Positions 1 to 64,000 of a DNA stretch of 64,000 bases are shown piece after piece. Made by a program: the position numbers and the translations under genes. This stretch comes from Candidatus Methanomethylicia archaeon. GTDB lineage: Archaea; Thermoproteota; Methanomethylicia; Nezhaarchaeales; B40-G2. The notes below the pieces were generated by a model. It had not been told where the DNA came from. It worked only from the letters and a program-made list of their open reading frames with translations, and did not search any database. Numbering within the stretch: the first letter of the stretch is position 1; each line of letters begins with the position of its first letter. The stretch lies in the NCBI GenBank assembly GCA_029259155.1, contig JAPDJI010000006.1, positions 5,657 through 69,656 on the forward strand, in the 5' to 3' direction.

Positions 1-1
1 T

Positions 2-928
2 GTGCTTCCTATCCACTTACTTGCAGGTACATCGACTAGCGTCGACGTGAAAGTCTACGTTCCCGAACAGGCATCATCGGTGGGCTTCTCCGTAGAGGTG
101 CATTACCTCTTACATGGCTTAGAGCATACCCTAACAAGGGTTTTCAGCCTACCTACCATTGAGGCTCTTAAGCCTCTCTCCATCGAGGCCGATAGCTATG
201 AACTATCTCCGGACGCGCTAAACTCCATTAAGTTGACGTTAACCAACACCGCTACTCAGCCCATAACCAATTTAACCTTAAGCTTGTCTGGACAAGCCCT
301 CTCGTTGATAGGGTCAAACGAAGTATGGGTTGAGGAGGTAGAAGCCGGGGGGATCGAAGAAGTAGAAGTAGTGGTTAGGCCCTCAAGTCAAGCTGACAGC
401 TACCTCCTGACAGTTCAAGTAAACTACGCTGTAGGGGATATGGCGTACTCAGATACCTTCAACCTATTCTTCACCAAGTCTACGAGGCCTCGACTCTCCT
501 TCTCCTCAATAGAGGTCTCTAGGACTGGCGAGTACGTCTATGTACGTGGACAAGTAATAAACGTCGGTAGGAGCGCTGCTAACTACGTCAACGTTACGGC
601 TAGCTCTGAGCAGCTTAGTTTTGAAAAAGGATCGACCTATATAGGTACCTTAGAGCCTGGGGAAGCAGCCAGCTTTCTCCTTACGAGCCCTATTGAGGAG
701 CCTGGTATCTATTATGTCACCTTGAGTGGCTTTTACGCTGATGAAGCAGGTTCATGGTTCGTGGAGGTTAGAGAAGTTCAGATCACGGTTGAAGAAGTTC
801 CTGGTGTTGAAGGGGCTAGAGCTGTATCAATACACGAGCTTCTTCTCCCCGTTGCAGGGCTGGGTATTGGACTGTTTATAGCTGGCTTGGTAATCGGAAG
901 GTATGTGGGAGGACGCCGTGAGGCTTAG
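2..928 (+). CDS. Partial (5' end outside window) secreted repeat protein with CARDB-like beta-sandwich motifs (NxGxxxA, e.g. VINVGRSAANYVNV) and a C-terminal TM anchor; ends with TAG
   Basis: ORF open from the window edge. Repeated Ser/Thr/Val-rich beta-strand segments and a C-terminal hydrophobic helix LLLPVAGLGIGLFIAGLVIG followed by basic residues. Lies directly upstream of an FtsX permease, a typical pairing. Confidence 0.45.
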   Translation: MLPIHLLAGTSTSVDVKVYVPEQASSVGFSVEVHYLLHGLEHTLTRVFSLPTIEALKPLSIEADSYELSPDALNSIKLTLTNTATQPITNLTLSLSGQALSLIGSNEVWVEEVEAGGIEEVEVVVRPSSQADSYLLTVQVNYAVGDMAYSDTFNLFFTKSTRPRLSFSSIEVSRTGEYVYVRGQVINVGRSAANYVNVTASSEQLSFEKGSTYIGTLEPGEAASFLLTSPIEEPGIYYVTLSGFYADEAGSWFVEVREVQITVEEVPGVEGARAVSIHELLLPVAGLGIGLFIAGLVIGRYVGGRREA

Positions 929-2090
929 CGACCAGTTTAAGTTTGCCTTAAGGGCTCTCATGGGAAGGAAACTACGTAGCGGCTTAACTCTTCTAGGCAT
1001 CGTAGTAGGCGTTGTGCTGCTCGTCGCAGTATTTGTGGTGGCTGATAGCGTGACTGCTTCGGTCGAGCAAACTTTACTGAAAGGTGGAGCTAACCAAGTA
1101 TACGTCATAGCGGGGGAACGTTACCTTACGGATAGCGACAGGTCGCTGTTAGAGTCCATCCCCCACGTTACCGCCACAATAAGCTACTTCTACTATGAAC
1201 CGGTCACTGTAAGTTTTGGTGGCGCTTCAGAGACCGCTGCAGCAGTCTTCGTCGAACCTGAAGGTCTACTAAGCCTTTACCCAGGCTTAGAGGCAGAGGA
1301 GGGTGTTGTTGAGATAACCCCTTCGGAGTGCTTAGTGGGAGGTAGGTTGGCTGAGGAGCTCGGGGGAATGGTGAAGAGCGGCGACCTCATACAGGTGTCG
1401 GCTATGGGTAAGACAACCTCGCTGAGGGTTGCAGGTGTTCTTAAGCGATATGGCTTCACCTTCGCTGGCTGGGTGGACATGAGCGTAATAGCGTCGATAG
1501 ACGTGGTTCAGCGACAGGGCGCTTTGAAGTATTACCCCTATGTCCTAGTGATAGTAGATCGCCCAGATAACGTGGAGGTAGTCGTCGACTTGATTAAGGA
1601 TCTATATAGTGGATCCGTGAGCCTTTTCGTGATAAAGGACATAGTGCGCCAAATAATGAACGCAATGGAAAGCACGACCCTAATCATAGGTGGAGTGGCC
1701 GCTGTAACGCTCGTGGTAGCTGCGGTCGGCTTGATGAACGCCATGTTTACCGCTGTAGCTGAGCGCACACGTATCATAGGTGTATTGAGGGCTTTAGGGG
1801 TTAAGAAGAGGGATGTCATGTTCCTTTTCCTGATAGAGGCTTTGGCCTTAACCTCTATAGGCCTTGCCATAGGCTTACCTTTAGGCCTCACTATAGGTGC
1901 CTTGCTTGTCTCCTATGGTGGTTTTTCCCCAGGCCCCACGGGAAGGGTTATGGAACTACCCATCACGATAGAGCTAAGCCACCTTCTTCTTGTAATACTG
2001 GTCCCTCTCCTTCTTTCGTTGATAGGAGCATTACCTCCAGCTTATAGAGCTAGTAGCCTTGAACCAGCTCAAGCTTTAAGACAGGAATAA
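903..2090 (+). CDS. ABC transporter permease, FtsX/MacB-like (N-terminal TM, large extracytoplasmic domain, C-terminal 3-TM FtsX domain)
   Basis: N-terminus FKFALRALMGRKLRSGLTLLGIVVGVVLLVAV matches the FtsX/MacB permease start; C-terminal TM cluster. The true start is probably a little downstream of 903 (overlaps the previous stop). Confidence 0.75.
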   Translation: MWEDAVRLSDQFKFALRALMGRKLRSGLTLLGIVVGVVLLVAVFVVADSVTASVEQTLLKGGANQVYVIAGERYLTDSDRSLLESIPHVTATISYFYYEPVTVSFGGASETAAAVFVEPEGLLSLYPGLEAEEGVVEITPSECLVGGRLAEELGGMVKSGDLIQVSAMGKTTSLRVAGVLKRYGFTFAGWVDMSVIASIDVVQRQGALKYYPYVLVIVDRPDNVEVVVDLIKDLYSGSVSLFVIKDIVRQIMNAMESTTLIIGGVAAVTLVVAAVGLMNAMFTAVAERTRIIGVLRALGVKKRDVMFLFLIEALALTSIGLAIGLPLGLTIGALLVSYGGFSPGPTGRVMELPITIELSHLLLVILVPLLLSLIGALPPAYRASSLEPAQALRQE

Positions 2091-2114
2091 TATATTTTCT
2101 CAGAGGCTGAAGAG

Positions 2115-2354
2115 TTGTCGGCCCCAGAGCTTTTCATGTTAAGCCTCGCGTTGATAATGTTGGGCTTTCTACTGGTCTTTGCAGCTATCCTCCTATGGGG
2201 CGTTAGGAGTGGGGAGAAAGTTAGTGGTGGAGGGGTTTTACTGCTCGGACCCATACCTATAATCTTCGGTTCCGACGTGAAGGCGGTAAAGGCGGTCGCG
2301 GCTCTTGCCATCATCTTAATGCTCCTAGTTTTACTGTTCTTCACCCTAAGGTGA
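2115..2354 (+). CDS. Small two-TM membrane protein (DUF131-like archaeal family)
   Basis: 79 aa, two hydrophobic helices flanking a GGG loop; tightly spaced with the downstream gene. Confidence 0.4.
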   Translation: MSAPELFMLSLALIMLGFLLVFAAILLWGVRSGEKVSGGGVLLLGPIPIIFGSDVKAVKAVAALAIILMLLVLLFFTLR

Positions 2355-2360
2355 TGGCGC

Positions 2361-3443
2361 TTGATCCTAGTCAAGACTCCCTTAGGTATGGAAAGGATAG
2401 CGGCTTCACGTATAACTGAGCTGGATGTAAACGTGGAAGTAGAGGCTAAGCCTTATGGTTACCCTGGCCTCGTCCTTGTTAAGGATGGATCTGAGGAGCT
2501 AGCCTCTAAGATTAAGGGCGAGGTCATAGAGGCTGAAAGGGTTCTGTTAGCTGATGAGGCGGTGAGCGCTGACATCGACTCTATAGTCAGCGCAGCGGTC
2601 AAGGTGGCTAAGCATAAGTTAACCGGCGCAAAGAGCTTCGCGGTAAGGACTGTCAGGAGGGGTTCTCACAGCTTTACTAGCATAGACGTAAACGTAAAGG
2701 TAGGAGCAGCTGTGAAGGCTGAGTTAGGCCTTCCTGTGGATCTAAGGAACCCTGATAAAATGCTTTGCATAGAGGTCTTGAAGGATTTAGTCCTCATAGG
2801 TGTGATGGAAGGCTCAGAGCTCCACCATAAACTCGGTCCGGGTAAACACTCAGTCCTCCCTTATCTTAGAAAGGCAGCCGTGGTTCAGATGCCTTACTTA
2901 GATTCCTTGGACGCTGCAAGGGAAATGGGCATAAGGATAGGCAGAGAGGTACAGACCTTTGAGGTCAAGGAGCTGGTAGTGGCCTTCATAGGCTCTGTGA
3001 AAGCCAGGGAACTTCAAGCTTTCCTTAATGGCGTCTTCGAGGGGATTAATTCGCGCTTTGAGATTCAACGACGTATCTACGCTCATACCGTGCATAAAGT
3101 GCCGGTTTACGTACAGGATCTTTACCAACTAGTAAGGGATAGGATGAAGGAGCCCCTCATAGTCTTTGAACCTGAAGGGCGTCCAGCCTCGACTTTGACC
3201 GAGGAGCTAGCCTCCTTTTTTACCGAGAGACATGGCAGGGTTAATCTCTTGTTAGGTTCCCGTGAAGGTATTCCTAGCGGCGTGTTTAGGTTCGCTGATC
3301 TAGTCGTCGACCTATGCCCTGGCGTAACCATAGCTACTGATCTAGCTGCTGCGTCAGCTCTCATAGCAATTGCAAGCGCCGTGGAGGAATGGCTTATTTC
3401 ACACGAGGAACAAAAGGCTAAGCAAGCCATGTCGGTTTCGTAA
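2361..3443 (+). CDS. Putative RNA methyltransferase: N-terminal THUMP-like domain plus C-terminal SPOUT (SpoU/TrmH-like) fold
   Basis: C-terminal LLLGSREGIPSG...ADLVVDLCPGVTIATDLAAASALIAIASAV resembles the SPOUT motif II/III region; N-terminal half resembles THUMP RNA-binding domains. Confidence 0.45.
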   Translation: MILVKTPLGMERIAASRITELDVNVEVEAKPYGYPGLVLVKDGSEELASKIKGEVIEAERVLLADEAVSADIDSIVSAAVKVAKHKLTGAKSFAVRTVRRGSHSFTSIDVNVKVGAAVKAELGLPVDLRNPDKMLCIEVLKDLVLIGVMEGSELHHKLGPGKHSVLPYLRKAAVVQMPYLDSLDAAREMGIRIGREVQTFEVKELVVAFIGSVKARELQAFLNGVFEGINSRFEIQRRIYAHTVHKVPVYVQDLYQLVRDRMKEPLIVFEPEGRPASTLTEELASFFTERHGRVNLLLGSREGIPSGVFRFADLVVDLCPGVTIATDLAAASALIAIASAVEEWLISHEEQKAKQAMSVS

Positions 3444-3798
3444 TAGAACCCCCTCCTCATTGGTGGTGGAGTTGAGGACTTTGACGAGTCTAACGACCCC
3501 TCTTCTAATTCTAGCTTTAATAATCTCATCGGCGAGCCTGTCAAGCATGGCTAACCACGTAGCTGTAAAGCCAGAGATGGCCGACATAAACAGCGACAAC
3601 GTCATAGGAGACAATCAGTTCCTAAACAACGAGATCCATGATGTTTACGTGGAGCCTGAGAGTCAGGGTTAAGTTTCAGCTCGTGGAGGAGCTCAAGGCA
3701 CCAGCTCCTATGATTGGCACCTCTTTACAAGACGCGATAATTCTTCAAGTTTCTTTAAAAAGCCTGCTTCCTCTCAGCAGAAGACCGCTGTCTTAGTC

Positions 3799-4074
3799 CT
3801 ATCTGTTGTCAACAGGTCCCCTAGCCTCTACCATCTTCTCCAACTTTTTCTCCAAAGTCATTAACTCATATTGAATTGAAAAAGCCTCCGCTAGGTCTTC
3901 GTATACCTTCCTGTAGCCTTCATAGTTCTTATTCTTCGGCAACTCCCCTCTTCTAATCTTTAGTTCAATGTCCTCTGGGCCGGAGGCTCCATAAGCTTTA
4001 AGGAGATCCTCTAGCCGCTTCTTCAGGCCCAAGTATTCACTTAACACTTTCAACAGTTCATCTAAAGCTGCCAC
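3799..4074 (-). CDS. Hypothetical small protein (91 aa, charged/helical)
   Basis: ORF only; downstream of the HMGL-like synthase on the same strand. Confidence 0.3.
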   Translation of the reverse strand: MAALDELLKVLSEYLGLKKRLEDLLKAYGASGPEDIELKIRRGELPKNKNYEGYRKVYEDLAEAFSIQYELMTLEKKLEKMVEARGPVDNR

Positions 4075-4106
4075 TATACCTATAGCGCCCCATAAGAGGG
4101 ATAATT

Positions 4107-5471
4107 TCAGTAGCGCTTAAGTATTAGCCTAGTCCGAGTTCCCGCTACACCTTTAATCGCTCTTATTCTATCTAGCCTCTCGTTAAGCTCGACGATGGAG
4201 CTGGCTGAAAGCCTAACCTCAATGTCGAACTCTCCGCTTAGCTCGAAGACCTCTTCTACTCCCTCTATGCTCAGGATGCGCTTAGCTACTGAAGCGGTGT
4301 GTATATTGCTGGTGCACTGCACCATTACTGAGGCTTCTATTCTTTTAGGTACCTCAACGCTCGGTTTGATCCCTAATACTTCCTCGACGAAGGAAGCAAG
4401 GTCCATGTCGCCGTGTAGGCGTAGAGCTGGCCTGCTCCTCAAGGCCTTTAACACAACGTTCACCTGCTCATTATCCAGCTTTAATCCAAGCTTTTCCAAC
4501 TTGTTTCTAAGAGCCTTGACTGAACAGTACTTCGAAACCTCTATCTCTACCTTCCTGCCAGCTTCTTCAGGCTTTATAGGCCAAAGAACATTTAATCCTT
4601 CAAGCGCCAAGTCCATGCGCGGCCCTGTCTTAACCGTGAAGCTATAGTCTCCTACTACTGGGCTATGGGTGGGTAGAGGTATACCGCTATATTTTTCCAC
4701 GAGCATGGATAGGCGTGGAAGGCCATTTAACCTAACGGTCTCTATTTTAGCTAAGGTCTTTAAGGCTACTGCTACCTCAGCCATTGACGTTATGCCTGGG
4801 CCTTCACCTATGCCGTTAACTGCTACGTGTACTCCTTCAGCTCCTCCGCTTAAGGCGGCTATTGCATTAGCTACCGCCAACCCCATACCGTCATAGCACT
4901 TTGCCTCCAGCTTTGCTCCTACTTTTTTCTTGACCTCTTCGAAGAGGGATCTAACCTCGTTAGGACCCAATAAGCTAGAGGTATCTACTAGGCAGAGTGT
5001 ATCAGCTCCTTCACTAACCGCTTGTTCACAGAGAACCAGTAGATCTTGAAGAGCTGTTTGGGAAGCCCATTCAATAAGCAGGGTGACCTTAACGCCTCTC
5101 TCAAGCGCAGCCTTGATTCCCTCCTTCAGCTCCTTTTCCCAGCTAAGCCCTAGTCTATTTGAAGCCTCTTTCCATGCGGAGGTCGCCAGCATTACTCTAT
5201 CGATGTTGCACTCGATGGCTGCTTCAACTTCTTCAGCAGATAACCAAGCTCTAGCCGCTACTTCAGCTTGTAGGCCTTCACCTGCCACCTCTCTAACAGC
5301 CTCGAAGTCTTCATCACTAATAGCTGGCCTACCTACTTCGATGACGTCTACCCCTATCCTATCTAGCTCTCTTGCAACCTCTACTTTCTGATCTACAGTG
5401 AAGGAAACCCCGGCAGCCAGTTCACCTTCACACAGTGTTGAGTCGACGATCTTTATCTTCAAGCAAGACAC
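4107..5471 (-). CDS. HMGL-like (DRE-TIM) 2-oxoacid condensing enzyme, homocitrate/2-isopropylmalate synthase family, with C-terminal RAM (Lrp/AsnC-type) regulatory domain
   Basis: N-terminal IKIVDSTLCEGE...GVDVIEVG TIM-barrel motifs of the LeuA/NifV/HCS family; C-terminal EGVEEVFELSGEFDIEVRLSASSIVELNERLDRIRAIKGV typical of a RAM domain. Confidence 0.7.
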   Translation of the reverse strand: MSCLKIKIVDSTLCEGELAAGVSFTVDQKVEVARELDRIGVDVIEVGRPAISDEDFEAVREVAGEGLQAEVAARAWLSAEEVEAAIECNIDRVMLATSAWKEASNRLGLSWEKELKEGIKAALERGVKVTLLIEWASQTALQDLLVLCEQAVSEGADTLCLVDTSSLLGPNEVRSLFEEVKKKVGAKLEAKCYDGMGLAVANAIAALSGGAEGVHVAVNGIGEGPGITSMAEVAVALKTLAKIETVRLNGLPRLSMLVEKYSGIPLPTHSPVVGDYSFTVKTGPRMDLALEGLNVLWPIKPEEAGRKVEIEVSKYCSVKALRNKLEKLGLKLDNEQVNVVLKALRSRPALRLHGDMDLASFVEEVLGIKPSVEVPKRIEASVMVQCTSNIHTASVAKRILSIEGVEEVFELSGEFDIEVRLSASSIVELNERLDRIRAIKGVAGTRTRLILKRY

Positions 5472-5565
5472 CTACGCCTGCCTAACCCTATCGGGCTCCA
5501 TTTAAGCCTTATGAGTACGCCTAGACGGGGGGTACCTCAACCCTTAACTCAAGTTAAGAGGGGAG

Positions 5566-5754
5566 TCACTTCTCTATAGCTATTGCGAAGTCTGGGCATA
5601 GGAGTTCGCAGAGCTTACAGGCCAAGCATTTATCATCTATCGGCTTAGGAGGCTCTCCCTCAACCTCTGCTGGGCGAAGTGCTTTACTTGGACAGAACTC
5701 GACGCATATGCCACACCCCTTACATAGCTTCTCATCTATGTAAATCCTGGCCAT
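5566..5754 (-). CDS. porD: 2-oxoacid:ferredoxin oxidoreductase delta subunit (2x[4Fe-4S] ferredoxin)
   Basis: 62 aa with CKGCGICVEFCP and CLACKLCELLCP; last gene of a 4-gene OFOR operon; 1-nt start/stop overlap with the gamma subunit. Confidence 0.8.
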   Translation of the reverse strand: MARIYIDEKLCKGCGICVEFCPSKALRPAEVEGEPPKPIDDKCLACKLCELLCPDFAIAIEK

Positions 5755-6320
5755 TAAACCACCACTAAACTGAAGCCTAACCTTAAGGCTTCAAGTGCAA
5801 CTGACCCTCTCACCTTAGCTCTAACTTCAGGCAGCTCTTCAATCAAAGCTTTTTCGAGGCTACGTAAACTCGGAATGCCCATCAGCTTCGATAAAGCTCC
5901 AACTAAAATTAGATTGCCAAGTAATGGCTTCTTCAACTTCTCTTCAGCTAATCTGAAGGCCGGGATAGTAACAGCTTTATAATTCTCGGTCGATACTTCC
6001 TTCACCTTCTCATCAATCACCAGCAGCCCTCCCAGCTTCAGTTTTCGGAGAGCTTTTCTAGCCACTCTCTCACTCATAATTATCAGGGCATCGAGCCTAG
6101 AAGTAAAAGGATAGGCTATAGGCCCGTCTGAAAGCACTAACTCGCTTAGGCTCAACGTACCCCTAACCTCCGCTCCATAACTGACAGATTGAGAAGCGTT
6201 GAATCCATCAAGCACTGCCGCCTTCCCTATGATAGATCCCGCCACTAAAACTCCCTGTCCACCTATCCCTGCTACTCCTACCTCAAGCCTCAAGCCCAGC
6301 CTTCCTCCCAGCTCTTTCAA
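5754..6320 (-). CDS. porG: 2-oxoacid:ferredoxin oxidoreductase gamma subunit
   Basis: GIGGQGVLVAGSIIGKAA motif typical of POR/VOR gamma; operon context. Confidence 0.8.
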   Translation of the reverse strand: MKELGGRLGLRLEVGVAGIGGQGVLVAGSIIGKAAVLDGFNASQSVSYGAEVRGTLSLSELVLSDGPIAYPFTSRLDALIIMSERVARKALRKLKLGGLLVIDEKVKEVSTENYKAVTIPAFRLAEEKLKKPLLGNLILVGALSKLMGIPSLRSLEKALIEELPEVRAKVRGSVALEALRLGFSLVVV

Positions 6321-7110
6321 TCATTAACTTGTAGGTTTCAACAAAGCCCGGCTTCTCTCTGTCGGCGTAAACCCCGACTAGGATTCTTCCTTCCACATCT
6401 ATGCCGCTGGCCTTACTAACGTCTAGGCTTCTCCGGAGCATCCACTTCATCATCTCAGCTGGCTTAGCCATTTTATTGCGCCTACCGAACTGTGTAGGAC
6501 AATGCGACAAGGCTTCGACGTAAGCAAACCCCTTCCTCTCTAAGGCCCTTCTAATAGCATTTTTCAGCATTACAGCGTGGGCCACGGTCCACCTAGCTAC
6601 GTAGCTTGCCCCTGCATCAGCAACTAGCCTTGCCACATCCATTCCGGGCTCAGGGTTTCCATAGGGAGTAGTGCTGGTGTAGGAGCCTTGCGGCGTGGTT
6701 GGAGCGGTCTGACCCCCAGTCATGCCATAGATCATGTTGTTAACCATTATCACCTTTATCTCTAGGTTTCTTCTAGCTGCATGTATTAGGTGGCTTAGCC
6801 CTATTCCTGCTAAGTCGCCGTCTCCCCCGAAAACTACTACTTCCTTATCCGGCCTAACCATCTTGATCCCTGTAGCCACAGGTATGCTCCTACCATGAAG
6901 TGTATGTATGGTATCGGCCTTAAAATGAGGAGAAGGTATCCAGGAGGAGCAGCCTATTCCGCTACAAAACACGAAGTTGCCCAGGTCTTCGTAGCCTAAC
7001 TCCTCGACTGCCTTAAAGAAACAGTTTGCCACGATACCGCAGCCACATCCTGGACAGAAAGGAGTAGGTAAGACTTCTTCGCGTAGGTATTTAAGAGCGA
7101 AGTGCCTCAT
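6283..7110 (-). CDS. porB: 2-oxoacid:ferredoxin oxidoreductase beta subunit (TPP-binding)
   Basis: CPGCGCG N-terminal motif and GDG...NN TPP-binding region; 4-nt overlap with the alpha subunit. Confidence 0.85.
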   Translation of the reverse strand: MRHFALKYLREEVLPTPFCPGCGCGIVANCFFKAVEELGYEDLGNFVFCSGIGCSSWIPSPHFKADTIHTLHGRSIPVATGIKMVRPDKEVVVFGGDGDLAGIGLSHLIHAARRNLEIKVIMVNNMIYGMTGGQTAPTTPQGSYTSTTPYGNPEPGMDVARLVADAGASYVARWTVAHAVMLKNAIRRALERKGFAYVEALSHCPTQFGRRNKMAKPAEMMKWMLRRSLDVSKASGIDVEGRILVGVYADREKPGFVETYKLMIERAGRKAGLEA

Positions 7111-8258
7111 CTACGCCACCTCAAGAGTTGGTTGACCACTTCCCTAGGGGTGATCGGCCTTCCGCCACCTACCTTATTCAACCCTACTACGCGGCAAGCC
7201 TCCCGCGCCACTCTTCTTACCTCTAAAGATATTTGTCCAAGATTAAGCTCGGGTACGACTATCACATCTACCCTCTCTGAAAGAGCTTTTACAGGTTTAT
7301 CGGGGAAGGGCCAGATGGTCTTCAATCTAACGTGGCCTACCTTTACCCCCTTATCTTCAGCCATCTTTATCGCTTCATATACGCTCCTAGAGGTGCAGCC
7401 GTAAGACACTACTCCTACCTCAGCTTCCTCTATGCCTTGCAGCTCTACCTTAACTATGTCGTCGACGTGATCCATTATCTTCCTAACTAGCCTAGTCACC
7501 AACTTACTATGTACCATGGGCGATGCGGTGTGCCTGTAGCCATATTCATCATGGGTCGATCCGGTGACGAGGAGGTTGAAGCCATCGCCGAGCCTAGGCA
7601 TGGGTGGCACACCGTTAGGTTTAATGGATCCGAAGGGGGCTTCGTCAAGGCTATATGGTCTTCGCCTCTCCACGAGTACTATTTTGTCCTCAGAGGGGAC
7701 CTCCACCCTCTCCCTCAAGTGCCCTACTATTTCATCAGCTAAAACTATGACTGGGCATCGATAACGCTCAGAAAGGTTAAACGCCTCCACGGTTAAGTCG
7801 AACATTTCTTGAGCTGAGTTAGGACATAGAGCAATAATGGCTTGATCTCCGTGTCTACCCCATCTAGCTTGCATGACATCTCCTTGTCCACATTTAGTGG
7901 CTTGGCCCGTAGCTGGTCCCAGACGTTGAACATCCACTATTACGCCTGGGGTCTCCGTCATTACCATGTACCCTATTGCCTCCTGCATGAGGCTAAATCC
8001 AGGGCCGCTAGTCGCTGTCATTGCCTTAGCCCCCGCCCATGAAGCTCCGATTACTGCGTTGATGGCTGCAATCTCGTCTTCGACCTGTAGAAATACTCCC
8101 TTTAAGAGGGGGAGCCTTGACGCCATCCTCTCCATGATCTCCCTCTGAGGCGTAATAGGGTATCCGGCAAAGAAGCTACATTCCGCCGCTAGGGCACCCT
8201 CAGCGCAGGCTACATTCCCCTCCCAAAAATGAACTCCAGCTAGTACTCTCTTCTCCAT
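7107..8258 (-). CDS. porA: 2-oxoacid:ferredoxin oxidoreductase alpha subunit
   Basis: N-terminal GNVACAEGALAAECSFFAGYPITP and overall POR/KOR alpha architecture; first gene of the operon. Substrate specificity not determinable. Confidence 0.85.
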   Translation of the reverse strand: MEKRVLAGVHFWEGNVACAEGALAAECSFFAGYPITPQREIMERMASRLPLLKGVFLQVEDEIAAINAVIGASWAGAKAMTATSGPGFSLMQEAIGYMVMTETPGVIVDVQRLGPATGQATKCGQGDVMQARWGRHGDQAIIALCPNSAQEMFDLTVEAFNLSERYRCPVIVLADEIVGHLRERVEVPSEDKIVLVERRRPYSLDEAPFGSIKPNGVPPMPRLGDGFNLLVTGSTHDEYGYRHTASPMVHSKLVTRLVRKIMDHVDDIVKVELQGIEEAEVGVVSYGCTSRSVYEAIKMAEDKGVKVGHVRLKTIWPFPDKPVKALSERVDVIVVPELNLGQISLEVRRVAREACRVVGLNKVGGGRPITPREVVNQLLRWRR

Positions 8259-9023
8259 GATTAGCCTAGTAGAAGGCTGCCTTCATGCATTTAAGCTTTA
8301 TCAGCTCTCCACACAGCTTCTCAACGCTTTGCCACCTAGTGCCTTCTTGGTGGTAAATTAGTCGACGGAATCAAAGTAAGAACATATATGTTCCTCTTGG
8401 ACAGCTATTTTATTAAAAAAACACTTCTTAACACCTAAACCATAAGTCCTACATAAGGCTAGGGATGGACATGAAGCTGTGTATTGGAGGGGTTTATACG
8501 AAGAACGAAGACGCCATAACTGTTCTCGTTAACCATTACGGCATGTTGCTGAAAGCCGGAAGCAAGCGCTACACCTTCTACGTTGAGCATAGAGGAGTAA
8601 ATTAACCGTAAAAGAGGTAGCTGAGTTAAAGGAGTTAAGGAGAAAGTACCTACATGATAGTACCCTGAGTAGTGGATTAAGCAGAAGACTTTGGACCTTT
8701 TCAGCAATGATTGGGATAAAGAGGCTGAGTTGAGGGAAGAGGCGGAGGGTTGATGTCGAGGACGCTTGGCTTTAAGTGCTTGCCGCTTGGGGGTTAGTGT
8801 TGTTGGCTAAGCTAATGGCTCCTTAGTGGCTGCATGGAATGAGTTTAGTTGGGCGTGGATAACAACTGTCCGCGCCGTGGGGTTTGCGTTAAGGGTTAGT
8901 AGGGTGTTTCCTTAAGTCATCGTCGCCTAGTAGAGCCTTTATCGTTGACTGTCCTCGACGAGGCTGTCTGTGTTTACGGCTTTTGCTTCAATTAAGCATG
9001 CTTTCTCCATGAGCTAGGCGCCC

Positions 9024-9374
9024 TCAGTGACTAGGGTTAAACCTGTCGTGCTTAGCTACGTATAGGTAGGCAGCGTCGTGGAACGTTAGTTTGAGCTTGG
9101 AGGCTAGCTTCATGATCCCTGTGTAGTCCTGGAGGCTCCTCTTTTCAACCTCCTTTTCAAAGGCCCTTCTATCAACCTCGCTGACCCTCGCTCCATGGCT
9201 CTCGATCAACTCCTTAAGCTTCCTTGAAATTCTAATGCTGATCGTCACACTATTTAACGTAGCATGCCTGACATATTTACGGTTGAAATAGCTATGCATG
9301 TTGTGGAGGGCACGGTTCAGGTTAGGAGTTAGCTTTGTTGTCGTGCGGTGTTGGTTAGCAGGAGAAGCGCCCAT
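9024..9374 (-). pseudogene. Degenerate toxin-antitoxin remnant: VapB-like ribbon-helix-helix antitoxin segment fused to a PIN-domain C-terminal-like tail
   Basis: SVTISIRISRKLKELIESHGARVSEVDRRAFEKEVEK resembles archaeal VapB-type antitoxins; the tail LTFHDAAYLYVAKH resembles the last conserved PIN motif; no intact PIN partner nearby. Confidence 0.3.
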
Positions 9375-9867
9375 TGTCTTTGGCTTCGCGGACCCTTTGC
9401 ACTACGTTCTCAAGCCACCCTATCGTCTTCACGTTCCTGATGTCGAACGCTGGGACGTAGGGCTTGATGTCCAATAGAGGGGTTCCGTCGACTATGTCCA
9501 CGTCCTGTATGTGGAGCGTGTTGCCCTCTCTTCGCAGTAACCTGACTATCGATATCCCTATGGGGTTAGGTCTTGGAGGAGCCCGTGTAGCGAAGATTCC
9601 CTGTGGCTGGTTGTTCATGTAGGGTTTAACCTTCAACAGGCTCTCCTTTACGAGGTGGAAGTGGTATATGAGGATGATGTGGGAGAAGCCCTCTAAGCCA
9701 TCTAGCCCCTCCGCGTACTCTGGGTATACCTCGACGGTCCCTTTGACGCCTTCAGCGGCTGCGGGCTATATTGGGGTGCCCTTGGGCTCTTTAAAGGGCG
9801 TATGTATAAACCCTATGGGCTTATAGGTTATGTGAGTACTCGAGGAAAGGAATGGCGTGTTTAACAC
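9355..9867 (-). pseudogene. trmO: trmO/tsaA (YaeB, UPF0066) homolog interrupted by an in-frame TAG at the conserved Gln of the G-x-P-R/I-Q-P motif
   Basis: Translation from GTG (9867) gives MLNTPFLSSSTHITYKPIGFIHTPFKEPKGTPI-[TAG 9766..9768]-PAAAEGVKGTVEVYPEYAEGLDGLEGFSHIILIYHFH...RAPPRPNPIGISIVRLL...DGTPLLDIKPY. All YaeB hallmarks are present and in a single frame. Confidence 0.6.
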
Positions 9868-10149
9868 CCTTAGTTGGGTTAGCTGGGCTTAAGTTAAGAG
9901 TTAGCCTCATTAACAGGCTTGTCGCCTCCGGCTTTCAAGGTGTTGTTGAGGCTCCTAGGTGCTCTCCTAGCTGAGGGCTTAATTGAGCTTGATGCGGCCT
10001 GAGGGGGTGTTTAAGCGAGCTGGCCGCGGTTAAGGGATGCGTCCAACCTCACCGACGCTAGAGGCTTAAGTCGGCTCACTGTTGATAGGGCTTTTCTTGG
10101 AGGGAGGAGGTGTCGGCTACTACGCGCCCGAAGAGGCTTCGCTGGAGCT

Positions 10150-10330
10150 TTAAGTCATGGTTTTAGCTGCGTTCTCAACGTCTAGCTGTAAGGCCTCAGC
10201 TCTCTCAAGGTATCCTCTCGCGAGCTTAGCCCTATATTCGGCCTCCTTTGAAGGATTCAGCTTCAAGCCTTACCCCTGGATGGGCTCAAGCTCTTCGCTT
10301 AGAGACTTAGCTAGGCTCATAGCTGGCGCT
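10150..10330 (-). pseudogene. PaREP1-like gene fragment with an internal stop
   Basis: Minus-strand translation MSLAKSLSEELEPIQG*GLKLNPSKEAEYRAKLARGYLERAEALQ resembles the N-terminal region of PaREP1 family proteins and is interrupted by TAA. Confidence 0.25.
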
Positions 10331-10472
10331 ACGCTGGTAAGAAGACCGTATCCCATGCAACTACCTTAAAAGGCGCTACACCGCGGTGCTGAAGCGATGA
10401 TCGTGCCCAGCTTTTTTGCGAGGACATAACACTTTAAGTTGGTGGGTTAACGTAGGGTTCTTGGGGTAGGCC

Positions 10473-11660
10473 GTGGCTTACGTCTCGTCCGCTCGCCTCG
10501 ACGCTGCACGAAGAATCATGGAGGAGTTCGCCTGCTCGACAGGCCTACTTCCTGAAGGCTATCCACGGCGCTACCTATGGACAGATGCCTTCGCGGTGTT
10601 CAACTTCTTGGAGCTCCATAGGCTTACAGGCGAGGCGCTCTATAAGCAGCTCGCGTTGCGCCTTGTAGAACAGGTTCACCACGTCTTGGGAAAGCATCGC
10701 GGAGACGATGGGCGTAGCGGCTGGATAAGCGGGCTTGAAGACCGTGAGGCTGAGGAACACCCGACGGCCCGCGGCTTAAGGATAGGCAAGAAGCTACCTG
10801 AGCGCGGACCAGACGAGCCTTACGACCCTATCTTGGAGTGGGAGCGCGACGGTCAATACTACCACTACCTCACTAAGTGGATGCTCGCCCTATGCAGGGT
10901 AGCTCAGGCGACAGGCGACGCTAAGTACCTTAGATGCTCCGTGGAGCTAGCCGAGGTAGCACACGCCGCCTTCACTTACACCTCGTCTCTCGATGGCCGC
11001 AAGCACCTATACTGGAAGATGAGTATAGACCTCTCCCGCCCCCTAGTACCTCAGGAAGGTCAGCACGACGCGCTCGACGGCCTCATAACCTACGCTGAGC
11101 TTCAAGCAGCCTCGCCGGCGGGGTCGCTGCACCTAAGGAACCAGGTAACGGATGCTCTAAGCATGTGTAGGGAAAGAGATTGGAGTGAGTGGGTTACTGA
11201 TGACCTGCTCGGCGTAGGTGAGCTCTTAAGCCTCTCCTTCAGGGCGGCGAGGCTAATTCTCGAGGGCATGGACTACTTAGCTGAGCTGCTATACCCTCTG
11301 CTCGAGGCTGCGCACGTTAGCCTTAGAGCTTACCTGTCTAAGGACTTCTTCAACCTTCCAGCCAGCCGTAGGCTCGCCTTCCGCGAGCTCGGCCTCTCGA
11401 TAGGCCTTCACGCCGCTGAGAGGCTTAAAGCCCTGGCCGGGAAGTTACGCGCCCTCCACCATCCATTACTTAAGGACGTAGGAAGGTTTACTTCGATGAA
11501 CGAGGAGATTGAAAGGTTCTGGCTTAACCCAGCAAGCTGGGAGGCTGATACTTGGGTGGAGCACCGGGACATTAACATGGTCATGCTGGCGACGAGCCTA
11601 ATACCCGATGGATACCTCGGTCGACTACCCAGCTCTGTGCAGCGTGAAGATCTACGTTGA
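10473..11660 (+). CDS. Conserved hypothetical protein (395 aa), possibly an all-alpha (alpha/alpha toroid-like) enzyme
   Basis: Long ORF with good codon-usage coherence; no motif I can assign with confidence. Confidence 0.45.
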   Translation: MAYVSSARLDAARRIMEEFACSTGLLPEGYPRRYLWTDAFAVFNFLELHRLTGEALYKQLALRLVEQVHHVLGKHRGDDGRSGWISGLEDREAEEHPTARGLRIGKKLPERGPDEPYDPILEWERDGQYYHYLTKWMLALCRVAQATGDAKYLRCSVELAEVAHAAFTYTSSLDGRKHLYWKMSIDLSRPLVPQEGQHDALDGLITYAELQAASPAGSLHLRNQVTDALSMCRERDWSEWVTDDLLGVGELLSLSFRAARLILEGMDYLAELLYPLLEAAHVSLRAYLSKDFFNLPASRRLAFRELGLSIGLHAAERLKALAGKLRALHHPLLKDVGRFTSMNEEIERFWLNPASWEADTWVEHRDINMVMLATSLIPDGYLGRLPSSVQREDLR

Positions 11661-11972
11661 GTGTGAACTTCATTGAAGAATAGCGGATCAGCAACATACG
11701 TCACAAACCCAGTAAGATTGAATTGGCCGGTTAAAGGGAAGACGCTGGGTGACTGTCTTACGTAAGCTTTGAAGGGAGGCATTGAAAGCGATCGAGAAGT
11801 GCAATAACAATGCTTTTTTATAGCCTGGAGCTTAAAAGAGGATGCGAATATGATGTGAGAGCCTTGAAGTGTTCCGGCTGCGGCGCTTGTATGGACTTAG
11901 GCAAGGGGCCGCCGTTGATGAAGGCGCCAGCCACTTGCGTTAGGGCGAAGAGTAAGTAGGCTGGACGTAGCC

Positions 11973-12362
11973 ATGTACCGGAGGAGGGCTAAGCCACGCA
12001 CGAGGCCCCTAAGCTCCAGGAGCCATGAGTACTGGGACTTCAGGACGGACGTGTTGGTGGTAGCTGAGAAGGACTCGGTTGCTAAGGCCATCGGCCGAGG
12101 ACTGTCAATAAGCGGGCGAAGCTTTCCGATGAAAAATTGTCTACTCAAAGCTTCCATAAAGGCTGAGGGAGGCACTGTGTGGACGACAGGTTTTGATAAA
12201 CATTACAAGCATTTTGAGGTCTCCTTTAGCTTAACTGATGAAGAGACGCTCGTGGAGGCGAGGATTGAACAGCTAGGCGCCTTATTGTCACATGGCAATG
12301 ATGAGAGAGCTCAGCGATGGATAAAGACGATCTTCAACACCATTATTCAAGCATCCTCCTAA
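11973..12362 (+). CDS. Hypothetical protein (129 aa)
   Basis: ORF only. Confidence 0.25.
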   Translation: MYRRRAKPRTRPLSSRSHEYWDFRTDVLVVAEKDSVAKAIGRGLSISGRSFPMKNCLLKASIKAEGGTVWTTGFDKHYKHFEVSFSLTDEETLVEARIEQLGALLSHGNDERAQRWIKTIFNTIIQASS

Positions 12363-12422
12363 CCGTGTTAAACCGATAGAAAACCCGATAAACCCCTATC
12401 TGCCTGATAAGCGCGGCTAAAT

Positions 12423-12692
12423 ATGGCAAAGAAATATGCGCTTATCGTTGCTTTGGGCAAGGACCGTCCAGGCCTCATAGCTGGCTTAGCCTCAGCCGTG
12501 GCTGAGGTGGGAGGTAACATAGAGGATCTGGATGAAGTGGTGATGAAGGGGGTTTTCGTCATGAACCTGCTCATCAGCCTCGAGGGAGATCAGAGAAGCT
12601 TCGAAGAGCTACGCAGCCATATTTTAGAGAAAGGCAAAGAACTGGGGTTAAGGGTGGAGGTTCACGATCCTAAAGAGGAGGGTTGGGTTTAG
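12423..12692 (+). CDS. Standalone ACT-domain protein (89 aa)
   Basis: ALIVALGKDRPGLIAGLASAVAEVGGNIEDL is a canonical ACT N-terminus; it immediately precedes serB, which carries a second ACT domain. Confidence 0.6.
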   Translation: MAKKYALIVALGKDRPGLIAGLASAVAEVGGNIEDLDEVVMKGVFVMNLLISLEGDQRSFEELRSHILEKGKELGLRVEVHDPKEEGWV

Positions 12693-13633
12693 GCTTGAGA
12701 GTTGTGGTTACTGTAGCTGGCTTCGATAGACCTGGTATAGTAGCTGGTATAACCGAAGCTTTGGCATCGCTGAACGCCAACATCGTTAAGGCGAGAGCCT
12801 CCTCCCTTCTAAACCTCTTTGTAATGGTACTTCTGGTCGACCTGGCAGAGGTGAAGGTCCCCTTTAAGGTAGTGGAGGACGTACTCAAGGAAAGAGGCAA
12901 TGAAATAGGTGTAGGCGTATCTATAGAGACGGAAGACGGCTTCCTCAAAGAACGGCGACTCGTGGCATTTGATGCTGACGGTACATTAATAGATGGCGAG
13001 GTCATCGACGAGCTAGCTAAGGAAGCAGGAGTGGAAAAAGAGGTCAAGGAGATCACGAGGAAGGCTATGGAAGGTGAGATAAGCTTCAAGGAAGCCCTTA
13101 AAATGAGGACAGCCTTGCTTAAAGGCCTCCCGATAGACCGGGTCAAGAAGGTAGCTAATAGGATTAAGGTGGTTCCTGGAGCGCAGGAAATGATCTCAAC
13201 GTTAAGGAGCGCAGGCTTCATTACCGTGTTGATAACGGGAGGCTTTGATATAATCGCTGAGGAGGTAGGACGTAAATTAGGGTTTGACTACGTCTTCGCT
13301 AACCGCCTCGTTGTCAAGGACGGTGTACTGACAGGAGAGGTGGAGGGGGGCATCATGGATCCTGAAGATAAATTAAGGGTATTAAAGGAAGTAGCTGAAA
13401 AACATGGAATTAAGCTAGAGGAGTGCGTAGCTATAGGGGATGGGGCCAACGACCTGTTGATAATAAAGAATGTAGGTCTAGGGATAGGCTTCAACCCTAA
13501 ACGTGTGGTTAAGGAACAGGCTAAGGCTCTTGTCGGCATAAAGGACATGAGGGCGGTCTTAGCCCTAATGGGCTTCGGTCAGCTAAAACGAGACATCGAA
13601 GCCAAGGTAAAACAATCCAACGCTAATAGTTAA
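12683..13633 (+). CDS. serB: Phosphoserine phosphatase SerB with N-terminal ACT domain (HAD superfamily)
   Basis: VTVAGFDRPGIVAGITEALA (ACT) followed by the HAD motifs FDADGTL, ...ITGGF, GDGANDL. The real start is probably the TTG/GTG at about 12695-12704. Confidence 0.8.
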   Translation: MGLGLRVVVTVAGFDRPGIVAGITEALASLNANIVKARASSLLNLFVMVLLVDLAEVKVPFKVVEDVLKERGNEIGVGVSIETEDGFLKERRLVAFDADGTLIDGEVIDELAKEAGVEKEVKEITRKAMEGEISFKEALKMRTALLKGLPIDRVKKVANRIKVVPGAQEMISTLRSAGFITVLITGGFDIIAEEVGRKLGFDYVFANRLVVKDGVLTGEVEGGIMDPEDKLRVLKEVAEKHGIKLEECVAIGDGANDLLIIKNVGLGIGFNPKRVVKEQAKALVGIKDMRAVLALMGFGQLKRDIEAKVKQSNANS

Positions 13634-13649
13634 AAAATGAAGTATTAGG

Positions 13650-13937
13650 TCACTTCGATAAGCGTTCTATTAGCTTCTCGATGGGTATAGCGGGCATGGT
13701 TAAAGTATCGATGGTCCCCCTGGCGCCCAGCTCAATAGCTACCTTAGCTACGGTTTCGTTGTCTGGGGCCTCTATGATGTTTACGAAGTCATAAGGGCCA
13801 AGGAGTAAAAACTGACTTAACACCTTTACACCCATAGCCTCTATCTCCTTATTGACCTCAAGGATACGTTTAGGGTTATCCTTCACCGTTTCCCTACCTT
13901 CACTTGTCAGCTTAGTTAACATTACATAAAAAGGCAT
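13650..13937 (-). CDS. GYD-domain protein
   Basis: 95 aa, MPFYVMLTKLTSEGRETVKDNP...LLLGPYDFVNIIEAPDNETVAKV matches GYD family features. Confidence 0.55.
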   Translation of the reverse strand: MPFYVMLTKLTSEGRETVKDNPKRILEVNKEIEAMGVKVLSQFLLLGPYDFVNIIEAPDNETVAKVAIELGARGTIDTLTMPAIPIEKLIERLSK

Positions 13938-13989
13938 GCATACACCCCTGTTCCTAGTTTAAGAAGTCACTCTGTGTTAAGGATTATGT

Positions 13990-15417
13990 CTAGGCTCCTC
14001 CAGTTTTAAAGAGCTCATCTAGTGTTGCTTGGCTTCCTCTACGTTTACGTTTGATCACTGAGAGGAAATCATCGCGTACCGGCCGATAAACCTCGTCGTA
14101 AAAACGTTGTTGATCCAGTAGGGTGGTGCGCGGGAAGTTCCTTAAGTAGTCAAGCGCCGCTTTCCAAGCTTCCTCGTAAGGTATAATGGCCTCTATACGT
14201 TTAGCTATCTGTCTATCGTAGTCGCTAGGCTTCTGCTCCATGTCACCTATGGCGAACCAGCCTCTGGGTGAAAGGTAAGCTCCTTCATCTCCAATCTGCT
14301 CCATTTTCTTCTCGCCGTGCACGTATGTAGTTAACGTGGCGCGGCGTCTAGGTTGAAGGAGGCGGTCTCTGGCGTAGCGTTTAGCCCATGCATAGAAGAC
14401 GGCTCGATTAAGGCCGAAGGACTTTGCCTTCTCGAGATCCCCAGTCACTAAGTAATAGCGGGCAGCTTGTAGGAGGCCCATGACCTGAAACCTACCCAGC
14501 CTACCTGTAGGGGCTTTAAGTCCATGTACGGTGGCTGGTCGAACCTCTTCGGCCTCCACAACAGTTCTAGCTTGCCCTGTCTTAACATAGCCAGGCCAGC
14601 CATCGTAGCCTCCAACCTCTACCAACGCCTTTTCAGCCAGTTTATCCCCTTCTCCTTCCTCGTACTTCCTCCACGAAGGGTCATGTTTAAAGCTCTCAGG
14701 TCTAGCCCAATCCGGATGAAAACTGATCAGCTTATCGGGTTTAAAGCATACGCAGCATAGATCTAGTTTGCGGTGAAGCGATAGGGGGGCGGTGAAAACC
14801 CTCTTCAAGTCGATCTTGTTCTCAACCTTAAGTGGCCTATCGCCTGTCGGAGCTAATGAAGCTATCTTTTTCAGCTCACTCTTAACGGAGCGTAAAACAT
14901 ATTCCACGACGGAGAACGCCACGTCGAGAGGATTATGCTTAGCGAGGAGGTCGGGGGAGAAGGCTCTTTCATGTATATGTACGTGTATGCCTCGACCTGA
15001 CCACTTCAAGAATAAAGATTCCTCTACTCCTTCCTTCTCGAGCTTCGATACTATTGTTTCAGCTGCATCTAAGGCTTGACGCCAGCTTTCAAGGCTTGCG
15101 TCCACGTCCCAGACTGGAGACGTGAATGTTATGTTGAAGGGTTTATCGAGGTCTTCAGCAAGCTCAAGCTTAGCGTAAAGGTTTATAGAGGCATAGAAGG
15201 TTCTAGGCTTAAGCCCCTTGAACCTCTTAATCAGCTTCTCCAAATCCTCAGTTGTATCAATGGTTATGGGTCTCTCTCCTCTCCTCCAGTATCTTAAGAA
15301 AACCCTTCCCTCCTTCTCCTCCCCCTCTAAAGCAACCCAACGCCCCCTACAGTACGACACTACCTCCTCCTTAACTTCAGGCCTAGAGTAGTAGGCTAAG
15401 ACCTCCTCGTAGTCCAA
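13990..15417 (-). CDS. Archaeo-eukaryotic primase (AEP) catalytic subunit, PriS-like, with about 260-aa C-terminal extension
   Basis: AEP motifs I (VWDVDAS), II (KWSGRGIHVHI) and III (KIDLKRVFTAPLSLHRK) are present in order; no zinc-knuckle Cys cluster between motifs I and II. Confidence 0.5.
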   Translation of the reverse strand: MDYEEVLAYYSRPEVKEEVVSYCRGRWVALEGEEKEGRVFLRYWRRGERPITIDTTEDLEKLIKRFKGLKPRTFYASINLYAKLELAEDLDKPFNITFTSPVWDVDASLESWRQALDAAETIVSKLEKEGVEESLFLKWSGRGIHVHIHERAFSPDLLAKHNPLDVAFSVVEYVLRSVKSELKKIASLAPTGDRPLKVENKIDLKRVFTAPLSLHRKLDLCCVCFKPDKLISFHPDWARPESFKHDPSWRKYEEGEGDKLAEKALVEVGGYDGWPGYVKTGQARTVVEAEEVRPATVHGLKAPTGRLGRFQVMGLLQAARYYLVTGDLEKAKSFGLNRAVFYAWAKRYARDRLLQPRRRATLTTYVHGEKKMEQIGDEGAYLSPRGWFAIGDMEQKPSDYDRQIAKRIEAIIPYEEAWKAALDYLRNFPRTTLLDQQRFYDEVYRPVRDDFLSVIKRKRRGSQATLDELFKTGGA

Positions 15418-15504
15418 GCTAGTCGCCTAGAGTAAAAGGAGGCTGCTCAGCCTCTTACATTTTCCTACCTAAAACTAAAAATGGTCCTCTAAGAGACTAT
15501 ACTC

Positions 15505-16296
15505 GTGATCGTATTGCTTTCCAAGTTGAAGGAACTCTCTTCAAAGCTACAAGCTCTCCTAAAGCTAGAATCTCAACCCGTGGCAGTTAAGCTAGTTAAG
15601 GAGTCCTCGGAGATTAAAGGTTTCAAAACTCCGGGCGAGATGAAGGTTAAATTAGCGGTCTGCCAGACCCTAGCCATGTCTTGGAGGTATGGATGGAGCG
15701 TTGCTGTAACTAATGAAGAATGTGCATGTCAGGTTGCTAAAGTTATCTTCGGCTGGTTAAAAGTGGACCTAGAAACTTTCGCGAGCGCTTTCCTTAAGTG
15801 TGGCTTCTTTAAAGATATGTGCGCCGCTATTAAAGGTGTAAAGTCATCTCTAGAGGAATGCAATATCTGCCCCGACAGCTGCTTCGCTGTAGCCTCTACT
15901 CCTATGTCGAAGGCTCCATGGCTCCCAGACGTGGTGTTAATGTACTGTAACCCAGCTCAATCTCAGCTGCTAGCCTTAGGCTACTCTTACATTAACGGGG
16001 ACAGCGTGGAGATAAAGTATTCAGGTAAACACGCATCGTGTGGTTATGCCATCGCTAAAACGTTTAGCTCCAAGAAGCCTGTCCTCGTTCCTCCAGGCGG
16101 AGGGGACAAAGTGTTTGCCGCATGTGACCCAGGCCACGTCATCTTCGCCCTCCCGCCGAGTCTTCTGGAAGGAGTAGTTGAAGGCATTGAACATGTACGG
16201 CAAGCTGGCGTTACTAACTACCCAACTCCTATCTTCTTAAGGTTTGAACCTCAACTTCCTCAACCCTTCAGGGAGCTTGAGAGAGAGGTCGAGTAG
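15505..16296 (+). CDS. DUF169-family (COG2043-like) conserved archaeal protein; ends with TAG
   Basis: 263 aa with multiple conserved Cys; divergent from the AEP gene; 41 nt upstream of the MutS-like gene. Confidence 0.45.
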   Translation: MIVLLSKLKELSSKLQALLKLESQPVAVKLVKESSEIKGFKTPGEMKVKLAVCQTLAMSWRYGWSVAVTNEECACQVAKVIFGWLKVDLETFASAFLKCGFFKDMCAAIKGVKSSLEECNICPDSCFAVASTPMSKAPWLPDVVLMYCNPAQSQLLALGYSYINGDSVEIKYSGKHASCGYAIAKTFSSKKPVLVPPGGGDKVFAACDPGHVIFALPPSLLEGVVEGIEHVRQAGVTNYPTPIFLRFEPQLPQPFRELEREVE

Positions 16297-16337
16297 TTTA
16301 CCCAAGCCTTTTTAGGCTTAGAGCCTAGAGCTTATCG

Positions 16338-18302
16338 ATGTCCTACCCCTCACTAATCCTAGCTCTAGGGGCCAGAGTCCGTAAACTCCCCAGCTTTCAG
16401 CATCCTTTCCTCGAAGACTGTTTAGACCTATGCGACCTAGCCTCAGCCTCTACGCTGCTCAAGATTAGCGTTGAAGAAGCTTCTAGGCTAGCTTTAAGGT
16501 TAAAGGAGGTTAAAGCTAAAGTTAAGCTATCAGATGTGGCTTGCACTAAGGATGCCAGAAAGGTGTTAAAGGAAGTTCTAACAGAAGCGGCTCGCTACCC
16601 TGTTTTGGAGCCAGCTAGGCACAGCCTTCTCCTTACCCTACCTTCCTTGAGCTTAGAGGAGGCTCAAGGAAGGTTAAGGCTAGTGGAGGAGGCGATGAAA
16701 CTACTTAGAGAGATAGACTACGAGGAGGTCAAGGCTAAGCTGCTGCAGGCTTCTTTCGAGCGAGCTAAGCTCCCTATCCTTAACGTGGCTCTTGCTCTGA
16801 CCAGTAAGAAGCTCTATGAAGAAGCTGAGGCTATGTATACACCTTTCATCAAGGTGGAGCTCATAGACTCGGCTGAGAAGGCTAGAAACGTGGTGGAGGA
16901 GAACGATGTAACCCTAACCATGACGCAGCTGCCTGTCGACGAGCCGGGCTTGGTTCCAATAGCTGGGCTTGAAGACATAGAGGTGGTTCCCCATATCATC
17001 GCCTCACTCTACTCTGCTTGGAGAAAGCCTCTTGAAGCCTTTCTTGAACTCGCTGAGATTTACGGCGAGTTCTCAGTCTTCAAAGCTTTTAGAGAGGACA
17101 GCTCGCTGGAACTTGTCAAGGAAGTGGCTCGCCTCATGTCCCTCTACTCCCCTGAGGGGGAGGACATCGAAGAAGCCTTTGGCTGGCTTGAAGCTGAGGT
17201 TAAGTCCTTAGCCAGGAGGGTGTTAAGGGAAGGCGGAGGAGCTGAATCGTTTAAAGAAGGAGCTAGAAGCCTACTAGCTGAGGCTACAGATAGGTTTAAT
17301 CTAAGCTGGAGGGCTCAAAAACTTCTTGAAGAAGCTCTCGAGGAGGTTGAAGCTCCTTACTTTGAGCTACCTAGATATAAGCTGGAGGCTTTGAGAAGCC
17401 TCAACCGCAGGGAGGTTGGTGAGAAGCGTTTCCTTGAAGCTAGAGAGCTGGTTAAGAAGCTCTATAAGGTTAGAGAAAGCGTGAAGCGGTGCTTAAAGTC
17501 CCTGATAGACTTCGACCTTTCGCTGGCGTTGGCTAGGTTCAGCCTTGACTATGATCTAAGGCCTGCTAAGCTCGTTAATAAGCTCGGTTTGGGCTTCATC
17601 AATGCTCGAAACCTAACCCTACTACGTGAAGAAAAGCTGGGTATAGCCAAGGTTCAGCCAGTTTCCTACGCTATAGGAGATACCGAGATCAAGTTGCTGG
17701 GCGCGACTCCACAGCGCGTCGTGCTCTTGACAGGTGCTAATAGCGGTGGTAAGACGACACTCCTCCTCACCATAACCCAGATCCACCTCATGGCATTACT
17801 AGGGCTCCCAGTTCCAGCTGAAAAAGCAGAGGTTCCCTTAATGCCGCTATTCCTCCTGAGACGTAGGACAGCTAAGAGGCTTGGAAGCCTGGAGTATGCT
17901 ATTAGGCGTTTAAGGCTCATCTTCACTAAGCCTGGACCCAAACTAGTCCTCATAGACGAGTTCGAGGCTCTCACGGAGCCTGGAGCCATGGGGAGGATGA
18001 TGGCTGCCCTCCTTAACAACCTCCCTCGCCGCTCGTTAACGGTATTCGTTACCCACCTCTCCAGGGAAATAATCCCTCACCTACGCGTCCCATTTAGGGT
18101 GGATGGAATAGAGGCTAAGGGTTTGGACGAACGGGGCGAACTTATCGTAGATCGACAGCCTCTATTTAACCACGTAGGCGCAAGCACCCCTGAGCTAATT
18201 GTAAGCAAGCTCCAACACGAAACTGCCAGTAGGAGGTTGAGGAGGCTCTATGAGAGCATGTTGGCAAGCTTGAGACAGGAACCTCTAAAACCTTTAATCT
18301 AG
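16338..18302 (+). CDS. MutS-family ATPase (MutS2-like domain V) with long N-terminal helical region; ends with TAG
   Basis: Walker A LLTGANSGGKTTLL and Walker B region LVLIDEFEALTEPGAMGRMMAAL matching the MutS2 D-E...T-D/E-P pattern. Confidence 0.7.
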   Translation: MSYPSLILALGARVRKLPSFQHPFLEDCLDLCDLASASTLLKISVEEASRLALRLKEVKAKVKLSDVACTKDARKVLKEVLTEAARYPVLEPARHSLLLTLPSLSLEEAQGRLRLVEEAMKLLREIDYEEVKAKLLQASFERAKLPILNVALALTSKKLYEEAEAMYTPFIKVELIDSAEKARNVVEENDVTLTMTQLPVDEPGLVPIAGLEDIEVVPHIIASLYSAWRKPLEAFLELAEIYGEFSVFKAFREDSSLELVKEVARLMSLYSPEGEDIEEAFGWLEAEVKSLARRVLREGGGAESFKEGARSLLAEATDRFNLSWRAQKLLEEALEEVEAPYFELPRYKLEALRSLNRREVGEKRFLEARELVKKLYKVRESVKRCLKSLIDFDLSLALARFSLDYDLRPAKLVNKLGLGFINARNLTLLREEKLGIAKVQPVSYAIGDTEIKLLGATPQRVVLLTGANSGGKTTLLLTITQIHLMALLGLPVPAEKAEVPLMPLFLLRRRTAKRLGSLEYAIRRLRLIFTKPGPKLVLIDEFEALTEPGAMGRMMAALLNNLPRRSLTVFVTHLSREIIPHLRVPFRVDGIEAKGLDERGELIVDRQPLFNHVGASTPELIVSKLQHETASRRLRRLYESMLASLRQEPLKPLI

Positions 18303-19495
18303 CCTCGGCTGGCTTGAAGACTCCACAAAGCTAGAAGGAGCATGGCGACGGTGCTGAGGGAGGCAGCGAACATGAAAGCGTAGGATGGGCTAACCAGCTC
18401 CCACAAGGCTCCAGCTATAAGGTTGCCTACTATTATGGTCAGTCCCGTAAGGGCATGGTAGATACCTAAGCCTGTTCCTTTAAGCTCACCGCACACGTCA
18501 GCTACGAGGGCTCTCTCTACGCCCTCCACGCTGGCGTAGGCTAAGCCGTACAGCGCGAAGAGCATGACCATCCACCAAGACACTGAAGCATAAATGAACA
18601 ACGAAAAGGTGAAGGCGAACATTGCATACCCTACTGCTAGGACTCTGCTCTTCCCAACTCTGTCAGCTAAGGTCCCCATGGGATAGGAGAATACGGCGTA
18701 CACCACGTTAAAGAATACGTATAGCAGTAGGGGGGCAGCTGTCGATGCCCATCCTTCAAAGAGTAAGCTGACCCTTAACAGGGGGAACATGTAGCTGAGG
18801 TTTCCAGCCGCAAACAAGGTAGTGATGGGTAGAAGAAGTTTAAACCGTTTAGGTAGATTTCTCAGCGATAAGATGAAACCTCTAGTCGTTACGTAGTGTA
18901 CGGTTTCTTTAACGAAATAGAGAGGTATGAGGGCCATGAAGGCTATAACTCCGGCCATCAAAAAGAATGATCTAAAATCCATGTTAACCAAGCTAAGTAG
19001 GACGAAGGCTACTATCGACCCTATGACAGCCCCAGCTGTGTCCAGGGCTCGGTGAAGACCAAAAGCCCTACCTCTCCAACTTTCAATTGCAGACTCAGCG
19101 ATGAGGGCATCTCTAGGAGGAGTCCTGATACCTTTACCCGCCTTCTCCGCTACCCTTAATCCTAACACGTGCTGCCAGCTTCCAACTAAGGTCAAACCCA
19201 TCTTTGAGATAGATGAGGTCAAGTAGCCTAATGCTACGAGAATTTTACGCCTACCTAACCTATCTGACGCATAGCCAGCCGTTAACCTGAGTATGCTTGC
19301 TATGCCGTCGCCGAGGCCACCGATTAATCCTATAGCTAAGCCTCCTCCGCCTAGCGAGGCTATGAAAAGTGGAAGGGCGGGCATGATCATTTCACTGCTC
19401 ACATCGGTGATGAAGCTGACTGCCCCTAAGAGAGCAACGTTCAGCCCCAAAGCGCCGATCGCGCCTTTCTTACCCGACATCATGCGCATCGTCAA
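18299..19495 (-). CDS. MFS transporter
   Basis: 398 aa, about 12 TM, motif GYASDRLGRRKILV typical of MFS loop 2-3. Confidence 0.75.
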   Translation of the reverse strand: MTMRMMSGKKGAIGALGLNVALLGAVSFITDVSSEMIMPALPLFIASLGGGGLAIGLIGGLGDGIASILRLTAGYASDRLGRRKILVALGYLTSSISKMGLTLVGSWQHVLGLRVAEKAGKGIRTPPRDALIAESAIESWRGRAFGLHRALDTAGAVIGSIVAFVLLSLVNMDFRSFFLMAGVIAFMALIPLYFVKETVHYVTTRGFILSLRNLPKRFKLLLPITTLFAAGNLSYMFPLLRVSLLFEGWASTAAPLLLYVFFNVVYAVFSYPMGTLADRVGKSRVLAVGYAMFAFTFSLFIYASVSWWMVMLFALYGLAYASVEGVERALVADVCGELKGTGLGIYHALTGLTIIVGNLIAGALWELVSPSYAFMFAASLSTVAMLLLALWSLQASRG

Positions 19496-19693
19496 CCTTT
19501 CAATAGGACCGAAGACTACTTTAGGTTTCTGCAGGGAGCTTCAAGGTCAAGCTTGCTTACGGTCTCCAACAAGTCTGGGATGAGAGGCTTGCGATGGATG
19601 AGGGAGGTTAATGAGTCCATCGCTAAGGGCTGAGGCCTAAAAAACCTTGATGAGACTAACTGAGGCTGGTAACATGAAACTTTATCTTTAGCA

Positions 19694-20764
19694 GTGCCGA
19701 AGTGGGGAGAGGTGTACCTTGTGAGGAGGGTGATCTATAACGTCACAGCTAAGTGTAATCTTCATTGTAGACACTGCTATGCTGCAGAGCTCCAAGGAGG
19801 TGTAGAGCTCTCTACTGATGAAGCTCTGGGGGTAGTTGAGGAAGTAGCTAGGTGCTTTGGGAAGGACACCAAGCTCATATTTAGTGGAGGCGAGCCTCTA
19901 CTTCGCGAAGACGTCTACGACCTTATAGAACATGCTTCAAGGCTAGGTTTACGGGCTTCGCTTGCTACCAATGGAACCTTAATCACTGAGCAAGTAGCTG
20001 AGAAATTAAGAAAATCGGGGTTGACTGAGGTTTCAATAAGCTTAGATGCGGCATCTCCCGAGATCCATGACCAGATCAGGGGGCAAGGGAACTTCGAGAA
20101 AGCTCTAGAAGGACTTAAAGCCTGTAGGAGAGCTGGACTTGAGATACTCATTGACCCCTGCGTGTTCAGTTTCAACGTTGAGCAAGTTCTAGAGCTTCTA
20201 GGTTTAGCTGAAGAGCTGGGAGCTAAAGGACTAAGAATTTTCCACTATATTCCCATGGGTAGAGGTAAACATGAGCTGCCTAGCGCGCAACTAACGACGG
20301 ATAAGTACAGTGAATGGCTTCAACGCCTCTACAACGAGCAACTACGTAAACCAAACATATCCATATACGTGACGCAGACCCCACAATACACACTGCTTCT
20401 AGCCAAGGGTGTAGAAACAGGTTCATCTATAGCCTCTAAGATGTATGAGGAGCTTAAACCGGGATGTAGAGCAGGAACCCACACGCTTTCAATTAAACAT
20501 AACGGCGACGTCACTCCTTGCCCGCTTTGGACGACAGCTCTCGGTAACCTCCGCTCTCAAAGTCTACGTGAAGCCTTAAACTCTGAGCTTGCCAGGAAGC
20601 TTAGAGATAAGCAGCGTTACCTGAAAGGTAAATGCGCCGACTGTATCTACGTTGATGTATGTGGCGGGTGCCGTGTAAGAGCCTATCAAGCTACAGGCGA
20701 TTACTTCAGCGAGGATCCATTATGTAGCGAAGTTTTCTATAAGCCTCGTGGCGAGGAGGCTTGA
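19694..20764 (+). CDS. Radical SAM enzyme with C-terminal SPASM domain (AhbD/PqqE/anSME-like maturase family)
   Basis: CNLHCRHCY radical SAM cluster motif; SPASM Cys pattern CRAGTHTLSIKHNGDVTPCP ... CADCIYVDVCGGCRVRA. Confidence 0.8.
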   Translation: MPKWGEVYLVRRVIYNVTAKCNLHCRHCYAAELQGGVELSTDEALGVVEEVARCFGKDTKLIFSGGEPLLREDVYDLIEHASRLGLRASLATNGTLITEQVAEKLRKSGLTEVSISLDAASPEIHDQIRGQGNFEKALEGLKACRRAGLEILIDPCVFSFNVEQVLELLGLAEELGAKGLRIFHYIPMGRGKHELPSAQLTTDKYSEWLQRLYNEQLRKPNISIYVTQTPQYTLLLAKGVETGSSIASKMYEELKPGCRAGTHTLSIKHNGDVTPCPLWTTALGNLRSQSLREALNSELARKLRDKQRYLKGKCADCIYVDVCGGCRVRAYQATGDYFSEDPLCSEVFYKPRGEEA

Positions 20765-21606
20765 ATAAGGCTAAGTTTGTTAGAATGGAGGCTAGACTCA
20801 AGAAGAAACTATACCGTGAAGTAGCGCTTAAGTCCCTTAAAGCGCTGATACATGATAGTGGCCCCTACTTTATCTTTGACTGCGGCTGCGGCGAAGCCTA
20901 CGAAGCGGTATATGGTTTCTTCCCAGTTCTCAGGCGCCTTAAGCTTAATGCCGAGATAACCATACTTCTACTCGACCTCTCAAAGAAAGCTTTGGAAAAG
21001 GCTTTACGTAAACTAAAACAGACTTCCTCAAAAGGGATCGTTGAAGTTTACGCTGTGGTCTGTGATGTAGCTCATTTACCCTTTAATAAGGTGGTGGTTG
21101 ATAGAGCGCTCGGCTTCTATGGATCAATACTTCACGAGCTATATATGCGAAAGTCTCTTAATGAAGCCTTGAGCGAAGCCAGAAGGTATTACAGGCTGAT
21201 GGCTGGCTATGACTACGTCGACCCAGACCCTCGAGGAGAATTTAAGATTAAAATAACCGACTTAAACGCTGATTTGAGGAAAAGAATCTTTAGGTTAGCC
21301 GAGAAGCTTGGAGAACAAGTCGATGATCTATGTAGGCTTTCTCTGGTCCTTGAAGCAGTGTATCAGCTTAGCTTTCCCGGCGGCCAACCTCTAAGTCACC
21401 TCCACTTTACTAGGAAGGCCTCCTCTATGCGCCGCCTCCTGAGCCGCCAAGGCTTAAGGTTAAGGTGGACGAAGAGATACGACATAGCTCCTGAAGTGGG
21501 CTTTAGGCTTAAGGCACTGGGGGCTGCTCATCTTTCCTTTCCCTTTCCGTTAAAGGGAAGATTAGCATGGCTTGCTGAGCGATATAAACACTCAAAAGAT
21601 TTTTAA
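20761..21606 (+). CDS. Class I SAM-dependent methyltransferase-like protein, translationally coupled to the radical SAM gene
   Basis: FIFDCGCGEAYEA resembles MTase motif I; 4-nt overlap with the upstream stop. Confidence 0.45.
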   Translation: MNKAKFVRMEARLKKKLYREVALKSLKALIHDSGPYFIFDCGCGEAYEAVYGFFPVLRRLKLNAEITILLLDLSKKALEKALRKLKQTSSKGIVEVYAVVCDVAHLPFNKVVVDRALGFYGSILHELYMRKSLNEALSEARRYYRLMAGYDYVDPDPRGEFKIKITDLNADLRKRIFRLAEKLGEQVDDLCRLSLVLEAVYQLSFPGGQPLSHLHFTRKASSMRRLLSRQGLRLRWTKRYDIAPEVGFRLKALGAAHLSFPFPLKGRLAWLAERYKHSKDF

Positions 21607-21669
21607 GTACGAAACAGCCCACCGAAAAAGTAAAGACTTGGTGTTGAGTAAGGAGGGAAGGTTGATCAT

Positions 21670-21999
21670 ATGAGTAAAGACCAAGCAGTAGGAGCACTCC
21701 TCGTCTTAATATCCATAGTAGTCATGGTACTATACATATGGTTAGTGTTCTTTCCAGGATATCCTCCAGGACTATTGCCTCCCGGCATAGATGTCATAAT
21801 ACTGAAGTTAACGGGCACCGTCGCCATAATCATAGTCTTCGGCATACTAGCATGGATAGGCTATACGCTCGCCACCACCCCACCGCCTAAACCTATTGAG
21901 GAGATAGAGAAGGAGCTCGAGGAGGAGCTAAAGGAAACCGAGAAGAAAGAACAGGAGAAACCTGAAGAAGCTAAACCTGAAGGAGAGGGAACTAGCTAA
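21670..21999 (+). CDS. Small membrane protein (2 TM) with acidic/lysine-rich C-terminal tail
   Basis: 109 aa; TM helices then PPKPIEEIEKELEEELKETEKKEQEKPEEAKPEGEG. Confidence 0.4.
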   Translation: MSKDQAVGALLVLISIVVMVLYIWLVFFPGYPPGLLPPGIDVIILKLTGTVAIIIVFGILAWIGYTLATTPPPKPIEEIEKELEEELKETEKKEQEKPEEAKPEGEGTS

Positions 22000-22089
22000 G
22001 GGAGTTTCCAACCCTACATTCTTACATTTATTTCTAGCTTAGCTTAAGGCGGACTGAAGCTTTTAAGGGGCTAGGTCGCAGTTTCACCT

Positions 22090-22752
22090 ATGGAGACCGA
22101 TGAAGGAGACCTTGCCAAGGTGGTTGAGGCTCTAAAACGTATTGATACCTACCCGGAAGAACTAGGCTTAGACTTAACTAAACCTGAAGGTAGGTTCAAG
22201 TGGCTGTTGGCATCTATCCTGTTCGCTAAACGTATACCGGTCGAGATCGCTAAACGTACCTTCAAGCGCTTCATGGAGGAGGGCTTAACAAGCCCTAAAG
22301 CCTTATTGAAGGCTGGCTGGAATAAGCTCGTTGAAGTACTCGATGCTGGAGGCTACGTACGCTACGATTTCTCCACGGCCTCCAACCTATTAGAAGCCAT
22401 GGAGACCCTTGAAAACCTAGGAGGCTTAGAGGAGCTCTACGAGACGTCTACGAGCCCTGTGGACTTGGAACGTAGATTGATGAGCCTTAAAGGTGTAGGA
22501 CCCACTGCGGTAAGTATTTTCTTACGGGAACTACGTGGAGTCTGGAGTAAAGCTAGGCCCAAGCTTTCAAGTTTCGCTTTAGAGGTCTCTAGAAAACTTA
22601 GGCTTCCTGAGGACCTAGCGGTGGTGCTGGAGCCTAGGCTGGTTAAACTTTTCATAGAGTACTGTAAACGTGGGCGCTGTCCATTATGTCCAGTTAAAAA
22701 CTTTTGTTGTGAAGAGGTTGCGAAAAAGTCGACAGGTAAAAGGCATGGTTAA
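22090..22752 (+). CDS. HhH-GPD superfamily DNA glycosylase-like protein with C-terminal Cys cluster
   Basis: LKGVGPTAVSIFLRELRG helix-hairpin-helix region; C-terminal CKRGRCPLCPVKNFCC resembling an Fe-S cluster loop. Confidence 0.5.
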   Translation: METDEGDLAKVVEALKRIDTYPEELGLDLTKPEGRFKWLLASILFAKRIPVEIAKRTFKRFMEEGLTSPKALLKAGWNKLVEVLDAGGYVRYDFSTASNLLEAMETLENLGGLEELYETSTSPVDLERRLMSLKGVGPTAVSIFLRELRGVWSKARPKLSSFALEVSRKLRLPEDLAVVLEPRLVKLFIEYCKRGRCPLCPVKNFCCEEVAKKSTGKRHG

Positions 22753-22761
22753 TAGGCCTTA

Positions 22762-23160
22762 CTATGTACTGAGCCTCTCCTTAACGAGGTCTAGGAACTC
22801 GCCTGCTTTCTTTACCTCGAACTGTATGAGCCCTGAATCTAAGATGTCTTCATGTAAGAGCTCTCCTTTAAACAGTCGGCTCCTAGCAATGAACCTCTCG
22901 TATAGTCCTCTCTTGGCGAGTTCAGGGTCGTTTCCTTCAAGCGACATTAGCAGCCTCCTCCTATCATAGTGACTTCTCGGAAGCTGAGAGTACAATTTGA
23001 GTATGAGTGCGTCAGCTGCCTGTATGACTGCTTCCCAAGCCCTCGAAGCAGCGTCTCGCATCTTTATCATGCTGTTCTCGGCGACGCCTTCCTCAAGACA
23101 TTTTAAGGCTTCTTTATAGAGTTGGGAGGCTGAACTTATTAGGCCATCCGAGGTCTCCAA
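22762..23160 (-). CDS. PaREP1/HEPN-like all-helical protein
   Basis: 132 aa; QLYKEALKCLEEGVAE...ASRAWEAVIQAADALI pattern typical of Thermoproteales PaREP1-family proteins. Confidence 0.4.
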   Translation of the reverse strand: METSDGLISSASQLYKEALKCLEEGVAENSMIKMRDAASRAWEAVIQAADALILKLYSQLPRSHYDRRRLLMSLEGNDPELAKRGLYERFIARSRLFKGELLHEDILDSGLIQFEVKKAGEFLDLVKERLST

Positions 23161-23316
23161 ACTTCCCAGCCCTTAGGCTGCTAGGTCTCCCTCTATTTAA
23201 GGTAGACGGCGTAGTGGAAAGTGAGGTATTACTATTACTTTTTCTAGCGGCTTCGCTAACAGGCCCTCGCCTCCTTTATATCCAAGCGCTCCTCAACAAC
23301 TATTTGTAAGTTAACC

Positions 23317-23985
23317 ATGCTTGACGTTAAAAGATGTAGGAGATGCGGTATTTATACCGAGCTTTCTGATCATTGCGGAGAGCCTTGCGACACGGTGTTA
23401 GAGGGAGGTATGAGGCTTAGGTTGAGTAGGTTTATGACTGCTCTATTGAGGCATGCTGCTCCCAAGTATGGCTTGTCGCTTGATCCTGAAGGTTGGGTTA
23501 GCCTTGGCAAGCTCCTAGGCGTGATGAGGTCTAGGTATCCTTGGCTGCGTGCGGAGCACCTACTTGCCGTGGCCCATACCGACCCTAAGGGTAGGTTTGA
23601 GGTGAGGGAGGGATTGATCAGAGCAAGGTATGGTCATACCTTACATGTGGAGCTAAGCTACCCTGAAGACCTGGAAATTAAGTTGTTATATCATGGGACC
23701 ACTTCATCCAAGGTCGGCACTATCCTACGTGAAGGCCTCAAGCCCATGAGGAGAAGGATGGTACACCTATCTCCTACCTTAGAGGATGCGTTAATCAACG
23801 CTTTAAGGTGGAGGCGAACACCATCAATCATAGTGGTGGATACTGATAAGCTTAGGAGTAGAGGTGTTAAGGTCTTCAGAGCCAGCCATAGAGTCTACTT
23901 GGCGAAATATGTGCCTCCCTCATGCATCGTCAAGGTAATAAAGGACATTAAACCTTATACATTTGAGCGTAGTAGCTTATCCTAA
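23317..23985 (+). CDS. kptA: RNA 2'-phosphotransferase KptA/Tpt1 with short N-terminal Cys-rich extension
   Basis: LSRFMTALLRHAAPKYGLSLDPEGWVSL, IRARYGHTLHV, LYHGTTSSKVGTILREGLKPMRRRMVHLS match Tpt1 motifs; N-terminal CRRCG...HCGEPC. Confidence 0.75.
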   Translation: MLDVKRCRRCGIYTELSDHCGEPCDTVLEGGMRLRLSRFMTALLRHAAPKYGLSLDPEGWVSLGKLLGVMRSRYPWLRAEHLLAVAHTDPKGRFEVREGLIRARYGHTLHVELSYPEDLEIKLLYHGTTSSKVGTILREGLKPMRRRMVHLSPTLEDALINALRWRRTPSIIVVDTDKLRSRGVKVFRASHRVYLAKYVPPSCIVKVIKDIKPYTFERSSLS

Positions 23986-23999
23986 GTAGGTGTTAGGAC

Positions 24000-24095
24000 A
24001 TGGCTAAGAAGAGGTTTTCTCGGATAGCAGGCTTAATGATAATGCTAATCCTGCTCCTCTCCATAGTAGCCTCCGCCATCCTCTTCATGATATAG
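24000..24095 (+). CDS. Candidate small membrane peptide (31 aa) upstream of rps25e
   Basis: ATG at 24000; MAKKRFSRIAGLMIMLILLLSIVASAILFMI: basic N-terminus plus one TM helix; below the 60-aa ORF-track cutoff. Confidence 0.25.
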   Translation: MAKKRFSRIAGLMIMLILLLSIVASAILFMI

Positions 24096-24143
24096 AGTTG
24101 GCTTAATAAACCACCACGTAACTCTATCCCTGGGTCGACCTAT

Positions 24144-24494
24144 ATGGGAGGAACCAAGAAGAAGAGCCTAAGCCAATTGGAGAAGCAGCAACAGCTTAAG
24201 GAGAAGAGGGAAAGGGAAAAGGCGGAAAGGGAGAAGCGTAAGAGGGAGGAGAAGGCGGAGAGAGATAGAAGCGTACGCATGTTAATAGCCTCTGATGAAC
24301 AGGTTAAAATCATAGAGCAGGAGGCGTTATCGAACGGTTACGTAACTCCCTACACCGTGGCTTCACGGCTTAATGTGAGGATAAGCGTAGCTAAGCTTCT
24401 CTTAAGAGACGTTGCGGCTCGAGGCATCATAAAACCAGTATCTAAGAGTTCTAGGACAATAATCTATGCTCCAGTCTCCGCTGCAAGCAGCTAA
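24144..24494 (+). CDS. rps25e: Ribosomal protein S25e
   Basis: Lys/Glu-rich N-terminus followed by the winged-helix region VTPYTVASRLNVRISVAKLLLRDVAARGII typical of S25e. Confidence 0.7.
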   Translation: MGGTKKKSLSQLEKQQQLKEKREREKAEREKRKREEKAERDRSVRMLIASDEQVKIIEQEALSNGYVTPYTVASRLNVRISVAKLLLRDVAARGIIKPVSKSSRTIIYAPVSAASS

Positions 24495-24609
24495 GAATAC
24501 ACTTAAACGTGAAGGCTGCGTGGTTATTATTGAAGGAATTAACTATTCTGGTTTAATCGGGGATCGCGGGATTTTTAAATGGGTATAGGTCTAAAGGTTT
24601 GGTGTAATT

Positions 24610-25146
24610 TTGCTCGATCTGCTTAGTGAAACATTCGAGCCTACAGGTGTTGGAAGCCTCCTCTTCTTGCTACTGCCTCTATTGATTTGTTGCTTAGCTT
24701 CAACCTTTCTACGTGGAGGCTCAGCTAGTCAAGCTCAAGCCACAACAGCTTTAGAGGTCGATTCATGGTTTACCCCTAAGAACATCAATGACGCGTTCAA
24801 TGAAGTATGTAAAGAAGTTGATAAATGGCGAGAACAATCTACAGCCTCAACCAGCGACAAAAAAGTGGTAGGACGTTTTCGGGTTTTACAATCCATCCCT
24901 CCAAGGCTTCATAGCGTATTTGATGAAAGAGAGGGTGAGATCACGTTTGAGTTGACCAAGGTTGAAGGGGGCGGTACATCGGTTAGGGTGAAGTATAGCC
25001 CAACAGCTAGGCAGCGTATATACGCGTTTAGGGCACAATCTGACGTTAAGGTTCCCTCGGCCTTAACGCTCAGTTGCCCTTCATGTGGTAGATCTGTTCT
25101 GAAAGACTATGAAGCGTGTCCTTATTGTGGAAGCAAGCTTAAGTGA
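24610..25146 (+). CDS. Membrane-anchored protein with C-terminal zinc-ribbon
   Basis: N-terminal TM/signal-anchor; C-terminal CPSCGRSV...CPYCGSKL. Confidence 0.4.
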   Translation: MLDLLSETFEPTGVGSLLFLLLPLLICCLASTFLRGGSASQAQATTALEVDSWFTPKNINDAFNEVCKEVDKWREQSTASTSDKKVVGRFRVLQSIPPRLHSVFDEREGEITFELTKVEGGGTSVRVKYSPTARQRIYAFRAQSDVKVPSALTLSCPSCGRSVLKDYEACPYCGSKLK

Positions 25147-25607
25147 TACATATGGCTGCTTTAAACTTAGAGAAGCTCATTGCTCACCGCCACTGGGTAA
25201 CGGTGAAGGTTGGCAGTAAGAGCATACGGGTTTGTGCCCGGTGTACAGGCTGTATAGTAGGCTTTTTCTCACTCCTCTTTCTCACTTTACATGTCAATTT
25301 CGAGTTTTTCAGAGCTTTATCACCGTATCTACAACTCACTGTATGTCTCCTTCTGGCGATGCCTGCAATGGTCGACTGGCTGACGCAGACCTACGGTTTA
25401 AGGAGCAGCACCAATAAATTAAGGATCATCACGGGATTCCTAGAAGGGATTAGTGTAGCCTTCCTATCCCTCGCTGCCATCCCCTTCATTATCAAGATGC
25501 TAACCTTGTTATCTATCGGTGGAGGAGCCTTCACTTTAGGTTTTCTTTTAAACTCCAAGTTTAATGGAGGGGAAAATGACACCGCGACTTCATTTAGTAG
25601 TCGCTGA
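25143..25607 (+). CDS. DUF2085-like membrane protein
   Basis: CARCTGCIVGFF motif and 4 TM segments; 4-nt overlap with the upstream gene. Confidence 0.5.
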   Translation: MIHMAALNLEKLIAHRHWVTVKVGSKSIRVCARCTGCIVGFFSLLFLTLHVNFEFFRALSPYLQLTVCLLLAMPAMVDWLTQTYGLRSSTNKLRIITGFLEGISVAFLSLAAIPFIIKMLTLLSIGGGAFTLGFLLNSKFNGGENDTATSFSSR

Positions 25608-25639
25608 AGTTTTACCACGAAGCACTCAGTAAGGATTGG

Positions 25640-26194
25640 CTAGGTAAACTCTGCGAGCGATAATCCTCTCCTAACTTTAGGCAACTTCTCTGTGGCGTTA
25701 ATTACCCCGCTAGGGGTTCTTTCGACGTAGCCTAGCTCTAACAGCTTCTTTAACACCTTGCCGGGGTCTTTTACGCCTAGAGCTTTAAGGTCGTCAAGGA
25801 ACCTCAGCTCACCTACGCTCCAGTAATCGTTAAGGTAAGCTACCGCAACCTCTAAGTCCTCCTTCACCTCTTCGAGCGTAAGTGTGGCTGGTGTAACTGT
25901 CTTCGCTACGGTTATGCTCGGCATTGGTTCAGGGGGTGAAGTTTCAGTTTTTAACAGCTTAACCACGCTGGGAGCTGCTAATCCATCTAATCCCTCGACT
26001 ACACGGTATCCTTGCGGGGCTTCAGCCACCCCTCTTGAAACCATCTCGTTCAATATTACCGCTACTACAAGCATCGATCCCATGTCTTCGCGCTGAGCCC
26101 ATTCAACGAGTTCTTCGAAGCTGGCTTCTCCACCTTTCTCCTCTATGGCTTTACGGTAGCGTTCTAGGAGCTTCTCAAAGGCGTCTTCGCTCAA
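25640..26194 (-). CDS. Hypothetical protein, probable tandem winged-helix fold
   Basis: 184 aa; co-directional with, and 38 nt downstream of, the Hjc-like gene. Confidence 0.3.
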   Translation of the reverse strand: MSEDAFEKLLERYRKAIEEKGGEASFEELVEWAQREDMGSMLVVAVILNEMVSRGVAEAPQGYRVVEGLDGLAAPSVVKLLKTETSPPEPMPSITVAKTVTPATLTLEEVKEDLEVAVAYLNDYWSVGELRFLDDLKALGVKDPGKVLKKLLELGYVERTPSGVINATEKLPKVRRGLSLAEFT

Positions 26195-26231
26195 AACAAG
26201 TCCTCCACTAGTCTCTCTGGAGACAGGAGGC

Positions 26232-26882
26232 TTAAACCTCCAACGCCTCTTCTTTATCTACATTAACACTTTCGATGAGCTTAAGCCTCTCTGCTTGTAG
26301 CCTCTCAAACTTAGCTCTCCTCTCATACTTCTTTCGCCGACTCCTAGCTATAGTTACGAATATCCTCCTAGACTTCTCTCTATACTCTACTCTGAGCGTA
26401 ACCTCCCTGTCCATCCACTCGTCTTTCATTAATATGTGTCTGACCTTTTTTCGGTGGGGGAACCTGACTACCACTATAGGTATGGCTGTAAACCCCCTCG
26501 TCTGAAGTTGATGATACTTTGCGTGAAGCTTAGCGTAGTCTTCAGGTCGAACGTGGAAGATGTCTCTCCTAGATACCTTACATTCTAATAGCTTAACCTG
26601 AGGCGCCTTGTTGAAGACTAGGATATCGACGCCTCCAAAGCTATGTTGGCTCTTAAAGACCACGCCTCCACGTTTAAACCTGTTATATAAGAACCTTTCA
26701 AAGCGCTCTCCATCAGGGTATATCTTCGACCTGTAAATGTAGCTCTTTAAAGTCTCTTCAAGCTTGTTTTTTGCTTCATCCACCCTGCCGTCCTCTAGAA
26801 GCTTTATGGCCTCTCCAAGCGCCCTATCGAAGCGATGATGGTAGAGCTTCACATCATCCGCCCCAGGGAGCCGGGTCAACAC
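26232..26882 (-). CDS. Hjc-like (archaeal Holliday junction resolvase family, PD-(D/E)xK) nuclease with N- and C-terminal extensions
   Basis: ERFLYNRFKRGGVVFKSQHSFGGVDILVFNKAPQVKLLECKVS matches the Hjc E...S-x-G-x-D...E-x-K catalytic core; 216 aa against about 135 for canonical Hjc; basic C-terminal tail. Confidence 0.45.
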   Translation of the reverse strand: MLTRLPGADDVKLYHHRFDRALGEAIKLLEDGRVDEAKNKLEETLKSYIYRSKIYPDGERFERFLYNRFKRGGVVFKSQHSFGGVDILVFNKAPQVKLLECKVSRRDIFHVRPEDYAKLHAKYHQLQTRGFTAIPIVVVRFPHRKKVRHILMKDEWMDREVTLRVEYREKSRRIFVTIARSRRKKYERRAKFERLQAERLKLIESVNVDKEEALEV

Positions 26883-26918
26883 TATATTAGAGTGCCACTT
26901 AGCTTTACCGGTTAACAG

Positions 26919-27440
26919 GTGGTTGCCGTGTTAATAGGGTTGATATCAGATACACATGACAATATTCACGCGATCAAGGCAGCCGTATCCTTCTTCAACA
27001 GCGAAGGCGTCGACCTTGTCCTCCATGCAGGGGACTACGTAGCCCCCTTTACTGCTGAATTTTTCAAGGAATTGAAGTGTAGGCTCATAGGCGTGTATGG
27101 TAATGTCGATGGAGATCGGGAGCTGTTGAAGGAGCGCTATATTAACATCGGGGCTGAGATCAAGGGGTTTATGGCTGTGCTTGACCTGTCAGGAATTAAG
27201 GTGGCCCTAATACATGGCTCACCTATGGAGCTTGTGAATGCTTTAGCTAAATGTGGAGAATACGACGTGGTGGTACATGGCCACACCCATAGAGCCCGCT
27301 GTGAAAAACTCGGTGTAACACTTGTCGTTAATCCAGGCGAGGCTTGCGGCTATTTAACTGGAAAGGGGACCATAGCGTTGTTAGAGCTGCCAGAGCTAAA
27401 GGTCAACCACGTAGTTCTACACGAACTAAATAAAAACTAG
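26919..27440 (+). CDS. Metallophosphoesterase, YfcE/MJ0936 family; ends with TAG
   Basis: GLISDTHDN, GDYV, GNVDG, GHTH motifs. Confidence 0.8.
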   Translation: MVAVLIGLISDTHDNIHAIKAAVSFFNSEGVDLVLHAGDYVAPFTAEFFKELKCRLIGVYGNVDGDRELLKERYINIGAEIKGFMAVLDLSGIKVALIHGSPMELVNALAKCGEYDVVVHGHTHRARCEKLGVTLVVNPGEACGYLTGKGTIALLELPELKVNHVVLHELNKN

Positions 27441-27448
27441 TTAAATAT

Positions 27449-28105
27449 TCACTGCTCACTACTTACTAAGGCTTCCAAGTCCTTTATGGCTTTTTCAGCC
27501 TCCTCGACATTTACTCCTCTCCCAGCTCCAACGAGGCCCGGCAACCCTCCAGCTACAGCTTCCTCTACGGTGTCGGCGGAAGGTATCTTGCCTTTAATCG
27601 CCACTGGTCTAGGTTCGAGGACAGCTCCTCTCACCGCTATTACGTCTTCTAGCGGTGTGGCAGCTATCATACCTACCACTTTATCTTCTAATTTAACTCT
27701 AAACACGTGGTCCCCTATGGTGGTAGTAGCTACCTTCTCTACTTTATAGGCGAGGCGCTTGGCTAAAGCCTCCTCCACTTCTGCTAAGGTTTTCTCTACG
27801 TGTTTCGCTACTTCTTCATCTGGTACACGTTTGAAGTATTCTATTTTCAAGGTGTTCAGCTTGAACCTGATCTTGCCATCCACGACCTCGTAATCCACCC
27901 TGGCCCTCACTACATCACCTTTATCCGACTCCAGCTTGTCTACGATGATCCTGTAAAGTACTTGATTAAGCTCAGCAGCAGCCCTAGCTATTTCTTTAGA
28001 GTCCACCTCTCCCTTAGCGACTGCTTCTCGTAGCTGGGCAAAGAGGGTTTTCTTGATCTTGTTGGCGTAAGCCCCTGCAATTATGAAGCCTGTACTTAGC
28101 TGCAA
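27449..28105 (-). CDS. Conserved archaeal hypothetical protein (218 aa)
   Basis: ORF with coherent composition; no assignable motif. Confidence 0.4.
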   Translation of the reverse strand: MQLSTGFIIAGAYANKIKKTLFAQLREAVAKGEVDSKEIARAAAELNQVLYRIIVDKLESDKGDVVRARVDYEVVDGKIRFKLNTLKIEYFKRVPDEEVAKHVEKTLAEVEEALAKRLAYKVEKVATTTIGDHVFRVKLEDKVVGMIAATPLEDVIAVRGAVLEPRPVAIKGKIPSADTVEEAVAGGLPGLVGAGRGVNVEEAEKAIKDLEALVSSEQ

Positions 28106-28180
28106 GTCTTTTCACCTCTCCTCTTTTTAATGAATAGGGGGATAAGGCTTTTAAGGTTGATAGTGATGCTGCTGCTGGCT

Positions 28181-29209
28181 TTAAAGCGCCTTTGTCTTAA
28201 CTTTCTTCTTCACTCTTTTGGTAGCTTCAACCATTACTTTCAGCTTGGCTATGGCTATGAGGTGGCCTACATCGTCTTTGAAGTATGACTTAAGCCCCCC
28301 AAACCCACAGTCAGGGTGTATGAGAAGCCGGTCGTATCCGTATATTTCTCCAGCCTTATCGATGAAGGCTTCCACTTCATCTACGCTCTCAACCGCCTCG
28401 CTCCAGGCTTTACGTCCGGCAGCTACGTCCAACATTAACTGAGGGTCTGGATTTGAATCTACGCATCCTAGCCCTAAGATCTTATCATAACCCTCCAGTT
28501 TTTTCCTATCATAAGCTTCGAGGTTTTGCGGAGTTGCCTTAAACGCATGGCTAAGTACTGGGAAACCTGACCTTAACAGTAGGTCGGCCACAGGCTGGGC
28601 GTCGCCACAGCAGTGAAGGGACGGAATGGCTCTTGAGAAGGCTTTCACCACTTTATCCAACGCCTCTAATATGACGTCCTCCTTCAAGCCAGCGTAGAGA
28701 GCATAAGGCAGGACAGGCTCGTCTATGGTTATAATCCTGGCCCCCCCTTCATCATATCCCTTAACTATAGAGGCAACGACGTCTGCTAAAGCCAATACCA
28801 CGTCTGGGTACTCCACAGCTCTATGTTCCTTCGTGACCTTAATCACTGACGCTAACGTAACTGGGCCTGTAACCGGAACTTTTAGGCCTATCACTTTCCC
28901 CATCATCCCGCTCTTGGAGAGGTGCTCCATCGCTAAGTCGAGGTACTCTAAGCCAATAGGCTTAGCTGGAGTTTTAGGTTCTCCTACAAGCCAAACTTCA
29001 CCTTCCCTTATCTCTACTCCACAACCCTGCTCAGCTAGTGGCTCGAGGAACATAAGGTTCATGTCGAGGAGTTGGCCGTAACATGGATAATCTATCCCTG
29101 CCTCTACCTGATCTCTCAAGGCTCGAGCCATGTTTTCGTAGGAGTGAGGTAGAGGAAAGCTCCCTATCACTGTGGTTCTAAGCTTCCCGTAAAGCTCCTC
29201 CACCTTCAA
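28181..29209 (-). CDS. Cobalamin-independent methionine synthase-like (MetE C-terminal domain homolog, short archaeal form)
   Basis: N-terminal TTVIGSFPLP and a UROD/MetE-like barrel; 342 aa typical of archaeal MetE-like proteins. Confidence 0.7.
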   Translation of the reverse strand: MKVEELYGKLRTTVIGSFPLPHSYENMARALRDQVEAGIDYPCYGQLLDMNLMFLEPLAEQGCGVEIREGEVWLVGEPKTPAKPIGLEYLDLAMEHLSKSGMMGKVIGLKVPVTGPVTLASVIKVTKEHRAVEYPDVVLALADVVASIVKGYDEGGARIITIDEPVLPYALYAGLKEDVILEALDKVVKAFSRAIPSLHCCGDAQPVADLLLRSGFPVLSHAFKATPQNLEAYDRKKLEGYDKILGLGCVDSNPDPQLMLDVAAGRKAWSEAVESVDEVEAFIDKAGEIYGYDRLLIHPDCGFGGLKSYFKDDVGHLIAIAKLKVMVEATKRVKKKVKTKAL

Positions 29210-29793
29210 CTCTCTACCCCTGCGATGTCTGCTATAGCTCTAAGCAACTTAGCTTTGCAGACCTCGCAGAACTCCGAGGTCTTATAATCGGTGTCAGCTA
29301 TGGTGTTACTGAACCTCATCACGCAGGTTGGGTTATGGCAATGGTTTAGCCCCAGCGTATGTCCAAGCTCGTGTACAGCTTCCTTCAAGGCTCTCTCCAT
29401 AAATAACTCCTCATCAACTCCTCCATACAGGCTTGCTTTGAGCCTAGCTAGGTATATGACGGCGTAGTTTCCCCTTACCTCGGCCTCACCGAAGACAAAG
29501 TTTAAGCCAGGGACGTAGGCATCTACATCAGCTACTCCTAGCACCTTTACGTCCGGCGGCTTAGGGCCGTGAAGCTCCTTTAACGCTTTCATTATCGCCG
29601 GTGATAGGTATTGGTGTCTCCACTCATCGAAAGCCCATGCAGGTAGGTCGAGAACTTCCTCAGCCACCACGCAGGCGGAGCTCGGTATCCTTACTTCCAC
29701 TCCTCTACTTAGGTAATCGAGGACTTCCTTGTTTATCTTGCCTATGGGTTGAAGAAACACCGTTATCCAAGCAGCTTTCACACCCCTGAGCAT
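29206..29793 (-). CDS. amzA: Archaemetzincin (zinc metalloprotease AmzA)
   Basis: HELGHTLGLNHC plus CVMRF...CEVC, the archaemetzincin signature; 4-nt overlap with the metE-like gene. Confidence 0.8.
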   Translation of the reverse strand: MLRGVKAAWITVFLQPIGKINKEVLDYLSRGVEVRIPSSACVVAEEVLDLPAWAFDEWRHQYLSPAIMKALKELHGPKPPDVKVLGVADVDAYVPGLNFVFGEAEVRGNYAVIYLARLKASLYGGVDEELFMERALKEAVHELGHTLGLNHCHNPTCVMRFSNTIADTDYKTSEFCEVCKAKLLRAIADIAGVES

Positions 29794-29797
29794 CTTT

Positions 29798-30886
29798 TTA
29801 CCTCCAAACTCCAGGCCAGTAAGGCGATAGCAGCCGCTTCACCGTGTTGATGGTATCGTCTACGCGGTTTAGCACCCATTTATCCTCAAGTATAACGTCG
29901 TCCTTCACGCTCACCTCTTCTACTCCTGCCAGCACGGCGGTGGCCAAGTAAAATGCCCTAGCCGCTGCTTCAACGTCATATCCGCCAGCGAGCTCTATCA
30001 TTACGCGGCCCTCACATATTTCATCGCTCGCTGAAGCTATTAATCTTGCTACTTCGATGTAACAGCTCATGGTTAGGTCGAGGGAGGTCAAGGGATCGCT
30101 GTAGTAGGTATCTGCGCCTAGAAGGAGAAACAACATGTCAGGTTTAAACGCCTTAAATAAGGGTAGGAAGAGCTCTTTGAGGGCTTTCAAGTATGCTTGG
30201 TTAGAGGTCCCTGGAGGTAAAGGTATGTTTACCGTGAAGCCTCTACCCTCGCCTTCACCTATCTCCTCAGCTCTGCCCGTGCCTGGATAGAGGGTTCTTG
30301 GGTCTTGGTGAAGCGACATGTAGAGCACAGAAGGGTCTTCATAGAAGATCTCATGGATGCCGTTGCCGTGATGAGCATCGCAGTCGAGGACGAATACCTT
30401 TGAGGCCAAGCCTTTACGTTGAACATACCTTATAGCTACAGCCTCCTGATTAAAATAACAAAATCCGAAGGATTTACCTACGTGGCTTCTCGTAGCGTGG
30501 TGGCCACCAAACATCGCGCACTGGACCGCTACGTTAAGCTCGCCCTTCAACACCATCTCGCACCCCTGCATTACCCCGCCTGTCTGTATCAAAGCCCTCT
30601 CGTAGGTTCCTGGAGGCACGGGAGTATCTCCATCAAGCCATCCACCTCTAACGCTAAGGAACTTTATGGCATCCAGCAACGACCTATCATGAACAGCTAG
30701 AAGGTTCTCCTCCGTCGCTACTAAGCTAGTCTCCACCACCCTCACGTTTGGTCGTTCAAGTATTCTGTTCTCCCTAAGGAGTTTCATGTATGCTTCATGG
30801 CGCTCCCTACCCTTAAAGGGATGTAGCTCCCCGAAACTATGTTGAAGCAGCTCCTCTCTATGGAGAATGCCAAGCCTCCGTTTCAT
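29798..30886 (-). CDS. Histone deacetylase-family enzyme (AcuC/acetylpolyamine amidohydrolase-like)
   Basis: VLDCDAHHGNGIHEIF and other HDAC-fold motifs; first gene of the operon with amzA and the metE-like gene. Confidence 0.8.
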   Translation of the reverse strand: MKRRLGILHREELLQHSFGELHPFKGRERHEAYMKLLRENRILERPNVRVVETSLVATEENLLAVHDRSLLDAIKFLSVRGGWLDGDTPVPPGTYERALIQTGGVMQGCEMVLKGELNVAVQCAMFGGHHATRSHVGKSFGFCYFNQEAVAIRYVQRKGLASKVFVLDCDAHHGNGIHEIFYEDPSVLYMSLHQDPRTLYPGTGRAEEIGEGEGRGFTVNIPLPPGTSNQAYLKALKELFLPLFKAFKPDMLFLLLGADTYYSDPLTSLDLTMSCYIEVARLIASASDEICEGRVMIELAGGYDVEAAARAFYLATAVLAGVEEVSVKDDVILEDKWVLNRVDDTINTVKRLLSPYWPGVWR

Positions 30887-30914
30887 CGACGCTCACAACC
30901 CACCTAGACTACGC

Positions 30915-30925
30915 TCAATTTAAGC
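30915..30925 (-). promoter_or_regulatory. Putative BRE/TATA element for the HDAC-amzA-metE-like operon
   Basis: TTAAAT on the minus strand about 30 nt upstream of the ATG at 30886. Confidence 0.3.
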
Positions 30926-31560
30926 CTTAGTAGTGGTGAAGGCTAAAGCTTTCTAGCTTGCCTAGGAAGAGGTTAAAAGTACGCTGTTCTCGCATAAAGC
31001 TGCAAGGGTCCCAAAGATACGTACACGTATCCGTTAAGGGTGACTGACGTATCGATGAATTGATGGATTGAAAGATACATGTAACGCAACCGCATAGGAG
31101 AGCGAAAAACGGAAACCAGGCCCATAACCCATTAAGGAGAAAAAAATTCTCCTTAGCGATTGGTTAGACCGCTCTAAACGACCTGTTCAGATCGTTTTCA
31201 AGACAGCCTTTCCACCAGCCGACCATATAAGGTCTAGCTCTCTAATAACCTACCCGGTTATGGCCAAAAACGTGAATGGCATTTATTCTTCCCTAGTATA
31301 GAAACGTTCCTTCAGAATTTATACTAGAATATAAGTTTCTATGTATAATTTTTCATGTAATTATGGAACCATAATCCCCCCACTCTGGTGTAAACTATTC
31401 TGCCTTTTTCCTTAGAGTGTTATAGTCTATTGAGCGGTCTGGAAACCTTGAAGAGGGATCGCCATGAACTTAAGCTTCAAGCCGGAGGAGGTTTTGTACA
31501 ATGAGGTCGTCGAGTTAATGGTGAGTGGGGATTTAACTGGCTTCTAGGAGGACGTTAAAG

Positions 31561-31573
31561 CTTATTAATTTAG
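31561..31573 (+). promoter_or_regulatory. Putative TATA-like element upstream of uppS
   Basis: cttattaatttag about 30-40 nt upstream of the TTG start at 31602, in an AT-rich intergenic region. Confidence 0.25.
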
Positions 31574-31601
31574 AACTTCATTCTATCGAAGGGTCACAAG
31601 C

Positions 31602-32384
31602 TTGTTAAAGGCCCTACTCAAACTACTACGGATTTACCCACTGTATGAGAAGTGGCTATGGCATCAGGTTAAAGGTAAACCTATACCTCAACACATAGGA
31701 GTTATCCTGGATGGCAACCGTAGGTGGGCTCAGAACAGGCTATACAAGCCGTGGCTAGGCCACTTTTACGGTGCCGATAAGGCAGAGGAGCTCTTAGACT
31801 GGTGTTTGAAGCTGGGTGTGAAGACATTAACGCTCTACGCTTTTTCAACCGAGAACTTCGAGAGGCCTCCTAATGAGGTGGAGGCTATCTTCAAGGTGAT
31901 AGAGGAGAAGCTGCTTAAACTGACGGATGATCCTAGGATCTATAGACATAAAGTAAAGGTTAAACTGCTTGGGAGGCGCGACCTCCTACCACCTAACCTT
32001 AGGAGGCTTTTCGAGGAAGTTGAACGTAAAACCGAAAACTTTGACCAACACTTCCTCAACATAGCTGTAGCCTATGGAGGGAGAGCTGAGATAGCTGACG
32101 CTGTCAAACGTATAGCTGAGGCAGTGGCGCGAGGAGAGATTGCGCCTGAGGAGGTGGACGAGGAGCTCATAGAACGCCACCTATACACGGCACATCTGCC
32201 CAACCCACACCCAGACCTTATCATAAGGACATCGGGTGAGGAGCGGCTTAGCGGCTTTCTCCTATGGCAGTCAGCGTACAGTGAACTATGTTTTCTCGAT
32301 GTCTACTGGCCGGAGTTTAGGAAGATAGACCTCCTTAGAGCAATAAGGGTATATCAGTCTAGGCAACGGAGATTTGGACGCTGA
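31602..32384 (+). CDS. uppS: Undecaprenyl (cis-prenyl) diphosphate synthase
   Basis: HIGVILDGNRRWA and downstream cis-IPPS motifs. Confidence 0.85.
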   Translation: MLKALLKLLRIYPLYEKWLWHQVKGKPIPQHIGVILDGNRRWAQNRLYKPWLGHFYGADKAEELLDWCLKLGVKTLTLYAFSTENFERPPNEVEAIFKVIEEKLLKLTDDPRIYRHKVKVKLLGRRDLLPPNLRRLFEEVERKTENFDQHFLNIAVAYGGRAEIADAVKRIAEAVARGEIAPEEVDEELIERHLYTAHLPNPHPDLIIRTSGEERLSGFLLWQSAYSELCFLDVYWPEFRKIDLLRAIRVYQSRQRRFGR

Positions 32385-32413
32385 GAAAGCCTCAGATTCG
32401 GCCCTGACCATAC

Positions 32414-32842
32414 CTACCTTAAAATGTGCGCCACTTCAACTCCAAGCTTCTGAAGATACCTCGCTATGAAGCGTCTATGACAACCTCTAGGGTTCTCCTC
32501 CAGACAGAGGAGACAGGTACGTTTTTGGCTCGCTAACTTTAACAGCTCTTTTATTCCGTCCTTAAAGCTCTTCGTATCCATGTAGCGTTCAAAGCCTCCG
32601 CGACGGTAGCCTCCAAGCCTATCTCCCATCCATACATAGCTTATCCCAGCTTCCTTAAGCCACCGCTCCATGTTCTCTCGCGCGAAGTCACCCTGCTTGG
32701 ACTTGGGCCACCTCCTGATGTCTACGACTAGCTCTATTCCACTGGCTTTCAACATGCTTAAGACTCGCTCGCGGCTACGTGAGCCATAGCCTATGGTCCA
32801 AATTTTCAAAGCTCTCTCCGTCAATGTCCTGCTCAAATACAT
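32414..32842 (-). CDS. DUF488-family protein
   Basis: IWTIGYGSRS...LVVDIRRWPKSKQGDF...GISYVWMGDRLGG matches DUF488. Confidence 0.6.
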   Translation of the reverse strand: MYLSRTLTERALKIWTIGYGSRSRERVLSMLKASGIELVVDIRRWPKSKQGDFARENMERWLKEAGISYVWMGDRLGGYRRGGFERYMDTKSFKDGIKELLKLASQKRTCLLCLEENPRGCHRRFIARYLQKLGVEVAHILR

Positions 32843-32930
32843 AATATATGGGCTTCACTAATCCTTTTCCTCTGCGTAGCCCTTAAACATGAGCTGTCTT
32901 TTACTATGAGCGAGATACTGGTGGTTTATC

Positions 32931-33545
32931 TTGGACCTCTGGGAGGCTATAAAAACGAGGAGGAGTATCCGTAAGCTTACAGGGGAGTTAAGCTTCAGCA
33001 GCCTCCTTAAACCTTTGGAAGCGGCTAGATGGGCTCCTAGCGCTCATAATGCTCAGCCATGGAGGTTTCTTCTAATTTTAGATCCTCAAGTTAAAAGAAG
33101 CTTGGCTGAAGCTATGGCTGAAGCTTGGGTCAAGGACCTCATAGCCGACGGCGTAGAGAAAGAAGCCGCTGAGAAGGCAGCTTATAGGTCGGTGATGATG
33201 ATTGTCAGTAGCCCAGTTGCTATAGTTGTCTGTTTAACCATGGAAGATATGCAGAAATATCCTGATGAGCGTAGGAGGAGGGCTGAATATTTAATGGCGG
33301 TTCAAAGCGTTGCGGCAGCCGCGCAGAACCTGCTTTTAGCGCTACATGCTGAAGGTCTGGGTGCATGCTGGCTTTGTGCCCCGCTATTTTGCCAGGAAGC
33401 TGTTAGAGGGGCTCTCGGGATCCCAAGCGACGTAGAGCCGCAGGCCTTGGTAATTGTAGGGCGTCCAGCCGAATCCCCCCTCCCCCCGCCTAGGAGGCAG
33501 TTAAATGAGGTGTTGTTCATCAATAGGTGGGGTGTTAAGCCTTGA
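32931..33545 (+). CDS. Nitroreductase-family flavoprotein (FbiB C-terminal domain-like), translationally coupled to cofD
   Basis: RRSIRKL...APSAHNAQPWRF nitroreductase motif; 4-nt overlap with cofD. Confidence 0.7.
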   Translation: MDLWEAIKTRRSIRKLTGELSFSSLLKPLEAARWAPSAHNAQPWRFLLILDPQVKRSLAEAMAEAWVKDLIADGVEKEAAEKAAYRSVMMIVSSPVAIVVCLTMEDMQKYPDERRRRAEYLMAVQSVAAAAQNLLLALHAEGLGACWLCAPLFCQEAVRGALGIPSDVEPQALVIVGRPAESPLPPPRRQLNEVLFINRWGVKP

Positions 33546-34471
33546 TAACGGCGTTGGCAGGTGGTGTAGGAGCCTCAAAGCTCCTTAGAGGCTTGGTGGA
33601 GGTGGTGGATCCCAGAGAGCTCACGGTGATAGTGAATACCGGGGATGATATAGATCTCTTCGGCCTCTATATCTCACCTGACGTGGATATAGTCACATAC
33701 ACCTTAGCCGGCTTGGTGGATGAGGAGAAGGGTTGGGGTTTCAAGGATGATACCTTCCACTGTCTTGAAACGCTGAAGCTTTATGGTTACGATACGTGGT
33801 TTAAGCTTGGCGACCGCGACTTAGCCACCCACATCCATAGGACCTTGTTGATGAAGGCTGGTTTAACGCTGTCTCAAGCCACTGCTATGATCTCTAAAGC
33901 GTTAGGAGTGCGCTCTAAGATACTGCCGATGAGTAACGATAGGGTCACCTCTATGGTCAAGACGGACCGTGGCGTGATGACTTTTGAGGAGTACTTGGTC
34001 AAGCATAGCATGGTCCCTGAAGTACGAGATGTGTTCTACGCAGGGGTCGAGGATGCTAAACCTGCTCCAGGAGTGGTTGAAGCGTTGGAGGAGGCTAAGG
34101 TTATCGTGATATGTCCAAGCAACCCTGTGGTCAGCATAGGTCCTATACTATCTATCCGAGGTGTACGTGATGCTCTGCGACGTGCTCAGGCTAGGATAGT
34201 GGCGGTATCTCCAATTATAGGCGGCAGGCCTGTAAAGGGGCCAGCTGACAAATTGATGAGAGCATTAGGAGTAGAGGTATCAGCTTACGGAGTGGCTGAA
34301 ATGTACAGGGATTTTCTGGATATCATGTTAATAGACGAGGCGGACGTTAAGCTTAGACCGAGGATAGAGACGCTGGGCATTAAGGTTGCGGCCACCTCGA
34401 CCTTAATGAAGAGCCTCGAAGATAAAATTAGGCTAGCCAGGTTAGTCCTTAAGGAAGGGCTTAAGCATTAA
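33542..34471 (+). CDS. cofD: 2-phospho-L-lactate transferase (F420 biosynthesis)
   Basis: ALAGGVGASKLLRGL N-terminus and the TGDDIDLFGLYISPD region typical of CofD/FbiA. Confidence 0.8.
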   Translation: MITALAGGVGASKLLRGLVEVVDPRELTVIVNTGDDIDLFGLYISPDVDIVTYTLAGLVDEEKGWGFKDDTFHCLETLKLYGYDTWFKLGDRDLATHIHRTLLMKAGLTLSQATAMISKALGVRSKILPMSNDRVTSMVKTDRGVMTFEEYLVKHSMVPEVRDVFYAGVEDAKPAPGVVEALEEAKVIVICPSNPVVSIGPILSIRGVRDALRRAQARIVAVSPIIGGRPVKGPADKLMRALGVEVSAYGVAEMYRDFLDIMLIDEADVKLRPRIETLGIKVAATSTLMKSLEDKIRLARLVLKEGLKH

Positions 34472-34678
34472 CGTGAAAGCCCCTCCAGAATGGAAACTAG
34501 GTACTCCTTAAACTTCTTGAATAATGCTCTTCCAGCCTTGGTTGGGTAGCACCTCTAACCGTTATGTTCTATGAAGGGCATGTCCAGTATTGATGCTCTC
34601 TTTACTTGGAAATCCGCCTTGCTTGAAGCATGAGTAAAAGAATAAAGTTAAAAGTAGCCTACCTGTTAGCTGGGCTCC

Positions 34679-35323
34679 ATGTTGAAGGTTTTTGCTGCTG
34701 TCCCGGTTAAGGAGCTATCTTCAGCCAAGACTAGGCTATCTAAGTTACTATCCCCCGACTTCAAGGAGGTCTTTGTCTTAGCTATGTTGAGAGACGTATT
34801 GGATGCTTTAATGTCATCGAGCTCCCTGAGTGAAGTGATGGTGATTTCCTCAGACCCTGAAATATTAGAGGAGGCTTCAAGGCGAGGAGCCGTAGGGATC
34901 GATGAAGGGGAGCCTAGAGGGATCAATGAGGCTTTAAGGTTGGCGGTCGATGAGGCCTTAAGACGGGGCGCTGAGGCATTGCTTATCGTGCCGTGCGATG
35001 TCCCTCTCATTAAGGCCTCAGACATAGAAAAGTTGATGAGCTTCTTGGAGCCCCCTCCTTCCATGGTTATTTCCCCCTCAAAAAATAGGGAAGGTACCAA
35101 TGCTTTGCTCCTGGCTCCCCCGAACGTCATAGCTCTTCGTTTTGGCCCTCAAAGTTTCCAGAACCATTTAGAGGAGGCGTCTTTAAGAGGGGTCAACGTA
35201 AAGATCTACGAGTCTTCAAGCCTGGCGCTGGATATAGATGAGGAGGAAGACCTTCAGATCCTAAAGCGGATGAAGGGAGAGGGACGTGTCATAGCTCTCC
35301 TAGAGTCTTTTGGTTTTCGATAA
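34679..35323 (+). CDS. cofC: 2-phospho-L-lactate guanylyltransferase (F420 biosynthesis)
   Basis: MLKVFAAVPVKELSSAKTRLS N-terminus and MobA-like NTP-transferase fold typical of CofC/FbiD. Confidence 0.7.
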   Translation: MLKVFAAVPVKELSSAKTRLSKLLSPDFKEVFVLAMLRDVLDALMSSSSLSEVMVISSDPEILEEASRRGAVGIDEGEPRGINEALRLAVDEALRRGAEALLIVPCDVPLIKASDIEKLMSFLEPPPSMVISPSKNREGTNALLLAPPNVIALRFGPQSFQNHLEEASLRGVNVKIYESSSLALDIDEEEDLQILKRMKGEGRVIALLESFGFR

Positions 35324-35416
35324 CTCTTTGATGTAACCAGCAGGGCGTTTTGGTCCCGGGACACTTTTTAAAGAGCCTTCTACGTAACAAGTTTTGACGG
35401 TTGGAGGCGCGGTGTT

Positions 35417-35872
35417 TTGGAGAAGCGGATGAGTTGGGACGAGTACTTTATGGAGATGGCCAAGCTGGTCAGTAAGCGTAGTACCTGTTTAAGGAGGCAT
35501 ACGGGCGCTGTGCTCGTGAAGGATAACCGTATAATTGCTACTGGCTATAATGGAGCCCCTAAAGGGTTACCCCACTGCGCGGAGGTTGGCTGTATGAGGG
35601 AGGCTTTAAAGGTGCCTTCAGGTCAGCGACATGAGCTCTGTAGAGGGCTACATGCGGAGCAGAACGCCATTATTCAGGCAGCGGTGTTCGGCGTAAGCAC
35701 TAGGGGCGCTACGCTGTACACTACGACCTATCCCTGCGTGATATGCGCCAAGATGATTATTAATGCCGAGATCGGGGAGGTAGTGTACGATGACGACTAC
35801 GAGGACGACTTAGCCAAGCGAATGCTCAGCGAGGCGAGGATTAAGGTTAGGAGGTTTAAGACACGACGCTAG
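35417..35872 (+). CDS. dCMP/cytidine deaminase family zinc enzyme
   Basis: HAEQNAI and PCVICAKMI zinc-binding motifs. Confidence 0.75.
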
Positions 35873-37286
35873 CAGCCCGCTCCGCTGCCTCGATCAACGG
35901 GTCTGGATGTAGGCCTAGGGCGAGGCAGATCAAGGCCAGGGCGAACATGGGTATTAGCATGGCGAACGATACTCTAACCCTCCCCAGCCTCCTGCGGGTC
36001 AACATGACTCGGTTGATAAAGCGGAGCCAAGCAGCTGAGAACACCGCCATCATCACCGCTGCGGCCACGGTGGGCGCCAGTAGCCCCACGTCGACCCCGG
36101 CCATGTAAATGAGGAGCTCGCTCACGAATATGTTCAGGCCAGGGATGCCGATGATGGATAAGGAACCTATAAGTCCCGCTGCGCTAGCCTCAGGCATGAA
36201 CCATAGCATGTCGCCCAGCGTCCTAATGTTCCTGACCTTCACCTCATGGACTATGCAACCAGCGTAGAGGAAGAGGAGGCTCTTCACTATCTCATGGTTC
36301 AAGGTGTGAGCCACTGCTGCTACAGCCGCTCCGTGAGCGAAGAGGCCTAGGGCGAAGACCACTAAGCCCATCTCGTTGATGCTTGAGTAAGCCATGAAGC
36401 GCTTGATGTCAAGCTGAGAGAAGGATAGAATGGCTGTGTAGCTAAGCATCGCAAGCCCACATCCCCACACTAGCCAGCTAACTGACCTCAATGACTCTAG
36501 GCTCCAGCAGCCATACAATATCCTTAGGAAGCCGTAGGCCGCGACCTCTATCATCAACCCTGATAGCATGGCGCTGACGGGTGCGGGTGCTTCTGAGTGA
36601 GCATCAGGGAGCCATACGTGAAGCAGGGGGATCACGCCCATCTTAATCAGTAAGCCTATGGACACGGAGGCCGCTGCGAAGACTTCAAGGGGGCTGTCTA
36701 GGCCAAGTTCCTTCACGGCCAGGAGGTTAAAGGTCCCCTTTAAGGCGTAGAGCGATAGCAGGCCGAAGAGGAGGGTTGTTGAGGCCACGTGGGAGATGAG
36801 TAAGTATAGCATCGCTGCCCTAGGTGCCTCAGCGCCCTCCCCGTAAAGGTGAATGAGGGCGTAAGAAGACCAGACCATGAGCTCCCAGAAGAGGTAGAAG
36901 GCTATCATGTCCACTGACATCAAGCATCCAATCATGCCTGAGGTGAAGAGCAGGAGGAGGCCGCTGTAGAGCTGAGAGCCGTGCTCCACATACTTAGTGC
37001 TGTAGGTTAGGCAGGCGTGGCTGATGAAGGAGGCTAGTACCACGAAGGCCGCATTAAGCTCGTCGAAGCACAGCAGCCAGCTAAAGGCCAGCGAGCCTCC
37101 GTGGCCCCAGGAAGCCTCGAAGCACGCTCCCCCTTGGAGGTAGAGCTTGGTCGATAAGGTAAGCGCGGCAATCAACGCGGTGAGCGCAGCGGCCCAGGCC
37201 GCTGTTGGTGGAAGCTTACGCGAGCAGAGCGTATTGAAGCAGCCCACGGCAAGGGGGATTAATAGAATTAAGGCAGCCTCAAACAT
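35856..37286 (-). CDS. Complex I/Mrp antiporter-like subunit, NuoM/MrpD-like
   Basis: [23 protein letters not shown] closely matches the NuoM signature; 14 TM. Confidence 0.7.
36559..36623. repeat. 65-nt tract identical to 38495..38559 (inside paralogous antiporter-like genes)
   Basis: cctgatagcatggcgctgacgggtgcgggtgcttctgagtgagcatcagggagccatacgtgaag occurs in both genes; identity extends to about 72 nt with one mismatch. Confidence 0.9.
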
Positions 37287-39177
37287 GTTTAACCAGCCTC
37301 CAAGCTAGTGTTGCGAGCAGCGAGGCGGTGAAGGCGAGGAGCCAGGCTTGATTAAGCGATGCAGCAAGGAGAGCGGTGAGGAGGGCTGAGAGGGCTAGGC
37401 TTACATCGACCATCCTCCTCAATAGCTCTGCGGGGTGTCTCCTTCTAAGCGCTTGGCCTAGTGGGAGGCTGGAGGCCTTAGAGAAGAAGGCTGACTCGTG
37501 GGTCCTGGCTACCTCCTTGGCGGTCAGCATGGCCGCGTCGGGCAAATCATCTAAGAAGCCAGCTCTAAGCTTAGCTTCGGAGCCTTGGCTTAGGAGCCTC
37601 GACATCCTTAGAAACGACGAGGCCAGCCAGGAATACGCGTAGTCCACGCCGAGCCCAGAGGTCAGCAACGATGTGAGCCTCCTCGGGGCCGTGCAGTTGC
37701 CTATTTGATAATAGGCCCACCATAGGGCCAGGCCGGCCAGTGCGCATAGTAGGGTAGAGGCCATCAGGAAGAGGCTGAGCCTTACTTCGAGGGATTCCAC
37801 GATTCCGAGCGTGACCATCCACCTAGCAGGGGTAATGAGCAGCACGCCTAGAGGAAGGCCTAGGAGGCAAGCTGAGGCAAGCGCTAGCATGGGAGGCAGG
37901 GTGGTGGACGGCGGCGAGGCCTCGACGAGCCTGTAGGAGGAGCCGTAGATGAAGCCGAGTAGCCTAGCCACGTAGGCCACGGTGAGGGCAGAGCCCAGCA
38001 TCATTAACCCAGCCACCCAGAGCCTCCCCTCCTCGAGGGCTGTGTCTATTATCAGGTCCTTGGTGAAGAAGGCGTTGAGAGGAGGGATGGCTGCGAGGGC
38101 TAGGGCACCTATAGCGAAGGCAGCTCCATGAAGCCTTAGGTCGGTCCCCACCCCCCTAAGCACCCTTAAGTCCCTAGACCCAGCAGCGTGGCTTAACACG
38201 CCGGCGGCTAGGAAGAGGAGGGACTTGAAGAGGGCATGGCTGAAGGCGTGTAGGCCTGCTGCCACTAAGCCCAGCGTGGAAGCTAGGCCGAGGGAGGCCA
38301 CCATGTACCCTAGCTGGCTTATGGAAGAGAAGGCCAACACCCTCTTCACGTCAAGCTCGACTAGGGCTGCTGCCCCTCCATAAAGCAGGGTTACTACCCC
38401 CCCGAGGAGTAGTAGGGGGGCCAGCCCCTCAGCTATTTCCACGCTTAAGTCCATGGTCCTAATCAGCATGTAGACCCCGACGTGTACCATCAATCCTGAT
38501 AGCATGGCGCTGACGGGTGCGGGTGCTTCTGAGTGAGCATCAGGGAGCCATACGTGAAGTGGGTAGATGGCCACCTTGAAGGCTAGCCCAGCGACCATTA
38601 AGGCGCAGGCCAGCTTCAAGCCCCACGTAGCCTCGTGGGCTGCTAAGAAGCGTAGCTGAGCGAGGTCGAAGGTATGGGTGGTCATGTAGAAGGTGACTAT
38701 GGACACTACCATCAACGCGCCGCCTAGGTGAGTGAAAATGAAGTACTTAGTAGCTATCGACAGCGCTTTCTCCTTGGGACACTCAGCCCAGTGGGCTATA
38801 AGGAGGTAGGAAGGTATCAACATGAACTCCCAGAACACGTAGAAGAGCACGAAGTTTCTTGAGGTCACTGAGCCAGCCATGCCGAGGGCGAAGAGGCATA
38901 GCAGGCCGAAGAACCTGGACCTATCAGTCTCCACGTAGCTGTGAGAGTAGACGCTGGCGAGGAGCGATATGGTGAGCACGAGGACTATGAAAGCCTGGGA
39001 GAGTAGGTCGTTGAAGAAGGGTAGGTCAATGGGGTCGGGGATGAAGAGGAAGGCGAGAGACATAGCCAAACCAAGTGAAGCTGCGAGACCTGCGTGTTCC
39101 TCAAGCCTATCGCTCACCGCTATGGTTAGAAGCACACCAGTGGCGGAGAGAACCATGAGAGAGTAGAGGGTACCCAT
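37279..39177 (-). CDS. Complex I/Mrp antiporter-like subunit, NuoL/MrpA-like (632 aa)
   Basis: [33 protein letters not shown] and a length consistent with NuoL including a long C-terminal region. Confidence 0.7.
   Translation of the reverse strand: MGTLYSLMVLSATGVLLTIAVSDRLEEHAGLAASLGLAMSLAFLFIPDPIDLPFFNDLLSQAFIVLVLTISLLASVYSHSYVETDRSRFFGLLCLFALGMAGSVTSRNFVLFYVFWEFMLIPSYLLIAHWAECPKEKALSIATKYFIFTHLGGALMVVSIVTFYMTTHTFDLAQLRFLAAHEATWGLKLACALMVAGLAFKVAIYPLHVWLPDAHSEAPAPVSAMLSGLMVHVGVYMLIRTMDLSVEIAEGLAPLLLLGGVVTLLYGGAAALVELDVKRVLAFSSISQLGYMVASLGLASTLGLVAAGLHAFSHALFKSLLFLAAGVLSHAAGSRDLRVLRGVGTDLRLHGAAFAIGALALAAIPPLNAFFTKDLIIDTALEEGRLWVAGLMMLGSALTVAYVARLLGFIYGSSYRLVEASPPSTTLPPMLALASACLLGLPLGVLLITPARWMVTLGIVESLEVRLSLFLMASTLLCALAGLALWWAYYQIGNCTAPRRLTSLLTSGLGVDYAYSWLASSFLRMSRLLSQGSEAKLRAGFLDDLPDAAMLTAKEVARTHESAFFSKASSLPLGQALRRRHPAELLRRMVDVSLALSALLTALLAASLNQAWLLAFTASLLATLAWRLVKHV
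38495..38559. repeat. 65-nt tract identical to 36559..36623
   Basis: See the paired repeat. Confidence 0.9.
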
Positions 39178-39181
39178 CGAC

Positions 39182-40633
39182 CTAGACCTCCATCATCCAA
39201 CTCTCCTCCAAGCAGGCTACGGCCGCCTTGTGAGCTGACTCAAGGAACGGTGAAGGAGCGAGGCCTATGAGGAAGCAACTTATGATCAGCGAGATTATTA
39301 GGGCTCGGAGGCCCCAGCTAGCTCCACGCTGCGTGGATGGCCCCTCCCCGGCCCTGCTGTACATGGAGTAGAGAGCCCTCATGAAAGATGCCAGCATAAC
39401 TAGGTCGAGCACGATGAAGGCCGCCGCTACCCATAGGAGACCCTCCTCAACCATCGATAGGAACACTAAGAACTTGCTGTGGAAGCCGTTGAGTGGGGGC
39501 ACAGCGCAGCTACTGAGCGAGGCTATAAGGAAGCCAGTGGTGCCTAGTAGCACGTGTTTATAGGCACCCTTTAAGGCATAGATTCTCCTTCCCTGAGAGG
39601 ACTGTATGAAGAGCGCTATGCTGGCGAAGAAGAGGTTCTTAATTAACACGAGGTTGAGCACGTGGAAGAAGACTCCTTGAAGGGCCGTATGGTTAGCTAT
39701 GCCCCAAGCCATCATCAACACACCCCCCTCCCCCACTGAGGTACAGGTTACGAGGCGCTTAAGGTCGTCCTGGCCGAGCGCAAGTAGGTAGCCAGCAGCC
39801 ATGTTTACAACAGCGGCCGCGAGGAAGAAGTCCTTCAAGGCTGGTAAGAGGGGACGGTACACGGTGAATAACATGCGGGTCGCTCCATAGAAGCCGACGA
39901 CTCTCACCGCAGCAGCCATGAACGCGCTCGAGGGGCTTGGAGCCCATGGGTTAACCCCCGGGAACCATATATGGGCTGGGAACACCGCTAACTTCACCCA
40001 AAAACCTCCCAGCACGAGGGGTAGGGTCAGCCATAGAGCCTGAGGCGGAATAGTGGAAGCCACCTCAGGTATCATGGTCGACCCTGCCTGAAGAGCTAGT
40101 ACCGCGAAGCCGAGCACGAGGAGGATGGTGGAGGCCGCGTCGAAGGCTAAGTAGAGCGCTAAGCTCTCCCTAGGCCCTGTATCTATGCCGACCTCGTCAG
40201 GTAGGCGGGGGGCCATGAAGTAGTAGGAGGCCAAGTTCATCAATAGGTAGAAGAGGAGAAAGCTAAGGAGGTCGCCACAGTAAATAAGGCTCACGATCCC
40301 CAGCAGGGATAAGGTGAGGGAAGCATAGTAAGCAGGATCGTTTAGCTTCTTTAAGTAAGTAGCTGCTAAGAGCATGGCGGCAGCTCCAGCCATGGTGAAC
40401 TTCTCGAGGAGCAGTGCTCCATAGGCGTCCAGGAAGAGAAGGCTTGGAGACCTAGAGAGCACGGCTGGGGTATCCTCGACAAGGGGGGCTGCTAAAAACG
40501 AAGCTGCTAGGCAGGCTAGGGAGCCTACTACAGCTACGTAGCTAGTAAGCTTAGCTCCACGCTTCACTACCGCTGAGGCTGAGGTGGCTACAGCTGTAAC
40601 AATAGCCGCCTGTAGAGGCAGTGAGGCTAGCAA
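39182..40633 (-). CDS. Complex I/Mrp antiporter-like subunit, NuoN/MrpD-like
   Basis: HIWFPGVNPWAPSPSSAFMAAAV motif; 14 TM. Confidence 0.65.
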   Translation of the reverse strand: MLASLPLQAAIVTAVATSASAVVKRGAKLTSYVAVVGSLACLAASFLAAPLVEDTPAVLSRSPSLLFLDAYGALLLEKFTMAGAAAMLLAATYLKKLNDPAYYASLTLSLLGIVSLIYCGDLLSFLLFYLLMNLASYYFMAPRLPDEVGIDTGPRESLALYLAFDAASTILLVLGFAVLALQAGSTMIPEVASTIPPQALWLTLPLVLGGFWVKLAVFPAHIWFPGVNPWAPSPSSAFMAAAVRVVGFYGATRMLFTVYRPLLPALKDFFLAAAVVNMAAGYLLALGQDDLKRLVTCTSVGEGGVLMMAWGIANHTALQGVFFHVLNLVLIKNLFFASIALFIQSSQGRRIYALKGAYKHVLLGTTGFLIASLSSCAVPPLNGFHSKFLVFLSMVEEGLLWVAAAFIVLDLVMLASFMRALYSMYSRAGEGPSTQRGASWGLRALIISLIISCFLIGLAPSPFLESAHKAAVACLEESWMMEV

Positions 40634-40649
40634 TTCACAAGGCCTCCAA

Positions 40650-41300
40650 TCAGAGGCCGAGGAAGTGTAGCCTATGCCTTCTCCTTAATAGGATGACTGC
40701 GTCTCCCTGCTCCAGCTGAGGTACTTCGTTAGGTAGTAAGGCGGCCCCCCCTCTGAGTATGAGGAGGGGGTAGGTGTCTTTGAGCTTCCTGCGTATGTCC
40801 AGCGGCCTAAGCCCCTTTAGCCTAGAGCCTTCGTCCACGGACACCTCCTCGACCTCTATGTCCTTGCGCACCATCTCAAGTAGCTCGAAGAGGCTTATTC
40901 TCCTAATCTTAGCGTAGATCCTTAACACCGAGGAATCTACGTGGTTGACCAGCTCGTGAAAGCCCAGCGACCTACAGACCTCAGCGTAGGAGGCGTGCTT
41001 TATTCGAACAAGCACCCTTCTAGCTCCTAGGTTCTTGGCTAGGAGGGAAGCAATGAGGTTCACTGGGTCGCTCCCTGTCAGGGCGGCGAAGACGTCAGCC
41101 CTCCCCACGCCCGCCTCGATTAACACGCGTGGGTCAGTGGCACTTCCGGTGAAGACGTTAACCTCAGCCTCGAGAGACTTGGCTAGCCTCTCGGTGACCT
41201 CTGGGCTAGTGTCGATGGCCGCTACTTTGTAGCCGTGGAGCACCATCCTCCTCACCGTGGCCTCTCCAACGTCGCCTAAGCCGGCCACTATGATAAACAA
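40650..41300 (-). CDS. trkA: TrkA/RCK protein (TrkA-N Rossmann plus TrkA-C)
   Basis: IIVAGLGDVG (GxGxxG) and C-terminal RCK_C. Confidence 0.75.
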   Translation of the reverse strand: MFIIVAGLGDVGEATVRRMVLHGYKVAAIDTSPEVTERLAKSLEAEVNVFTGSATDPRVLIEAGVGRADVFAALTGSDPVNLIASLLAKNLGARRVLVRIKHASYAEVCRSLGFHELVNHVDSSVLRIYAKIRRISLFELLEMVRKDIEVEEVSVDEGSRLKGLRPLDIRRKLKDTYPLLILRGGAALLPNEVPQLEQGDAVILLRRRHRLHFLGL

Positions 41301-41932
41301 CCACTAGCCCCCTCCTTGTGTCTGATTAACACGAGGACATCGCCCGGCTCCAGCGTCAAGTCGGGGTCGGGGAACTTCACCTCCCCCTCTGACAACACGA
41401 AGGCTGGGTAGGAGTTCTTCAGAACCTCCTCACCGAGCTCCTTGATCTTCCTCCACGCTAGCTCCGAGCCCTCCCCTATCTCGACGTGCTCGACGTCGAC
41501 GAAGTGCTCACCTATAGAGACTACGTCGGCCAGCTTAAAGCCATGGACAGATGCATCGATCCTAAACGCTGTGGCCTCGGCTGGGCTACAGATCTCGGTG
41601 AGGCCGACCATCCTACAGGCCTCCACGTACACCGGGTTCTCGACCCTCACCAACACCCTCCTAGCTCCCTGATGCTTAGCCAGTAGAGCTGAGACTAAGT
41701 TTACATCGTCGCTCCCCGTCAACGCTAAGAAGGTGTCAGCTTCCTCAACCCTCACCTGTTCCATGACGTGGGGGTCTGTTACGTCACCCTTCACCACCTC
41801 AACCCCCCTTGCCTCAAGCTCCCTGCAAGCAGCCTCATCGCGCTCGATCACCACGACGTGATAGCCAAGCCCCTTCAAGTAGGTCGCCAGCGCCCTCCCG
41901 ATGTCGCCTCCTCCGGCTATCACTACCTTCAC
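41288..41932 (-). CDS. trkA: TrkA/RCK protein (TrkA-N plus TrkA-C)
   Basis: VVIAGGGDIGRALA and C-terminal RCK_C; 13-nt overlap with the next trkA. Confidence 0.75.
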   Translation of the reverse strand: MKVVIAGGGDIGRALATYLKGLGYHVVVIERDEAACRELEARGVEVVKGDVTDPHVMEQVRVEEADTFLALTGSDDVNLVSALLAKHQGARRVLVRVENPVYVEACRMVGLTEICSPAEATAFRIDASVHGFKLADVVSIGEHFVDVEHVEIGEGSELAWRKIKELGEEVLKNSYPAFVLSEGEVKFPDPDLTLEPGDVLVLIRHKEGASGCLS

Positions 41933-42027
41933 TCCCTACCTCACCGCCGACCTTAAACTCTTAGATACGTAAAAGGGTATCGCCGTAAAGGAAATAGGTC
42001 GGCTAGTAAAAGAAACTATAGATAGGC

Positions 42028-42675
42028 TTGTTCGTGGTCATAGCTGGCGGCGGTGGTGTTGGTAAAGCTCTGGCTAAGAGGCTTATTGAGAGAGGGGAGA
42101 GGGTCGTCGTAGTGGACAAGGACCCCTCGACGTGCTCTATGCTTCGAGAGGAGCTGGGCGTCGAGGTGGTAGAGGGCGATGCTACCAACATGAACGTCCT
42201 CCAGCGCGCTGGCGTCGAACACTGTGACGCCCTCTTCGCCCTAGTTGGCCAGGGCAACATCAACGTCATGATAGCGTTGGCTGCCACTGTCTGTGGCTGT
42301 AAGGCTGGGAGGGTTGTAGTGAGGGTGGACAACGACCGCTACCTTGAAGTGTGTAGCATGCTCGGCTTGAAGGAGGTCGTGAACCCAGCTAAATCGGTGG
42401 CCGTAGTGGTGTCCGAGATGGTTAGAGGTGTCAAGCTAACCACGTTGGCGGAGATGTACTACAAGGGTTACATCGACGTAGAGAGCGTAAAGGCAGAGGA
42501 TGAACAGTATCTACAGGCCCTCGTAACTAAGATTGCCCATATGGTAGGTCAAGAATGCCACCCTATCCTCGTGATAAGGAACAGTAAGATCATGCTTCCT
42601 GAGCCTAACCTCAAGCTCAAGGCAGGGGATGAGGTAGTTCTCATAAAGCGGAGGAGTTTGATGTGCGCGTCGTGA
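42028..42675 (+). CDS. trkA: TrkA/RCK protein (TrkA-N plus TrkA-C)
   Basis: VVIAGGGGVGKALA; divergent from the minus-strand trkA pair. Confidence 0.75.
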   Translation: MFVVIAGGGGVGKALAKRLIERGERVVVVDKDPSTCSMLREELGVEVVEGDATNMNVLQRAGVEHCDALFALVGQGNINVMIALAATVCGCKAGRVVVRVDNDRYLEVCSMLGLKEVVNPAKSVAVVVSEMVRGVKLTTLAEMYYKGYIDVESVKAEDEQYLQALVTKIAHMVGQECHPILVIRNSKIMLPEPNLKLKAGDEVVLIKRRSLMCAS

Positions 42676-43289
42676 TAGCTGGAGGAGGAGATCTCGGGGA
42701 GTCGGTCGCCAGGATCTTAAAAATTCAAGGCGTACACGTCACCATAGTAGATCGAAGTAGGAAAACTTGTGAGAAGCTTGCTAAAAGGCTAGATGTGGAC
42801 TTTGTTGAAGGAGATGTCAGTGACCCATTAACGCTGGAAGAGGCGAGAATTGAGGAGGCTTCGGCTTTCCTAGCTTTAACGGGCGATGACTCCATTAACA
42901 CTATCTCCTCGCTCATAGCTAAGCGATACGGAGTTCCAAGAATAATAGCTAGAATAGAAGACTCGAGCTATGCTCGCGTATGTGAGGCTAATGGGGTGGA
43001 GGTCGTCAGCTTCGTTGAATCAGCCTCTATGATGTTGGAGGCCATATTGTATCACAATAAGCTGATCGAACTAACCTCATTAATAGAGGAGGAGGGGTTG
43101 GACATAGAGCGCATAGATTACCACGGTAAAACAGGGGAGTTAAAAATTAAGCATAATGACGCCTACCCAATTATGGTGGTGAGGGGCGGCGAAGTCTTCC
43201 TGCCCAATCCAGGGCTTAAGCTTAAAGATGGTGACAGAATATTCATCATAAAAAGGCGTAAGAAGCTCTTCTACATACCTGAGCTTTAA
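42663..43289 (+). CDS. trkA: TrkA/RCK protein (TrkA-N plus TrkA-C)
   Basis: VVIAGGGDLGESVA; 13-nt overlap with the previous gene. Confidence 0.75.
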   Translation: MRVVIAGGGDLGESVARILKIQGVHVTIVDRSRKTCEKLAKRLDVDFVEGDVSDPLTLEEARIEEASAFLALTGDDSINTISSLIAKRYGVPRIIARIEDSSYARVCEANGVEVVSFVESASMMLEAILYHNKLIELTSLIEEEGLDIERIDYHGKTGELKIKHNDAYPIMVVRGGEVFLPNPGLKLKDGDRIFIIKRRKKLFYIPEL

Positions 43290-44731
43290 AGCACTATACC
43301 TGTCGAGAAGTAAAGAGCTGTGCCTATGAGGATGACGATGAACCATAGGAGAAGATCTAAGAACCTTTTACGCCTCGTTAACCCAGGCCTTCTGGTCAGC
43401 TGTGACGGATAAATAGTTATGTTTAGCCTCTTGGCCACTAAGAAGGAGATCATGGATGCTATCAGCATAGGTGCGAATAAGCTGAAGTTACTGCATGTTT
43501 CACATAGGAGTAGGATAGTAGACATGGGTACTCTACCGGCAGCGGCGTAGAGCGCAGCCATCCCAGCGACTATGTAGGCAACATGCGCCCCTGACCTAAC
43601 TATGAATTCAGGAAATAGCGCATCGAGAGCTAATGCGTAAGCTCCACCTATCATCGCTCCGCAGAAAAGCGAAGGTACTATTACACCTCCAGCTCCAGCG
43701 CTAGCTATGGAAAAAGTGCTAGCCAAGATTTTTCCGAAGTATAAAAGGAGGAAAACCCATATCAGAAGGTGGCCAAAGCTATTAAAGAGCTCCGTGAAAT
43801 CTATGGTTTCCTGTATTACCCAGTAGCCCATTCCCCATAAATAGAGCTCCCCTAGCATTAAAAGCCCTAACAACACGACGAGGCCGTCGAGCAGTCCTCC
43901 AATAGCTGGCCTTAAAGGTCTAGGTATTTTAGAGTCTCTAATCGGGTAATGGAAGGCATAGAATATTTTAGTCCATAGAGCAGCTGCAATAACCGATACA
44001 AGCCCCAGCAACGCCATGCCTGCGACGTGAAATAAGCTGTAAGCTACGTTGGGGTTCAGTATTAACATGTCATGGAACTTTGGAAAAGTTACGAGAGGCT
44101 CTGAGCCTAAAAGGGAGTTGAACAGCAGAAAACCTACTACCGAAGATATCAGGGCTGACGGTAAAGCTTCCACCTCGACGTCTTCAGAGTATAGGACCTC
44201 GCTAGCAAAGATCCCCCCACCGAGGGGGGCACTGAAGATTCCTCCTAAAGCCCCTGCAGCTCCACAGATAGCCACTATCTTAGCGTCTCTACGCGTAAAC
44301 TTCATGAACCTCCCAAGCCATGTTTTCTTAAAGAAGAGGTTGATGGCTGCGGCGACGGCGCTGCCTGAATATGCCATAGGACATTCTCTGCCAGCGCTGC
44401 CACCTGTACCTATGGTTAGGGAGGCGGTCAAGATTTTCAATACCCCTTTGCCCGGGTTTGTATACCCATGATGTAGGTGGACGAGCTCTATCATGCCATC
44501 GGTGGAGCATGGAATGTAGAATGCATCTTTGTCTAGAAGGTAATTAAGTAAGCCTACGGCTAAACCGCCTGCAAAAGGTATGAGGGCTACCATAAACAAT
44601 AAGCCTTGACTACGAGCTTGATTGACGAGATCTAAGAAGAACTCTATGGAGAACTTCAAGGAAACAGTAAAGGCTATGCCTGCGATTCCACCGAGAAGTC
44701 CTGAAAGGAGGCCAAAGATCACCCATTTCAT
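43286..44731 (-). CDS. ClC-family chloride channel / Cl-/H+ antiporter
   Basis: GSAGRECP and GGIFASEV motifs corresponding to the ClC selectivity-filter regions G(K/R)EGP and GxFxP; about 10-12 TM. Confidence 0.65.
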   Translation of the reverse strand: MKWVIFGLLSGLLGGIAGIAFTVSLKFSIEFFLDLVNQARSQGLLFMVALIPFAGGLAVGLLNYLLDKDAFYIPCSTDGMIELVHLHHGYTNPGKGVLKILTASLTIGTGGSAGRECPMAYSGSAVAAAINLFFKKTWLGRFMKFTRRDAKIVAICGAAGALGGIFSAPLGGGIFASEVLYSEDVEVEALPSALISSVVGFLLFNSLLGSEPLVTFPKFHDMLILNPNVAYSLFHVAGMALLGLVSVIAAALWTKIFYAFHYPIRDSKIPRPLRPAIGGLLDGLVVLLGLLMLGELYLWGMGYWVIQETIDFTELFNSFGHLLIWVFLLLYFGKILASTFSIASAGAGGVIVPSLFCGAMIGGAYALALDALFPEFIVRSGAHVAYIVAGMAALYAAAGRVPMSTILLLCETCSNFSLFAPMLIASMISFLVAKRLNITIYPSQLTRRPGLTRRKRFLDLLLWFIVILIGTALYFSTGIVL

Positions 44732-44993
44732 AATTCTATTACTTAATATTTCATGTACATTTAGGATCGTTGAGAGGCCACCCCGGAACTCTCATTTCCC
44801 TATAGTTAGGACTATCTCCCCCCTGTGATGGCAACTTATGAATAAACTTTTTGCTGTTTTTTCAAGGTAGCGTAGGGCGAGTGAAAACTACGACGACTTA
44901 AGTACTATTGCTGTTGAGAAATGTAGCGCTGTGTCTATTATGGTGACAGCGAACAACATAAGATGGTCGTCCTGAAACTTTGGGGAGATGTGG

Positions 44994-46130
44994 CTAAGAC
45001 CCGCCGCTTAACTTGAAGAAGTTTAAAATGGTCTTTGCAGCTATTCTTGCACCGTTCAAGACGTCTGCGACTTTAACGTACTCGTCTTTAACGTGCGCCT
45101 GCCCCCTGGTCATGGTACCTATAGACACTATAGGCACATTGAACAGCCTGTGAAGTTGAGCTGCATCTATCCAACCTTTAGCCACGGTTGGCCAAGCCTT
45201 AAAGCCTTCGTCTTTAGCTGCTTCCAAGGCAGCCTTCGCTATGGGGCTTGACGGCTCAATCACGTAGCCTTTCAGCCCGCCCTTTAGCCTGACCTTAAAA
45301 CCATGTTTAAGTGCTCTATTTGCCACCTCTAGCACGCGCCTTACGGCATCTTTAGGGCTTAAGGTAGGTAGGAGCCTAAAGTTCACGTTCATGTAACATG
45401 AGTCAGGTACCATGGTGGGCCACTCACCTCCCTTAATGACTGTGACGGTAACGTTCTCGACGACCGGTAGAGGTCTTTCCATCCGCTGTAAAATTCTTGG
45501 GGATCGTAGCTCGCTGATAAGGTCGTAGGCCCTATAGATGGCGTTGACTCCAAGCTCAGGCTCTGAGGAATGATAAGCCTTACCTTCCACTATCACCTCC
45601 ACGTTAGCTATACCTCTACATCCTATCACTACTTCACATTGTCTGTCTTCAGCATCTATATAATGGTCTAGGCATATGCCAGCGTCGACGTCCACCTTGT
45701 CCTTCAACCCTCTCCTCGCCCTCACCTTACCTCCTCCCTCTTCCCTCGATGTGAAGAGAAGCACAAGCCTCCCGGGGAGGTGCTGAGTAACGAGCGCCTT
45801 GGCTATGGTCAACATCGCCGCCACTCCTGCCTTATTGTCTGAGGCCCCTCTACCGTACACCTTACCTTCTCTAAGCATACCTGAGTAGGGATCTATGGTC
45901 CATCCGTTTCCCGGCGGGACCGTGTCAAGGTGAGCGTTTAGTAAGACCCTGCGTTTTCCGCTACCTAGCTCGGCTATGACGTTGAAGTAGCCATCTACCT
46001 CGGCTCTCAGCCCCATCTCCTGTAGCTTAGAAACTACTAGCTTCGCAACTTTTTCTTCTCCTCTAGGAGGGCTTGGAATCTTAACTAGTTCCTGAAGGGT
46101 TTTAACCAAGTAATCTGAGTCCAGCTCCAT
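44994..46130 (-). CDS. M20-family metallohydrolase (ArgE/DapE/LysK-like)
   Basis: HLDTVPPGNGWTIDPY ... GRGASDNKAG metal-binding motifs. Confidence 0.75.
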   Translation of the reverse strand: MELDSDYLVKTLQELVKIPSPPRGEEKVAKLVVSKLQEMGLRAEVDGYFNVIAELGSGKRRVLLNAHLDTVPPGNGWTIDPYSGMLREGKVYGRGASDNKAGVAAMLTIAKALVTQHLPGRLVLLFTSREEGGGKVRARRGLKDKVDVDAGICLDHYIDAEDRQCEVVIGCRGIANVEVIVEGKAYHSSEPELGVNAIYRAYDLISELRSPRILQRMERPLPVVENVTVTVIKGGEWPTMVPDSCYMNVNFRLLPTLSPKDAVRRVLEVANRALKHGFKVRLKGGLKGYVIEPSSPIAKAALEAAKDEGFKAWPTVAKGWIDAAQLHRLFNVPIVSIGTMTRGQAHVKDEYVKVADVLNGARIAAKTILNFFKLSGGS

Positions 46131-46169
46131 ACAGGAGCCTTTTATACTGCTAGCTTCTTAAAGCCTATT

Positions 46170-46514
46170 GTGGACGTAGAAGCTAAGATTTTAGGGGCGA
46201 AGGCAGCGGAGAAGTCTCTAAATCGTTATGGGGCCCTTCTCGAAGGAGTTGCTGTCTACCTTAGCGACTGCTGTCTTGACGGTAAACCCTACGCTGAAAT
46301 ATACGTCTTCCTTGAAGAACTTCCTATCGAAGAGGAGGATATAGCCTCAGAGATTCTAGCCTCAATTAAGGAAGGTGAGTGTGCAGGCGTATCAGTGTTT
46401 GTCTTCACTTTAAGCGAAGTTGAGCGTAGAAGAGGCAGCCTAATAGAGGCGTTGAAGGTCTCCCACATAGCTTACGACAGGTCTGGTAGAATTAAGCGCC
46501 TCTTGGAAACCTAG
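46170..46514 (+). CDS. Hypothetical protein (114 aa)
   Basis: ORF only. Confidence 0.3.
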   Translation: MDVEAKILGAKAAEKSLNRYGALLEGVAVYLSDCCLDGKPYAEIYVFLEELPIEEEDIASEILASIKEGECAGVSVFVFTLSEVERRRGSLIEALKVSHIAYDRSGRIKRLLET

Positions 46515-46581
46515 AAGTCAAGGTAACGTACTTTCCCTACGTTATAGATGGGTCTTAAAGGCGTGCCTCAAGCATGGTATG

Positions 46582-48009
46582 TCATAGCCTTTCCCAAAGC
46601 TCCGAGGTGAATAGAGCTAGGATAGGTAGCAGTTCTAAGCGTCCAACCCACATACACCAGACCAAGGCCAGCTTCGAAGTAGCGTTAAGGCTGAAAAGAT
46701 CCAAGTACGCTGGTCCGACACCGCCCTCCGCTGATAAAGTGGCTGATAGAGCTGATGTGAAGGGTATGCCTTGGGCTGTTATGATAAGTGTAGAGACAAA
46801 AGCTACGGCCAAGTAGATGAAGAAGAAGCTAGCTACTCTTAACGCGTCTTCAACGTTCATGATCCTTCCTCCGACTTTGAGAGGTTTAATGGACTTTGGA
46901 GGAAGCATGGTTTTATGTACTTCATGTGACGCTAGCTTGAAGAGCACTATCATCCTCGCCACCTTGATAGCTCCAGCGGTGGAGCATAGCGATCCACCTA
47001 CGACCATCAATATCATCAATATCCACTTAGACGCCTCGGGAAGAGAATTAACATCCATGCTGGTGAAACCGGTTGTCGTAGCTATGGAAACTGTCTGAAA
47101 TACACCTAGCCTAAATGCATGTAGTGTACTAACGTTTAGATGAAGAACTATATCGAGGGAGACTATGATCGAAGCTACGGCTATAATCATTAACATTACC
47201 TTAAGCTCCAGGTTCCTCCAAACCTCATCGTTCCTCCCTTTAAGTAGATAGAGGTGGACGTGGAAGTTGGTGGCCCCTATAATCATGAACACCACTAGTA
47301 CGCTCTCTACCCAGGGGTTATGAAACCCCTCTATATTAAGTGTCTTTGTTGAAAATCCTCCAGTGGCCAACGTGGTAAAGGAGTGGCATAGAGCGTCGAA
47401 GCCCGAGAGGCCTAGGTAAGTCAGCAAAATAGCGCACAGGAAGGTGTAAAGCGTGTATATTAGCCAAAGATCCTTAACCGTGTCCCATGCCCTAATCGTA
47501 AGTTTCTCCTCTCTAGCTTCAGCTACGTAAAGCCTCCAAACTCCAATTCCACGTGGAGTCATAAAGAGGATGAAGAACAATACGATTCCAAGCCCTCCAA
47601 GCCATTGAGTTAAGGCCCTCCAGAAGAGTAAGCTATGAGGGACATCTTCAAGATTGCTCAGTAAGGTCATGCCAGTAGCCGTAAACCCAGACATGGCTTC
47701 AAAGAAAGCGTCCAGGGGTGCCATGTCATGTAGGTATGGAAGAGAGCCAATACCTGTTATCAGGAGCCAACCCATTGCTGAGAAGAACAAGGCCTGAGCT
47801 GGATTGATCTCGTCAGGGATGGGTAGCTTCGCGCTAAAGAAACCGCCTACAATCATGAGGGGGAGAGCTACTGAAAGCAGCTCTTCAAGAACCATCCACT
47901 CCTCATAGATTACAGCTACAAGACTAGGGGCTAAGAGCACGAGCCCAAGCAACAATGTGAGCCTCGCGAAGAGAGCAGGTAGTGCCAGTTTCTTCAATCC
48001 TGACACCAA
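46582..48009 (-). CDS. trkH: TrkH/KtrB-family K+ transporter membrane subunit
   Basis: MSGFTATGMT and SIATTTGFTSMD pore-loop motifs. Confidence 0.75.
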   Translation of the reverse strand: MVSGLKKLALPALFARLTLLLGLVLLAPSLVAVIYEEWMVLEELLSVALPLMIVGGFFSAKLPIPDEINPAQALFFSAMGWLLITGIGSLPYLHDMAPLDAFFEAMSGFTATGMTLLSNLEDVPHSLLFWRALTQWLGGLGIVLFFILFMTPRGIGVWRLYVAEAREEKLTIRAWDTVKDLWLIYTLYTFLCAILLTYLGLSGFDALCHSFTTLATGGFSTKTLNIEGFHNPWVESVLVVFMIIGATNFHVHLYLLKGRNDEVWRNLELKVMLMIIAVASIIVSLDIVLHLNVSTLHAFRLGVFQTVSIATTTGFTSMDVNSLPEASKWILMILMVVGGSLCSTAGAIKVARMIVLFKLASHEVHKTMLPPKSIKPLKVGGRIMNVEDALRVASFFFIYLAVAFVSTLIITAQGIPFTSALSATLSAEGGVGPAYLDLFSLNATSKLALVWCMWVGRLELLPILALFTSELWERL

Positions 48010-48166
48010 GTTTGACGAGGCATGGGGATATTAACCGTCGGTTTAAGCTTTTTGCTATTCACGTACCCATGAACAAGTAAAAGATATAAGTAGAATGCCA
48101 CGCTTCCCTTTTGCCTTAGAGAGGCTTCAACGCCGCGTGGATGGCTGAGGGGGAAGGTGCGTAGCG

Positions 48167-48433
48167 GTGTCGGCAGAGGCCGGCGAGATCCTGATAGGTA
48201 GGAAGCCTGCAGCAAGCTACATACAGGCGATCCTAACCGCGGCCGCTAGAGGAATCAGTGAAGTAGTGTTGAAGGCTAGAGGCAGGAACATTAGCAAGGC
48301 AGTAGACGTCAGCCAACTTGCCCTAAGAGTAGTGTTAAAGGACTTTGAAGTCTACGATGTGAAAGTAGGCTCTGAGGAAGTTACTGGCGGCCGCAGAGTG
48401 TCAACCATAGAGATAAGGATGAGGAAGAAGTAG
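48167..48433 (+). CDS. albA: Chromatin protein Alba
   Basis: IGRKPAASYIQAILTAAARGISEVVLKARGRNISKAVDVSQL matches Alba. Confidence 0.8.
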   Translation: MSAEAGEILIGRKPAASYIQAILTAAARGISEVVLKARGRNISKAVDVSQLALRVVLKDFEVYDVKVGSEEVTGGRRVSTIEIRMRKK

Positions 48434-48511
48434 ACGGTGAACCACAACCAACCCATCTTTTTCTTATAGGTACTATAAGATTAATTAAACTCCTTTAGAC
48501 TAAATCGTAGG

Positions 48512-48856
48512 GTGTTAAGGTTGTCTCAATATGATATTATGGTGACAACTACAGAGAAGGTCCCCGGCTTCGAAGTAGAAAAGGTTATCGGGCTGGTATG
48601 GGGGTCCTCCATAAAGGCTAGGCACGTAGGCAAGGACATTAAGATGGCTTTAAAACACATCGTGGGCGGCGAACTTACGGATTACGCCGAGATGATGGAG
48701 GATGCAAGGCGGACAGCGCTTAGCCGCATGTTGGAGCATGCTAGACAGCTTGGAGCTGATGCGGTTATAAACATTAGGATGACCACGTCGATGGTTATGT
48801 CCGGGGCCGCTGAGATCATAATTTACGGCACTGCTGTGAAGCTCAAGAAAACTTAG
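48512..48856 (+). CDS. YbjQ/UPF0145 (DUF74) family protein
   Basis: 114 aa; GADAVINIRMTT and AAEIIIYGTAVKL typical of YbjQ. Confidence 0.7.
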   Translation: MLRLSQYDIMVTTTEKVPGFEVEKVIGLVWGSSIKARHVGKDIKMALKHIVGGELTDYAEMMEDARRTALSRMLEHARQLGADAVINIRMTTSMVMSGAAEIIIYGTAVKLKKT

Positions 48857-49514
48857 TTCTGAGTATTAATACCTTGCCGAGGTCGGTTAACCTATAGCTT
48901 TTATCAAGAGTAAGCTCCACTAATCCTCTATCTTCAAGCGCGGAGAGCGTATTTGAGAGTTCTTCCACGCTCTTTCCTTTCATCTGGGCTATTTCTCTTA
49001 ACTTGAGCTCTCTCTGCCTTAGAATTTTTAGAAGTTCCAGCTCTTCGTGGCTGAGGGCATGTAGGAGGGGCTTCACGTTGAACATAGCTCTATGTAAAGG
49101 ATATAGCATAGCTGAGTATGAGAACGCAGAGGCGGCGTAGAGGCTGTACGATAAGGGAGGCTCGATGGGGATATGTATGAAGAGGATGAGGAACGCTAGT
49201 AGCGCTAACCCCATGGCCACTGCCTTAGCTTTGTTTTCCTTAGCTCCGAAAAGCTTGTTGTAGAGGGCTCCTAGCAGGACACCAACCACTATTAAGGTTA
49301 AGGGCAGGAAGATAACGATGGATGACACTATCAAAACCCAAGAGTGGAGAGTCGGTTCAATGGCTTCGAGGCCTACGGAGCTTAGAGCCTCATAGAGCCT
49401 CTCCGGGCTATGGACTAGGACAAAAAGTGTAGCTGAGGTGAGGATGAATATGCATGGAAGGATGGCTATGAAACCTGCCTTAGCCCCAGCATTTGTGGTC
49501 AAGTTAAGCTTCAC
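48843..49514 (-). CDS. Membrane-tethered winged-helix transcriptional regulator (4 TM plus C-terminal wHTH)
   Basis: TM helices then LKILRQRELKLREIAQMKGKSVEELSNTLSALEDRGLVEL; last gene of the ABC-2 operon. Confidence 0.45.
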   Translation of the reverse strand: MKLNLTTNAGAKAGFIAILPCIFILTSATLFVLVHSPERLYEALSSVGLEAIEPTLHSWVLIVSSIVIFLPLTLIVVGVLLGALYNKLFGAKENKAKAVAMGLALLAFLILFIHIPIEPPLSYSLYAASAFSYSAMLYPLHRAMFNVKPLLHALSHEELELLKILRQRELKLREIAQMKGKSVEELSNTLSALEDRGLVELTLDKSYRLTDLGKVLILRTKFS

Positions 49515-50259
49515 ACCTCCTGAACAAGTAGGCGCCTAAAAGCAGGGTGAAGGTACATAGCACGGTTAACACGATGAGGTTTACGATTAATGGAAGCGCC
49601 CCTTGACCAATAAGTGCTCCTCTCAATCCGTCTACAGCATAAGTTAAAGGATCGAGATAAATTATCCACTTCATCCATGTAGGCGCGCTCTCTAAGGGGA
49701 AGAAGGCGGTGGAGAGGAGGATCATGGGCATGATCAACAGGTTCATTATCAAACTAAATCCTTCAAAGTCGCTTAGTCTAGATGCTATTATTAACCCTAT
49801 TCCTACGGCGAAGAAGGAGGTCAACAGCATGAATAGGAGGCCAAGCGTCAGCCCTAAGGCATTAATCTTAACCCCCATGAGGGCGCTTACGGTTAATATA
49901 GCCAAGCCTTGAAACATCGCTACTGTAGATCCTCCAAGCGTTTTCCCCACCACTATGGAAAGCCTGCTTACAGGTGCAACTAAGACTTCCTTCAAGAACC
50001 CGAATTGTCGATCCCAGATTATCAAAACTCCTGAAAACATGGATGAAAAGGCGACCGCTACGACAATCATTCCGGGCGCCAGGAAATCTAGGTAACGGAT
50101 TCCCTCCCTAAAACCGGGAAACCTAGCAGCGCTTAATCCGAAACCTAAGATCACTAAGAAAAGTAGTGGCTGCATAAGGTTGGCTACAAGCCTACTTCGT
50201 GCTCTTATCAGCCGCTTAATTTCCCTAAGCCACAACACGTAGACGGCTTGTAAGTTCAA
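49504..50259 (-). CDS. ABC-2 type transporter permease
   Basis: 6-TM ABC-2 architecture; 4-nt spacing from the ATPase gene. Confidence 0.7.
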   Translation of the reverse strand: MNLQAVYVLWLREIKRLIRARSRLVANLMQPLLFLVILGFGLSAARFPGFREGIRYLDFLAPGMIVVAVAFSSMFSGVLIIWDRQFGFLKEVLVAPVSRLSIVVGKTLGGSTVAMFQGLAILTVSALMGVKINALGLTLGLLFMLLTSFFAVGIGLIIASRLSDFEGFSLIMNLLIMPMILLSTAFFPLESAPTWMKWIIYLDPLTYAVDGLRGALIGQGALPLIVNLIVLTVLCTFTLLLGAYLFRRCEA

Positions 50260-50262
50260 TCC

Positions 50263-51237
50263 TCAATGCCTCCACGGCTTCCCTTGCCTTTCAGCTCTCT
50301 CTTCCAAAGGAACCTTACCCGTCAAATGTATGAACACGTCTTCGAGCGTAGGTCTACGTAAACTCACCGCCTCAACCTCAATAGCCATCTGCTCCGCCAA
50401 CTTAACCACTTTAGGGACTTTCCCCTCCCCCTTCTCTACGTATATGCTTAGATGTTTACCATCCGTCAGCTTCACGTCCTTAACCCAGCCCTCCTTCGCT
50501 AGAACCTCGGCCAGTTCTCGTGCTCTAGCGCAACTTAGAGTTATAACGTCCTTCCCCATCAAATCCTTCAGGTTAGAAGGCGTGTCCGAAGCTATTATCC
50601 TACCTCGATCAATGATAGCTACCCTTCTGGCGAGAAACTCGGCTTCTTCTAAGTAGTGGGTGGTCAGAAACATGGTTACACCTTCATCACGGTTAAGCTT
50701 CAACACATAGTCCCATATAATCCTCCTAGACTGGACGTCAAGACCTAGCGTAGGCTCATCGAGGAAGAGCACTTTAGGGTAATGCATTAAGCCTCTAGCT
50801 AATTCAAGCCTCCGCTTCATACCTCCAGAGTAGTTCCTAACGAGCTCGTCCGCCCTATCAAGTAGGCCGACAAGCTCCAAAACCTCTCTTATACGTTGAG
50901 CTCTACGTTTCCTCTCTATTCCGTACATCCTGGCGTGGAAGTCGAGATTCTCACGGCCGGTAAGCCTATCATCTAGAGCAGGCTCCTGAAACACTACGCC
51001 TATCACTCGCCTCACTTCATCGGGCTGCTTTACCACGTCGAAGCCACAGATCTTAGCTGTGCCCGACGTAGGTCTTAGAAGGGTGGAGAGTATTCTAACT
51101 GTGGTTGTCTTGCCTGCGCCGTTAGGTCCTAGGAAGCCAAAGATCTCTCCTTCCTTGACCGTGAAGGATACATGGTCTATCGCGACTACTCTCCCATTAA
51201 AAACCTTTGTCAGCTCATCGGCCTCGATAGCTGTCAA
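50263..51237 (-). CDS. ABC transporter ATP-binding protein (ABC-2/DrrA-like)
   Basis: Walker A GFLGPNGAGKTT, signature YSGGMKRRLELA, Walker B VLFLDEPT. Confidence 0.85.
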   Translation of the reverse strand: MTAIEADELTKVFNGRVVAIDHVSFTVKEGEIFGFLGPNGAGKTTTVRILSTLLRPTSGTAKICGFDVVKQPDEVRRVIGVVFQEPALDDRLTGRENLDFHARMYGIERKRRAQRIREVLELVGLLDRADELVRNYSGGMKRRLELARGLMHYPKVLFLDEPTLGLDVQSRRIIWDYVLKLNRDEGVTMFLTTHYLEEAEFLARRVAIIDRGRIIASDTPSNLKDLMGKDVITLSCARARELAEVLAKEGWVKDVKLTDGKHLSIYVEKGEGKVPKVVKLAEQMAIEVEAVSLRRPTLEDVFIHLTGKVPLEERAERQGKPWRH

Positions 51238-51354
51238 ACTTCTACACCTTCTTAAACGTCCTTACGTTCTTGTCACGTTTTTCTTCTCTAGAGCTCTCCT
51301 TAGGCTGCTTCATCTTAATATTAATGTTTCCTCACCTATTTTTGGCTGGTTGCC

Positions 51355-51867
51355 TTGATCAATATGGACCGTGAGTATTTGCCCTCCATGTCCATCGAAC
51401 AGGCCTTCCTACCAAATGGACGTAAAGTGGAAGTTAGGATAGTTAGACATCCAGGAGCGGTAGCTATCTTGCCAGTTTTTAATGACCGTCGCTTGATCCT
51501 ACTGAGACAGTATAGACCTACCATTAACAGGTGGCTGGTGGAAATACCCGCTGGGACCCTAAAGCCTGGAGAAACCCCTGAAGACTGTGCGAGACGCGAA
51601 CTCCTAGAAGAGACCGGATACGAAGCTGAGGAGCTAACAAAGCTTTTAGAGGTTTACCTTGCCCCCGGCTACAGCGATGAGCTGCTCCACGTTTTCATAG
51701 CCAAGGGTTTAAGGTTTAAAGGAGCTAGCCCTAGGCTTGACGAGGTGATCGAGACTATGACCATAGAATTAAGCGAGGCTTTAGAAATGGTGGCCCGCAA
51801 CGAGATAAGAGACGCTAAGACCATTGCGGCCTTGCTTTACTTAGCCTCCTTTCAACGTCAGCTTTAA
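51355..51867 (+). CDS. NUDIX hydrolase (ADP-ribose pyrophosphatase-like)
   Basis: Nudix box GETPEDCARRELLEETGY. Confidence 0.75.
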   Translation: MINMDREYLPSMSIEQAFLPNGRKVEVRIVRHPGAVAILPVFNDRRLILLRQYRPTINRWLVEIPAGTLKPGETPEDCARRELLEETGYEAEELTKLLEVYLAPGYSDELLHVFIAKGLRFKGASPRLDEVIETMTIELSEALEMVARNEIRDAKTIAALLYLASFQRQL

Positions 51868-51899
51868 AAAGCCTCTCTTCACCTACTCTGCGACCTTAC

Positions 51900-52283
51900 T
51901 TGCATGAGTTCTCCGTCATGCAGTCGATGGTGGAGATGATCCTTAGCATGGCTGAAGCTAAGGGTGCAGTTAAGGTACTATCGGTTTCCCTGCGTGTAGG
52001 AGAGCTTACTTTCCTTAATCCTGAGCAGTTAAGGTTCGCCTTCGAAGTCTTAACGGAGGGCACCATAGCTCAAGGCGCATCCCTCCTAATAGAGTCTGTT
52101 AAGCCCGCGGTCAGGTGTAGGAGATGTGGCTATGAGGGGGAGGTAGATTACCGGGGAGAAGAAGTACACTTACCTCTCGTCGTGCCCTTATCGGTTAAGT
52201 GTCCGAAGTGTGGCGGCGACGTGGAGCTGATAGCCGGGAGGGAGTGCACTCTAACCTCCATCAAAGTGAAGCTTGATGAGTAG
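51900..52283 (+). CDS. hypA: Hydrogenase nickel-incorporation protein HypA
   Basis: MHEFSVMQSMVEMI N-terminus and zinc site CRRCGYEGE...CPKCGG. Confidence 0.75.
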   Translation: MHEFSVMQSMVEMILSMAEAKGAVKVLSVSLRVGELTFLNPEQLRFAFEVLTEGTIAQGASLLIESVKPAVRCRRCGYEGEVDYRGEEVHLPLVVPLSVKCPKCGGDVELIAGRECTLTSIKVKLDE

Positions 52284-52342
52284 ATGGTTTAACGTTGCTG
52301 TGTTCAATGTATACTACGCTGTTGAGGCTAATGGACGTAGCC

Positions 52343-53257
52343 CTAAGCTTCCTTAAACAGCCCCTTAATGGACGTAGCGCTTAGGTCTTTGGGGGGTACA
52401 AGGTGCAGGTGGAGGCCTACGTCTTCAACAGGATGAAAGCCTAAAGCTAAGCCTACTAACTGCGAGACGTGGAGCACGGGGATAACTTTATCGAGCTCGC
52501 CGAGGTCTCTCATCTGGTACTGCGTCTTATCTATCATTAGCTGGCAGGCAGTACACATCACTAATATTAGGTCTGCGTCTGCGTCCACCATGCTCGTTAC
52601 CTTTAGCCTCGACACCGGGCTAAGGGCTTCTAGGACCCAGGGCCACTTCATGGCTGTGGCGCCGCAACACGTAGCTTTCTCTTCGTAGCTCAGTACGTTC
52701 GCACCGAGCGATAAAGCTATATCTTCTAGTAGATCCTCGCCATCCACGCCCTTAATGGCTTTAGCGTGCATGGCATAAGCGTAGTGACAGCCTACATGAG
52801 TAACCACATTAAGCCCTTTTAGGGAGTCCTGGGCCATCTCGCTTATCTTCTCTCTGAGAAGCCATAGAACCTCAGCCACGTGTAGACACTCTATGTTCTC
52901 TGAAGGACTTTTCTTCAGAGCTACGTTAAACGTCCTGTAGCAGCCGTTGCAAGGCGTCACCACTACGTCGTGTTTGATCAGTCTTCGCATATTGTAGCTG
53001 GTCAACATCTTCAACTCCTCCCTACCTATCATCCCTGCTATTTCAAGCGGTAGGCCGCAGCAGACAACGTGTTCAGGACTGAGTACTTTGAAGCCTAGTT
53101 TCTCAAGCACCTTAATGGAGGAGTAAGTTACGCCGGGGTAAATGCTTGTAGCTATGCAGCCAGGGTAGAACGTTAAGCTCCTCCTCTTTAAGAGCTCCTC
53201 CATCTCAAGCCTCACCTTAAGCTTTCTTGCCCCTCGGCTTAGGCCCTCGCCCCCCAA
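52343..53257 (-). CDS. hdrB: Heterodisulfide reductase subunit B-like (two CCG domains)
   Basis: Two Cys-rich CCG motifs (VVCCGLP, ATCCGAT). The real start is probably the ATG of MEELLKRR near 53206, avoiding the overlap with hdrC. Confidence 0.7.
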   Translation of the reverse strand: MGGEGLSRGARKLKVRLEMEELLKRRSLTFYPGCIATSIYPGVTYSSIKVLEKLGFKVLSPEHVVCCGLPLEIAGMIGREELKMLTSYNMRRLIKHDVVVTPCNGCYRTFNVALKKSPSENIECLHVAEVLWLLREKISEMAQDSLKGLNVVTHVGCHYAYAMHAKAIKGVDGEDLLEDIALSLGANVLSYEEKATCCGATAMKWPWVLEALSPVSRLKVTSMVDADADLILVMCTACQLMIDKTQYQMRDLGELDKVIPVLHVSQLVGLALGFHPVEDVGLHLHLVPPKDLSATSIKGLFKEA

Positions 53258-53669
53258 TGATCTTTCTCAGCTCAGCTCTCACGTATTCTGGGAGCAGGCG
53301 AGGGTTAAGCCCCCTCGGCTCGTTGAAGTCGCGTACCTTATCATTCACAGGCGCCATCATAACTCCTCGGCTCAGTATATTGTCGAGAGCCTCTAAGTAG
53401 ACCTCTAAGTCGCCTCGCTCTAGACCTCTGCTCACGAGCATCCTTCTCAGCGCCTCTACGACCTCAGGTATGTGTACTGCATTGGGACATACGGCCTCAC
53501 AGGTGTGACATAATAGGCAGAGCCAAAGGTGGTCGTGAAGCGCCTCTCTACCCATCGCTACGTTTAGCATGACTCTTCTAGGGCTGAAGCTCATTGTAGC
53601 TCTTGCTGATGGACAGGCAGATGTACATGCTCCACACTGGATACATCTGCGTCCTTCACTGAGTAGCAA
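53217..53669 (-). CDS. hdrC: Heterodisulfide reductase subunit C-like (2x[4Fe-4S])
   Basis: CIQCGACTSACP and CLLCHTCEAVCP. Confidence 0.7.
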   Translation of the reverse strand: MLLSEGRRCIQCGACTSACPSARATMSFSPRRVMLNVAMGREALHDHLWLCLLCHTCEAVCPNAVHIPEVVEALRRMLVSRGLERGDLEVYLEALDNILSRGVMMAPVNDKVRDFNEPRGLNPRLLPEYVRAELRKIIGGRGPKPRGKKA

Positions 53670-54065
53670 TTCTAAAATAACTCTTCACCTCCTATTGAAT
53701 TTATGTCGGAAGTCGAACTCATGCTGTTGGTAGCTAGGGTGCACGGCGCTGAAGTAGTTTCACGGATATGTACTGCCTGCAGGGAATATGAGGATGCTGT
53801 AGCGCTAGCTTTAATCTCGAAGGTGGACGCTGAGAGGCTCGGGCTTAAGGATGGAGACCTCGTTGAGGTGTCTTCTATTACGTCTGTAGTGACCGTTAAG
53901 GTTAAGGTCTCCGATGAGGTACGTGAGGGGCAAGTCTTGATGCCGCAGAGCCCTTGGTCTATGTCGCTCATACCTAGCAGCTGGGCTTCAAGGCCATACC
54001 CTAGGCTTAGCGGACTCAAGGTAACGGTTAAGCGGTCTTCGGGTGAAGCAACCAGCCTTGACAAG

Positions 54066-55373
54066 CTACTCCACTCCTGAGAACTCTTTCCTCAACCTCT
54101 CGAGGTCGCCGCGCTCGAAGAGTATCCTAACCTTTGGGGAGGCGAAGATCTTGATGGCCTCCTCGACTCTTCTCTTAACCAGCTCGAAGCCTGCTGGAAG
54201 AGGTGGTATAGGTCTCGGGGGCGGCGGCACGTACTCTTCTGTGGGAAGCTCTACTTTCCTCGCGTATAGCTCGCCCCTTGGCGCTCTGTAGCCTTCAAGC
54301 ACTTTCTTAAAGAACTCTTCATAGCTAGCTGACCAAGGGGCTCTACCTTTCTCAATCCTCATGTGCTTTCTCCTAACCTCTAAGGCCTCGACAGGACAGG
54401 CCTCCTCGCAGGCTCCACAGTATATGCAAGCTTCCTTGACAGCCGATACCTTGTCTGGTCCCACTGCCTTAGAGACGTATATTGCCTTAGTCGGACAAAT
54501 GTTGATGCAGTTTTTACATCCTGAAGGATCGCACTTATCAGGGTTAACCATGACCACCTCTCCGTCAAAGGGGGGCTCACAGCTTACAGCCTCGGTGGGA
54601 CATACCTTAGCGCATAGCCCACAGTAGACGCAGAGCTCTTCGTCGACCTCCACCGAGCCGCTTACGCGAGGCTTCTCTACGACCCTCGGCGCAGCCTTTG
54701 TACACTCGACCTTTATAGCGTCCGTCGGACATATCTCCTCGCATAGGCCACAGTAGTCGCAGAGCTCCTCGTTGACGATGATTGTTAGCCCCGGCTTAAA
54801 GCTGGGCGCTTCAGGCCGAGTCCACTCAATCCGTAGCGCATCGCAGAGATCTTCGCATAGGCCGCAGTAACAACACTTCTCTAGGTCTACAGCTATCTTG
54901 CCCTCGGCGTACCTATCAGCTGTCTCGTACTTGACAAGGTCTTCCTTCTTAGCCACCTCGACCTTAGCCTTGATGGCTACACGAGGGCACACGCGCTCGC
55001 ATAGGTGGCATGGGATGCACTTGTCCTCATCGATCGATATGGAGCCCTCGACCCTTGGGTACTCCTCCTCGTGCTCGATGTTGACCTTGAGGGCGTGGGT
55101 AGGGCAGATTGACGAACATAGGGGGCATATCACGCACTTGCCCTCGTCTATCATTATGAGGGGGGCCTCCAACTTACCTGAAGCGACCTCCTTAATGGGC
55201 CCCAAGCTAATGGCGTTAGTGGGGCACACCTTGACGCATAGACCGCAGCCCACACAACGATCGATTATGAAGGTTAGCTCCTTACCTAATACAACGCCCT
55301 GCCACCTGTAGAGCAGGAGATTTTCCTCTATCGCTGAGAGCTCGGTGATGGGCTTCTCAGACAAAGCTTCCAC
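54066..55373 (-). CDS. Polyferredoxin with eight [4Fe-4S] motifs (FwdF/MvhB-like)
   Basis: Eight CxxCxxCxxxC(P) motifs counted; 17-nt overlap with the hdrA stop. Confidence 0.75.
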   Translation of the reverse strand: MEALSEKPITELSAIEENLLLYRWQGVVLGKELTFIIDRCVGCGLCVKVCPTNAISLGPIKEVASGKLEAPLIMIDEGKCVICPLCSSICPTHALKVNIEHEEEYPRVEGSISIDEDKCIPCHLCERVCPRVAIKAKVEVAKKEDLVKYETADRYAEGKIAVDLEKCCYCGLCEDLCDALRIEWTRPEAPSFKPGLTIIVNEELCDYCGLCEEICPTDAIKVECTKAAPRVVEKPRVSGSVEVDEELCVYCGLCAKVCPTEAVSCEPPFDGEVVMVNPDKCDPSGCKNCINICPTKAIYVSKAVGPDKVSAVKEACIYCGACEEACPVEALEVRRKHMRIEKGRAPWSASYEEFFKKVLEGYRAPRGELYARKVELPTEEYVPPPPRPIPPLPAGFELVKRRVEEAIKIFASPKVRILFERGDLERLRKEFSGVE

Positions 55374-57768
55374 CTCCAGTGGCCTCGGAGCCTATTGGCC
55401 CGAGGTTAGCCACCTCATCCACGAACCATCTTATCAGCTCCGCCAGCCTCTTTCCCTCAGTCGCTGAAGCCCCGTCGATGTGGAGCCTCCTAGGGTTTAT
55501 GCCTACCTCCTTCAACACTTCCCTGAGGGCTGAGGCCCTTTCATTAGCCTTCGCCCTGCCGGAGCGGTAGTGACAGTCTTGTTCGTGGCAGCCAACTATG
55601 AGCACGCCGTCAGCCCCCAACTCAAAGGCCTCTAGCACGTGTACCGGCGTGACCCTAGCTGAACAAGGCACCCTGATGACCCTCACGTTAGTCGGGTAGG
55701 GAATCTTGCTAGTCCCAGCGTTGTCTGCGGCTGCGTAGCCGCACCACTGGCACATGAAGGCCACTATGAGCGGGAACTCCTTCTTCTCGGACAGCAGGGC
55801 CTTAAGCATGAGCGATATCTGCTCGTTGCTCAGGATCCCGCCGGGAGGAGATAGAGCTCCTGTCGGACACACTGCATAGCATGCTCCACAGCCTCGGCAG
55901 GCTAGCTCATCTACCTCCACCTTCCCCTTCTCCACCTTCAGGGCTCCGAAGAGGCATGCATTTACGCAAGCGAAGCATCGCTTACATGTACTTGGATCAA
56001 TGGTAGGAGCGTAGACCTCAACCTCAACCTCACCTCTCTTGATGAGCTCTGCTGCCCTAGCCGCCGCAAGCCCAGCTTGCATGACAGACTCGGTTATATC
56101 CTTAGGCCCTGTGCACGCTCCCGCCACGAAGATTCCTTTGCTGAAGGTGTCGGCTGGGTTAAGCTTTAAGTGATACTCAGCTAGGAAGTCGTAATCGCTT
56201 AGCTGTAGGCCGAGGAGCTTGGCCAGCTCCCTATTGTCTGGGGGCGCCTCCACGCCTACGCTGAGTACGACGAGGTCGAACTCCTCCTCGACCATCTCTG
56301 AGGAGAGTGTGTCCTCGTAGAAGATCTTGATCCTCCCTTGCTTCGTGGCCCTAAGCTGCCCTACCTTCGCCCTTAGGAAGCGTACGCCCAGCTCCAGGGC
56401 CCTCCTGTAGGCTTCCTCACACGCCTTGCCAATGGCTCTCACGTCGGTGTAGAAGATGGCAACGTCGACGTCGGGGAGCATGAGCTTGGTCTGTATGCTC
56501 TGCTTGATGGCGTTCATGCAACATACTCGGCTACAGTAAGGCCTCCCAATCCTGTCAGACCTGCTCCCCACACACTGTATGAAGGCTACTTTCTTAGGTT
56601 GCGCCCCGTCCGATAACCTAATTATTTTTCCCTTGGTTGGACCCGAGCTATTAAGCATCCTTTCGTACTCGGGCCCCGTCACGACGTCGAGGCACCTGCC
56701 ATAAAGGTATTCTGGAAGCCCCCGCGGGTCAAAGGGCTTGAAGCCGGTGGCTACGATGATGGCCCCTACCTTGAACTCGATGTAAGAGTCTTGGTCCTTG
56801 AAGTTTATAGCTTTAGGATCGCATACCCCGAGGCACGACATGCAGCCAATACACCTACTCATATCTATGTAAGGCGCTGGAGGGACGGTTTCTGGCGAGG
56901 GCTTAACGATGGCCCTCCTCATACCTATACCGTAGTCGTACTCGCTGGGGGCCTCGATGGGGCATACATCGAGGCACTTATTGCACCCGTTGCAGAGCTT
57001 TTCATCGATGTACCGAGCCTTCTTCAACACCTTCACGGTGTAGTTGCCGGGCGCACCCTTGACCTCTACGACCTCGCTCAGCGTGTACACGTCTATTAGG
57101 GGGTGGTTGTACACCTTCGAGAGTTGGGGGCCTAGCACGCAAATGCTGCAGTCAAGGGTTGGATAGACCTTGTCCCACTTGGCCATGTGCCCCCCTATGA
57201 AGCCCTCCTTCTCCACGAGGTATACCTTGATCCCCATGTCGGCAAGGCTTAGAGCGGCTGTGATCCCTGCTACGCCTCCACCTATGACTAGGACCGCTTT
57301 CTCCACGGGCAGCTTTGCTACCTTAGCCTCCCTGGCGTAAGGCGCTGCGGCTATGGCCATGCTGACCAGGTCAGCGGCCTTGACGGTAGCTCTATCTGGG
57401 TCGTGTGCGTGGACCCATGAGCACTGTTCCCTCAGGTTAACTATCTCCACGAAGCCTCTATTGAGGCCAGCCTCCTCAGCGGCGTTCTTGAAGAGCTCGC
57501 TGTGTAGTGTAGGGGTGCAGCATCCTATGATTAAGCGGCTAGCCTTCTCCTCCTTTAAGGCCTCTTTTATTTTTCTTAGGCCATCATCGCTGCAGCAGTG
57601 CTCATGTTCATAGAAGGCTACGTCTGAGTACTTCTCAGATAGAGTTTTAATGACCTTACCTACATTTACTACCCCTGCGATGTTTGAGCCGCAGTGACAG
57701 ATGAAGGTCAGGACCTTGCTGGGAGCTCCCCCCGCACCGTCCAGCCTAGCCGTCTAGACCACCTTCAT
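55357..57768 (-). CDS. hdrA: Heterodisulfide reductase subunit A fused to a C-terminal MvhD domain; the conserved N-terminal Fe-S domain lies upstream of the first canonical start and is preceded by ATG-AAG-GTG-GTC-TAG
   Basis: FAD motif VLVIGGGVAG, inserted ferredoxin motifs, C-terminal FMCQWCGYAAAD...IRVPCSARV (MvhD). The in-frame upstream sequence LTFICHCGSNIAG...IIGCCTPTLH...NLREQCSWVH is the HdrA N-terminal domain. The ORF track starts at GTG 57450; ATG at 57766..57768 is followed by an in-frame TAG at 57754..57756. Confidence 0.7.
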
Positions 57769-57775
57769 TAAGCGT

Positions 57776-59047
57776 TTAGAGCGAGGAGCTCAACCTCTCA
57801 AGGAACACCTCCTCGTCAGCCACGCTGGCTGGAGGCTTAAGGAAGGGTTTAAGCTTCACTTCGACGCCGTCCATCCTCGTAACTGTCCCTCCACTCTCAA
57901 CACCCATTATTGAGAGCGGAACCGAGACTTTCCCGTTAGAGAAGGTCCAGGTAGCCCTCTCCTCTAGGACTATTGTTGGGATCCTCATTAAAGCCTTAAC
58001 TGCTAGAGGGGTTAGTTCCTCGGACACCTCGCTTTTAACTATGAGTGCTGCGTCCACCCCTTCCCGCTCGAGCTGGCAAGTTGCAGTAGCCTCAGGGGAC
58101 ATGTGTTCTTTAAGGGCTGAGAAATCCAGGGCCCGTGGCGCGCCCCCAAGCTTCTTTGTGATGAGGGCTTGGCCCATAGAGTTCACGTACTCAGCCATAG
58201 GCATTATGGAGACCTTCTTTCCAAGCTCAAGCAGCGACCTAGCCAGCTCAGCCATGGAGCTTAAAGCCTCTTCAGGCTTCTCCGACTGAAGTAGTCCGCG
58301 GCCGATGAACATAGCCACGTAGGTGGCCGGCTTAAGGTCCTTAATTATGGATGAGAGGTCCCTTAAAGTTACACCTGCGGCCTCGCCCACCGTGGGGGTC
58401 TTGCTAAACATAAGGTCTCTTAGCGCTCTAGCGAGCTCAGCGTCGCTTCCAGGCCTTAACAGTACTTTATGCTGGGCTATCCTCATGGTATTAGTCTCCC
58501 TAACATCGACCACCGCGACTATCCTGCTCTCTCTGCCCATAGGGGTGCTTCTTCCCCTCGGAAACACGGCGTAGCGACTTGCATGCCTCAGGTGAGTCTC
58601 TGCGGGATCCGCACCCCAGTACAATATGAAATCGGCGTCTTCAAGGATATCGTCCAAGCGAGCGCCTAGGAAAGAGGGGTCGAGGTCTAAGAGGGCGTGG
58701 CAAATGCTCGCTGAGCTATCGTAGAGTCCTCTAAGCTTCTGGGCTAGTTTTACTAGAAGCTCTACAGTCCTATTGGTACTGTTTGCCCCTCCGTAGATAA
58801 GCGGCTTCTTCGCCACCTTTAAGATCTCAGCGGCCTTTTCTAAAGCTTCGTCCACCGACACCTCCTTGAGTCCTCCCTGCTCAGCGATGGCCACCTTCAT
58901 AGGCCTAGCTCCGACGAGCTCCTTGAACCTCTTGGTCCCATGGCTACAAGTACCCAGGACCCTAGTTACCGTGTTGTCTCTTACGTCCACCACTATATCG
59001 TCGCACAGCAACGAGCAACTAGTGCAGGGCACACCCTCTATCTCCAT
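57776..59047 (-). CDS. Formylmethanofuran dehydrogenase subunit B (FwdB/FmdB)-like molybdo/tungstopterin subunit
   Basis: VPCTSCSLLCDDI, ASICHA, DFILYWGADPAETHLRHASR, VAVVDVRET, VTRMDGVEV align motif-for-motif with the FwdB N-terminal Fe-S, the active-site Cys region and the pterin-binding segments. Confidence 0.7.
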   Translation of the reverse strand: MEIEGVPCTSCSLLCDDIVVDVRDNTVTRVLGTCSHGTKRFKELVGARPMKVAIAEQGGLKEVSVDEALEKAAEILKVAKKPLIYGGANSTNRTVELLVKLAQKLRGLYDSSASICHALLDLDPSFLGARLDDILEDADFILYWGADPAETHLRHASRYAVFPRGRSTPMGRESRIVAVVDVRETNTMRIAQHKVLLRPGSDAELARALRDLMFSKTPTVGEAAGVTLRDLSSIIKDLKPATYVAMFIGRGLLQSEKPEEALSSMAELARSLLELGKKVSIMPMAEYVNSMGQALITKKLGGAPRALDFSALKEHMSPEATATCQLEREGVDAALIVKSEVSEELTPLAVKALMRIPTIVLEERATWTFSNGKVSVPLSIMGVESGGTVTRMDGVEVKLKPFLKPPASVADEEVFLERLSSSL

Positions 59048-59514
59048 TAAGCCACCACCTTTATCGCTTCGCTATAACACACAAGCTCGCAAACATTACA
59101 GTTCATCCTATGGGGCGGGTACCTCCTACACTTTTCGAGGTGGAGCACCTTAATTTTACCGTCCTCCACCAGCCATAAAACCTCATCGGACAGCGGGTTT
59201 AGCCCTTTCCCTGCCCTCGTGTCTAAGACAACGTTGGCGGGGCAGGCAATCACACAGTTCCCGCAGCCGATACATTTATCGAGGTCTATATTAACGAGGG
59301 TCTCGGACGCTGAGATAAGGGGGGCCAAGAGTTTCGTGAGCTCAGCCAACTTACCAGAATATTTAGGGTCAGACGTTAGAAGCGGGCAGTCCTCAATCCT
59401 AGCCTGTCTATTGATCAGCTTCATGGCAAAACCCATACATGTCGTACCGCATTTCTTGCAGTTAGTTCCAGGCAAGAGCTTGTAAACTTGGAGGGGGGTT
59501 ATCCGGGTAGACAT
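59047..59514 (-). CDS. Ferredoxin with N-terminal RnfB-type FeS domain (PF04060-like) plus [4Fe-4S] motifs
   Basis: LLPGTNCKKCGTTCMGFAMKL...CP then CIGCGNCVIACP and a C-terminal Cys cluster; 1-nt overlap with the fwdB-like start. Confidence 0.55.
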   Translation of the reverse strand: MSTRITPLQVYKLLPGTNCKKCGTTCMGFAMKLINRQARIEDCPLLTSDPKYSGKLAELTKLLAPLISASETLVNIDLDKCIGCGNCVIACPANVVLDTRAGKGLNPLSDEVLWLVEDGKIKVLHLEKCRRYPPHRMNCNVCELVCYSEAIKVVA

Positions 59515-59654
59515 AAACTCACGCGCCTTAAGTTCACCTCGAATTTTTCGGCTGGCCTAAAAAAGGCCAGGTAGTTAAAGCTTTGGTTGTGCGCCTCTTA
59601 GCTGAACCGCTCTGTGACAATTAAGATAAACTTTTTCATTATTTTGGCTGTAAC

Positions 59655-60728
59655 CTAGAAAAGCATGTACCTTGTCCATAGCCTAGAAGGCTCATACCTA
59701 CCGGCTATAGGTATCTTAAAGCCACAGCTTCTGCACCTCATATCTTCGCTAAGCCTCCAAGCAGTTACCTCGAAGCCAAGCCTCTCCACAACAGCCTCGC
59801 CGCAGCTAGGACAGTAGGTGGTACTTCCTTCACCTCCAGGGACGTTGCCTAAATAGACAAATCTTAATCCTTCCTCTGAAGCGACCCTTCGAGCTCTTCT
59901 GAGAGAATCTATTGGTGTTGGAGGTAGATGGGTGAACTTGAAGTGTGGGTAGAACCTGCTAAAATGTACTGGTGTATCTGGACCTAGCTCATCGTAAAGC
60001 CACTTACACAGCGCTCTAACTTCCTCCAAGCTATCGTTAAGCCCAGGTATCAGCAGAGTAGTGGTCTCTACATGGACTCCTTTACGTTTAAACTCAGCCA
60101 CAGTTCTCAGGACCTCTCTTAGCTCACCTTTACAGTATTCGCGGTAGGTATCCTCCTTGAACGCCTTAATGTCCACATTAGCAGCATCTATGAAATGGAC
60201 GGCTTCATCTAAGGCTTCAGCGCTTATGTAACCGTTGGTGACGAACACTATGAAAATGCCCTCCTTTTTAGCTTCACGTGCCACGTCTAAGTCGTACTCT
60301 AGCCATATAATAGGTTCATTATAGGTGATGGAGATAGAGGGGCACTCGGTTCTTTTAGCGGCCTCGACCACGCTTCTGGGGTCGGCGTACTCTAAGTCAG
60401 CTGTATTCAGCCTAGCTGGCTGAGAAAGATGCCAATTTTGACACCAAGGACACCTAAACGAGCAGCCAATGCTGCTTATCGATAACGTGGCTGACCCTGG
60501 CCAGAAATGGTATAGAGGCTTCTTTTCTATGGGGTCTACCGCCATGGCTGTGAGGCGCCCATAAATAAGGGAGTACAGCCTGCCATCTATGTTAATCCTG
60601 GTGCCGCAGAAGCCGTATCCGCCGGGCTTAATGGTGCACCGTCGAGGGCAAATAGTGCATTGGACATAGCCCTCTTCAAGCTCCACGTAAAACCTAGCCT
60701 CAACCCCTATGTCGACTTGCTGCCTCAT
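59655..60728 (-). CDS. AmmeMemoRadiSam-system radical SAM enzyme (PFL-activase-like)
   Basis: N-terminal CTICPRRC and core GCSFRCPWCQNWHLS match the AmmeMemoRadiSam rSAM family. Confidence 0.75.
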   Translation of the reverse strand: MRQQVDIGVEARFYVELEEGYVQCTICPRRCTIKPGGYGFCGTRINIDGRLYSLIYGRLTAMAVDPIEKKPLYHFWPGSATLSISSIGCSFRCPWCQNWHLSQPARLNTADLEYADPRSVVEAAKRTECPSISITYNEPIIWLEYDLDVAREAKKEGIFIVFVTNGYISAEALDEAVHFIDAANVDIKAFKEDTYREYCKGELREVLRTVAEFKRKGVHVETTTLLIPGLNDSLEEVRALCKWLYDELGPDTPVHFSRFYPHFKFTHLPPTPIDSLRRARRVASEEGLRFVYLGNVPGGEGSTTYCPSCGEAVVERLGFEVTAWRLSEDMRCRSCGFKIPIAGRYEPSRLWTRYMLF

Positions 60729-60785
60729 ACCGATTAACGCCGCCTAGATAAGAAAAGCAAACGTGAAAATAAAAATTCAGTATGC

Positions 60786-61106
60786 CTATAGGATCTCTAC
60801 GGATACCTTTAGTCTCTCTCCTTTCTTAACGTCATCAGCAGCGGCTAGCTGTTTATCGAGGTCCCAGATCTTTAGCAGCCTCCATAGACTGGCAGCCTCA
60901 CCCTTCTTAGAGCCCAGGTCAGCTATGGTCTCAAAGGGCTCAAGCTTCGCTACCGAGATGCGTAGCTTTGCTCCTGTAGGAGCGTCAGCTTCAGCGCTGA
61001 AAGTCTTCTTTCGCTCCTCAGCTGTGAACAGCTCAGCTATGGTCACCTTTCCTCCTTTCTTAACATCTACGCCAGCCACTAGTTCCACAGAACCTAAGCT
61101 AGCCAC
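60786..61106 (-). CDS. Hypothetical protein (106 aa)
   Basis: ORF only. Confidence 0.3.
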   Translation of the reverse strand: MASLGSVELVAGVDVKKGGKVTIAELFTAEERKKTFSAEADAPTGAKLRISVAKLEPFETIADLGSKKGEAASLWRLLKIWDLDKQLAAADDVKKGERLKVSVEIL

Positions 61107-61142
61107 TTCGCCTCACCCCCGCCATGAGGGGCTTGTCAGCTG

Positions 61143-61928
61143 TTAGACGTGTGAGCGGAAAAGCTTTACGCTCACCGCTTCCACGATGTTTGCCACCCCT
61201 ATCGAGGCGGGGGCCTCAATAAAAACGTCTACTTCACTTGTCAACGCCGACCTCGCTACGTTAACTTCTATGAGCTTGGCACCCCTCCACCTAGCTTCTA
61301 AAGGTAAGCTCGCGGCAGGCATCACCACTCCTGACGTGCCTACTATCAGCATAGCATCACATTGGTGGACTTCCTTTAACGCGCTCCTCCACACCTCTGG
61401 ATCGACAGCCTCTCCAAACCAAACGACATCTGGCCTCAAAAGACCACCACAGCTAGGACAAATAGGAGGTAGGTTGCTTGGGGGATCGGTAAGCTTGTCC
61501 TTAAAGCTACAATGGACGCATTTAACCGACCAGATATCTCCATGTAGCTTAATTATTTTCCTTGACCCAGCCCTTTCATGTAAGTCGTCTACATTCTGCG
61601 TCAAGACCGCCTTAATTAAACCCAGCTTTTCCAGCTCAGCTAAGCCTAAGTGGGCTTGATTAGGGGTAGCTTGCTTTATGAGCGTCATTCTCCATTTATA
61701 CCAGTTCCAAACCTTGGTAGGATCCTTGGCGAAGGCTTGAGGCGTAGCGTAATCCTCTGGCCTAAAATCCTTCCAAAGGCCACTAGCACCCCTAAAGGTT
61801 GGTATCCCTGACTCTGCAGAGATACCTGCTCCTGTGAAGGCTACAACATACTTGGAGCCCAATAGGATCTGCGCCGCTCGCTCGGCGAGCAAGCCCTTAC
61901 GCCTAGACTGAAATCTTGGAGCTTCCAC
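61143..61928 (-). CDS. cobB: NAD-dependent protein deacetylase, Sir2 family
   Basis: GAGISAESGIPTFRG, QNVDDLHERAG, zinc site CxxC...CxxC. Confidence 0.85.
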   Translation of the reverse strand: MEAPRFQSRRKGLLAERAAQILLGSKYVVAFTGAGISAESGIPTFRGASGLWKDFRPEDYATPQAFAKDPTKVWNWYKWRMTLIKQATPNQAHLGLAELEKLGLIKAVLTQNVDDLHERAGSRKIIKLHGDIWSVKCVHCSFKDKLTDPPSNLPPICPSCGGLLRPDVVWFGEAVDPEVWRSALKEVHQCDAMLIVGTSGVVMPAASLPLEARWRGAKLIEVNVARSALTSEVDVFIEAPASIGVANIVEAVSVKLFRSHV

Positions 61929-62439
61929 TGCTTGAAGTTTTTTCTCGCTGCATCGCTATGGCCCCTGTCCTTGCAAGCTCCTTTATCCCGTAGCGCTTAA
62001 CGATGTCTAGGAAAGCATCTATCTTCTCTGGGTCGCCTGACAATTCTATGGTAAGGCTTTCAGGTGAAGCGTCTACCACGTGGCCTCTGAAGATCTCCAC
62101 GAACTGCATTACATCCGCCCTCACCGAGGTATTAGGTGTGTGTATCTTAACCATGGCTAGCTCCCTCATCACCGCAGCCTCAGGCTTAAGCCGGCTTACT
62201 TTAACCACGTCGATGAGCTTAGCTAGCTGTTTAACGACCTGTTCCAGTATCTTCTCGTCGCCCATCATGGTCATGGTTATCCTAGAGATTCCCTTTACCT
62301 CTGTGGCACCAACAGTTATCGTGTCTATGTTGAACCCTCTCCTCCTTATCAATGAAGTTACCCGGTGAAGCACACCTGGCTTGTCTTCAACGAGCGCTAA
62401 TACTACGTGTTTACTAGGCGCTATTGCCTTCACCCCCAA
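61903..62439 (-). CDS. ilvH: Acetolactate synthase small (regulatory, ACT) subunit
   Basis: HVVLALVEDKPGVLHRVTSLIRRRGFNIDTITVG...ISRITM matches IlvH/IlvN. Confidence 0.8.
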   Translation of the reverse strand: MGVKAIAPSKHVVLALVEDKPGVLHRVTSLIRRRGFNIDTITVGATEVKGISRITMTMMGDEKILEQVVKQLAKLIDVVKVSRLKPEAAVMRELAMVKIHTPNTSVRADVMQFVEIFRGHVVDASPESLTIELSGDPEKIDAFLDIVKRYGIKELARTGAIAMQREKTSSSGSSKISV

Positions 62440-64000
62440 GTTACCTCGTTTAAGCCTCTTCCTGGGAAGACCATGGGGAACACTTTTTCATCTGGGCTAA
62501 CGGGCACGTCTATTACCGTGGTCACCTCCATCTTCATAGCTTCCTTGACGGCTCCTTCAAACTCTTCGTATGAGCCCACCCGCACTCCATGAGCTCCGAA
62601 AGCCTCCGCTAGCTTCACGAAGTCTGGGAGCCTCTTAAGGTCTATGGCCATGAACCTCCTTCCAAACATTAAGTCTTGCCACTGCCTAACCATACCTAAC
62701 GAGGAATTATTGACCACTACGACGATAACCGGTATGTTCTGTGACACGCTAGTGGCTAGGTCCTGCTCCGTCATTAGGAAGCTTCCGTCCCCGTCGAAGT
62801 CAACCACCACCTTATCAGGCTTAGCTACCTTAGCTCCTAGGGCAGCTGGGAAGCCGAAGCCCATGGTTCCAAGCCCACCCGAAGTTATGAAGGTCCTCGG
62901 CTCATAGACCTCGAAGTTGATGGCCGCCCACATTTGATTTTGACCAACCCCAGTGGTTAATATAGAGTCTCTTGGCAACAGTTTCCTTAAGATTTTAACG
63001 AGCCTCGCAGGCTTAATTCCAGCTTCACCAGCCTCGTATCTATCCTTAAACTGCTCCTTCAGCTCCTTAATCCTCTTAACCCAATGGCTTTCCTCACCTG
63101 CCTTCCTAGTAGCCATGGAGGATAGGGCTTCCTTTATGGCGGTTAACGCGGACTTGGAGTCAGCAACGATGGGTACGTCAACCTTCACGTTTTTACCTAT
63201 TTCCGCCGGGTCTATGTCTATATGAATTATCTTTGCTTTTTGCTCAAAAACATCGAAGCGACCTACCGACCTATCCGAGAACCTCATGCCGACAGCTAGG
63301 ATCACGTCTGCTTTAGTTATTGCTGCATTTGCTTCTCCTCTACCGTGCATCCCTATCATGCCTAAACACAGAGGGTGATTTTCAGGTATAGCTCCCTTAC
63401 CCATTAAGGTGGTCACTACCGGTATCATCAAGGCCTCGACTAGCTCCAAAAGCTCCTTCGTAGCGCCTGAAGATATGACTCCTCCTCCAGCTATAATGAT
63501 GGGTTGCTCAGCCTTCATTAACAGCTCAGCGGCTTTCTTAACCTGCAGCGGGTGGGGGTTTCTAGGAGGGGGTTTAAAGCCTCTAAGCTCCACCTTCTCC
63601 GGGAAGTCGATTTCTTCCTCCTCAGTTTGTACGTCTCTAGGTAAATCTATGAGCACGGGCCCCGGCCTACCCATGGATGCTATATGGAAGGCTGCCTTAA
63701 TCACGCTGGGTATCTCTGAAGGTGAACTTGGCTGAAAGGTATACTTAGTTATGGGGGTGGTTATACCTATAATATCGGCTTCCTGAAACGCGTCTCTACC
63801 TATCATGAGCTTTGGCACTTGTCCAGTTATGGCGACGATGGGGGAGCTGTCCATGTAGGCATTGGCTATCCCCGTTACCAAATTCGTAGCTCCGGGACCA
63901 GATGTTGCAGTACACGTGCCTACTTTACCGCTAGCTCTAGCGTAGCCGTCAGCCATGTGAGCCACGCATTGTTCATGTCTGCCCAGGATGTAGGTTAGCT
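62430..64000 (-). CDS. ilvB: Acetolactate synthase large subunit (TPP/FAD enzyme), 5' end beyond the window
   Basis: HEQCVAHMADGYARASGK...TSGPGATN and the TPP-binding GxGxxxxxxP region; reading frame is open to position 64000. Confidence 0.85.
   Translation of the reverse strand, partial: LTYILGRHEQCVAHMADGYARASGKVGTCTATSGPGATNLVTGIANAYMDSSPIVAITGQVPKLMIGRDAFQEADIIGITTPITKYTFQPSSPSEIPSVIKAAFHIASMGRPGPVLIDLPRDVQTEEEEIDFPEKVELRGFKPPPRNPHPLQVKKAAELLMKAEQPIIIAGGGVISSGATKELLELVEALMIPVVTTLMGKGAIPENHPLCLGMIGMHGRGEANAAITKADVILAVGMRFSDRSVGRFDVFEQKAKIIHIDIDPAEIGKNVKVDVPIVADSKSALTAIKEALSSMATRKAGEESHWVKRIKELKEQFKDRYEAGEAGIKPARLVKILRKLLPRDSILTTGVGQNQMWAAINFEVYEPRTFITSGGLGTMGFGFPAALGAKVAKPDKVVVDFDGDGSFLMTEQDLATSVSQNIPVIVVVVNNSSLGMVRQWQDLMFGRRFMAIDLKRLPDFVKLAEAFGAHGVRVGSYEEFEGAVKEAMKMEVTTVIDVPVSPDEKVFPMVFPGRGLNEVTWG

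Follow-up and report, generated by a model that had tools for sequence, protein, structure and literature searches.

The 64-kb window (the whole stretch of DNA that was analysed) carries on its minus strand, at 9355..9867, a gene of the YaeB/TrmO family (UPF0066, AF_0241-type) that comprises 170 codons plus TAA and is interrupted once. The frame begins with the GTG at 9865..9867, runs for 33 sense codons to a TAG at 9768..9766, continues for 136 sense codons and ends with the TAA at 9357..9355; from GTG 9867 to TAA 9355 the frame is otherwise free of stops and frameshifts. The same GTG codon begins the intact alleles P0001, P0246 and P0249, and the sequence upstream of it is conserved in the intact alleles that were compared (contigs L001 and L080). 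When glutamine is substituted at the TAG codon, the 170-aa product matches Pfam TrmO_N (PF01980) over profile positions 1-116 of 116 with an E value of 2.2e-41 and 141.2 bits (cutoff 26.8), and the NCBIfam equivalog TIGR00104 with 141 bits (cutoff 93.25) over residues 12-145, a match that spans the TAG. The nearest solved structures, with E values of 5e-28 to 1e-19, are TrmO of P. aeruginosa (7btu), AF_0241 of A. fulgidus (2nv4), HI0510 of H. influenzae (1xqb) and RPA0152 (3okx). By profile score, the predicted product belongs to the TrmO_N/UPF0066 family; "TrmO" serves here as a homology label for a function predicted from sequence. A sequence-only reading of the window had described a complete YaeB/TrmO-like frame from GTG 9867, with which PF01980, TIGR00104 and the structure matches all agree. 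The name trmO/tsaA that it gave to the gene holds as a statement of homology but not of type, the product being of the short AF_0241 type without the C-terminal domain and not of the proven TrmO type.

The TAG (9766..9768, minus strand) is codon 34 of the gene and is private to the source contig. In the alignment to 2nv4 it coincides with Gln22 of AF_0241, which corresponds to Gln25 of E. coli TrmO, confirming that the stop falls on the conserved glutamine to which it had been assigned; glutamine occupies this position in 120/120 of the best database homologs (119 with P-[IVL]-Q and one with PPQ). The residues that contact AdoMet are Gln22, Arg82, Asp111 and Lys122 in AF_0241, and Gln25, Arg92, Asp125 and Lys136 in E. 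coli TrmO (PMC4132733). Three of these four are present in the frame as R95, D124 and K135 according to the 2nv4 alignment, and the fourth, the glutamine, is the TAG, leaving the four-residue set of the family incomplete in the window allele; seven sister haplotypes keep all four. The Q25A substitution strongly reduces the activity of E. coli TrmO (PMC4132733), and therefore the affected residue is one that matters.

As had been noted, a mechanical list of open reading frames fragments the gene, reporting only a 33-aa N-terminal and a 93-aa C-terminal piece. The latter (9355..9636, minus strand), which is also what is annotated on the source contig, begins with TTG and lacks residues 1-77, hence both the glutamine motif and the EGLxxLExFSH block. 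Its TTG at 9636 is the first ATG, GTG or TTG after the TAG, 43 codons downstream, and therefore a useful C-terminal product is not to be expected; ribosomes that start at GTG 9867 would stop after 33 residues. The 93-aa product is on record once, from the source contig only, in a 90% identity cluster that also contains five different intact sequences of 170 aa. In the contig index, exact look-ups of the 33-aa and 93-aa products and of a neighbouring 116-aa product returned no match.

Codon 34 is CAG, and the 170-aa ORF is uninterrupted, in 7/7 near-identical haplotypes: L001, L079 (ERZ25515786), L080 (a 116-kb contig of ERZ27227321), L086 (ERZ27227318), L087 (SRR6478753), and L084 and L085, which are JGI metagenome contigs. 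The last two were the only contigs retrieved when JGI metagenomes were scanned with a degenerate 41-mer that accepts either T or C at the variable base, and both have CAG. The protein of L001 (P0001) is an intact 170-aa protein, 95% identical to the window's and with the same GTG start. Beyond these haplotypes, an 83%-identical ortholog (L002) has CAA at the codon, and glutamine is likewise encoded in a Thermofilaceae MAG (L020). It had been suggested that the N-terminal part might prove to be absent from relatives, which would have spoken against an interrupted gene; instead, the relatives encode it in the same frame and from the same GTG. Within the gene, only two or three bases are private to the window allele; those listed are at 9810 (GTT to TTT on the minus strand, V20F), 9768 (Q34stop) and 9568 (synonymous). 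Since all other sampled haplotypes have CAG and private bases are so few, the stop is a derived, private C-to-T change, in accord with the single CAG to TAG transition that had been proposed, and the small number of differences from the nearest haplotypes indicates that the disruption is recent. The V20F substitution is not necessarily damaging, because P. aeruginosa TrmO (7btu) has tyrosine at this position.

The intact haplotypes differ among themselves by 13 synonymous and 10 non-synonymous changes, four of the latter within the unconserved first 17 codons. A rough count gives dN/dS of about 0.2-0.3, and therefore purifying selection normally acts on the gene. After the stop, the window allele has too few private changes (two or three in the whole gene) for relaxed selection to be gauged.

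The L002 ortholog (9983-10133 of that contig, MAG SRP141552_co1_137) has a peculiarity of its own, in that the stretch from the preceding stop to the conserved N-terminus contains no ATG, GTG or TTG. The ORF list of L002 begins late, and a stop at the same codon as in the window was considered and ruled out, as translation gives CAA there and what is missing is a canonical start; the gene may have lost its start codon or may use a non-canonical one. The flanks of the L002 gene are unlike those in the window, except for a decayed antitoxin/PIN remnant. The closest homologs, at 65-75% identity, include many from bacteria (Dehalococcoidia, Deltaproteobacteria, Syntrophales and Pelosinus) as well as from Asgard archaea, Bathyarchaeia and Archaeoglobi. 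This mixed list suggests frequent horizontal transfer of YaeB, whose bacterial and archaeal branches are intermingled (PMC4132733). No second trmO copy was found within the window by tblastn.

The gene is located in a gene-poor interval (8258-10473) between the pyruvate:ferredoxin oxidoreductase operon and a gene for a 395-aa protein. From about 8300 to 10480 the sequence is hypervariable and mosaic, with at least three haplotype patches alternating within 2 kb. The window is a patchwork that resembles L079, L001 and L086 from 10480 to 10073, L080 and L084 from 10016 to 9778, and L086, L087 and L085 from 9772 on. The last of these switches, defined by variable sites across eight haplotypes, falls at 9772..9778, which is 4-10 nt from the TAG. 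Upstream of trmO, the window and L080 are distinguished by 38-nt indels, and several other assemblies have contigs that terminate inside the hypervariable stretch. SNPs private to the window are common across 8300-10480 and patchily distributed, as in the cluster at 8306-8375, a pattern that looks like real population diversity, not scattered errors. A further apparent cluster near trmO, including positions 10155 and 10111, was dropped because both of these are shared with L079. The conserved pyruvate:ferredoxin oxidoreductase operon (5287-8258) contains no change private to the window, and therefore the contig is not generally error-rich.

The small minus-strand ORFs on either side of trmO (9024-9374 and 10150-10266) resemble decayed toxin-antitoxin genes, for which 9372-9888 and 10581-11238 of L002 may be compared. 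In one of them, a deletion seen by comparison with L002 has joined an antitoxin-like N-terminus to a PIN C-terminal fragment, and the other consists of a PaREP1-like piece of 38 aa. All toxin-antitoxin Pfam matches of these flanking ORFs are below threshold, the exception being a MazE/AbrB antitoxin in L002, and the toxin-antitoxin labels are hints. The 395-aa protein is encoded on the plus strand (10473-11660), has no Pfam match, starts with a GTG directly after an in-frame TAG and is found exactly on L079 as well.

Two of the ENA metagenome contigs carry at one end (the 3′ end of L074 and the 5′ end of L080) a sequence that we take to be sequencing adapter, translated as ...CLLYTSPSPRDRG. 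Residues derived from it are present in called proteins, namely P0121 and the truncated 183-aa product of L080.

No terminator is used more often than TAG within the window, where it ends 22/65 long ORFs, or 26/73 with a looser gene list. The median distance to the next in-frame stop is 17 codons after TAG, compared with 7 and 8 codons after TAA and TGA, and therefore back-up stops are not in excess behind TAG. Coding density and gene lengths in the window are normal under the standard code. There are no tRNA genes in the 64-kb window or in 19 related loci, and the window has no Rfam match. For the 116 nt that surround and follow the TAG, the predicted RNA structure is unexceptional at -32 kcal/mol (shuffle mean -32.9, z 0.23), and the sequence downstream of the TAG is identical in CAG alleles; therefore, nothing there evolved together with the stop. 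The whole window was searched for further TAG-interrupted conserved genes by examining stop-bridged ORF pairs and long start-less leaders, by six-frame reading of gene-poor gaps and by Pfam searches of the pairs, and only trmO and the leader of an hdrA-like gene were found. Other stop-bridged pairs were rejected as antisense shadows (for example, 12673-13578 opposite serB) or ordinary gene ends.

The hdrA-like gene (55357..57768, minus strand) begins ATG AAG GTG GTC TAG, with the TAG at 57756..57754, and then has 101 codons without ATG, GTG or TTG, which encode a conserved cysteine-rich N-terminal domain (57450-57768). Gene callers and the public annotation begin the gene at GTG 57450 (697 aa, P0122), cutting off the cysteine-rich domain. 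The arrangement is identical in seven assemblies (the window and six others), one strain differing at 6 of 2412 nt, with 5 of the changes synonymous; because it recurs across assemblies, the arrangement is real. The relative L074, which is 87% identical, has ATA in place of the window's upstream ATG, and its gene starts at an ATG exactly four codons past the same in-frame TAG, which is therefore an ordinary stop in the 5′ leader of that gene. By this comparison, the window's lineage has lost its hdrA start codon (GAC replaces ATG), and the TAG is predicted to lie outside the coding sequence. A plausible N-terminus would be restored by an out-of-frame GTG at 57737 followed by a run of six G (57733-57728), through either a -1 shift or the gain of a G by transcriptional slippage. 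Relative to L074, dN/dS is 0.05 in the start-less part and 0.07 downstream, ratios that are blind to a recent loss of the start because dS is about 1. The hdrA TAG lends no specific support to amber readthrough. One assembly, ERZ27227318, combines the same hdrA TAG with an intact CAG trmO, and the metagenome may contain more than one strain. Thus, the second in-frame amber in a conserved gene that had been reported from the sequence exists as a TAG at 57756..57754 but is not inside conserved coding sequence, and the idea that the two ambers form a pattern is not sustained, the hdrA TAG being an ordinary upstream stop in L074.

The best explanation of the trmO allele, and one that may be adopted with modest confidence, is a recent nonsense change in a dispensable gene. 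A C-to-T transition would have turned the codon of the AdoMet-binding glutamine from CAG into an amber stop in the strain or haplotype represented by the contig, leaving a frame that is disrupted by comparison with intact close orthologs and has no plausible restart. The allele would then be a null, either as a pseudogene of very recent origin or as a loss-of-function variant that still segregates in the population. On this explanation, the T would be real in the organism, the allele would not be translated through, and loss of the gene would be tolerated. Dispensability is plausible because E. coli delta-trmO strains have been made and studied (PMC4132733), because archaea often have several yaeB paralogs (PMC4132733), and because the L002 ortholog lacks a canonical start. 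Against a null allele, the TAG is present in a single assembly only, and it lies beside a haplotype switch, where a chimeric consensus is most prone to error. This position invites a different explanation, in which the metagenome contig switches haplotypes within trmO, the T at 9768 is an error, or a rare variant among the reads, that became fixed at the junction, and the gene of the organism is intact with CAG. Such a consensus artefact is a tangible possibility that falls short of being probable. It is consistent with the patchwork haplotype and with the distance of the last switch from the TAG, a proximity (10 nt or less, the gene being about 510 nt long) that by a rough estimate would arise by chance in about 4% of cases; with the lack of the T in any other assembly, including JGI and ENA assemblies whose flanking genes are near-identical; and with the breaking of several assemblies in this stretch, which is typical of assemblers confused by strain heterogeneity. 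However, errors in single reads are rarely retained by assemblers, genuine recombination among strains yields the same mosaic, the other private SNPs cluster as genuine haplotype patches do, and the neighbouring pyruvate:ferredoxin oxidoreductase operon is free of private changes.

Of the three possibilities originally proposed for the TAG, a young pseudogene and a sequencing or assembly error are thus the ones favoured, and the third, readthrough, is not. In its functional form, a near-cognate tRNA-Gln or a suppressor tRNA-Gln(CUA) would restore the glutamine and give full-length enzyme, possibly at a reduced level. In its favour, the frame is otherwise intact and the stop falls exactly on a glutamine codon, where insertion of glutamine would regenerate the wild-type protein; another in-frame TAG lies between ATG and the start-less hdrA domain, fixed in seven assemblies; and in-frame stops in prokaryotic genes have been argued to be often tolerated and leaky (Belinky et al. 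2021, PMC7918605). Nevertheless, readthrough is improbable, because no contig but this one has the stop, TAG often serves as a terminator here and no signal is present downstream. A stop at a recoding-type site is expected to be conserved, but this one is replaced by a glutamine codon in the seven close haplotypes, in L002 and L020, and in every one of the best homologs. Moreover, TAG is not followed by nearer stops than the other terminators are, the sequence at the TAG folds no better than shuffles and is shared with CAG alleles, neither the window nor the 19 related loci contain a tRNA gene, the window has no Rfam match, the two ambers do not travel together in ERZ27227318, and in L074 the hdrA TAG lies ahead of the ATG start. 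Stop-codon readthrough in archaea had been shown for selenocysteine and pyrrolysine alone, according to a 2021 review (PMC8211752). A broader version, in which natural glutamine-inserting amber suppression in the population would yield both the trmO product and an hdrA product at full length (from ATG 57768 through TAG 57756), is more doubtful still; if true, it would be the first documented readthrough of a stop codon by a standard amino acid in an archaeon. As for insertion of pyrrolysine or genome-wide reassignment of TAG, all that speaks for it is that two in-frame TAGs happen to occur within 64 kb, and its probability is close to nil: it is effectively refuted by stop-codon usage, TAG being a leading terminator amid genes of normal length and density under the standard code. 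The site is that of an invariant glutamine and is a pyrrolysine site in no homolog, and the systematic search for stop-bridged genes disclosed no further conserved gene interrupted by TAG.

The finding bears mainly on annotation: the 93-aa CDS represents part of a disrupted yaeB/trmO-type gene and merits a flag as a pseudogene or low-quality site, and the population overall retains the intact gene under purifying selection. More generally, contigs assembled from metagenomes may carry private variants at haplotype junctions that mimic recoding. If the TAG is real and is translated through, it bears on archaeal readthrough beyond selenocysteine and pyrrolysine.

Among known proteins, AF_0241 (PDB 2NV4) is an archaeal single-domain UPF0066 class VIII beta-barrel AdoMet methyltransferase with the same architecture of about 150-170 aa as the product described here. 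It aligns over residues 15-145 with an E value of 5e-27, its Arg82, Asp111 and Lys122 corresponding to R95, D124 and K135, whereas its fourth AdoMet contact, Gln22, corresponds to the stop codon in the window allele. TrmO of E. coli, a tRNA m6t6A37 methyltransferase, and TrmO of P. aeruginosa (7BTU) share a homologous N-terminal TrmO_N domain. Unlike these bacterial enzymes, the window product has neither the C-terminal domain nor its DPRxxY motif and ends about 25 residues past the beta-barrel (...REAKDNGRFSC); the alignments to 7btu (237 aa) and 1xqb (247 aa) end at chain residues 144 and 143, respectively. The C-terminal DPRxxY domain occurs in no archaeal YaeB, m6t6A is undetected in archaeal tRNA, and the substrate of archaeal YaeB is not known (PMC4132733).

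As a precedent for a UAG within a conserved enzyme gene, the pyrrolysine-containing methylamine methyltransferases of methanogens may be compared. In those genes, the UAG is conserved among orthologs, occupies an active-site position and is accompanied by pylTSBCD in the genome; here, in contrast, the UAG is private, replaces glutamine and is a frequent terminator. Segregating nonsense alleles and young pseudogenes of prokaryotic populations (PMC7918605) offer another comparison, since they likewise consist of a single nonsense change in an otherwise intact, constrained gene whose close relatives are intact. The difference from the cases of that study is that the stop in trmO is not conserved across lineages, conservation being the ground on which that study argued that stops are tolerated or leaky. 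Belinky et al. 2021 (PMC7918605) discussed the frequency of such stops among prokaryotes, and nonsense substitutions private to a single genome within a population are already well known.

Follow-up and report, generated by a model that had tools for sequence, protein, structure and literature searches.

An AEP-family primase-polymerase with a family-specific C-terminal domain, probably distinct from the replicative primase, in a Methanomethylicia archaeon

The locus lies in a window (the whole stretch of DNA analysed) of 64,000 nucleotides from a Candidatus Methanomethylicia archaeon and comprises three genes on the two sides of a short divergent intergenic region. On the minus strand, an ORF at 13990..15417 encodes a 475-aa protein of the AEP family, identical to DRJ98_06160 of the MAG Thermoprotei archaeon; its TTG start is consistent with the homologue alignment. 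The divergent intergenic region spans 87 nt (15418..15504) and, as read from sequence alone, includes a TATA-like A/T-rich stretch, taaaactaaaaat, located 5' of the DUF169 gene. Beyond it on the plus strand lie a gene for a DUF169 (PF02596) protein of 263 aa (15505..16296) and, after a further 41 nt, a gene for a MutS-related archaeal ATPase of 654 aa (16338..18302). Both are neighbours of the AEP ORF that lie outside any conserved module. The ORF coordinates agree with the positions, lengths and both gaps given in the original prediction for this locus.

The AEP catalytic domain occupies residues 1 to ~285 (14563..15417, minus strand), and all three catalytic motifs named in that prediction (DxD, SGRGxH and SLHxK) are present on this strand, as checked by translation. 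Motif I, D104-V-D106 (15100..15108), supplies metal ligands. Motif II, S140-G-R-G-I-H145 (14983..15000), corresponds to the nucleotide binding site and aligns with SGRGYH of P. furiosus PriS. Motif III, D203-LKR206-VFTAPLSL-H215 (14773..14811), supplies the third acidic residue and NTP-binding residues; it reads D203...R206...S213-L-H215-R-K and aligns with TVDIKRILRLPSTLHSK of 1G71. In an alignment of 30 homologues, motif I, residues S140, G141, G143 and H145 of motif II, and D203, K205, R206 and H215 of motif III are invariant. Since these homologues share only 49-73% identity, a chance occurrence of the motifs can be dismissed. No Cys or His occurs between motifs I and II (residues 107-139), so the Zn knuckle is absent, as had been proposed; the protein contains only 4 Cys in total, of which C224 alone is invariant in the alignment. 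The predicted structure (pLDDT 86.5) has a compact, PolDom-like AEP fold without a Zn insert, and every significant Foldseek match of the model is an AEP. Judged from these residues, the ORF is a real primase-polymerase-type enzyme whose active site appears intact.

Assignment to a described AEP family is less direct. The ORF has no match in Pfam, NCBIfam or PDB sequences; specifically, it does not match the PriS model PF01896 at E values up to 0.1, nor PF21686, the curated model for LigD-Pol and Prim-PolC, and pRN1-type Prim-Pol (PF09250) is neither a family-model match nor a close fold. The sub-threshold Pfam matches of 30 family members go to DNA_primase_S and LigD_Prim-Pol only, those to DNA_primase_S (PF01896; 13/30, best E 5.4e-4) outnumbering those to LigD_Prim-Pol (8/30, with P0139 at 24.6 bits against a cut-off of 27.4). 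The comparison of models suggested in the original prediction thus gave faint PriS and LigD signals among relatives and no match of the window ORF itself to a PriS, LigD or pRN1-type model. Comparison of the predicted structure finds the nearest counterparts of the AEP core, compact and without a Zn knuckle, in LigD-type NHEJ polymerases and mycobacterial Prim-PolC (PDB 2IRU, 2FAO, 5DMU, 6SA0). Structure-based identity to these is only 14-17%, however, slightly below the values of 21-22%, or over a wider range 19-22%, found for PriS/Pri1 (PDB 1V33, 1G71, 1ZT2, 4BPU), the highest observed, with which the ORF has the superfamily and three motifs in common. The best PDB-sequence profile match of the family is also to 1G71; it is not significant and is aligned at motifs II and III. 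Because identity and sub-threshold matches lean toward PriS, the repair-type affiliation rests on compactness of the fold rather than on clear phylogeny. The 157-aa C-domain, which is unique to it, and the PIP-like tail further separate the family from LigD-Pol and Prim-PolC, and it differs from the LigD operon in being a single-gene family of archaea (TACK and Asgard). No Ku or phosphoesterase context was seen, nor any Ku gene among the annotated neighbours of family loci.

A disordered linker (residues 291-303; 14509..14547, minus strand; pLDDT <50), variable in length and sequence among the 30 homologues, joins the AEP domain to the family-specific C-domain (residues 305-461; 14035..14505, minus strand). 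The latter is modelled as a helical hairpin, a small beta-sheet and a 5-helix bundle ending RDxF, and its hairpin holds the invariant GRFQVM..LLQAARY and AKSFGLNRA.FYAWAK. This Cys-free domain is conserved more strictly than the catalytic core and has no match among solved structures, PriL-CTD and PriX included. A C-terminal extension without recognisable fold had been predicted here, and it proves to be a separate domain. Human PrimPol and pRN1 ORF904 offer a functional analogy only: in them an AEP core is tethered to a zinc finger or helix-bundle initiation module, the layout being a catalytic AEP, a flexible linker and a small domain needed for priming (PMC4538821). The PriS-PriL fusion primases of mobile elements, such as PolpTN2 of pTN2 (PMC3973330) and the viral vir525 protein described below, likewise carry a second domain after ~290 residues. 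In the fusion primases that domain is PriL-like, whereas in the present family it is unrelated and the genes are chromosomal and without helicase linkage.

The C-domain also occurs apart from an active AEP domain. The collected set contains 139 stand-alone C-domain proteins of <=230 aa, including some from cultured Infirmifilum species and Korarchaeum; at the two such loci that we read (Infirmifilum sp. NZ and a Korarchaeum sp.), no AEP domain is encoded within 10 kb. Other proteins fuse the C-domain to AEP domains that lack DxD, SGxGxH and D203 (examples are P0140, P0148, P0154, P0156, P0160, P0168, P0170 and P0177), and these retain all ten C-domain positions checked, each invariant or nearly so in the 30-homologue alignment. 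All catalytic residues are intact in the window protein and in 127 proteins of the collected set with both N- and C-domains, so catalysis is under selection in most of the family, while the inactivated fusions and stand-alone C-domains show that it is dispensable in some lineages. For a simple repair polymerase, such dispensability would not be expected.

The protein ends in a disordered tail (pLDDT <50) that carries a PIP-box-like motif, Q463-A-T-L-D-E-L-F470 (14008..14031, minus strand), preceded by basic KRKRRG and followed by KTGGA, five residues before the C-terminus. QATLDELF agrees with the published consensus, Qxx[ILM]xx[aromatic][aromatic] at an extreme terminus in a disordered segment (PMC3504372), and with its terminal position, but has Leu rather than an aromatic residue at position 7. 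The tail of a 62%-identical relative reads QATLDLF. An L-x-x-hydrophobic-hydrophobic pattern occurs within the last 14 aa of 52% of family tails and 11% of control ORFs, a comparison that ignores kinship; about half of the family tails have no PIP-like motif or are too short for one, and C-only proteins bear a PIP-like tail too. From its sequence, the tail of the AEP ORF is probably a sliding-clamp-binding (PCNA) tail.

We identified 677 homologues, and family members in 407 of 185,579 species genomes, distributed patchily among TACK and Asgard archaea. They occur in Bathyarchaeia, Methanomethylicia, Nezhaarchaeales, Korarchaeia, Thermofilaceae, Desulfurococcaceae, Brockarchaeota and Nitrososphaeria and, among Asgard archaea, in the Odin, Baldr, Njord and other lineages. 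None of the curated libraries searched (Pfam, NCBIfam, PHROGs and PADLOC) includes the family; the AEP ORF is thus a member of a conserved chromosomal AEP family missing from these libraries. No conserved gene partner was found: the 147 immediate neighbours spread over 160 Pfam families, with MFS the commonest (8/147). An ATP-dependent DNA ligase gene lies <=3.5 kb from the family gene in 7 of ~80 loci (about two independent lineages), including Nezhaarchaeales, where it is 34-56 nt downstream on the same strand, and RNase HII is encoded directly downstream in L065, L076 and L088 (again about two independent lineages). Neither arrangement is found in the window, and we take the proximity of both genes as a weak functional hint. 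Another weak hint is the PriL-like domain that sits, in the related vir525 protein, at the position of the C-domain.

The two plus-strand neighbours can be assigned with differing precision. The DUF169 protein matches PF02596 over its full length (E 4.5e-41; 141 bits against a cut-off of 27) and, as described previously, is Cys-rich, with 11 Cys. The ATPase contains Walker A GANSGGKTT (17733..17759) and Walker B DEFEALTEP (17955..17981) and matches the ATPase domains of MutS2/MutS in the PDB (E 4e-6). Its MutS_V score of 26 bits is just below the cut-off of 30.2, with PF00488 precomputed for the identical protein, and no Smr or other MutS domain, including mismatch-binding domain I, was matched in Pfam. 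It is homologous to MutS-related proteins of the archaea Haloferax, Pyrolobus and Methanobacterium. Archaea-specific MutS-like proteins formerly called 'MutS2-like' have been named MutS5 (Lin et al. 2007; PMC2190696), and the ATPase is probably of this archaeal MutS5 type. MutS2 proper was considered and rejected (68 bits against the TIGR01069 cut-off of 400, and no Smr match). The original prediction was therefore right about a MutS-family ATPase, but its MutS2-type reading of the Walker B region does not extend to membership in MutS2 proper.

The divergent orientation and tight spacing of the three genes raise the question of whether they form a repair module co-regulated from the 87-nt divergent promoter, and the original prediction had the AEP operating with the MutS-like ATPase. 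Near relatives appear at first to agree: a 62%-identical relative (L090) has AEP and MutS-like genes divergently adjacent (62% and 55% identity), and in L004 (72% identical) and L022 the DUF169 gene is divergent from the AEP gene. However, the flanking SerB, GYD, MFS and radical-SAM genes are syntenic in these loci too, which points to an arrangement inherited by shared ancestry, and neither neighbour is obligatory, since the MutS-like gene is missing from L004 and DUF169 from L090. The trio is thus not kept even there. Among ~80 distinct family loci from other species, a MutS-like gene is found in none and a DUF169 gene in one (L074, ~3 kb away). Conversely, both AEP and DUF169 genes are missing from a MutS-like locus at 37% identity (L091), and haloarchaea, Pyrolobus and methanogens, in which relatives of MutS5 are frequent, do not appear among the AEP family matches listed. 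A tie of the DUF169 and MutS5-type genes with the AEP gene is thus confined to the closest relatives of the latter, where each is present or absent independently; local gene order is all that connects the AEP ORF with its MutS-like neighbour, and a repair module of the three is very unlikely. Origin by domestication of a plasmid, virus or defence Prim-Pol is extremely improbable. It would accommodate one distant relative, the AEP domain of the Caudoviricetes vir525 protein (927 aa, BK063673.1) of a methanogen virus, which matches the profile of the 30 homologues (A1) at positions 5-232 with E 5.6e-16, shows 24% identity over residues 6-230 and is followed by a PriL-like domain with a Cys cluster (PF04104, E 5e-4). 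However, no other annotated relative was found in phages or plasmids. Searches of IMG/VR, plasmids (PLSDB), PHROG and PADLOC gave no others, there is no compositional anomaly, and the contexts examined are housekeeping neighbours. Among the flanking genes that were scanned or listed, none carries a Pfam domain of a recombinase or another mobile element; the suggestion of a mobile-element origin is thus not supported. One HTH-only gene at L006 has faint transposase-type matches.

Two further explanations concern what the protein does. It could be an unusual form of PriS, typical of the lineage and the only replicative one that the organism has. Its intact motifs and the PF01896 signals among relatives would fit, as would the window itself, where no canonical PriS or PriL occurs among 35 Pfam-scanned ORFs and a motif search of 70 called ORFs returned the AEP ORF only; one JGI record also labels a homologue 'DNA primase catalytic subunit'. 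We nevertheless consider this highly improbable, given that no PF01896 match reaches threshold, the missing Zn motif, a structural match to PriS poorer than that to LigD-Pol, and the patchiness of the family. In addition, a full-length gene at L008 is accompanied by an N-only paralogue at a distance of 3.6 kb, and lineages with inactivated AEP or C-only proteins must use something else for replication priming. According to the literature, the archaea studied have PriS/PriL, which proved essential wherever this was tested (PMC3984812). Unlikely, but deserving more weight, is the explanation that the C-domain is the functional core. The protein would then serve a larger complex for replication or repair as a subunit or adaptor, perhaps assisting PriS/PriL or some other polymerase in the way that PriX or PriL-CTD do, and its AEP domain would be secondary and in some lineages purely structural. 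The stand-alone C-domain proteins, the retention of C-domain positions beside inactivated AEP domains and the PIP-like tails of C-only proteins argue for it, as do the AEP-linker-small domain layout of primer-initiating AEPs and the PriL-like domain that takes the place of the C-domain in vir525. The intact catalytic residues of the window protein and 127 others argue against it, as do the lack of detectable similarity of the C-domain to PriL-CTD, PriX or any solved structure and a gene context that yields no partner.

We therefore favor, at a probability of about 55%, the reading that the ORF belongs to a conserved chromosomal AEP family and is itself catalytically intact, most likely acting alongside the replicative PriS/PriL rather than replacing it; this co-existence is drawn from the literature (PMC3984812) and from indirect evidence. 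The protein is probably not the replicative primase of the cell and is best read as an additional primase-polymerase, separate from PriS, that serves repair or damage tolerance and does not form a module with MutS. Of the two options originally offered, a Prim-Pol-like repair enzyme is the better one, the fold being closest to LigD-Pol/Prim-PolC. On the other side of the divergent promoter, the genes for DUF169 and the MutS5-type ATPase are lineage-specific neighbours rather than obligate partners. In the mechanism we envisage, the DxD/D203 triad together with SGxGxH, R206 and H215 would carry out template-directed nucleotide addition, and the tail would dock the enzyme on PCNA. The tethered C-domain may bind DNA, the initiating nucleotide or a partner protein, a role that by analogy would parallel those of PriL-CTD, PriX, the PrimPol zinc finger and the pRN1 helix bundle. 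Such an enzyme may fill gaps, extend ends or re-prime synthesis where DNA is damaged or interrupted.

The three ORFs that the original prediction had described at this locus lie where it placed them: the AEP gene at 13990..15417 on the minus strand (475 aa) and, on the plus strand, the DUF169 gene at 15505..16296 (263 aa) and the MutS-like ATPase gene at 16338..18302 (654 aa), with gaps of 87 nt and 41 nt. Exact translation of sub-ranges also bore out the three AEP motifs, all on the minus strand: motif I, DVD, at 15100..15108 (D104, D106), motif II, SGRGIH, at 14983..15000 (S140-H145), and motif III, DLKRVFTAPLSLH, at 14773..14811 (D203, R206, H215). None of the 33 residues separating motifs I and II is a Cys or His, and the PriS-type zinc knuckle is therefore absent, as predicted. 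Residues W103, D104, D106, W139, S140, G141, G143, H145, D203, K205, R206 and H215 are invariant in a 30-sequence alignment, as are many C-terminal positions. An AlphaFold2 model built on this alignment has a mean pLDDT of 86.5, with disorder only at residues 291-303, 349-364 and 462-475. A C-terminal module is present, but the supposed 260-aa extension is composite: the AEP domain itself continues for about 70 residues, and then come the disordered linker (291-303), a domain of 157 aa (305-461; here the C-domain) and a tail of 14 aa.

The 475-aa protein has no significant match in Pfam, NCBIfam, PHROGs, PADLOC or the PDB sequences. A search of 5.8 billion proteins identified 677 homologues. 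The best 120 of these lack Pfam domains, are mostly 450-488 aa long (two are shorter) and share 49-72% identity with the query, one being the query itself at 100%; sources named for them are Thermoprotei, Bathyarchaeia, Methanomethylicia, Nezhaarchaeales, Nitrososphaerota and Asgard MAGs. The window protein corresponds to DRJ98_06160 of a Thermoprotei MAG. Relatives were found in 407 genomes when one genome per GTDB species was scanned, and the best 80 of the 407 are all TACK or Asgard MAGs except two labelled Woesearchaeota. Searching 1.84 billion representative sequences exhaustively with the profile yielded 391 proteins, of which 97 had E values of 1e-30 or better. The family profile detected no paralogue within the window.

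Structure-based identity is 21-22% to archaeal PriS (two structures), 19% to human Pri1 and 14-17% to LigD-type enzymes. This ranking of PriS above LigD runs in the opposite direction to the LigD-Pol-like core; the family core resembles bacterial repair polymerases and shares with them a compact, zinc-free form. Profile comparison, by which the protein was to be tested as a PriS, gave only sub-threshold matches, and these among relatives: DNA_primase_S in 13 of 30 (best E 5.4e-4) and LigD_Prim-Pol in 8 of 30, with one divergent relative, P0139, reaching 24.6 bits where LigD_Prim-Pol requires 27.4. We conclude that this is a distinct family, placed between PriS and LigD-Pol, its two most similar AEP families. 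No description of it was found in the literature searched, including a 2015 AEP review and a 2018 survey of new AEP families. The family is new within the known AEP superfamily, as a variant form possibly carrying a new accessory domain.

Archaea are usually pictured as having one AEP primase, PriS/PriL, together with sporadic NHEJ or plasmid Prim-Pols. A regular expression for canonical PriS (DxD ... SGx(1-3)GxH), applied to the window and 1.5 Mb of fetched loci, matched only members of the present family. Since PriS/PriL has been found in the archaea studied and is essential where tested (PMC3984812), its presence in this genome is expected.

The C-domain, modelled alone from 33 sequences, reached a pLDDT of 84 and a pTM of 0.78. 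The model comprises a helical hairpin containing GRFQVM.LLQAARY and AKSFGLNRA.FYAWAK, a disordered loop, a four-strand sheet, and a five-helix bundle with RDxF at its end. The original prediction had called the C-terminal fold unknown, and this 157-aa domain has no relative among solved structures. A helix-turn-helix reading of AKSFGLNRA.FYAWAK (weak Pfam matches to Terminase_5, HTH_29 and HTH_66; E 0.006-0.15) was rejected, as the model predicts one continuous helix there.

Searches with the domain alone identified many complete genes, of about 155-185 aa, that encode only the C-domain, including some in cultured Infirmifilum lucidum, Infirmifilum sp. NZ and Korarchaeum. Two such loci were read, in Infirmifilum sp. 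NZ (L087:10001-10504; CP094288.1) and in a Korarchaeum sp. (L088:10001-10474), both with products in the range of 157-167 aa; no AEP domain was found within 10 kb, in any frame, at either. The profile search also returned proteins of about 290-308 aa consisting of the AEP domain only. A Bathyarchaeia contig (L008) carries both a full-length gene (6497-7891, plus strand) and an AEP-only paralogue (11547-12545, minus strand), 3.6 kb apart; a KaiC/RecA-like ATPase gene adjoins this paralogue, and the same pairing occurs at a second locus, L089. At another locus a single in-frame stop splits the family gene (L024:9890-11011 and 11015-11398, plus strand) at profile position 343, in the variable segment after the first C-domain helices; a sequencing error, a pseudogene and a true split are all conceivable.

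In a further set of proteins (423-458 aa; P0140, P0148, P0154, P0156, P0160, P0168, P0170 and P0177, on contigs of up to 128 kb) the AEP domain is still recognisable by GV..SVY..W.G..FEVRIHE and APLS. In these, DxD is replaced by RIT, FIG or VIE and SGxGxH by DGEGFE or TGKWFE, and no third Asp remains; the C-domain is intact at 10 of 10 positions checked. The proteins gathered include 127 two-domain proteins with all catalytic residues intact, about 13 with a clearly dead AEP domain, 139 C-domain-only proteins (at most 230 aa) and 57 AEP-only proteins with intact motifs. Such a spread of active, inactivated and split forms across one family is unusual. Fusions with a dead AEP domain and stand-alone genes alike retain the C-domain, which is therefore under stronger constraint than any other part of the system and better conserved than the active site.

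The window protein ends in KRKRRGSQATLDELFKTGGA. Five residues from the C-terminus lies QATLDELF (14008..14031, minus strand), in a low-confidence and presumably disordered region. The PIP-box pattern, Qxx[I/L/M]xx[aromatic][aromatic], is usually found at the extreme terminus in archaea (PMC3504372); the window sequence follows it, apart from a Leu at position 7 in place of an aromatic residue. We scored the last 14 residues of the 174 family proteins with at least 18 residues after RDxF for the motif L-x-x-hydrophobic-hydrophobic with at least one aromatic. It occurs in 91 of the 174 (52%) and in 118 of 1039 other ORFs of the same loci (11%), giving an odds ratio of 8.6 and a Fisher p of 7e-32 by a test that ignores kinship of the sequences; a stricter PIP expression, applied regardless of tail length, gave 7% against 0.8%. 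Its form differs between clades (LDELF, LFKWF, LLDFL, LEEFF), and C-domain-only proteins carry it too. Variation of this kind is what short linear motifs under selection typically show, and the tail may bind PCNA.

Both neighbours in the trio were largely as described. The Cys-rich DUF169 protein matches PF02596 over its full length (E 4.5e-41) and has 11 Cys in 263 aa. The 654-aa protein is a MutS-family ATPase, with Walker A GANSGGKTT, Walker B DEFEALTEP and an ATPase region that matches PDB entries of MutS2 and MutS (E 4e-6). "MutS2-type" was a fair description of its Walker B sequence, but the lack of an Smr domain and a score far short of the TIGR01069 cut-off (68 bits against 400) set the protein apart from MutS2 itself. 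Against MutS_V it scores 26 bits, the cut-off being 30.2. Its homologues include archaeal "MutS-related" proteins from Haloferax volcanii, Pyrolobus fumarii and Methanobacterium, each with PF00488, and by these homologues and its domain content it probably belongs to the archaea-specific MutS5 subfamily. That subfamily was described by Lin et al. (2007), such proteins having earlier been named MutS2-like; a Pyrococcus furiosus protein of this type has ATPase activity and binds DNA non-specifically, with no mismatch-specific binding (PMC2190696).

The proposal that the AEP enzyme operates with the MutS-like ATPase found no support in synteny. The MutS-like gene is absent from all of about 80 distinct family loci fetched from other species, among which DUF169 adjoins the AEP gene only in the closest relative (L004, identical to L022; 72% identity) and lies about 3 kb away in one other (L074). 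The closest relative has the order radical-SAM, MFS, DUF169 / AEP, with DUF169 divergent from AEP, and no MutS-like gene. Searching from the MutS-like side identified a 950-kb JGI contig (L090) with the order ACT-SerB, GYD, AEP (62%) / MutS-like (55%), without DUF169, and a locus (L091) with a 37%-identical MutS-like gene and neither of the others. Genes flanking the trio are syntenic in relatives while DUF169 and the MutS-like gene each vary independently; the trio is therefore an inherited local gene order, not a module. The AEP gene is followed after 52 nt, also on the minus strand, by a GYD-domain gene (PF08734; 13650..13937), a pairing kept in L090 and not in L004.

No conserved partner emerged more widely. 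Clustering of about 800 neighbours gave no family present in more than 8 loci, and 147 immediate neighbours fell into 160 Pfam families, the commonest being MFS (8). An ATP-dependent DNA ligase gene lies within 3.5 kb of the family gene in 7 loci; in Nezhaarchaeales a replicative-type ligase gene follows 34-56 nt downstream on the same strand (L001:9453-11183, L020:11472-13187, L033:11453-13183), which suggests an operon. RNase HII is encoded directly downstream in L065 and L076 and, 43 nt behind the C-domain-only gene on the same strand, in L088. Grouped by AEP identity, the ligase and RNase HII links each reduce to about two independent lineages, and these only links to DNA metabolism are hints. 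In four Bathyarchaeia loci the family gene is adjoined by a DUF5131 (phage Gp37/Gp68-like) gene (L002:6701-7831, L044:8641-9825, L043:7968-9728, L089:11101-12744), and in L002 and L089 this gene contains an intein or LAGLIDADG domain.

A mobile-element origin, also proposed originally, fared no better, nor did an origin in defence. The family has no relatives in IMG/VR or among plasmids, GC content at the AEP locus is typical of the window, and neither tRNA genes nor any Rfam match occur anywhere in the window. Of the window ORFs, 35 were compared with Pfam; each has a metabolic or transport function or lacks a match, and none is a PriS, PriL or recombinase. The phage collection yielded one distant match, a 927-aa "hypothetical protein" of a Methanosarcinales virus (Caudoviricetes sp. 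vir525, BK063673.1; L092:3980-6763), whose N-terminal AEP domain matches family profile positions 5-232 and is the closest mobile-element relative of the family; a DNA helicase gene lies alongside. Behind this domain is a PriL-like, Cys-rich domain (residues 294-385); the protein resembles a fusion of PriS with PriL, beyond which it extends over another large region. A second domain follows AEP in both, PriL-like in the virus and the C-domain in the family.

Two other stretches of the window are GC-rich. One, at 35856..41932 (minus strand), has a GC content of 0.57 against about 0.48-0.50 elsewhere and holds genes for three membrane subunits resembling Mrp/Nuo antiporters (PF00361) and, after them, two TrkA-N proteins; rRNA was rejected there, as Rfam found no RNA and these genes occupy the stretch instead. 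The other, GC-rich at 0.55, holds a 395-aa ORF without a Pfam match (10473..11660, plus strand).

The readings as PriS, as part of a MutS module and as a mobile element are thus each poorly supported. Family genes are chromosomal, solitary and widely conserved; judged from sequence and structural models, the AEP active site is intact, the core LigD-Pol-like, the linker flexible and the tail PIP-like, and catalysis is predicted. The enzyme would carry out template-directed synthesis in repair or damage tolerance, by gap filling, end extension or re-priming, while the tethered C-domain would provide DNA, nucleotide or partner binding and the tail would dock the enzyme on PCNA. The main rival holds that the C-domain is itself the true functional unit, an accessory factor able to serve other enzymes, and the dead-AEP fusions and stand-alone C-domains favour it. 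A more specific proposal, to which we give roughly one chance in five, is that the C-domain is a new, PCNA-coupled accessory module of DNA synthesis, acting in primer initiation or template loading, in a second, PriL-independent priming or re-priming system of TACK and Asgard archaea; it is fused in most lineages to its own active LigD-like AEP domain and, where that domain is dead or absent, would serve another polymerase or primase in trans.

For annotation, genes of this family should not be named PriS, and adjacent MutS5 or DUF169 genes should not be taken as partners. The gene is a member of a second chromosomal AEP family, which is well conserved, with 49-73% identity across phyla, and is present in about 400 species, including Asgard lineages. 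If the tail binds PCNA, the family would represent clamp-tethered primase-polymerases, candidate enzymes for filling gaps or re-priming forks in archaea. As an intermediate family it would also allow the origin of repair-type AEPs, LigD-Pol against PriS, to be tested.

Follow-up and report, generated by a model that had tools for sequence, protein, structure and literature searches.

The 204-residue nitroreductase-fold protein encoded directly 5' of cofD in this DNA of an uncultured TACK archaeon is probably a standalone FMN-dependent dehydro-F420-0 reductase (FbiE) in a route that builds F420 from phosphoenolpyruvate (PEP). Such an identity would imply that F420 is made from PEP, or at least that a PEP-derived by-product is repaired. 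Directly observed are the family, fold and clade of the protein, its gene junction with cofD, the conserved synteny and the domain fusions of its relatives. The preliminary description of this DNA had suggested a PEP/dehydro-F420-0 route, and this is the best reading of family, fold, clade, synteny and fusions; what we infer in it is PEP as the physiological substrate.

The features of the locus are listed below, with positions in the window, that is, the whole 64-kb stretch of DNA that was analysed.

32916-32922, plus strand: putative Shine-Dalgarno-like GGTGG, 5' of the nitroreductase start, read from the sequence
32931-33545, plus strand: fbiE-like gene of nitroreductase fold, 204 aa, putative standalone FMN-dependent dehydro-F420-0 reductase
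33542-33545, plus strand: TTGA, the 4-nt overlap of the nitroreductase TGA stop and the cofD TTG start, read from the sequence
33542-34471, plus strand: cofD/fbiA, 309 aa (TIGR01819 and PF01933)
34472-34678, no strand: cofD-cofC spacer, 207 nt, without recognised RNA or ORF
34679-35323, plus strand: cofC/fbiD, 214 aa, of 2-PL/PEP and not 3-PG type (TIGR03552)

All ORFs were found where the preliminary description had placed them, together with the claimed 4-nt overlap between the nitroreductase gene and cofD, while the distance to cofC, given there as 200 nt, is 207 nt when measured. The nitroreductase starts with a TTG codon, the GGTGG run lies 8 nt 5' of it, and the N-terminus, MDLWEAIK, agrees with those of homologues in an alignment. 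The junction reads ...aag cct TGA / TTG ata acg gcg ttg gca ggt ggt: the TGA stop of the nitroreductase occupies 33543-45 and the TTG start of cofD 33542-44, about 12 nt 3' of a GGTGGGG. The start at 33542 is favoured, as the TIGR01819 alignment begins at residue 2; an alternative in-frame TTG at codon 5 (33554) would leave an 8-nt gap and no overlap. With either start the two genes are contiguous on one strand, and because of this arrangement they would be co-transcribed and are probably translationally coupled.

In the spacer before cofC an A/T-rich stretch, aaagaataaagttaaaag, is found about 30-45 nt 5' of the ATG, and it may have a promoter role. An Rfam scan of the spacer gave no match, Rfam and tRNA scans of the whole window returned nothing, and a sigma-70 promoter and terminator scan, whose model is not applicable to archaea, gave chance-level matches only. 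The window encodes Hdr/Mvh-type anaerobic modules. Genes for CofE, CofG and CofH are absent from the 64 kb (Pfam on about 50 ORFs; tblastn with the CofE of a related locus), so F420 synthesis by the host organism is presumed.

CofC is a guanylyltransferase for the activation of PEP or 2-PL, and CofD is the transferase that links the C3 acid in its activated form (LPPG or EPPG) with FO. As in the methanogen pathway, both partner proteins are recognised at equivalog level: CofD scores 366.6 bits against TIGR01819 (cutoff 257.45), with 198 bits for PF01933, and CofC 169 bits against TIGR03552 (cutoff 105). The PDB matches of CofC are 7P97, 2I5E and 6BWG. Its D107, D185 and D187 align with the Mg-binding aspartates D116, D188 and D190 of Mtb-FbiD, and S159 aligns with S166 (residue roles from PMC8764529). 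G156, within the motif R-F-G-P-Q-S, aligns with S162 of Mrhiz-CofC and G163 of Mtb-FbiD. Ser/Thr at the S162 position is the mark of a CofC that activates 3-PG (PMC8764529); with Gly156 where Ser/Thr is required, as in 2-PL/PEP enzymes, a 3-PG-activating CofC is ruled out. The inspection of CofC specificity residues that had been proposed for this locus therefore excludes the 3-PG type, but it cannot separate PEP from 2-PL, since no CofC residue tells the users of these two substrates apart (Hasan 2022, PMC8764529).

The 204-residue protein itself matches PF00881 over its full length (106.7 bits). Its top NCBIfam match is TIGR03553, the FbiB C-terminal domain (142.8 bits, 191 of 194 positions). 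The BluB model TIGR02476 comes second with 75.6 bits, half its cutoff of 150 and half the FbiB-C score, the NfsA and NfsB profiles give 30.8 and 20.2 bits (cutoffs 223 and 227), and none of the remaining models exceeds 35 bits. By sequence, the best PDB match is Mtb FbiB-C (4XOM/4XOO/4XOQ; 96 bits, E 1.5e-26), followed by one of 75 bits. An AF2 model (pLDDT 89.4) has the alpha/beta nitroreductase topology, and the first 11 Foldseek matches to it are all FbiB-C chains at TM 0.81-0.82, with generic nitroreductases at 0.73 or below and BluB at 0.70. Profiles, PDB, Foldseek and the tree described below all favour FbiB-C over NfsA/NfsB and BluB, in agreement with the earlier view that the protein is FbiB-C-like.

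It should be kept in mind that 142.8 bits lies under the curated equivalog-domain cutoff of TIGR03553, which is 249.55. This cutoff is also missed by the standalone T. roseum protein (163.4 bits, compared with 86 for BluB) and by relatives fused to CofC, CofD or CofE (134-143 bits); what it marks out is therefore the fused domain of actinobacteria and not the activity.

The dehydro-F420-0 pocket modelled in Mtb FbiB includes P289, R337 and M372, of which M372 lines the methylene pocket (PMC6450877). M122 of the window protein, the equivalent of M372, is invariant in the alignment, as is the FMN-phosphate motif RRSxR (R10, R11, S12, R14) across archaeal, T. roseum and FbiB-C sequences. Conservation of the pocket is incomplete: the P289 position is Ala in the archaeal proteins, and while R86 aligns with R337, T. 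roseum has Gly at this position and several Bathyarchaeia have Glu. As the Arg is not shared with T. roseum, we dropped this position as diagnostic.

In a neighbour-joining tree of reduced references (a distance method only, 200 bootstraps), the window protein, its archaeal relatives, the T. roseum nitroreductase and the CofC-NTR, NTR-CofD and CofE-NTR fusions form one clade with 100% bootstrap. Outside it lie BluB, NfsA and NfsB, with the annotated BluB grouping with NfsA, and the Mtb FbiB-C side is a separate, well-supported actinobacterial clade. Placing the protein relative to FbiB C-domains, a check that the preliminary description had named, thus puts it outside NfsA/NfsB/BluB and together with the T. 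roseum enzyme. This tree replaced a larger neighbour-joining tree of 140 representatives, which was star-like and uninformative at depth. MSMEG_2027-like proteins are Ddn/FDOR split-barrel proteins with a fold unlike that of nitroreductases, and because the folds differ a joint phylogeny with them is not meaningful.

The resemblance to the Thermomicrobia FbiE from the T. roseum megaplasmid (WP_012643075.1) extends beyond the shared clade. Both are single-domain proteins of about 200-225 aa, they are 47.7% identical, the motifs G-x-x-W-x-C-A-P-L-F-C and RRSxR are common to both, and each is encoded with cofD and cofC. However, the host here is an archaeon (Thermoproteota, near Nezhaarchaeales) and not a Chloroflexota/Thermomicrobiota bacterium, Ala in place of Pro at the Mtb P289 position distinguishes the window protein from the T. 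roseum one, and the gene order is fbiE-cofD-(207 nt)-cofC in the window, where the first two genes overlap by 4 nt, but cofD-cofC-transporter-NTR in T. roseum. According to the summaries in PMC8498797 and PMC8764529 of Braga 2020, the standalone T. roseum nitroreductase reduces dehydro-F420. We take WP_012643075.1 to be the enzyme assayed there because it is placed in the T. roseum cofD-cofC cluster; a literature search for the accession WP_012643075 returned no paper.

FbiB-C also reduces dehydro-F420 (PMC6450877). It is the best structural and profile match, and has in common with the window protein the FMN-phosphate arginines, the M372-equivalent Met and the same proposed FMNH2 hydride chemistry. 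In contrast, the window protein is 31-35% identical to it, has no CofE fusion, stays below the curated cutoff and carries 'CAPLFC' where Mtb FbiB-C has 'GSTIFA'. FbiB-C is needed for tail elongation as well, which is a precedent for a helper role.

Relatives of the protein are encoded in at least 586 species-level genomes, mostly of Bathyarchaeia, with Nezhaarchaeales, Asgard lineages and a few Chloroflexota. Synteny was counted in the best 80 of these 586 loci, all from different species. The nitroreductase gene is tied to cofD in 61 of the 80 (76%): in 41 it directly precedes cofD in the same orientation, in 19 the two genes stand head-to-head, and in one they are no more than 1.4 kb apart. 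Because the linkage recurs in so many related loci, the adjacency of the two genes is not due to chance. The claimed pairing thus holds in relatives and the arrangement is real, and neither of the two outcomes that the preliminary description had named as refuting its reading (a place among NfsA/NfsB or BluB, or loss of synteny) was observed. It is, however, no oddity of a single organism, as the preliminary description had framed it; hundreds of genomes from Bathyarchaeia, Nezhaarchaeales and Asgard lineages have this arrangement as their standard.

Further F420 genes are found within 8 kb on either side in the same best 80 of 586 loci: cofC in 23, cofE in 19, an FrhB-like gene in 12 and a luciferase-like F420 oxidoreductase in 8. 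An ECF-S-like transporter is attached in a further 19, and in some of these related clusters a PfkB-family kinase adjoins cofD. There are also 12 among the 80 that have enough flank and no F420 gene nearby. Nitroreductase relatives of 44-51% identity occur as fusions with CofC (P0125), CofD (P0126) and CofE (P0154, P0174).

In the mechanism that we propose, CofC would condense PEP and GTP to enolpyruvyl-diphospho-guanosine, and CofD would move the enolpyruvyl-phosphate onto FO to give dehydro-F420-0. A homodimer of the nitroreductase-fold protein, its FMN reduced to FMNH2 by a presumed electron donor, is predicted to reduce the terminal methylene with a hydride from N5 of the flavin, producing the (S)-lactyl group of F420-0. 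Glutamates would be added by a CofE encoded elsewhere. Since fbiE and cofD are probably coupled, the enzymes that form and reduce the labile phosphoenol intermediate may be present in stoichiometric amounts.

The archaeal source of the F420 lactyl linker has been disputed since 2019. Bashiri 2019 postulated a PEP route and a missing archaeal reductase, 'CofX', for which they looked only beside cofE and found none (PMC6450877). The 2021 review of Grinter and Greening describes standalone FbiE homologues in predicted archaeal F420 producers and suggests a PEP route (PMC8498797). Hasan 2022, on the other hand, restored 2-PL as the substrate in the archaea under test: two archaeal CofC/CofD pairs, as well as earlier M. 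jannaschii work, favoured it (PMC8764529). Those 2-PL-favouring pairs belong to a different CofC clade and have Ser/Thr at the diagnostic site. The premise that archaea are assumed to have no need of such a reductase, from which the preliminary description started, is thus half true, given the postulated CofX (PMC6450877) and the FbiE homologues noted in archaea (PMC8498797). Standalone reductases in Thermomicrobia and, in general terms, FbiE homologues in archaea are already known; what this locus still adds is that it opens the archaeal 'CofX' question to direct testing.

Unlike in the methanogen 2-PL pathway, which has no step for a reductase, the gene for a putative one is here welded to cofD. 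It is nevertheless conceivable, if rather unlikely, that F420 comes mainly from 2-PL, as is assumed for methanogens, and that the protein is a dehydro-F420 reductase for salvage or proofreading, which rescues the dehydro-F420-0 formed when a promiscuous CofC/CofD pair now and then uses the abundant PEP. In vitro, CofC enzymes of every source take PEP as well as 2-PL, and Mjan-CofD has relaxed specificity towards EPPG (PMC8764529). The sequence is compatible with this, as no residue separates the two kinds of users, and if the PfkB-family kinase seen beside cofD in some clusters makes 2-PL, both routes would coexist. However, no 2-PL-forming kinase ('CofB') has ever been identified (PMC6450877), a reductase so closely coupled with CofD and CofC, and in places even fused to them, suggests an obligatory step, and organisms with documented 2-PL use are not among the best 80 of 586 loci.

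Functions vary widely within the nitroreductase superfamily, and the protein could also be an FMN- or F420-binding oxidoreductase for a different substrate (an enoyl or nitro compound, or flavin/deazaflavin recycling) or a non-catalytic helper of CofD or CofE. Other close relatives are fused to unrelated modules (PNPOx-like, TPR, DJ-1/SnoaL), about 15-25% of the related loci (best 80 of 586) have no F420 neighbours, and a Paraburkholderia plasmid homologue of 46% identity is found among FAD-binding proteins, without cof genes. We consider this improbable in the face of independent fusions to three consecutive F420-assembly enzymes, the cofD linkage in most of the best 80 of 586 loci, the fully supported clade with the cluster-encoded T. 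roseum enzyme and the invariant Met of the methylene pocket.

BluB is an O2-requiring 5,6-dimethylbenzimidazole synthase of the same superfamily fold and the second-best profile; that the window protein is of this type, or a generic NfsA/NfsB that stands beside cofD by chance, is effectively refuted by the sub-cutoff profiles, the tree placement and the cofD synteny in 61 of the best 80 of 586 loci, to which can be added the blastp scores (66 bits for annotated BluB, 151-183 for FbiE-type proteins), the lack of cob genes in the neighbourhood (ORFs, Pfam) and the O2-dependent chemistry, unlikely in an anaerobe with Hdr/Mvh-type modules.

Returning to the reading as an FbiE of a PEP-based route, the credible TACK/Asgard reductase lies beside cofD, not cofE, and is sometimes fused to cofD. 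We would give an even chance to the broader proposal that the fbiE-cofD unit is the archaeal 'CofX' and that most non-euryarchaeal F420 archaea build F420 from PEP via dehydro-F420-0. The lineages concerned would then be Bathyarchaeia, Nezhaarchaeales and Hel-, Hermod- and Promethearchaeota, and the 2-phospho-L-lactate route would be a speciality of methanogens/Euryarchaeota and not 'the archaeal pathway'. Further, one clade spanning Chloroflexota and TACK/Asgard lineages suggests that a PEP-type cassette was passed between the domains. The ECF-S-like transporter attached in 19 of the best 80 of 586 loci would permit F420 to be assembled from scavenged FO.

For reconstitution the locus offers a clonable candidate and a defined CofC/CofD/FbiE trio. 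It is also relevant to metabolic reconstructions of Bathyarchaeia, to compact F420 pathways from thermophile-derived parts and to gene annotation, where JGI calls the relatives "FbiB-like" and NCBI records call them 'nitroreductase family protein'.

The locus consists of three ORFs on the same strand:

32931-33545, +, nitroreductase-fold protein (NTR), 204 aa
33542-34471, +, CofD, 309 aa (TIGR01819 366.6 bits; curated NCBIfam equivalog cutoff 257.45)
34679-35323, +, CofC, 214 aa (TIGR03552 169 bits; curated NCBIfam equivalog cutoff 105)

The preliminary description had a 4-nt overlap between NTR and cofD, and cofC about 200 nt further on. Both are borne out: the junction (...aag cct TGA / TTG ata acg gcg...) is a 4-nt TTGA overlap, and the spacer before cofC measures 207 nt and has zero Rfam matches. 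NTR starts with TTG, 8 nt downstream of GGTGG, while for cofD a Shine-Dalgarno-like run, GGTGGGG, lies ~12 nt upstream of the junction. If cofD instead started at a second TTG, in frame at its codon 5, an 8-nt gap would take the place of the overlap; the overlapping start is favoured because the CofD profile alignment starts at residue 2. Whichever start applies, NTR and cofD are one predicted transcription unit.

[quoted passage not shown] In a sequence search of solved structures the top match is the same domain (FbiB-C) of M. tuberculosis (4XOM/4XOO/4XOQ, 96 bits, E 1.5e-26), and the BluB structure 2ISJ reaches 55 bits. With an AlphaFold2 model (pLDDT 89.4, pTM 0.84), the top 11 Foldseek matches are all FbiB-C chains (TM 0.81-0.82); below them are a C. 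difficile nitroreductase (0.73) and BluB (0.70). The TIGR03553 score falls below the curated cutoff of 249.55 bits. As a control we used the standalone nitroreductase WP_012643075.1 of T. roseum DSM 5159, which is encoded on a megaplasmid within a cofD-cofC-transporter-NTR cluster and is 47.7% identical to NTR. It is also below the cutoff (163.4 bits; BluB 86), and the cutoff therefore marks off actinobacterial fused domains, not function. NTR has a 99% identical counterpart in a 'Thermoprotei archaeon' MAG.

In a neighbour-joining tree of a reduced reference alignment (BLOSUM62 distances, 200 bootstraps), NTR, its archaeal relatives, the T. roseum protein, a Paraburkholderia plasmid homologue and non-actinobacterial fusions with CofC, CofD or CofE form a clade with 100% support. 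The actinobacterial FbiB-C domains form their own clade (100%), placed as its sister with weak support (44%). Annotated Marinobacter BluB, E. coli NfsA and NfsB, and 3GFA fall outside both clades, in keeping with the FbiB-C-like character first proposed for NTR. Pairwise blastp scores with NTR as query are 151-183 bits for FbiE-type (standalone) and fused relatives, 99-118 for FbiB-C, 66 for BluB and 30-38 for NfsA/NfsB. The proteobacterial member of the clade (Paraburkholderia sp. PGU19 plasmid, L082:4929-5603, 46% identity) is surrounded by FAD-binding and acyl-CoA metabolism genes, with cof genes absent nearby, and may have been recruited to another substrate.

Residue roles were taken from FbiB (PMC6450877), using an offset of 241 from 4XOM chain numbering, verified on P289. 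The methylene-pocket M372 corresponds to M122 in NTR and is invariant in the alignment, as is the RRSxR FMN-phosphate motif. The carboxylate partner R337 is matched by R86 in NTR, but T. roseum has Gly at this position and several Bathyarchaeia have Glu, so the residue has no diagnostic value. At P289, T. roseum has the Pro and the archaeal proteins carry Ala. In place of the GSCWIGSTIFA of actinobacterial FbiB-C, the standalone FbiE-type clade conserves a Cys-rich G-x-C-W-x-C-A-P-L-F-C (C146, C149 and C154 within residues 146-154 of NTR; protein alignment A2).

Scanning one genome per GTDB species, we found relatives of NTR in at least 586 genomes; the following counts are from the best 80 of these loci. 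Bathyarchaeia predominate, alongside Nezhaarchaeales, Helarchaeota, Hermodarchaeota, Promethearchaeota and two Chloroflexota bacteria. NTR lies directly 5' of cofD on the same strand in 41/80 loci (gap of at most 25 nt in 32 of the 41) and head-to-head with it in 19, so the pair is syntenic in relatives. In one locus cofD is 1.4 kb off, in 12 it is absent despite adequate flanks, and in 7 the contig is too short. Within +/-8 kb we find cofC at 23 loci, cofE (PF01996) at 19, an FrhB/FdhB-like F420-binding protein at 12 and a luciferase-like F420 oxidoreductase at 8. Of the species-level genomes, the two nearest are L001, a Nitrososphaerota-labelled MAG (73% identity) whose gene order matches the window (UppS-DUF488-NTR-CofD...CofC-dCMP deaminase), and L053, a Nezhaarchaeales MAG.

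In the window a DUF488 gene (32414-32842, -) is transcribed divergently from NTR, with UppS (31602-32384, +) beyond; their positions are kept in L001 and L053, not in Bathyarchaeia, and this synteny is lineage-specific, with no evident F420 link. Directly 5' of the NTR-cofD pair, 19 of the best 80 loci carry an ECF-transporter S-component-like membrane protein (L003:7302-7934, L011:7285-7884, L006:7442-8005; weak Pfam ECF_trnsprt / ECF-ribofla_trS matches). This protein may be a transporter that salvages FO or flavin for F420 assembly in genomes without cofG/cofH. Head-to-head clusters that also have cofE recurrently contain a PfkB-family sugar-kinase-like gene (9 loci, e.g. L014:4834-5919) and a conserved protein of 241 aa that lacks Pfam matches (8 loci, e.g. 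L014:8662-9387). We know of no identified 2-phospholactate-forming 'CofB'; the kinase as a candidate is pure speculation.

We infer the chemistry and substrate of NTR as follows. CofC would activate PEP with GTP, and CofD would move enolpyruvyl phosphate onto FO, giving dehydro-F420-0. [quoted passage not shown] Co-translation with CofD would stop the labile phosphoenol intermediate from building up. In the 64-kb window cofE, cofG and cofH were not found (Pfam on ~50 ORFs; tblastn with CofE from a related locus). That NTR is a dehydro-F420-0 reductase is probable; that PEP is the main physiological route is favoured only slightly. The chief rival is a pathway that runs mainly on 2-PL, with NTR rescuing a by-product formed from PEP. 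The CofC substrate residues, suggested earlier as a check, settle one part: Gly156 (position of Mrhiz-CofC Ser162 / Mtb-FbiD Gly163) and Ser159 (position of Ser166) exclude the 3-PG type. PEP and 2-PL are inseparable in this way, as CofC assays cannot tell their use in vivo, CofD being a second filter (Hasan et al., PMC8764529), and by extension neither can CofC residues. The 2-PL-specific archaeal CofC/CofD pairs of that study have Ser/Thr at the Gly156-equivalent site, and their CofC thus belong to another clade.

When 1.84 billion cluster representatives were searched exhaustively with HMMER, 109 passed E <= 1e-30. Among these the NTR domain is independently fused to three consecutive F420-assembly enzymes, which is strong evidence that the domain acts at the F420-assembly stage:

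P0125, CofC-NTR, 393 aa, 49-51% identity to NTR
P0126, NTR-CofD, 535 aa, 48% identity
P0154 and P0174, CofE-NTR, 44-47% identity

The few other fusions (PNPOx-like, TPR, DJ-1/SnoaL) reflect the plasticity of the nitroreductase superfamily and keep alive, as a minor rival, an oxidoreductase acting on a different substrate.

Standalone reductases were reportedly demonstrated in Thermomicrobia by Braga in 2020. FbiB-C reduces dehydro-F420-0, and a search limited to the archaeal cofE neighbourhood gave nothing convincing, so that an unknown archaeal 'CofX' was postulated (Bashiri 2019, PMC6450877). A 2021 review (PMC8498797) names standalone reductases FbiE and notes that archaea predicted to produce F420 have independent homologues, which it takes to suggest a PEP route. 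Many relatives carry the JGI label 'F420 biosynthesis protein FbiB-like protein'. The initial idea, an FbiB-C-like protein hinting at a PEP/dehydro-F420-0 route, holds up, and in its general form is already in the literature. Our literature search found no paper quantifying cofD linkage in TACK/Asgard archaea or testing an archaeal member, and the locus is of interest because the archaeal PEP route can be tested concretely with it.

Elsewhere in the window, ORFs at 10473-11660 (+, 395 aa), 13990-15417 (-, 475 aa) and 22090-22752 (+, 220 aa) have no Pfam match at E 0.01. An Hdr/Mvh-like redox cluster (52343-59047, -) points to a metabolism that is anaerobic and possibly electron-bifurcating:

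52343-53257, -, HdrB-like CCG protein
54066-55373, -, polyferredoxin
55357-57450, -, HdrA-like flavoprotein fused to MvhD/FlpD
57776-59047, -, FwdB/molybdopterin-like protein

Together with the closest relatives, these modules indicate an anaerobic Thermoproteota (TACK) archaeon. Further, 35856-48009 is an unusually dense ion-transport island:

35856-40633, three large Mrp/Nuo-type antiporter-like membrane subunits, with markedly higher GC (0.57 versus ~0.49 elsewhere)
40650-43289, four TrkA-N paralogues
43286-44731, CLC channel
46582-48009, TrkH

Follow-up and report, generated by a model that had tools for sequence, protein, structure and literature searches.

An archaeal operon pairing two RCK proteins with complex I-like N, L and M subunits appears to encode a regulated ion transporter not described before

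Introduction

In respiratory complex I, the distal membrane arm (NuoN-NuoM-NuoL or Nqo14-13-12) is built from one PF00361 subunit each of the N, M and L types, with broken TM7 and TM12 helices, type-specific TM12 residues (K in N, E in M, K-D in L), TM5-Glu/TM7-Lys pairs in M and L, and a lateral helix with a C-terminal anchor on L. In complex I, the TM5 Glu of the N subunit faces NuoK and the E-channel. What drives and gates such antiporter-like subunits is the main unsettled problem in work on complex I, Mrp and related pumps.

Mrp (CPA3) complexes also contain antiporter-like subunits, including an L/MrpA-type subunit whose lateral helix clamps its neighbors, and they function without a redox module. 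They have two antiporter-like subunits, with MrpA (about 800 aa) bearing a C-terminal MrpB-like extension, and they need the small subunits MrpB, C, E, F and G, to which the Na+ path is ascribed. Mrp complexes have been solved, and the Na+ path proposed for them involves these small subunits. We know of no RCK regulator of an Mrp complex. Autonomous proton-conducting modules exist outside complex I and Mrp as well. In DAB/Mps systems (DabB or MpsA with DabA/MpsB), a single PF00361 subunit is coupled to a carbonic-anhydrase-like partner, and Nqo13 and Nqo12, when isolated and placed in liposomes, let protons through, more so once the TM5 Glu is removed (PMC11496545).

Cytosolic RCK proteins with a Rossmann nucleotide site regulate ion transport in TrkAH, KtrAB, KefC and KhtTU, where the RCK genes adjoin the gene of the ion-translocating membrane partner. 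To our knowledge, RCK regulators occur only with Trk/Ktr systems, K+ channels and CPA2 transporters; on the membrane side, the known systems use TrkH/KtrB channels or CPA2 exchangers and in no case a PF00361 protein. Here, we analyze an operon in a 64-kb stretch of archaeal DNA (the window), in which two RCK genes precede genes for N-, L- and M-like subunits. The encoded system, known here from its genes alone, appears to be an ion transporter that is regulated and so far undescribed.

Results

Two RCK genes and three antiporter-like genes form a single operon

The original prediction described five packed minus-strand genes (41932-35856) with overlaps or gaps of at most 16 nt, encoding two TrkA-type RCK proteins followed by NuoN-, NuoL- and NuoM-like subunits. 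Our ORF calls matched this layout exactly, and Pfam and NCBIfam agreed with the gene types and their order (Table 1). RCK1 and RCK2 overlap by 13 nt and the L- and M-like genes by 8 nt, while RCK2 and the N-like gene are 16 nt apart and the N- and L-like genes 4 nt apart. One operon boundary is set by a convergent cytidine deaminase gene overlapping the 3' end of the M-like gene, the other by an RCK gene divergent from RCK1, at a distance of 95 bp; the ORFs flanking the five genes belong to other, unrelated families. RCK1-RCK2-N-L-M is a single operon, and its tight junctions and bounding genes leave no coding room for small subunits.

Upstream of RCK1 lies a promoter-like block with, in order, CCTTTTACG, a spacer of ~15 nt, AGGTCGGCG, a Shine-Dalgarno-like GGTGA and the GTG start of RCK1. 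The block is invariant across the window and the related loci L006 and L002; L002 has another gene as the upstream neighbor. An Rfam scan of the 64-kb window gave zero matches.

Table 1. Positions of the operon genes and neighboring features in the window
Feature	Position	Strand	Description
RCK1	41288..41932	-	First gene in operon; 214 aa, half-size TrkA-type RCK protein
RCK2	40650..41300	-	216 aa, second half-size RCK protein
N-like subunit	39182..40633	-	Antiporter-like; 483 aa, 14 TM
L-like subunit	37279..39177	-	632 aa, NuoL architecture
M-like subunit	35856..37286	-	476 aa, NuoM-type
Promoter-like block	41945..41976	-	Conserved, upstream of RCK1; coordinates read from sequence
RCK3/RCK4	42028-43289	+	Second RCK pair, immediately upstream of operon
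TrkH	46582-48009	same as RCK1/RCK2	4.6 kb away

The membrane trio resembles complex I rather than Mrp

All three membrane proteins matched PF00361 in Pfam (114-215 bits), and the L-like protein matched PF00662 in addition and no further family. The best NCBIfam models were NuoN (TIGR01770) for the N-like protein, NuoL for the L-like protein and NuoM (TIGR01972) for the M-like protein, but every score fell below the curated cut-off of the respective model (142.6 versus 332.6 bits, 259.6 versus 407.5 bits and 233.6 versus 263.8 bits); the best NuoL score, 260.7 bits, was likewise below its cut-off. Identity to the nearest true Nuo subunits is 29-40%. In a rough neighbor-joining tree, the N-like protein was sister to NuoN and the M-like protein grouped with NuoM. 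A recent duplication as origin of the trio was rejected, because the paralogues are less alike than each is to outside NuoM/NuoN proteins.

AlphaFold2 models of the L- and N-like proteins both contained a 14-TM PF00361 core with broken TM7 and TM12. The N-like model (pLDDT 93.8) also showed a β-hairpin, and in Foldseek comparisons it aligned to MrpD and NuoN with TM-scores of 0.85-0.92. In the L-like model, TM15 (residues 469-493) is followed by helices at 498-579 and an anchor at 582-631, the lateral-helix part being of low confidence (pLDDT 40-70). Its best full-length structural matches were NuoL, ND5 and NdhF (TM-score 0.74-0.76), with an alignment to the NuoL chains that spans the C-terminal helices and thus the low-confidence part of the model; normalized to the length of MrpA, the TM-score was 0.57.

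Since the L-, M- and N-specific TM12 residues are kept and the L-like protein carries a lateral helix, sequences and models class the trio as complex I-type (L/M/N) rather than Mrp-type. The original prediction had left both affiliations open; the complex I part stands, while the NCBIfam models and the TM12 residues speak against an Mrp module. Like Mrp, the system has antiporter-like subunits, but three instead of two, and the 632-aa L-like protein has no MrpB-like extension.

Residues of the N-like subunit at the input end are replaced

The type-specific TM12 residues, K387 in N, K373-D374 in L and E390 in M, are conserved in the orthologues. Residues at the remaining key positions are L130, K214, R244 and K332 in the N-like protein, E117, K201, H232, H310, H314 and K318 in the L-like protein and E135, K215, E247 and K335 in the M-like protein. 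A check of the Lys/Glu channel residues thus gave a divided picture. The L-like protein has the complete set of NuoL proton-path residues, the TM5-Glu/TM7-Lys pairs are retained in M and L, and the charged residues of the inter-subunit relay are intact, running from K387 of N to E135/K215 of M and from E390 of M to E117/K201 of L. The N-like protein, on the other hand, has lost two canonical residues. Its TM5 Glu, found in 233 of 240 homologues, is replaced by L130 here and by Ala in orthologues (Leu or Ala in all four), and its central Lys is an Arg (R244), a replacement confined to the lineage. In the M-like protein, the central Lys has become a Glu (E247), which occupies this site in only 3 of 240 other homologues.

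With the TM5 Glu of N gone and Arg in place of its central Lys, the input end of the arm is dismantled, and the buried Glu of the M-like subunit may represent a cation site. Protons would not be relayed by the Arg at the center of N, a point against the transporter proposed below. Two other proteins with a central Glu in M were considered and set aside: P0137 is encoded in a group-4 hydrogenase cluster and P0112 on a short contig, in both cases without RCK genes.

The RCK proteins are maintained together with the trio

As two half-size paralogues, RCK1 and RCK2 are equivalent in extent to one tandem TrkA. RCK1 matched Pfam TrkA_N with 102.1 bits and TrkA_C with 27.4 bits against a cut-off of 27; its best PDB match was the second RCK repeat of Vibrio TrkA (4G65/4J9U). 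RCK2 matched TrkA_N with 86.7 bits, and its residues 3-205 align to the same second repeat. Its C-lobe had no Pfam TrkA_C match, but it aligned through the Vibrio TrkA C-lobe, and the orthologue P0242 has PF02080. Both proteins carry nucleotide-binding motifs, GxGxxG and an acidic residue after β2, read from the sequence as GGGDIG and E30 in RCK1 and as GLGDVG and D30 in RCK2. RCK1 orthologues in L006 and L002 share 68-69% identity with it (dN/dS 0.09-0.18). For RCK2 (dN/dS 0.04-0.15), only four lineage orthologues were found, and no relative outside these loci exceeds 31% identity.

Immediately upstream of the operon are the second RCK pair, a CLC channel gene and the TrkH gene, all missed in the first reading. 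These neighbors offer a possible conventional partner for the RCK genes. However, L002 has neither the second RCK pair nor the CLC gene while its RCK1-RCK2-N-L-M block is intact, and in neither L006 nor L002 is TrkH near the cluster. Given that L002 keeps the block without RCK3/RCK4 and CLC, and that RCK2 has no outside relative above 31%, we suggest that RCK1 and RCK2 belong with the trio.

Partner genes of complex I, Mrp and related systems are absent from the loci examined

Custom profiles for NuoA/B/D/H/J/K gave zero matches in the 64-kb window and in L001, L002, L003 and L006, and Nuo small-subunit or Q-module genes were found neither in the window nor in any related locus. As a control, the same profiles detected nuoK in 75 of the 79 nearest non-lineage loci; indeed, the nearest relatives of the trio are located in full nuoA-N operons. 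Small Mrp subunits (MrpB, C, E, F, G) were found neither in nor beside the operon, a NuoK/MrpC-type profile had no match, and no hydrogenase partner was present among the larger ORFs scanned. The original prediction that the operon has no room for small Mrp subunits and is devoid of Nuo and hydrogenase partners is thereby borne out for the regions covered. DabA/MpsB (DUF2309) was likewise absent beside the PF00361 genes, whose neighbors are the RCK genes and the cytidine deaminase gene. As a separate observation, the absence from the operon of all Mrp small subunits for the Na+ path is a counterpoint to cation exchange.

Two further sets of PF00361 proteins were discarded as parallels. Of the orphan genes from Chloroflexota (L049, L054), L054 is a single nuoM paralogue unrelated to the operon described here. 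Fused proteins of ~1250 aa with two to three PF00361 matches were the next-best matches to the N-like protein; the one whose genomic context was looked up, P0246, serves as membrane subunit in a hydrogenase/CODH-type cluster and is thus not free-standing.

The block is confined to one very small lineage and is under purifying selection

The RCK-RCK-N-L-M block is present in four to five related genomes of uncultured Nitrososphaerota ('Geothermarchaeota') from hydrothermal sediments, and it was absent elsewhere among 5.8 billion proteins, 185,579 species genomes and 241 million metagenome records. These genomes are incomplete metagenome-assembled genomes (ex4572_27 is 63% complete) and represent three or four independent species from one habitat. 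Synteny searches for trkA-trkA-nuoN-nuoL-nuoM thus recovered the predicted block repeatedly, but in related lineage loci only. Searches with the L-like protein, the N-like protein and RCK2 yielded a handful of lineage orthologues followed by a sharp fall, with no intermediate family. Among 85 loci with the nearest L/M/N relatives, an RCK profile detected RCK genes in the lineage loci only, and the RCK-trio architecture occurred in none of the other lineages sampled. The system is therefore restricted to one very small lineage.

Gene order is identical in L001/L006, L002 and L088, at amino-acid identities of 60-87%, with saturated dS and differing neighboring genes; hence, the block is no chance arrangement. 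In comparisons with full-length orthologues, dN/dS ranged from 0.04 to 0.27 across the five genes at dS >1, indicating that purifying selection acts on all of them. A search for the donor of the GC3-rich block pointed to none, as its resemblance to L006 is no greater than that of the genes on either side.

Discussion

We propose that the five genes encode what is left of the distal complex I membrane arm, now free-standing, plus a dedicated regulator. The three membrane subunits would assemble side by side in the N-M-L order of complex I, with the L-like subunit clamping them through its lateral helix and C-terminal anchor. RCK1 and RCK2, as the equivalent of a split TrkA, could form a nucleotide-binding ring (ATP/ADP or NAD(H)) on the cytoplasmic side, the predicted location of the lateral helix and of an acidic TM5-TM6 loop that is specific to N-like subunits of this lineage; the ring would open or shut the arm to ion flow. 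The activity would most likely be a regulated H+ conduction coupled to the movement of monovalent cations (K+/H+ or Na+/H+ exchange), by which an anaerobe of hydrothermal sediments would keep its pH and K+ levels stable. That a free-standing N-M-L arm with an RCK ring moves H+, and possibly K+ or Na+, comes close to an even chance in our judgment. The fuller proposal of an autonomous, complex I-derived arm that has shed its redox and E-channel modules and become an ion transporter gated by a TrkA-like, nucleotide-sensing RCK ring is possible but more tentative. Proton conduction by isolated Nqo13 and Nqo12 makes autonomy of the trio plausible. Those modules were made in the laboratory, whereas the operon pairs a naturally occurring arm of three subunits with RCK proteins. 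The literature yielded no paper joining RCK/TrkA with antiporter-like (Mrp/Nuo) subunits, in keeping with the original view that the architecture had not been described.

Alternatively, the trio could be the distal pump module of a host complex I (or of an Fpo/Nuo-like enzyme), with nuoA, B, C, D, H, I, J and K elsewhere in the genome and the RCK genes co-transcribed for unrelated or loosely related reasons. Each subunit has its TM12 type-specific residue, L has its lateral helix, all nearest relatives are complex I subunits, and the tree placed the N-like protein next to NuoN and the M-like protein with NuoM. There are examples of split nuo clusters and of nuoM genes that stand alone (L049/L054), and our search for partners covered the 64-kb window and related loci; the literature on Geothermarchaeota yielded no respiratory-gene inventory. 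However, an N subunit without the NuoK-facing TM5 Glu and with a central Arg, alongside an M subunit with a central Glu, fits poorly with a working complex I, as do subunit scores below every curated NuoL/M/N cut-off and identities of only 29-40% to the nearest true Nuo subunits. Moreover, the order is N-L-M, in one tight operon with RCK genes that is conserved across species, whereas nuoK is adjacent in nearly all of the nearest homologues (75/79). We therefore regard a host complex I module as unlikely, if still a serious contender. A cluster that is simply decaying after loss of complex I, with no present function, would account for the canonical residues gone from the N- and M-like subunits in an anaerobic lineage with Hdr/Mvh-like genes nearby, but it is disfavored and very improbable in view of intact reading frames in four or five genomes, the low dN/dS at saturated dS (0.04-0.27 in full-length comparisons), the confident N-like model (pLDDT 93.8) and the conserved promoter block.

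RCK1 and RCK2 might instead act as a split TrkA of the usual kind, gating a Trk/Ktr-type K+ channel (either the TrkH of the window or one encoded elsewhere), and share a transcript with the trio for co-regulation only, e.g. to balance K+ uptake by H+ movement, with no physical complex between the two. The best PDB matches of both RCK proteins are indeed TrkA of TrkAH, TrkH is located 4.6 kb away on the same strand, and the characterized RCK partners that we are aware of are all K+ channels or transporters. On the other hand, the clusters of L006 and L002 have no TrkH nearby, RCK3/RCK4 are available for TrkH in the window, and RCK1 and RCK2 stay in the trio operon in every genome, RCK2 having no outside relative above 31%. 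An ordinary split TrkA without a complex with the trio seems to us rather improbable, and we continue to prefer an RCK-regulated arm.

If this proposal is correct, RCK control would be seen for the first time in the complex I/Mrp superfamily, and the isolated antiporter modules built by engineering would have an equivalent in nature. What such modules can do alone could then be studied in a small, tractable natural system of three subunits, whose appeal lies in the combination of a preserved inter-subunit charge relay, a lost E-channel-facing input residue and a predicted soluble ligand-binding ring. RCK targets would then extend beyond K+ channels and CPA2 exchangers, and the operon would document one route by which complex I modules are re-used after the loss of respiration.

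Operon layout and gene identities

The ORF table places five consecutive minus-strand genes exactly where the original prediction had put them, two half-size TrkA-type genes (RCK1 and RCK2) being followed by three genes for PF00361 membrane proteins, here termed N-like, L-like and M-like (the trio; see the table). RCK1 and RCK2 overlap by 13 nt and L-like and M-like by 8 nt, and gaps of 16 nt and 4 nt separate RCK2 from N-like and N-like from L-like. As a convergent cytidine deaminase gene overlaps the operon at its 3' end and a divergent gene lies 95 bp from the 5' end, there is no space for small subunits, and those of Mrp antiporters are indeed missing from the operon and its flanks, as had been proposed. 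The best NCBIfam models of the trio, which agree with the L/M/N assignments first made, outscore the MrpA, MrpD and Hyf models, with none of the three proteins scoring as high as a curated cut-off.

Nor do Nuo partners hide in overlooked nearby ORFs: profiles for NuoA, B, D, H, J and K gave zero matches across the 64-kb window. In a Pfam scan, the larger ORFs in the rest of the window belonged to unrelated families (CofC, CofD, nitroreductase, DUF488, CLC channel, M28 peptidase, TrkH, ABC transporter and Hdr/Mvh-like proteins) or had no match. Three of them, at 10473-11660 (395 aa; GC3 unusually high, 0.65), 13990-15417 (475 aa) and 16338-18302 (654 aa), had no Pfam match at E <= 1e-5.

Genes of the five-gene operon and of the adjoining ion-transport region
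Gene	Coordinates	Strand	Description
RCK1	41932-41288	minus	214 aa; Pfam TrkA_N, plus TrkA_C at threshold
RCK2	41300-40650	minus	216 aa; Pfam TrkA_N
N-like	40633-39182	minus	483 aa; PF00361; best NCBIfam model NuoN
L-like	39177-37279	minus	632 aa; PF00361; best NCBIfam model NuoL
M-like	37286-35856	minus	476 aa; PF00361; best NCBIfam model NuoM
RCK3	42028-42675	plus	half-size RCK gene immediately upstream of the operon; missed in the original prediction
RCK4	42663-43289	plus	half-size RCK gene; missed in the original prediction
CLC chloride channel	44731-43286	minus	RCK3 and RCK4 converge on this gene; missed in the original prediction
TrkH	48009-46582		beyond the CLC gene, after an M28 peptidase gene; missed in the original prediction

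Distribution and conservation

Among 5.8 billion clustered proteins, L-like had three close relatives (one identical sequence and two at 66% and 60% identity), the next matches being Bathyarchaeia NuoM at about 40%. N-like had four lineage orthologues (100, 79, 71 and 69%) before a fall to Nitrososphaerales NuoN at 29%, and RCK2 likewise four before a fall to 31%. Exhaustive HMMER searching of 1.84 billion representatives with N-like returned the lineage cluster at 703 bits and the next match at 201 bits (27% identity). A genome scan with the L-like protein, in which each of 185,579 species was represented by a single genome, yielded a single close locus (L006, in an uncultured Nitrososphaerota MAG), and 241 million JGI metagenome records yielded three loci from two samples. 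Named sources are 'Thermoprotei archaeon' MAGs and 'Candidatus Geothermarchaeota archaeon ex4572_27', from Guaymas Basin hydrothermal sediment (published MAG completeness, 63%). On this distribution, the family is real, yet limited to one small uncultured lineage.

The nearest outside relatives lie within canonical nuoABCDHIJKLMN operons. A nuoK homologue is present in 75 of the 79 non-lineage loci from the genome scan, as are nuoH and nuoJ in most; loci without nuoK are short contigs and orphan Chloroflexota PF00361 genes, one confirmed as a single nuoM paralogue. None of the NuoA/B/D/H/J/K profiles matched in the lineage loci, and an RCK profile run across the scan loci found RCK genes in the lineage loci only. 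Within the collections searched, the RCK-RCK-N-L-M block is confined to these loci.

Next-best to N-like come fusions about 1250 aa long that match PF00361 three times (P0246, P0247 and P0255). P0246, the one whose context was checked (locus L093, 8001-11819), adjoins NuoH/B/I/C/D-like genes, with HypA and hybrid-cluster (prismane) protein genes further downstream and no annotated nuoK/J-like gene beside it; it appears to supply, in one polypeptide, the membrane arm of a hydrogenase of the energy-converting type.

Gene order and orientation are the same in every lineage locus long enough to show them (L001/L006, L002 of ex4572_27, and L003/L087, the same as the window), and L088, a short locus, shows RCK2-N-L in block order. 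The surroundings change: in L002, RCK1 directly follows the M28 peptidase gene; L006 keeps RCK3, RCK4 and CLC with TrkH not adjoining; and L001/L006 carry two added genes (radical-SAM and PadR-family) between CofC and CofD. The five-gene block therefore coheres against varying neighbours. The four RCK paralogues all have distinct orthologues (300-323 bits, versus about 130 bits between paralogues), indicating that the paralogues are old.

Upstream of RCK1, CCTTTTACG, a spacer and AGGTCGGCG are invariant in three species, and L002 keeps them despite its different upstream gene; the arrangement fits a shared promoter of one transcript. Pairwise dN/dS was 0.04-0.27 for all five genes where a full-length orthologue exists, and 0.25-0.43 for M-like against a truncated L002 fragment; with dS above 1, these ratios are approximate only. 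Approximate as they are, they exclude pseudogene status for the five genes.

Residues, placement and predicted structures

The trio was aligned with E. coli NuoL, NuoM and NuoN (L086) and archaeal Nuo subunits. Conservation of the Lys/Glu channel residues, a point raised in the original prediction, holds in full for L-like and in part for the other two subunits. L-like carries E117 (TM5), K201 (TM7), H232 (TM8), H310/H314/K318 (TM11) and K373-D374 (TM12), by alignment the NuoL pattern. M-like has E135, K215, K335 and the NuoM-specific TM12 glutamate E390; at the central TM8 position it has Glu (E247) for Lys, as does its orthologue and as do three other proteins among the 240 homologues collected. 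N-like retains K214 and the TM12 lysine K387. Its central Lys is replaced by Arg, a change that among these homologues occurs in the lineage only, and all four orthologues have Leu or Ala for the TM5 Glu; 233 of the 240 keep this Glu, the exceptions being the four N-like proteins, two truncated sequences and one with Gln. The TM5-TM6 loop of N-like (residues about 142-157) also contains a lineage-specific, highly conserved acidic insertion, PDEVGxDTGPRES, which by prediction lies on the cytoplasmic side, where a soluble partner might dock.

In a rough neighbour-joining tree lacking support values, N-like is sister to NuoN and M-like falls with NuoM, while the L-like core sits beside the NuoM clade, outside NuoL. 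As, in addition, the best PDB match by sequence for all three is MbhH of a Pyrococcus hydrogenase, the exact position of the three in the superfamily is uncertain; their division into L, M and N roles is clear all the same.

The N-like model, of very high confidence (pLDDT 93.8), has 14 helices, a beta-hairpin after TM2 and broken TM7 and TM12, and superposes on MrpD (TM-score 0.90-0.92) and NuoN/NdhB (0.85-0.89). The L-like model has a confident core and TM15 at 469-493, followed, at a pLDDT of only 40-70, by a helix of about 80 residues (498-579) and, at the C terminus, a hydrophobic anchor (582-631). Structurally it is closest to NuoL/ND5/NdhF chains at full length (TM-score 0.74-0.76, about 630 columns); the score with MrpA was 0.57, normalised to the length of the longer MrpA. 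Judging from the model, the helix could span two adjoining subunits, as in complex I.

RCK proteins and their neighbourhood

RCK1 and RCK2 (both about 215 aa) each combine the GxGxxG motif with an acidic position just past strand two. Among solved structures, they come closest to the second RCK repeat of Vibrio TrkA and next to Methanocaldococcus TrkA, TM1088 and KtrA/KtrC. Since two adjacent half-size paralogues correspond by analogy to a single tandem TrkA, RCK1 and RCK2 would naturally be expected to form a hetero-octameric ring; TM1088 reportedly forms a two-subunit RCK ring.

Counting RCK3 and RCK4, four RCK paralogues lie in this region, an ion-homeostasis neighbourhood. RCK3, RCK4 and CLC are present together in the window and L006 and missing together from L002, which hints that this pair goes with the CLC gene, not with TrkH.

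Window positions 35417-42675, from the cytidine deaminase gene through M, L, N, RCK2 and RCK1 to RCK3, form a GC3 island (0.64-0.73, versus 0.40-0.57 for most window genes). As this matches the ORFs examined in related genomes (0.61-0.81), the block may be an allele imported from a relative richer in GC, or else a chimera of assembly; in identity to L006 it does not exceed the flanking genes. GC3 is also raised (0.62-0.69) in genes 54066 to 59047 of a heterodisulfide-reductase/MvhD-like cluster (52343-59047). The cluster encodes a CCG-domain protein, 4Fe-4S proteins, a molybdopterin-like protein and a 697-aa FAD/Fe-S protein with a C-terminal FlpD/MvhD domain, and fits an anaerobic lifestyle.

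Proposed mechanism and alternatives

We tentatively propose a putative free-standing N-M-L arm whose activity would be set by an RCK1/RCK2 ring, a reading that we hold to be plausible, if short of probable. The relay residues within the arm are kept, with N K387 leading to the ion pair of M and M E390 to that of L. The N-like residue that takes the NuoK signal in complex I is gone, and no NuoK-type gene is nearby. Such an arm would move protons, perhaps exchanged for K+ or Na+, with the buried E247 of M-like as a candidate cation site. In liposomes, Nqo13 and Nqo12 conduct protons on their own, and conduction rises when the TM5 Glu is replaced (Beghiah et al., PMC11496545); liposome conduction thus provides an experimental precedent for autonomous modules.

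Alternatively, the trio could attach to a complex I base whose genes lie elsewhere in the genome, which we regard as unlikely. TrkH, a conventional RCK partner, lies 4.6 kb from the operon; that RCK1 and RCK2 form an ordinary split TrkA serving a Trk channel, and share no more than a transcript with the trio, seems quite unlikely. A decaying relic is highly improbable, as the genes are under purifying selection and the predicted fold is confident.

Antiporter-like modules and RCK regulators are each well known. The original prediction had not recognised their combination as a described architecture and, in agreement, our literature search found no link between antiporter-like L/M/N modules and RCK proteins. 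What appears to be new, on evidence at the level of genes in a few MAGs of one lineage, is the combination of two features: an L/M/N arm of three subunits that occurs naturally without small subunits, and its pairing with RCK proteins in one operon. An RCK-paired L/M/N arm would surprise specialists, and the idea is easily testable.
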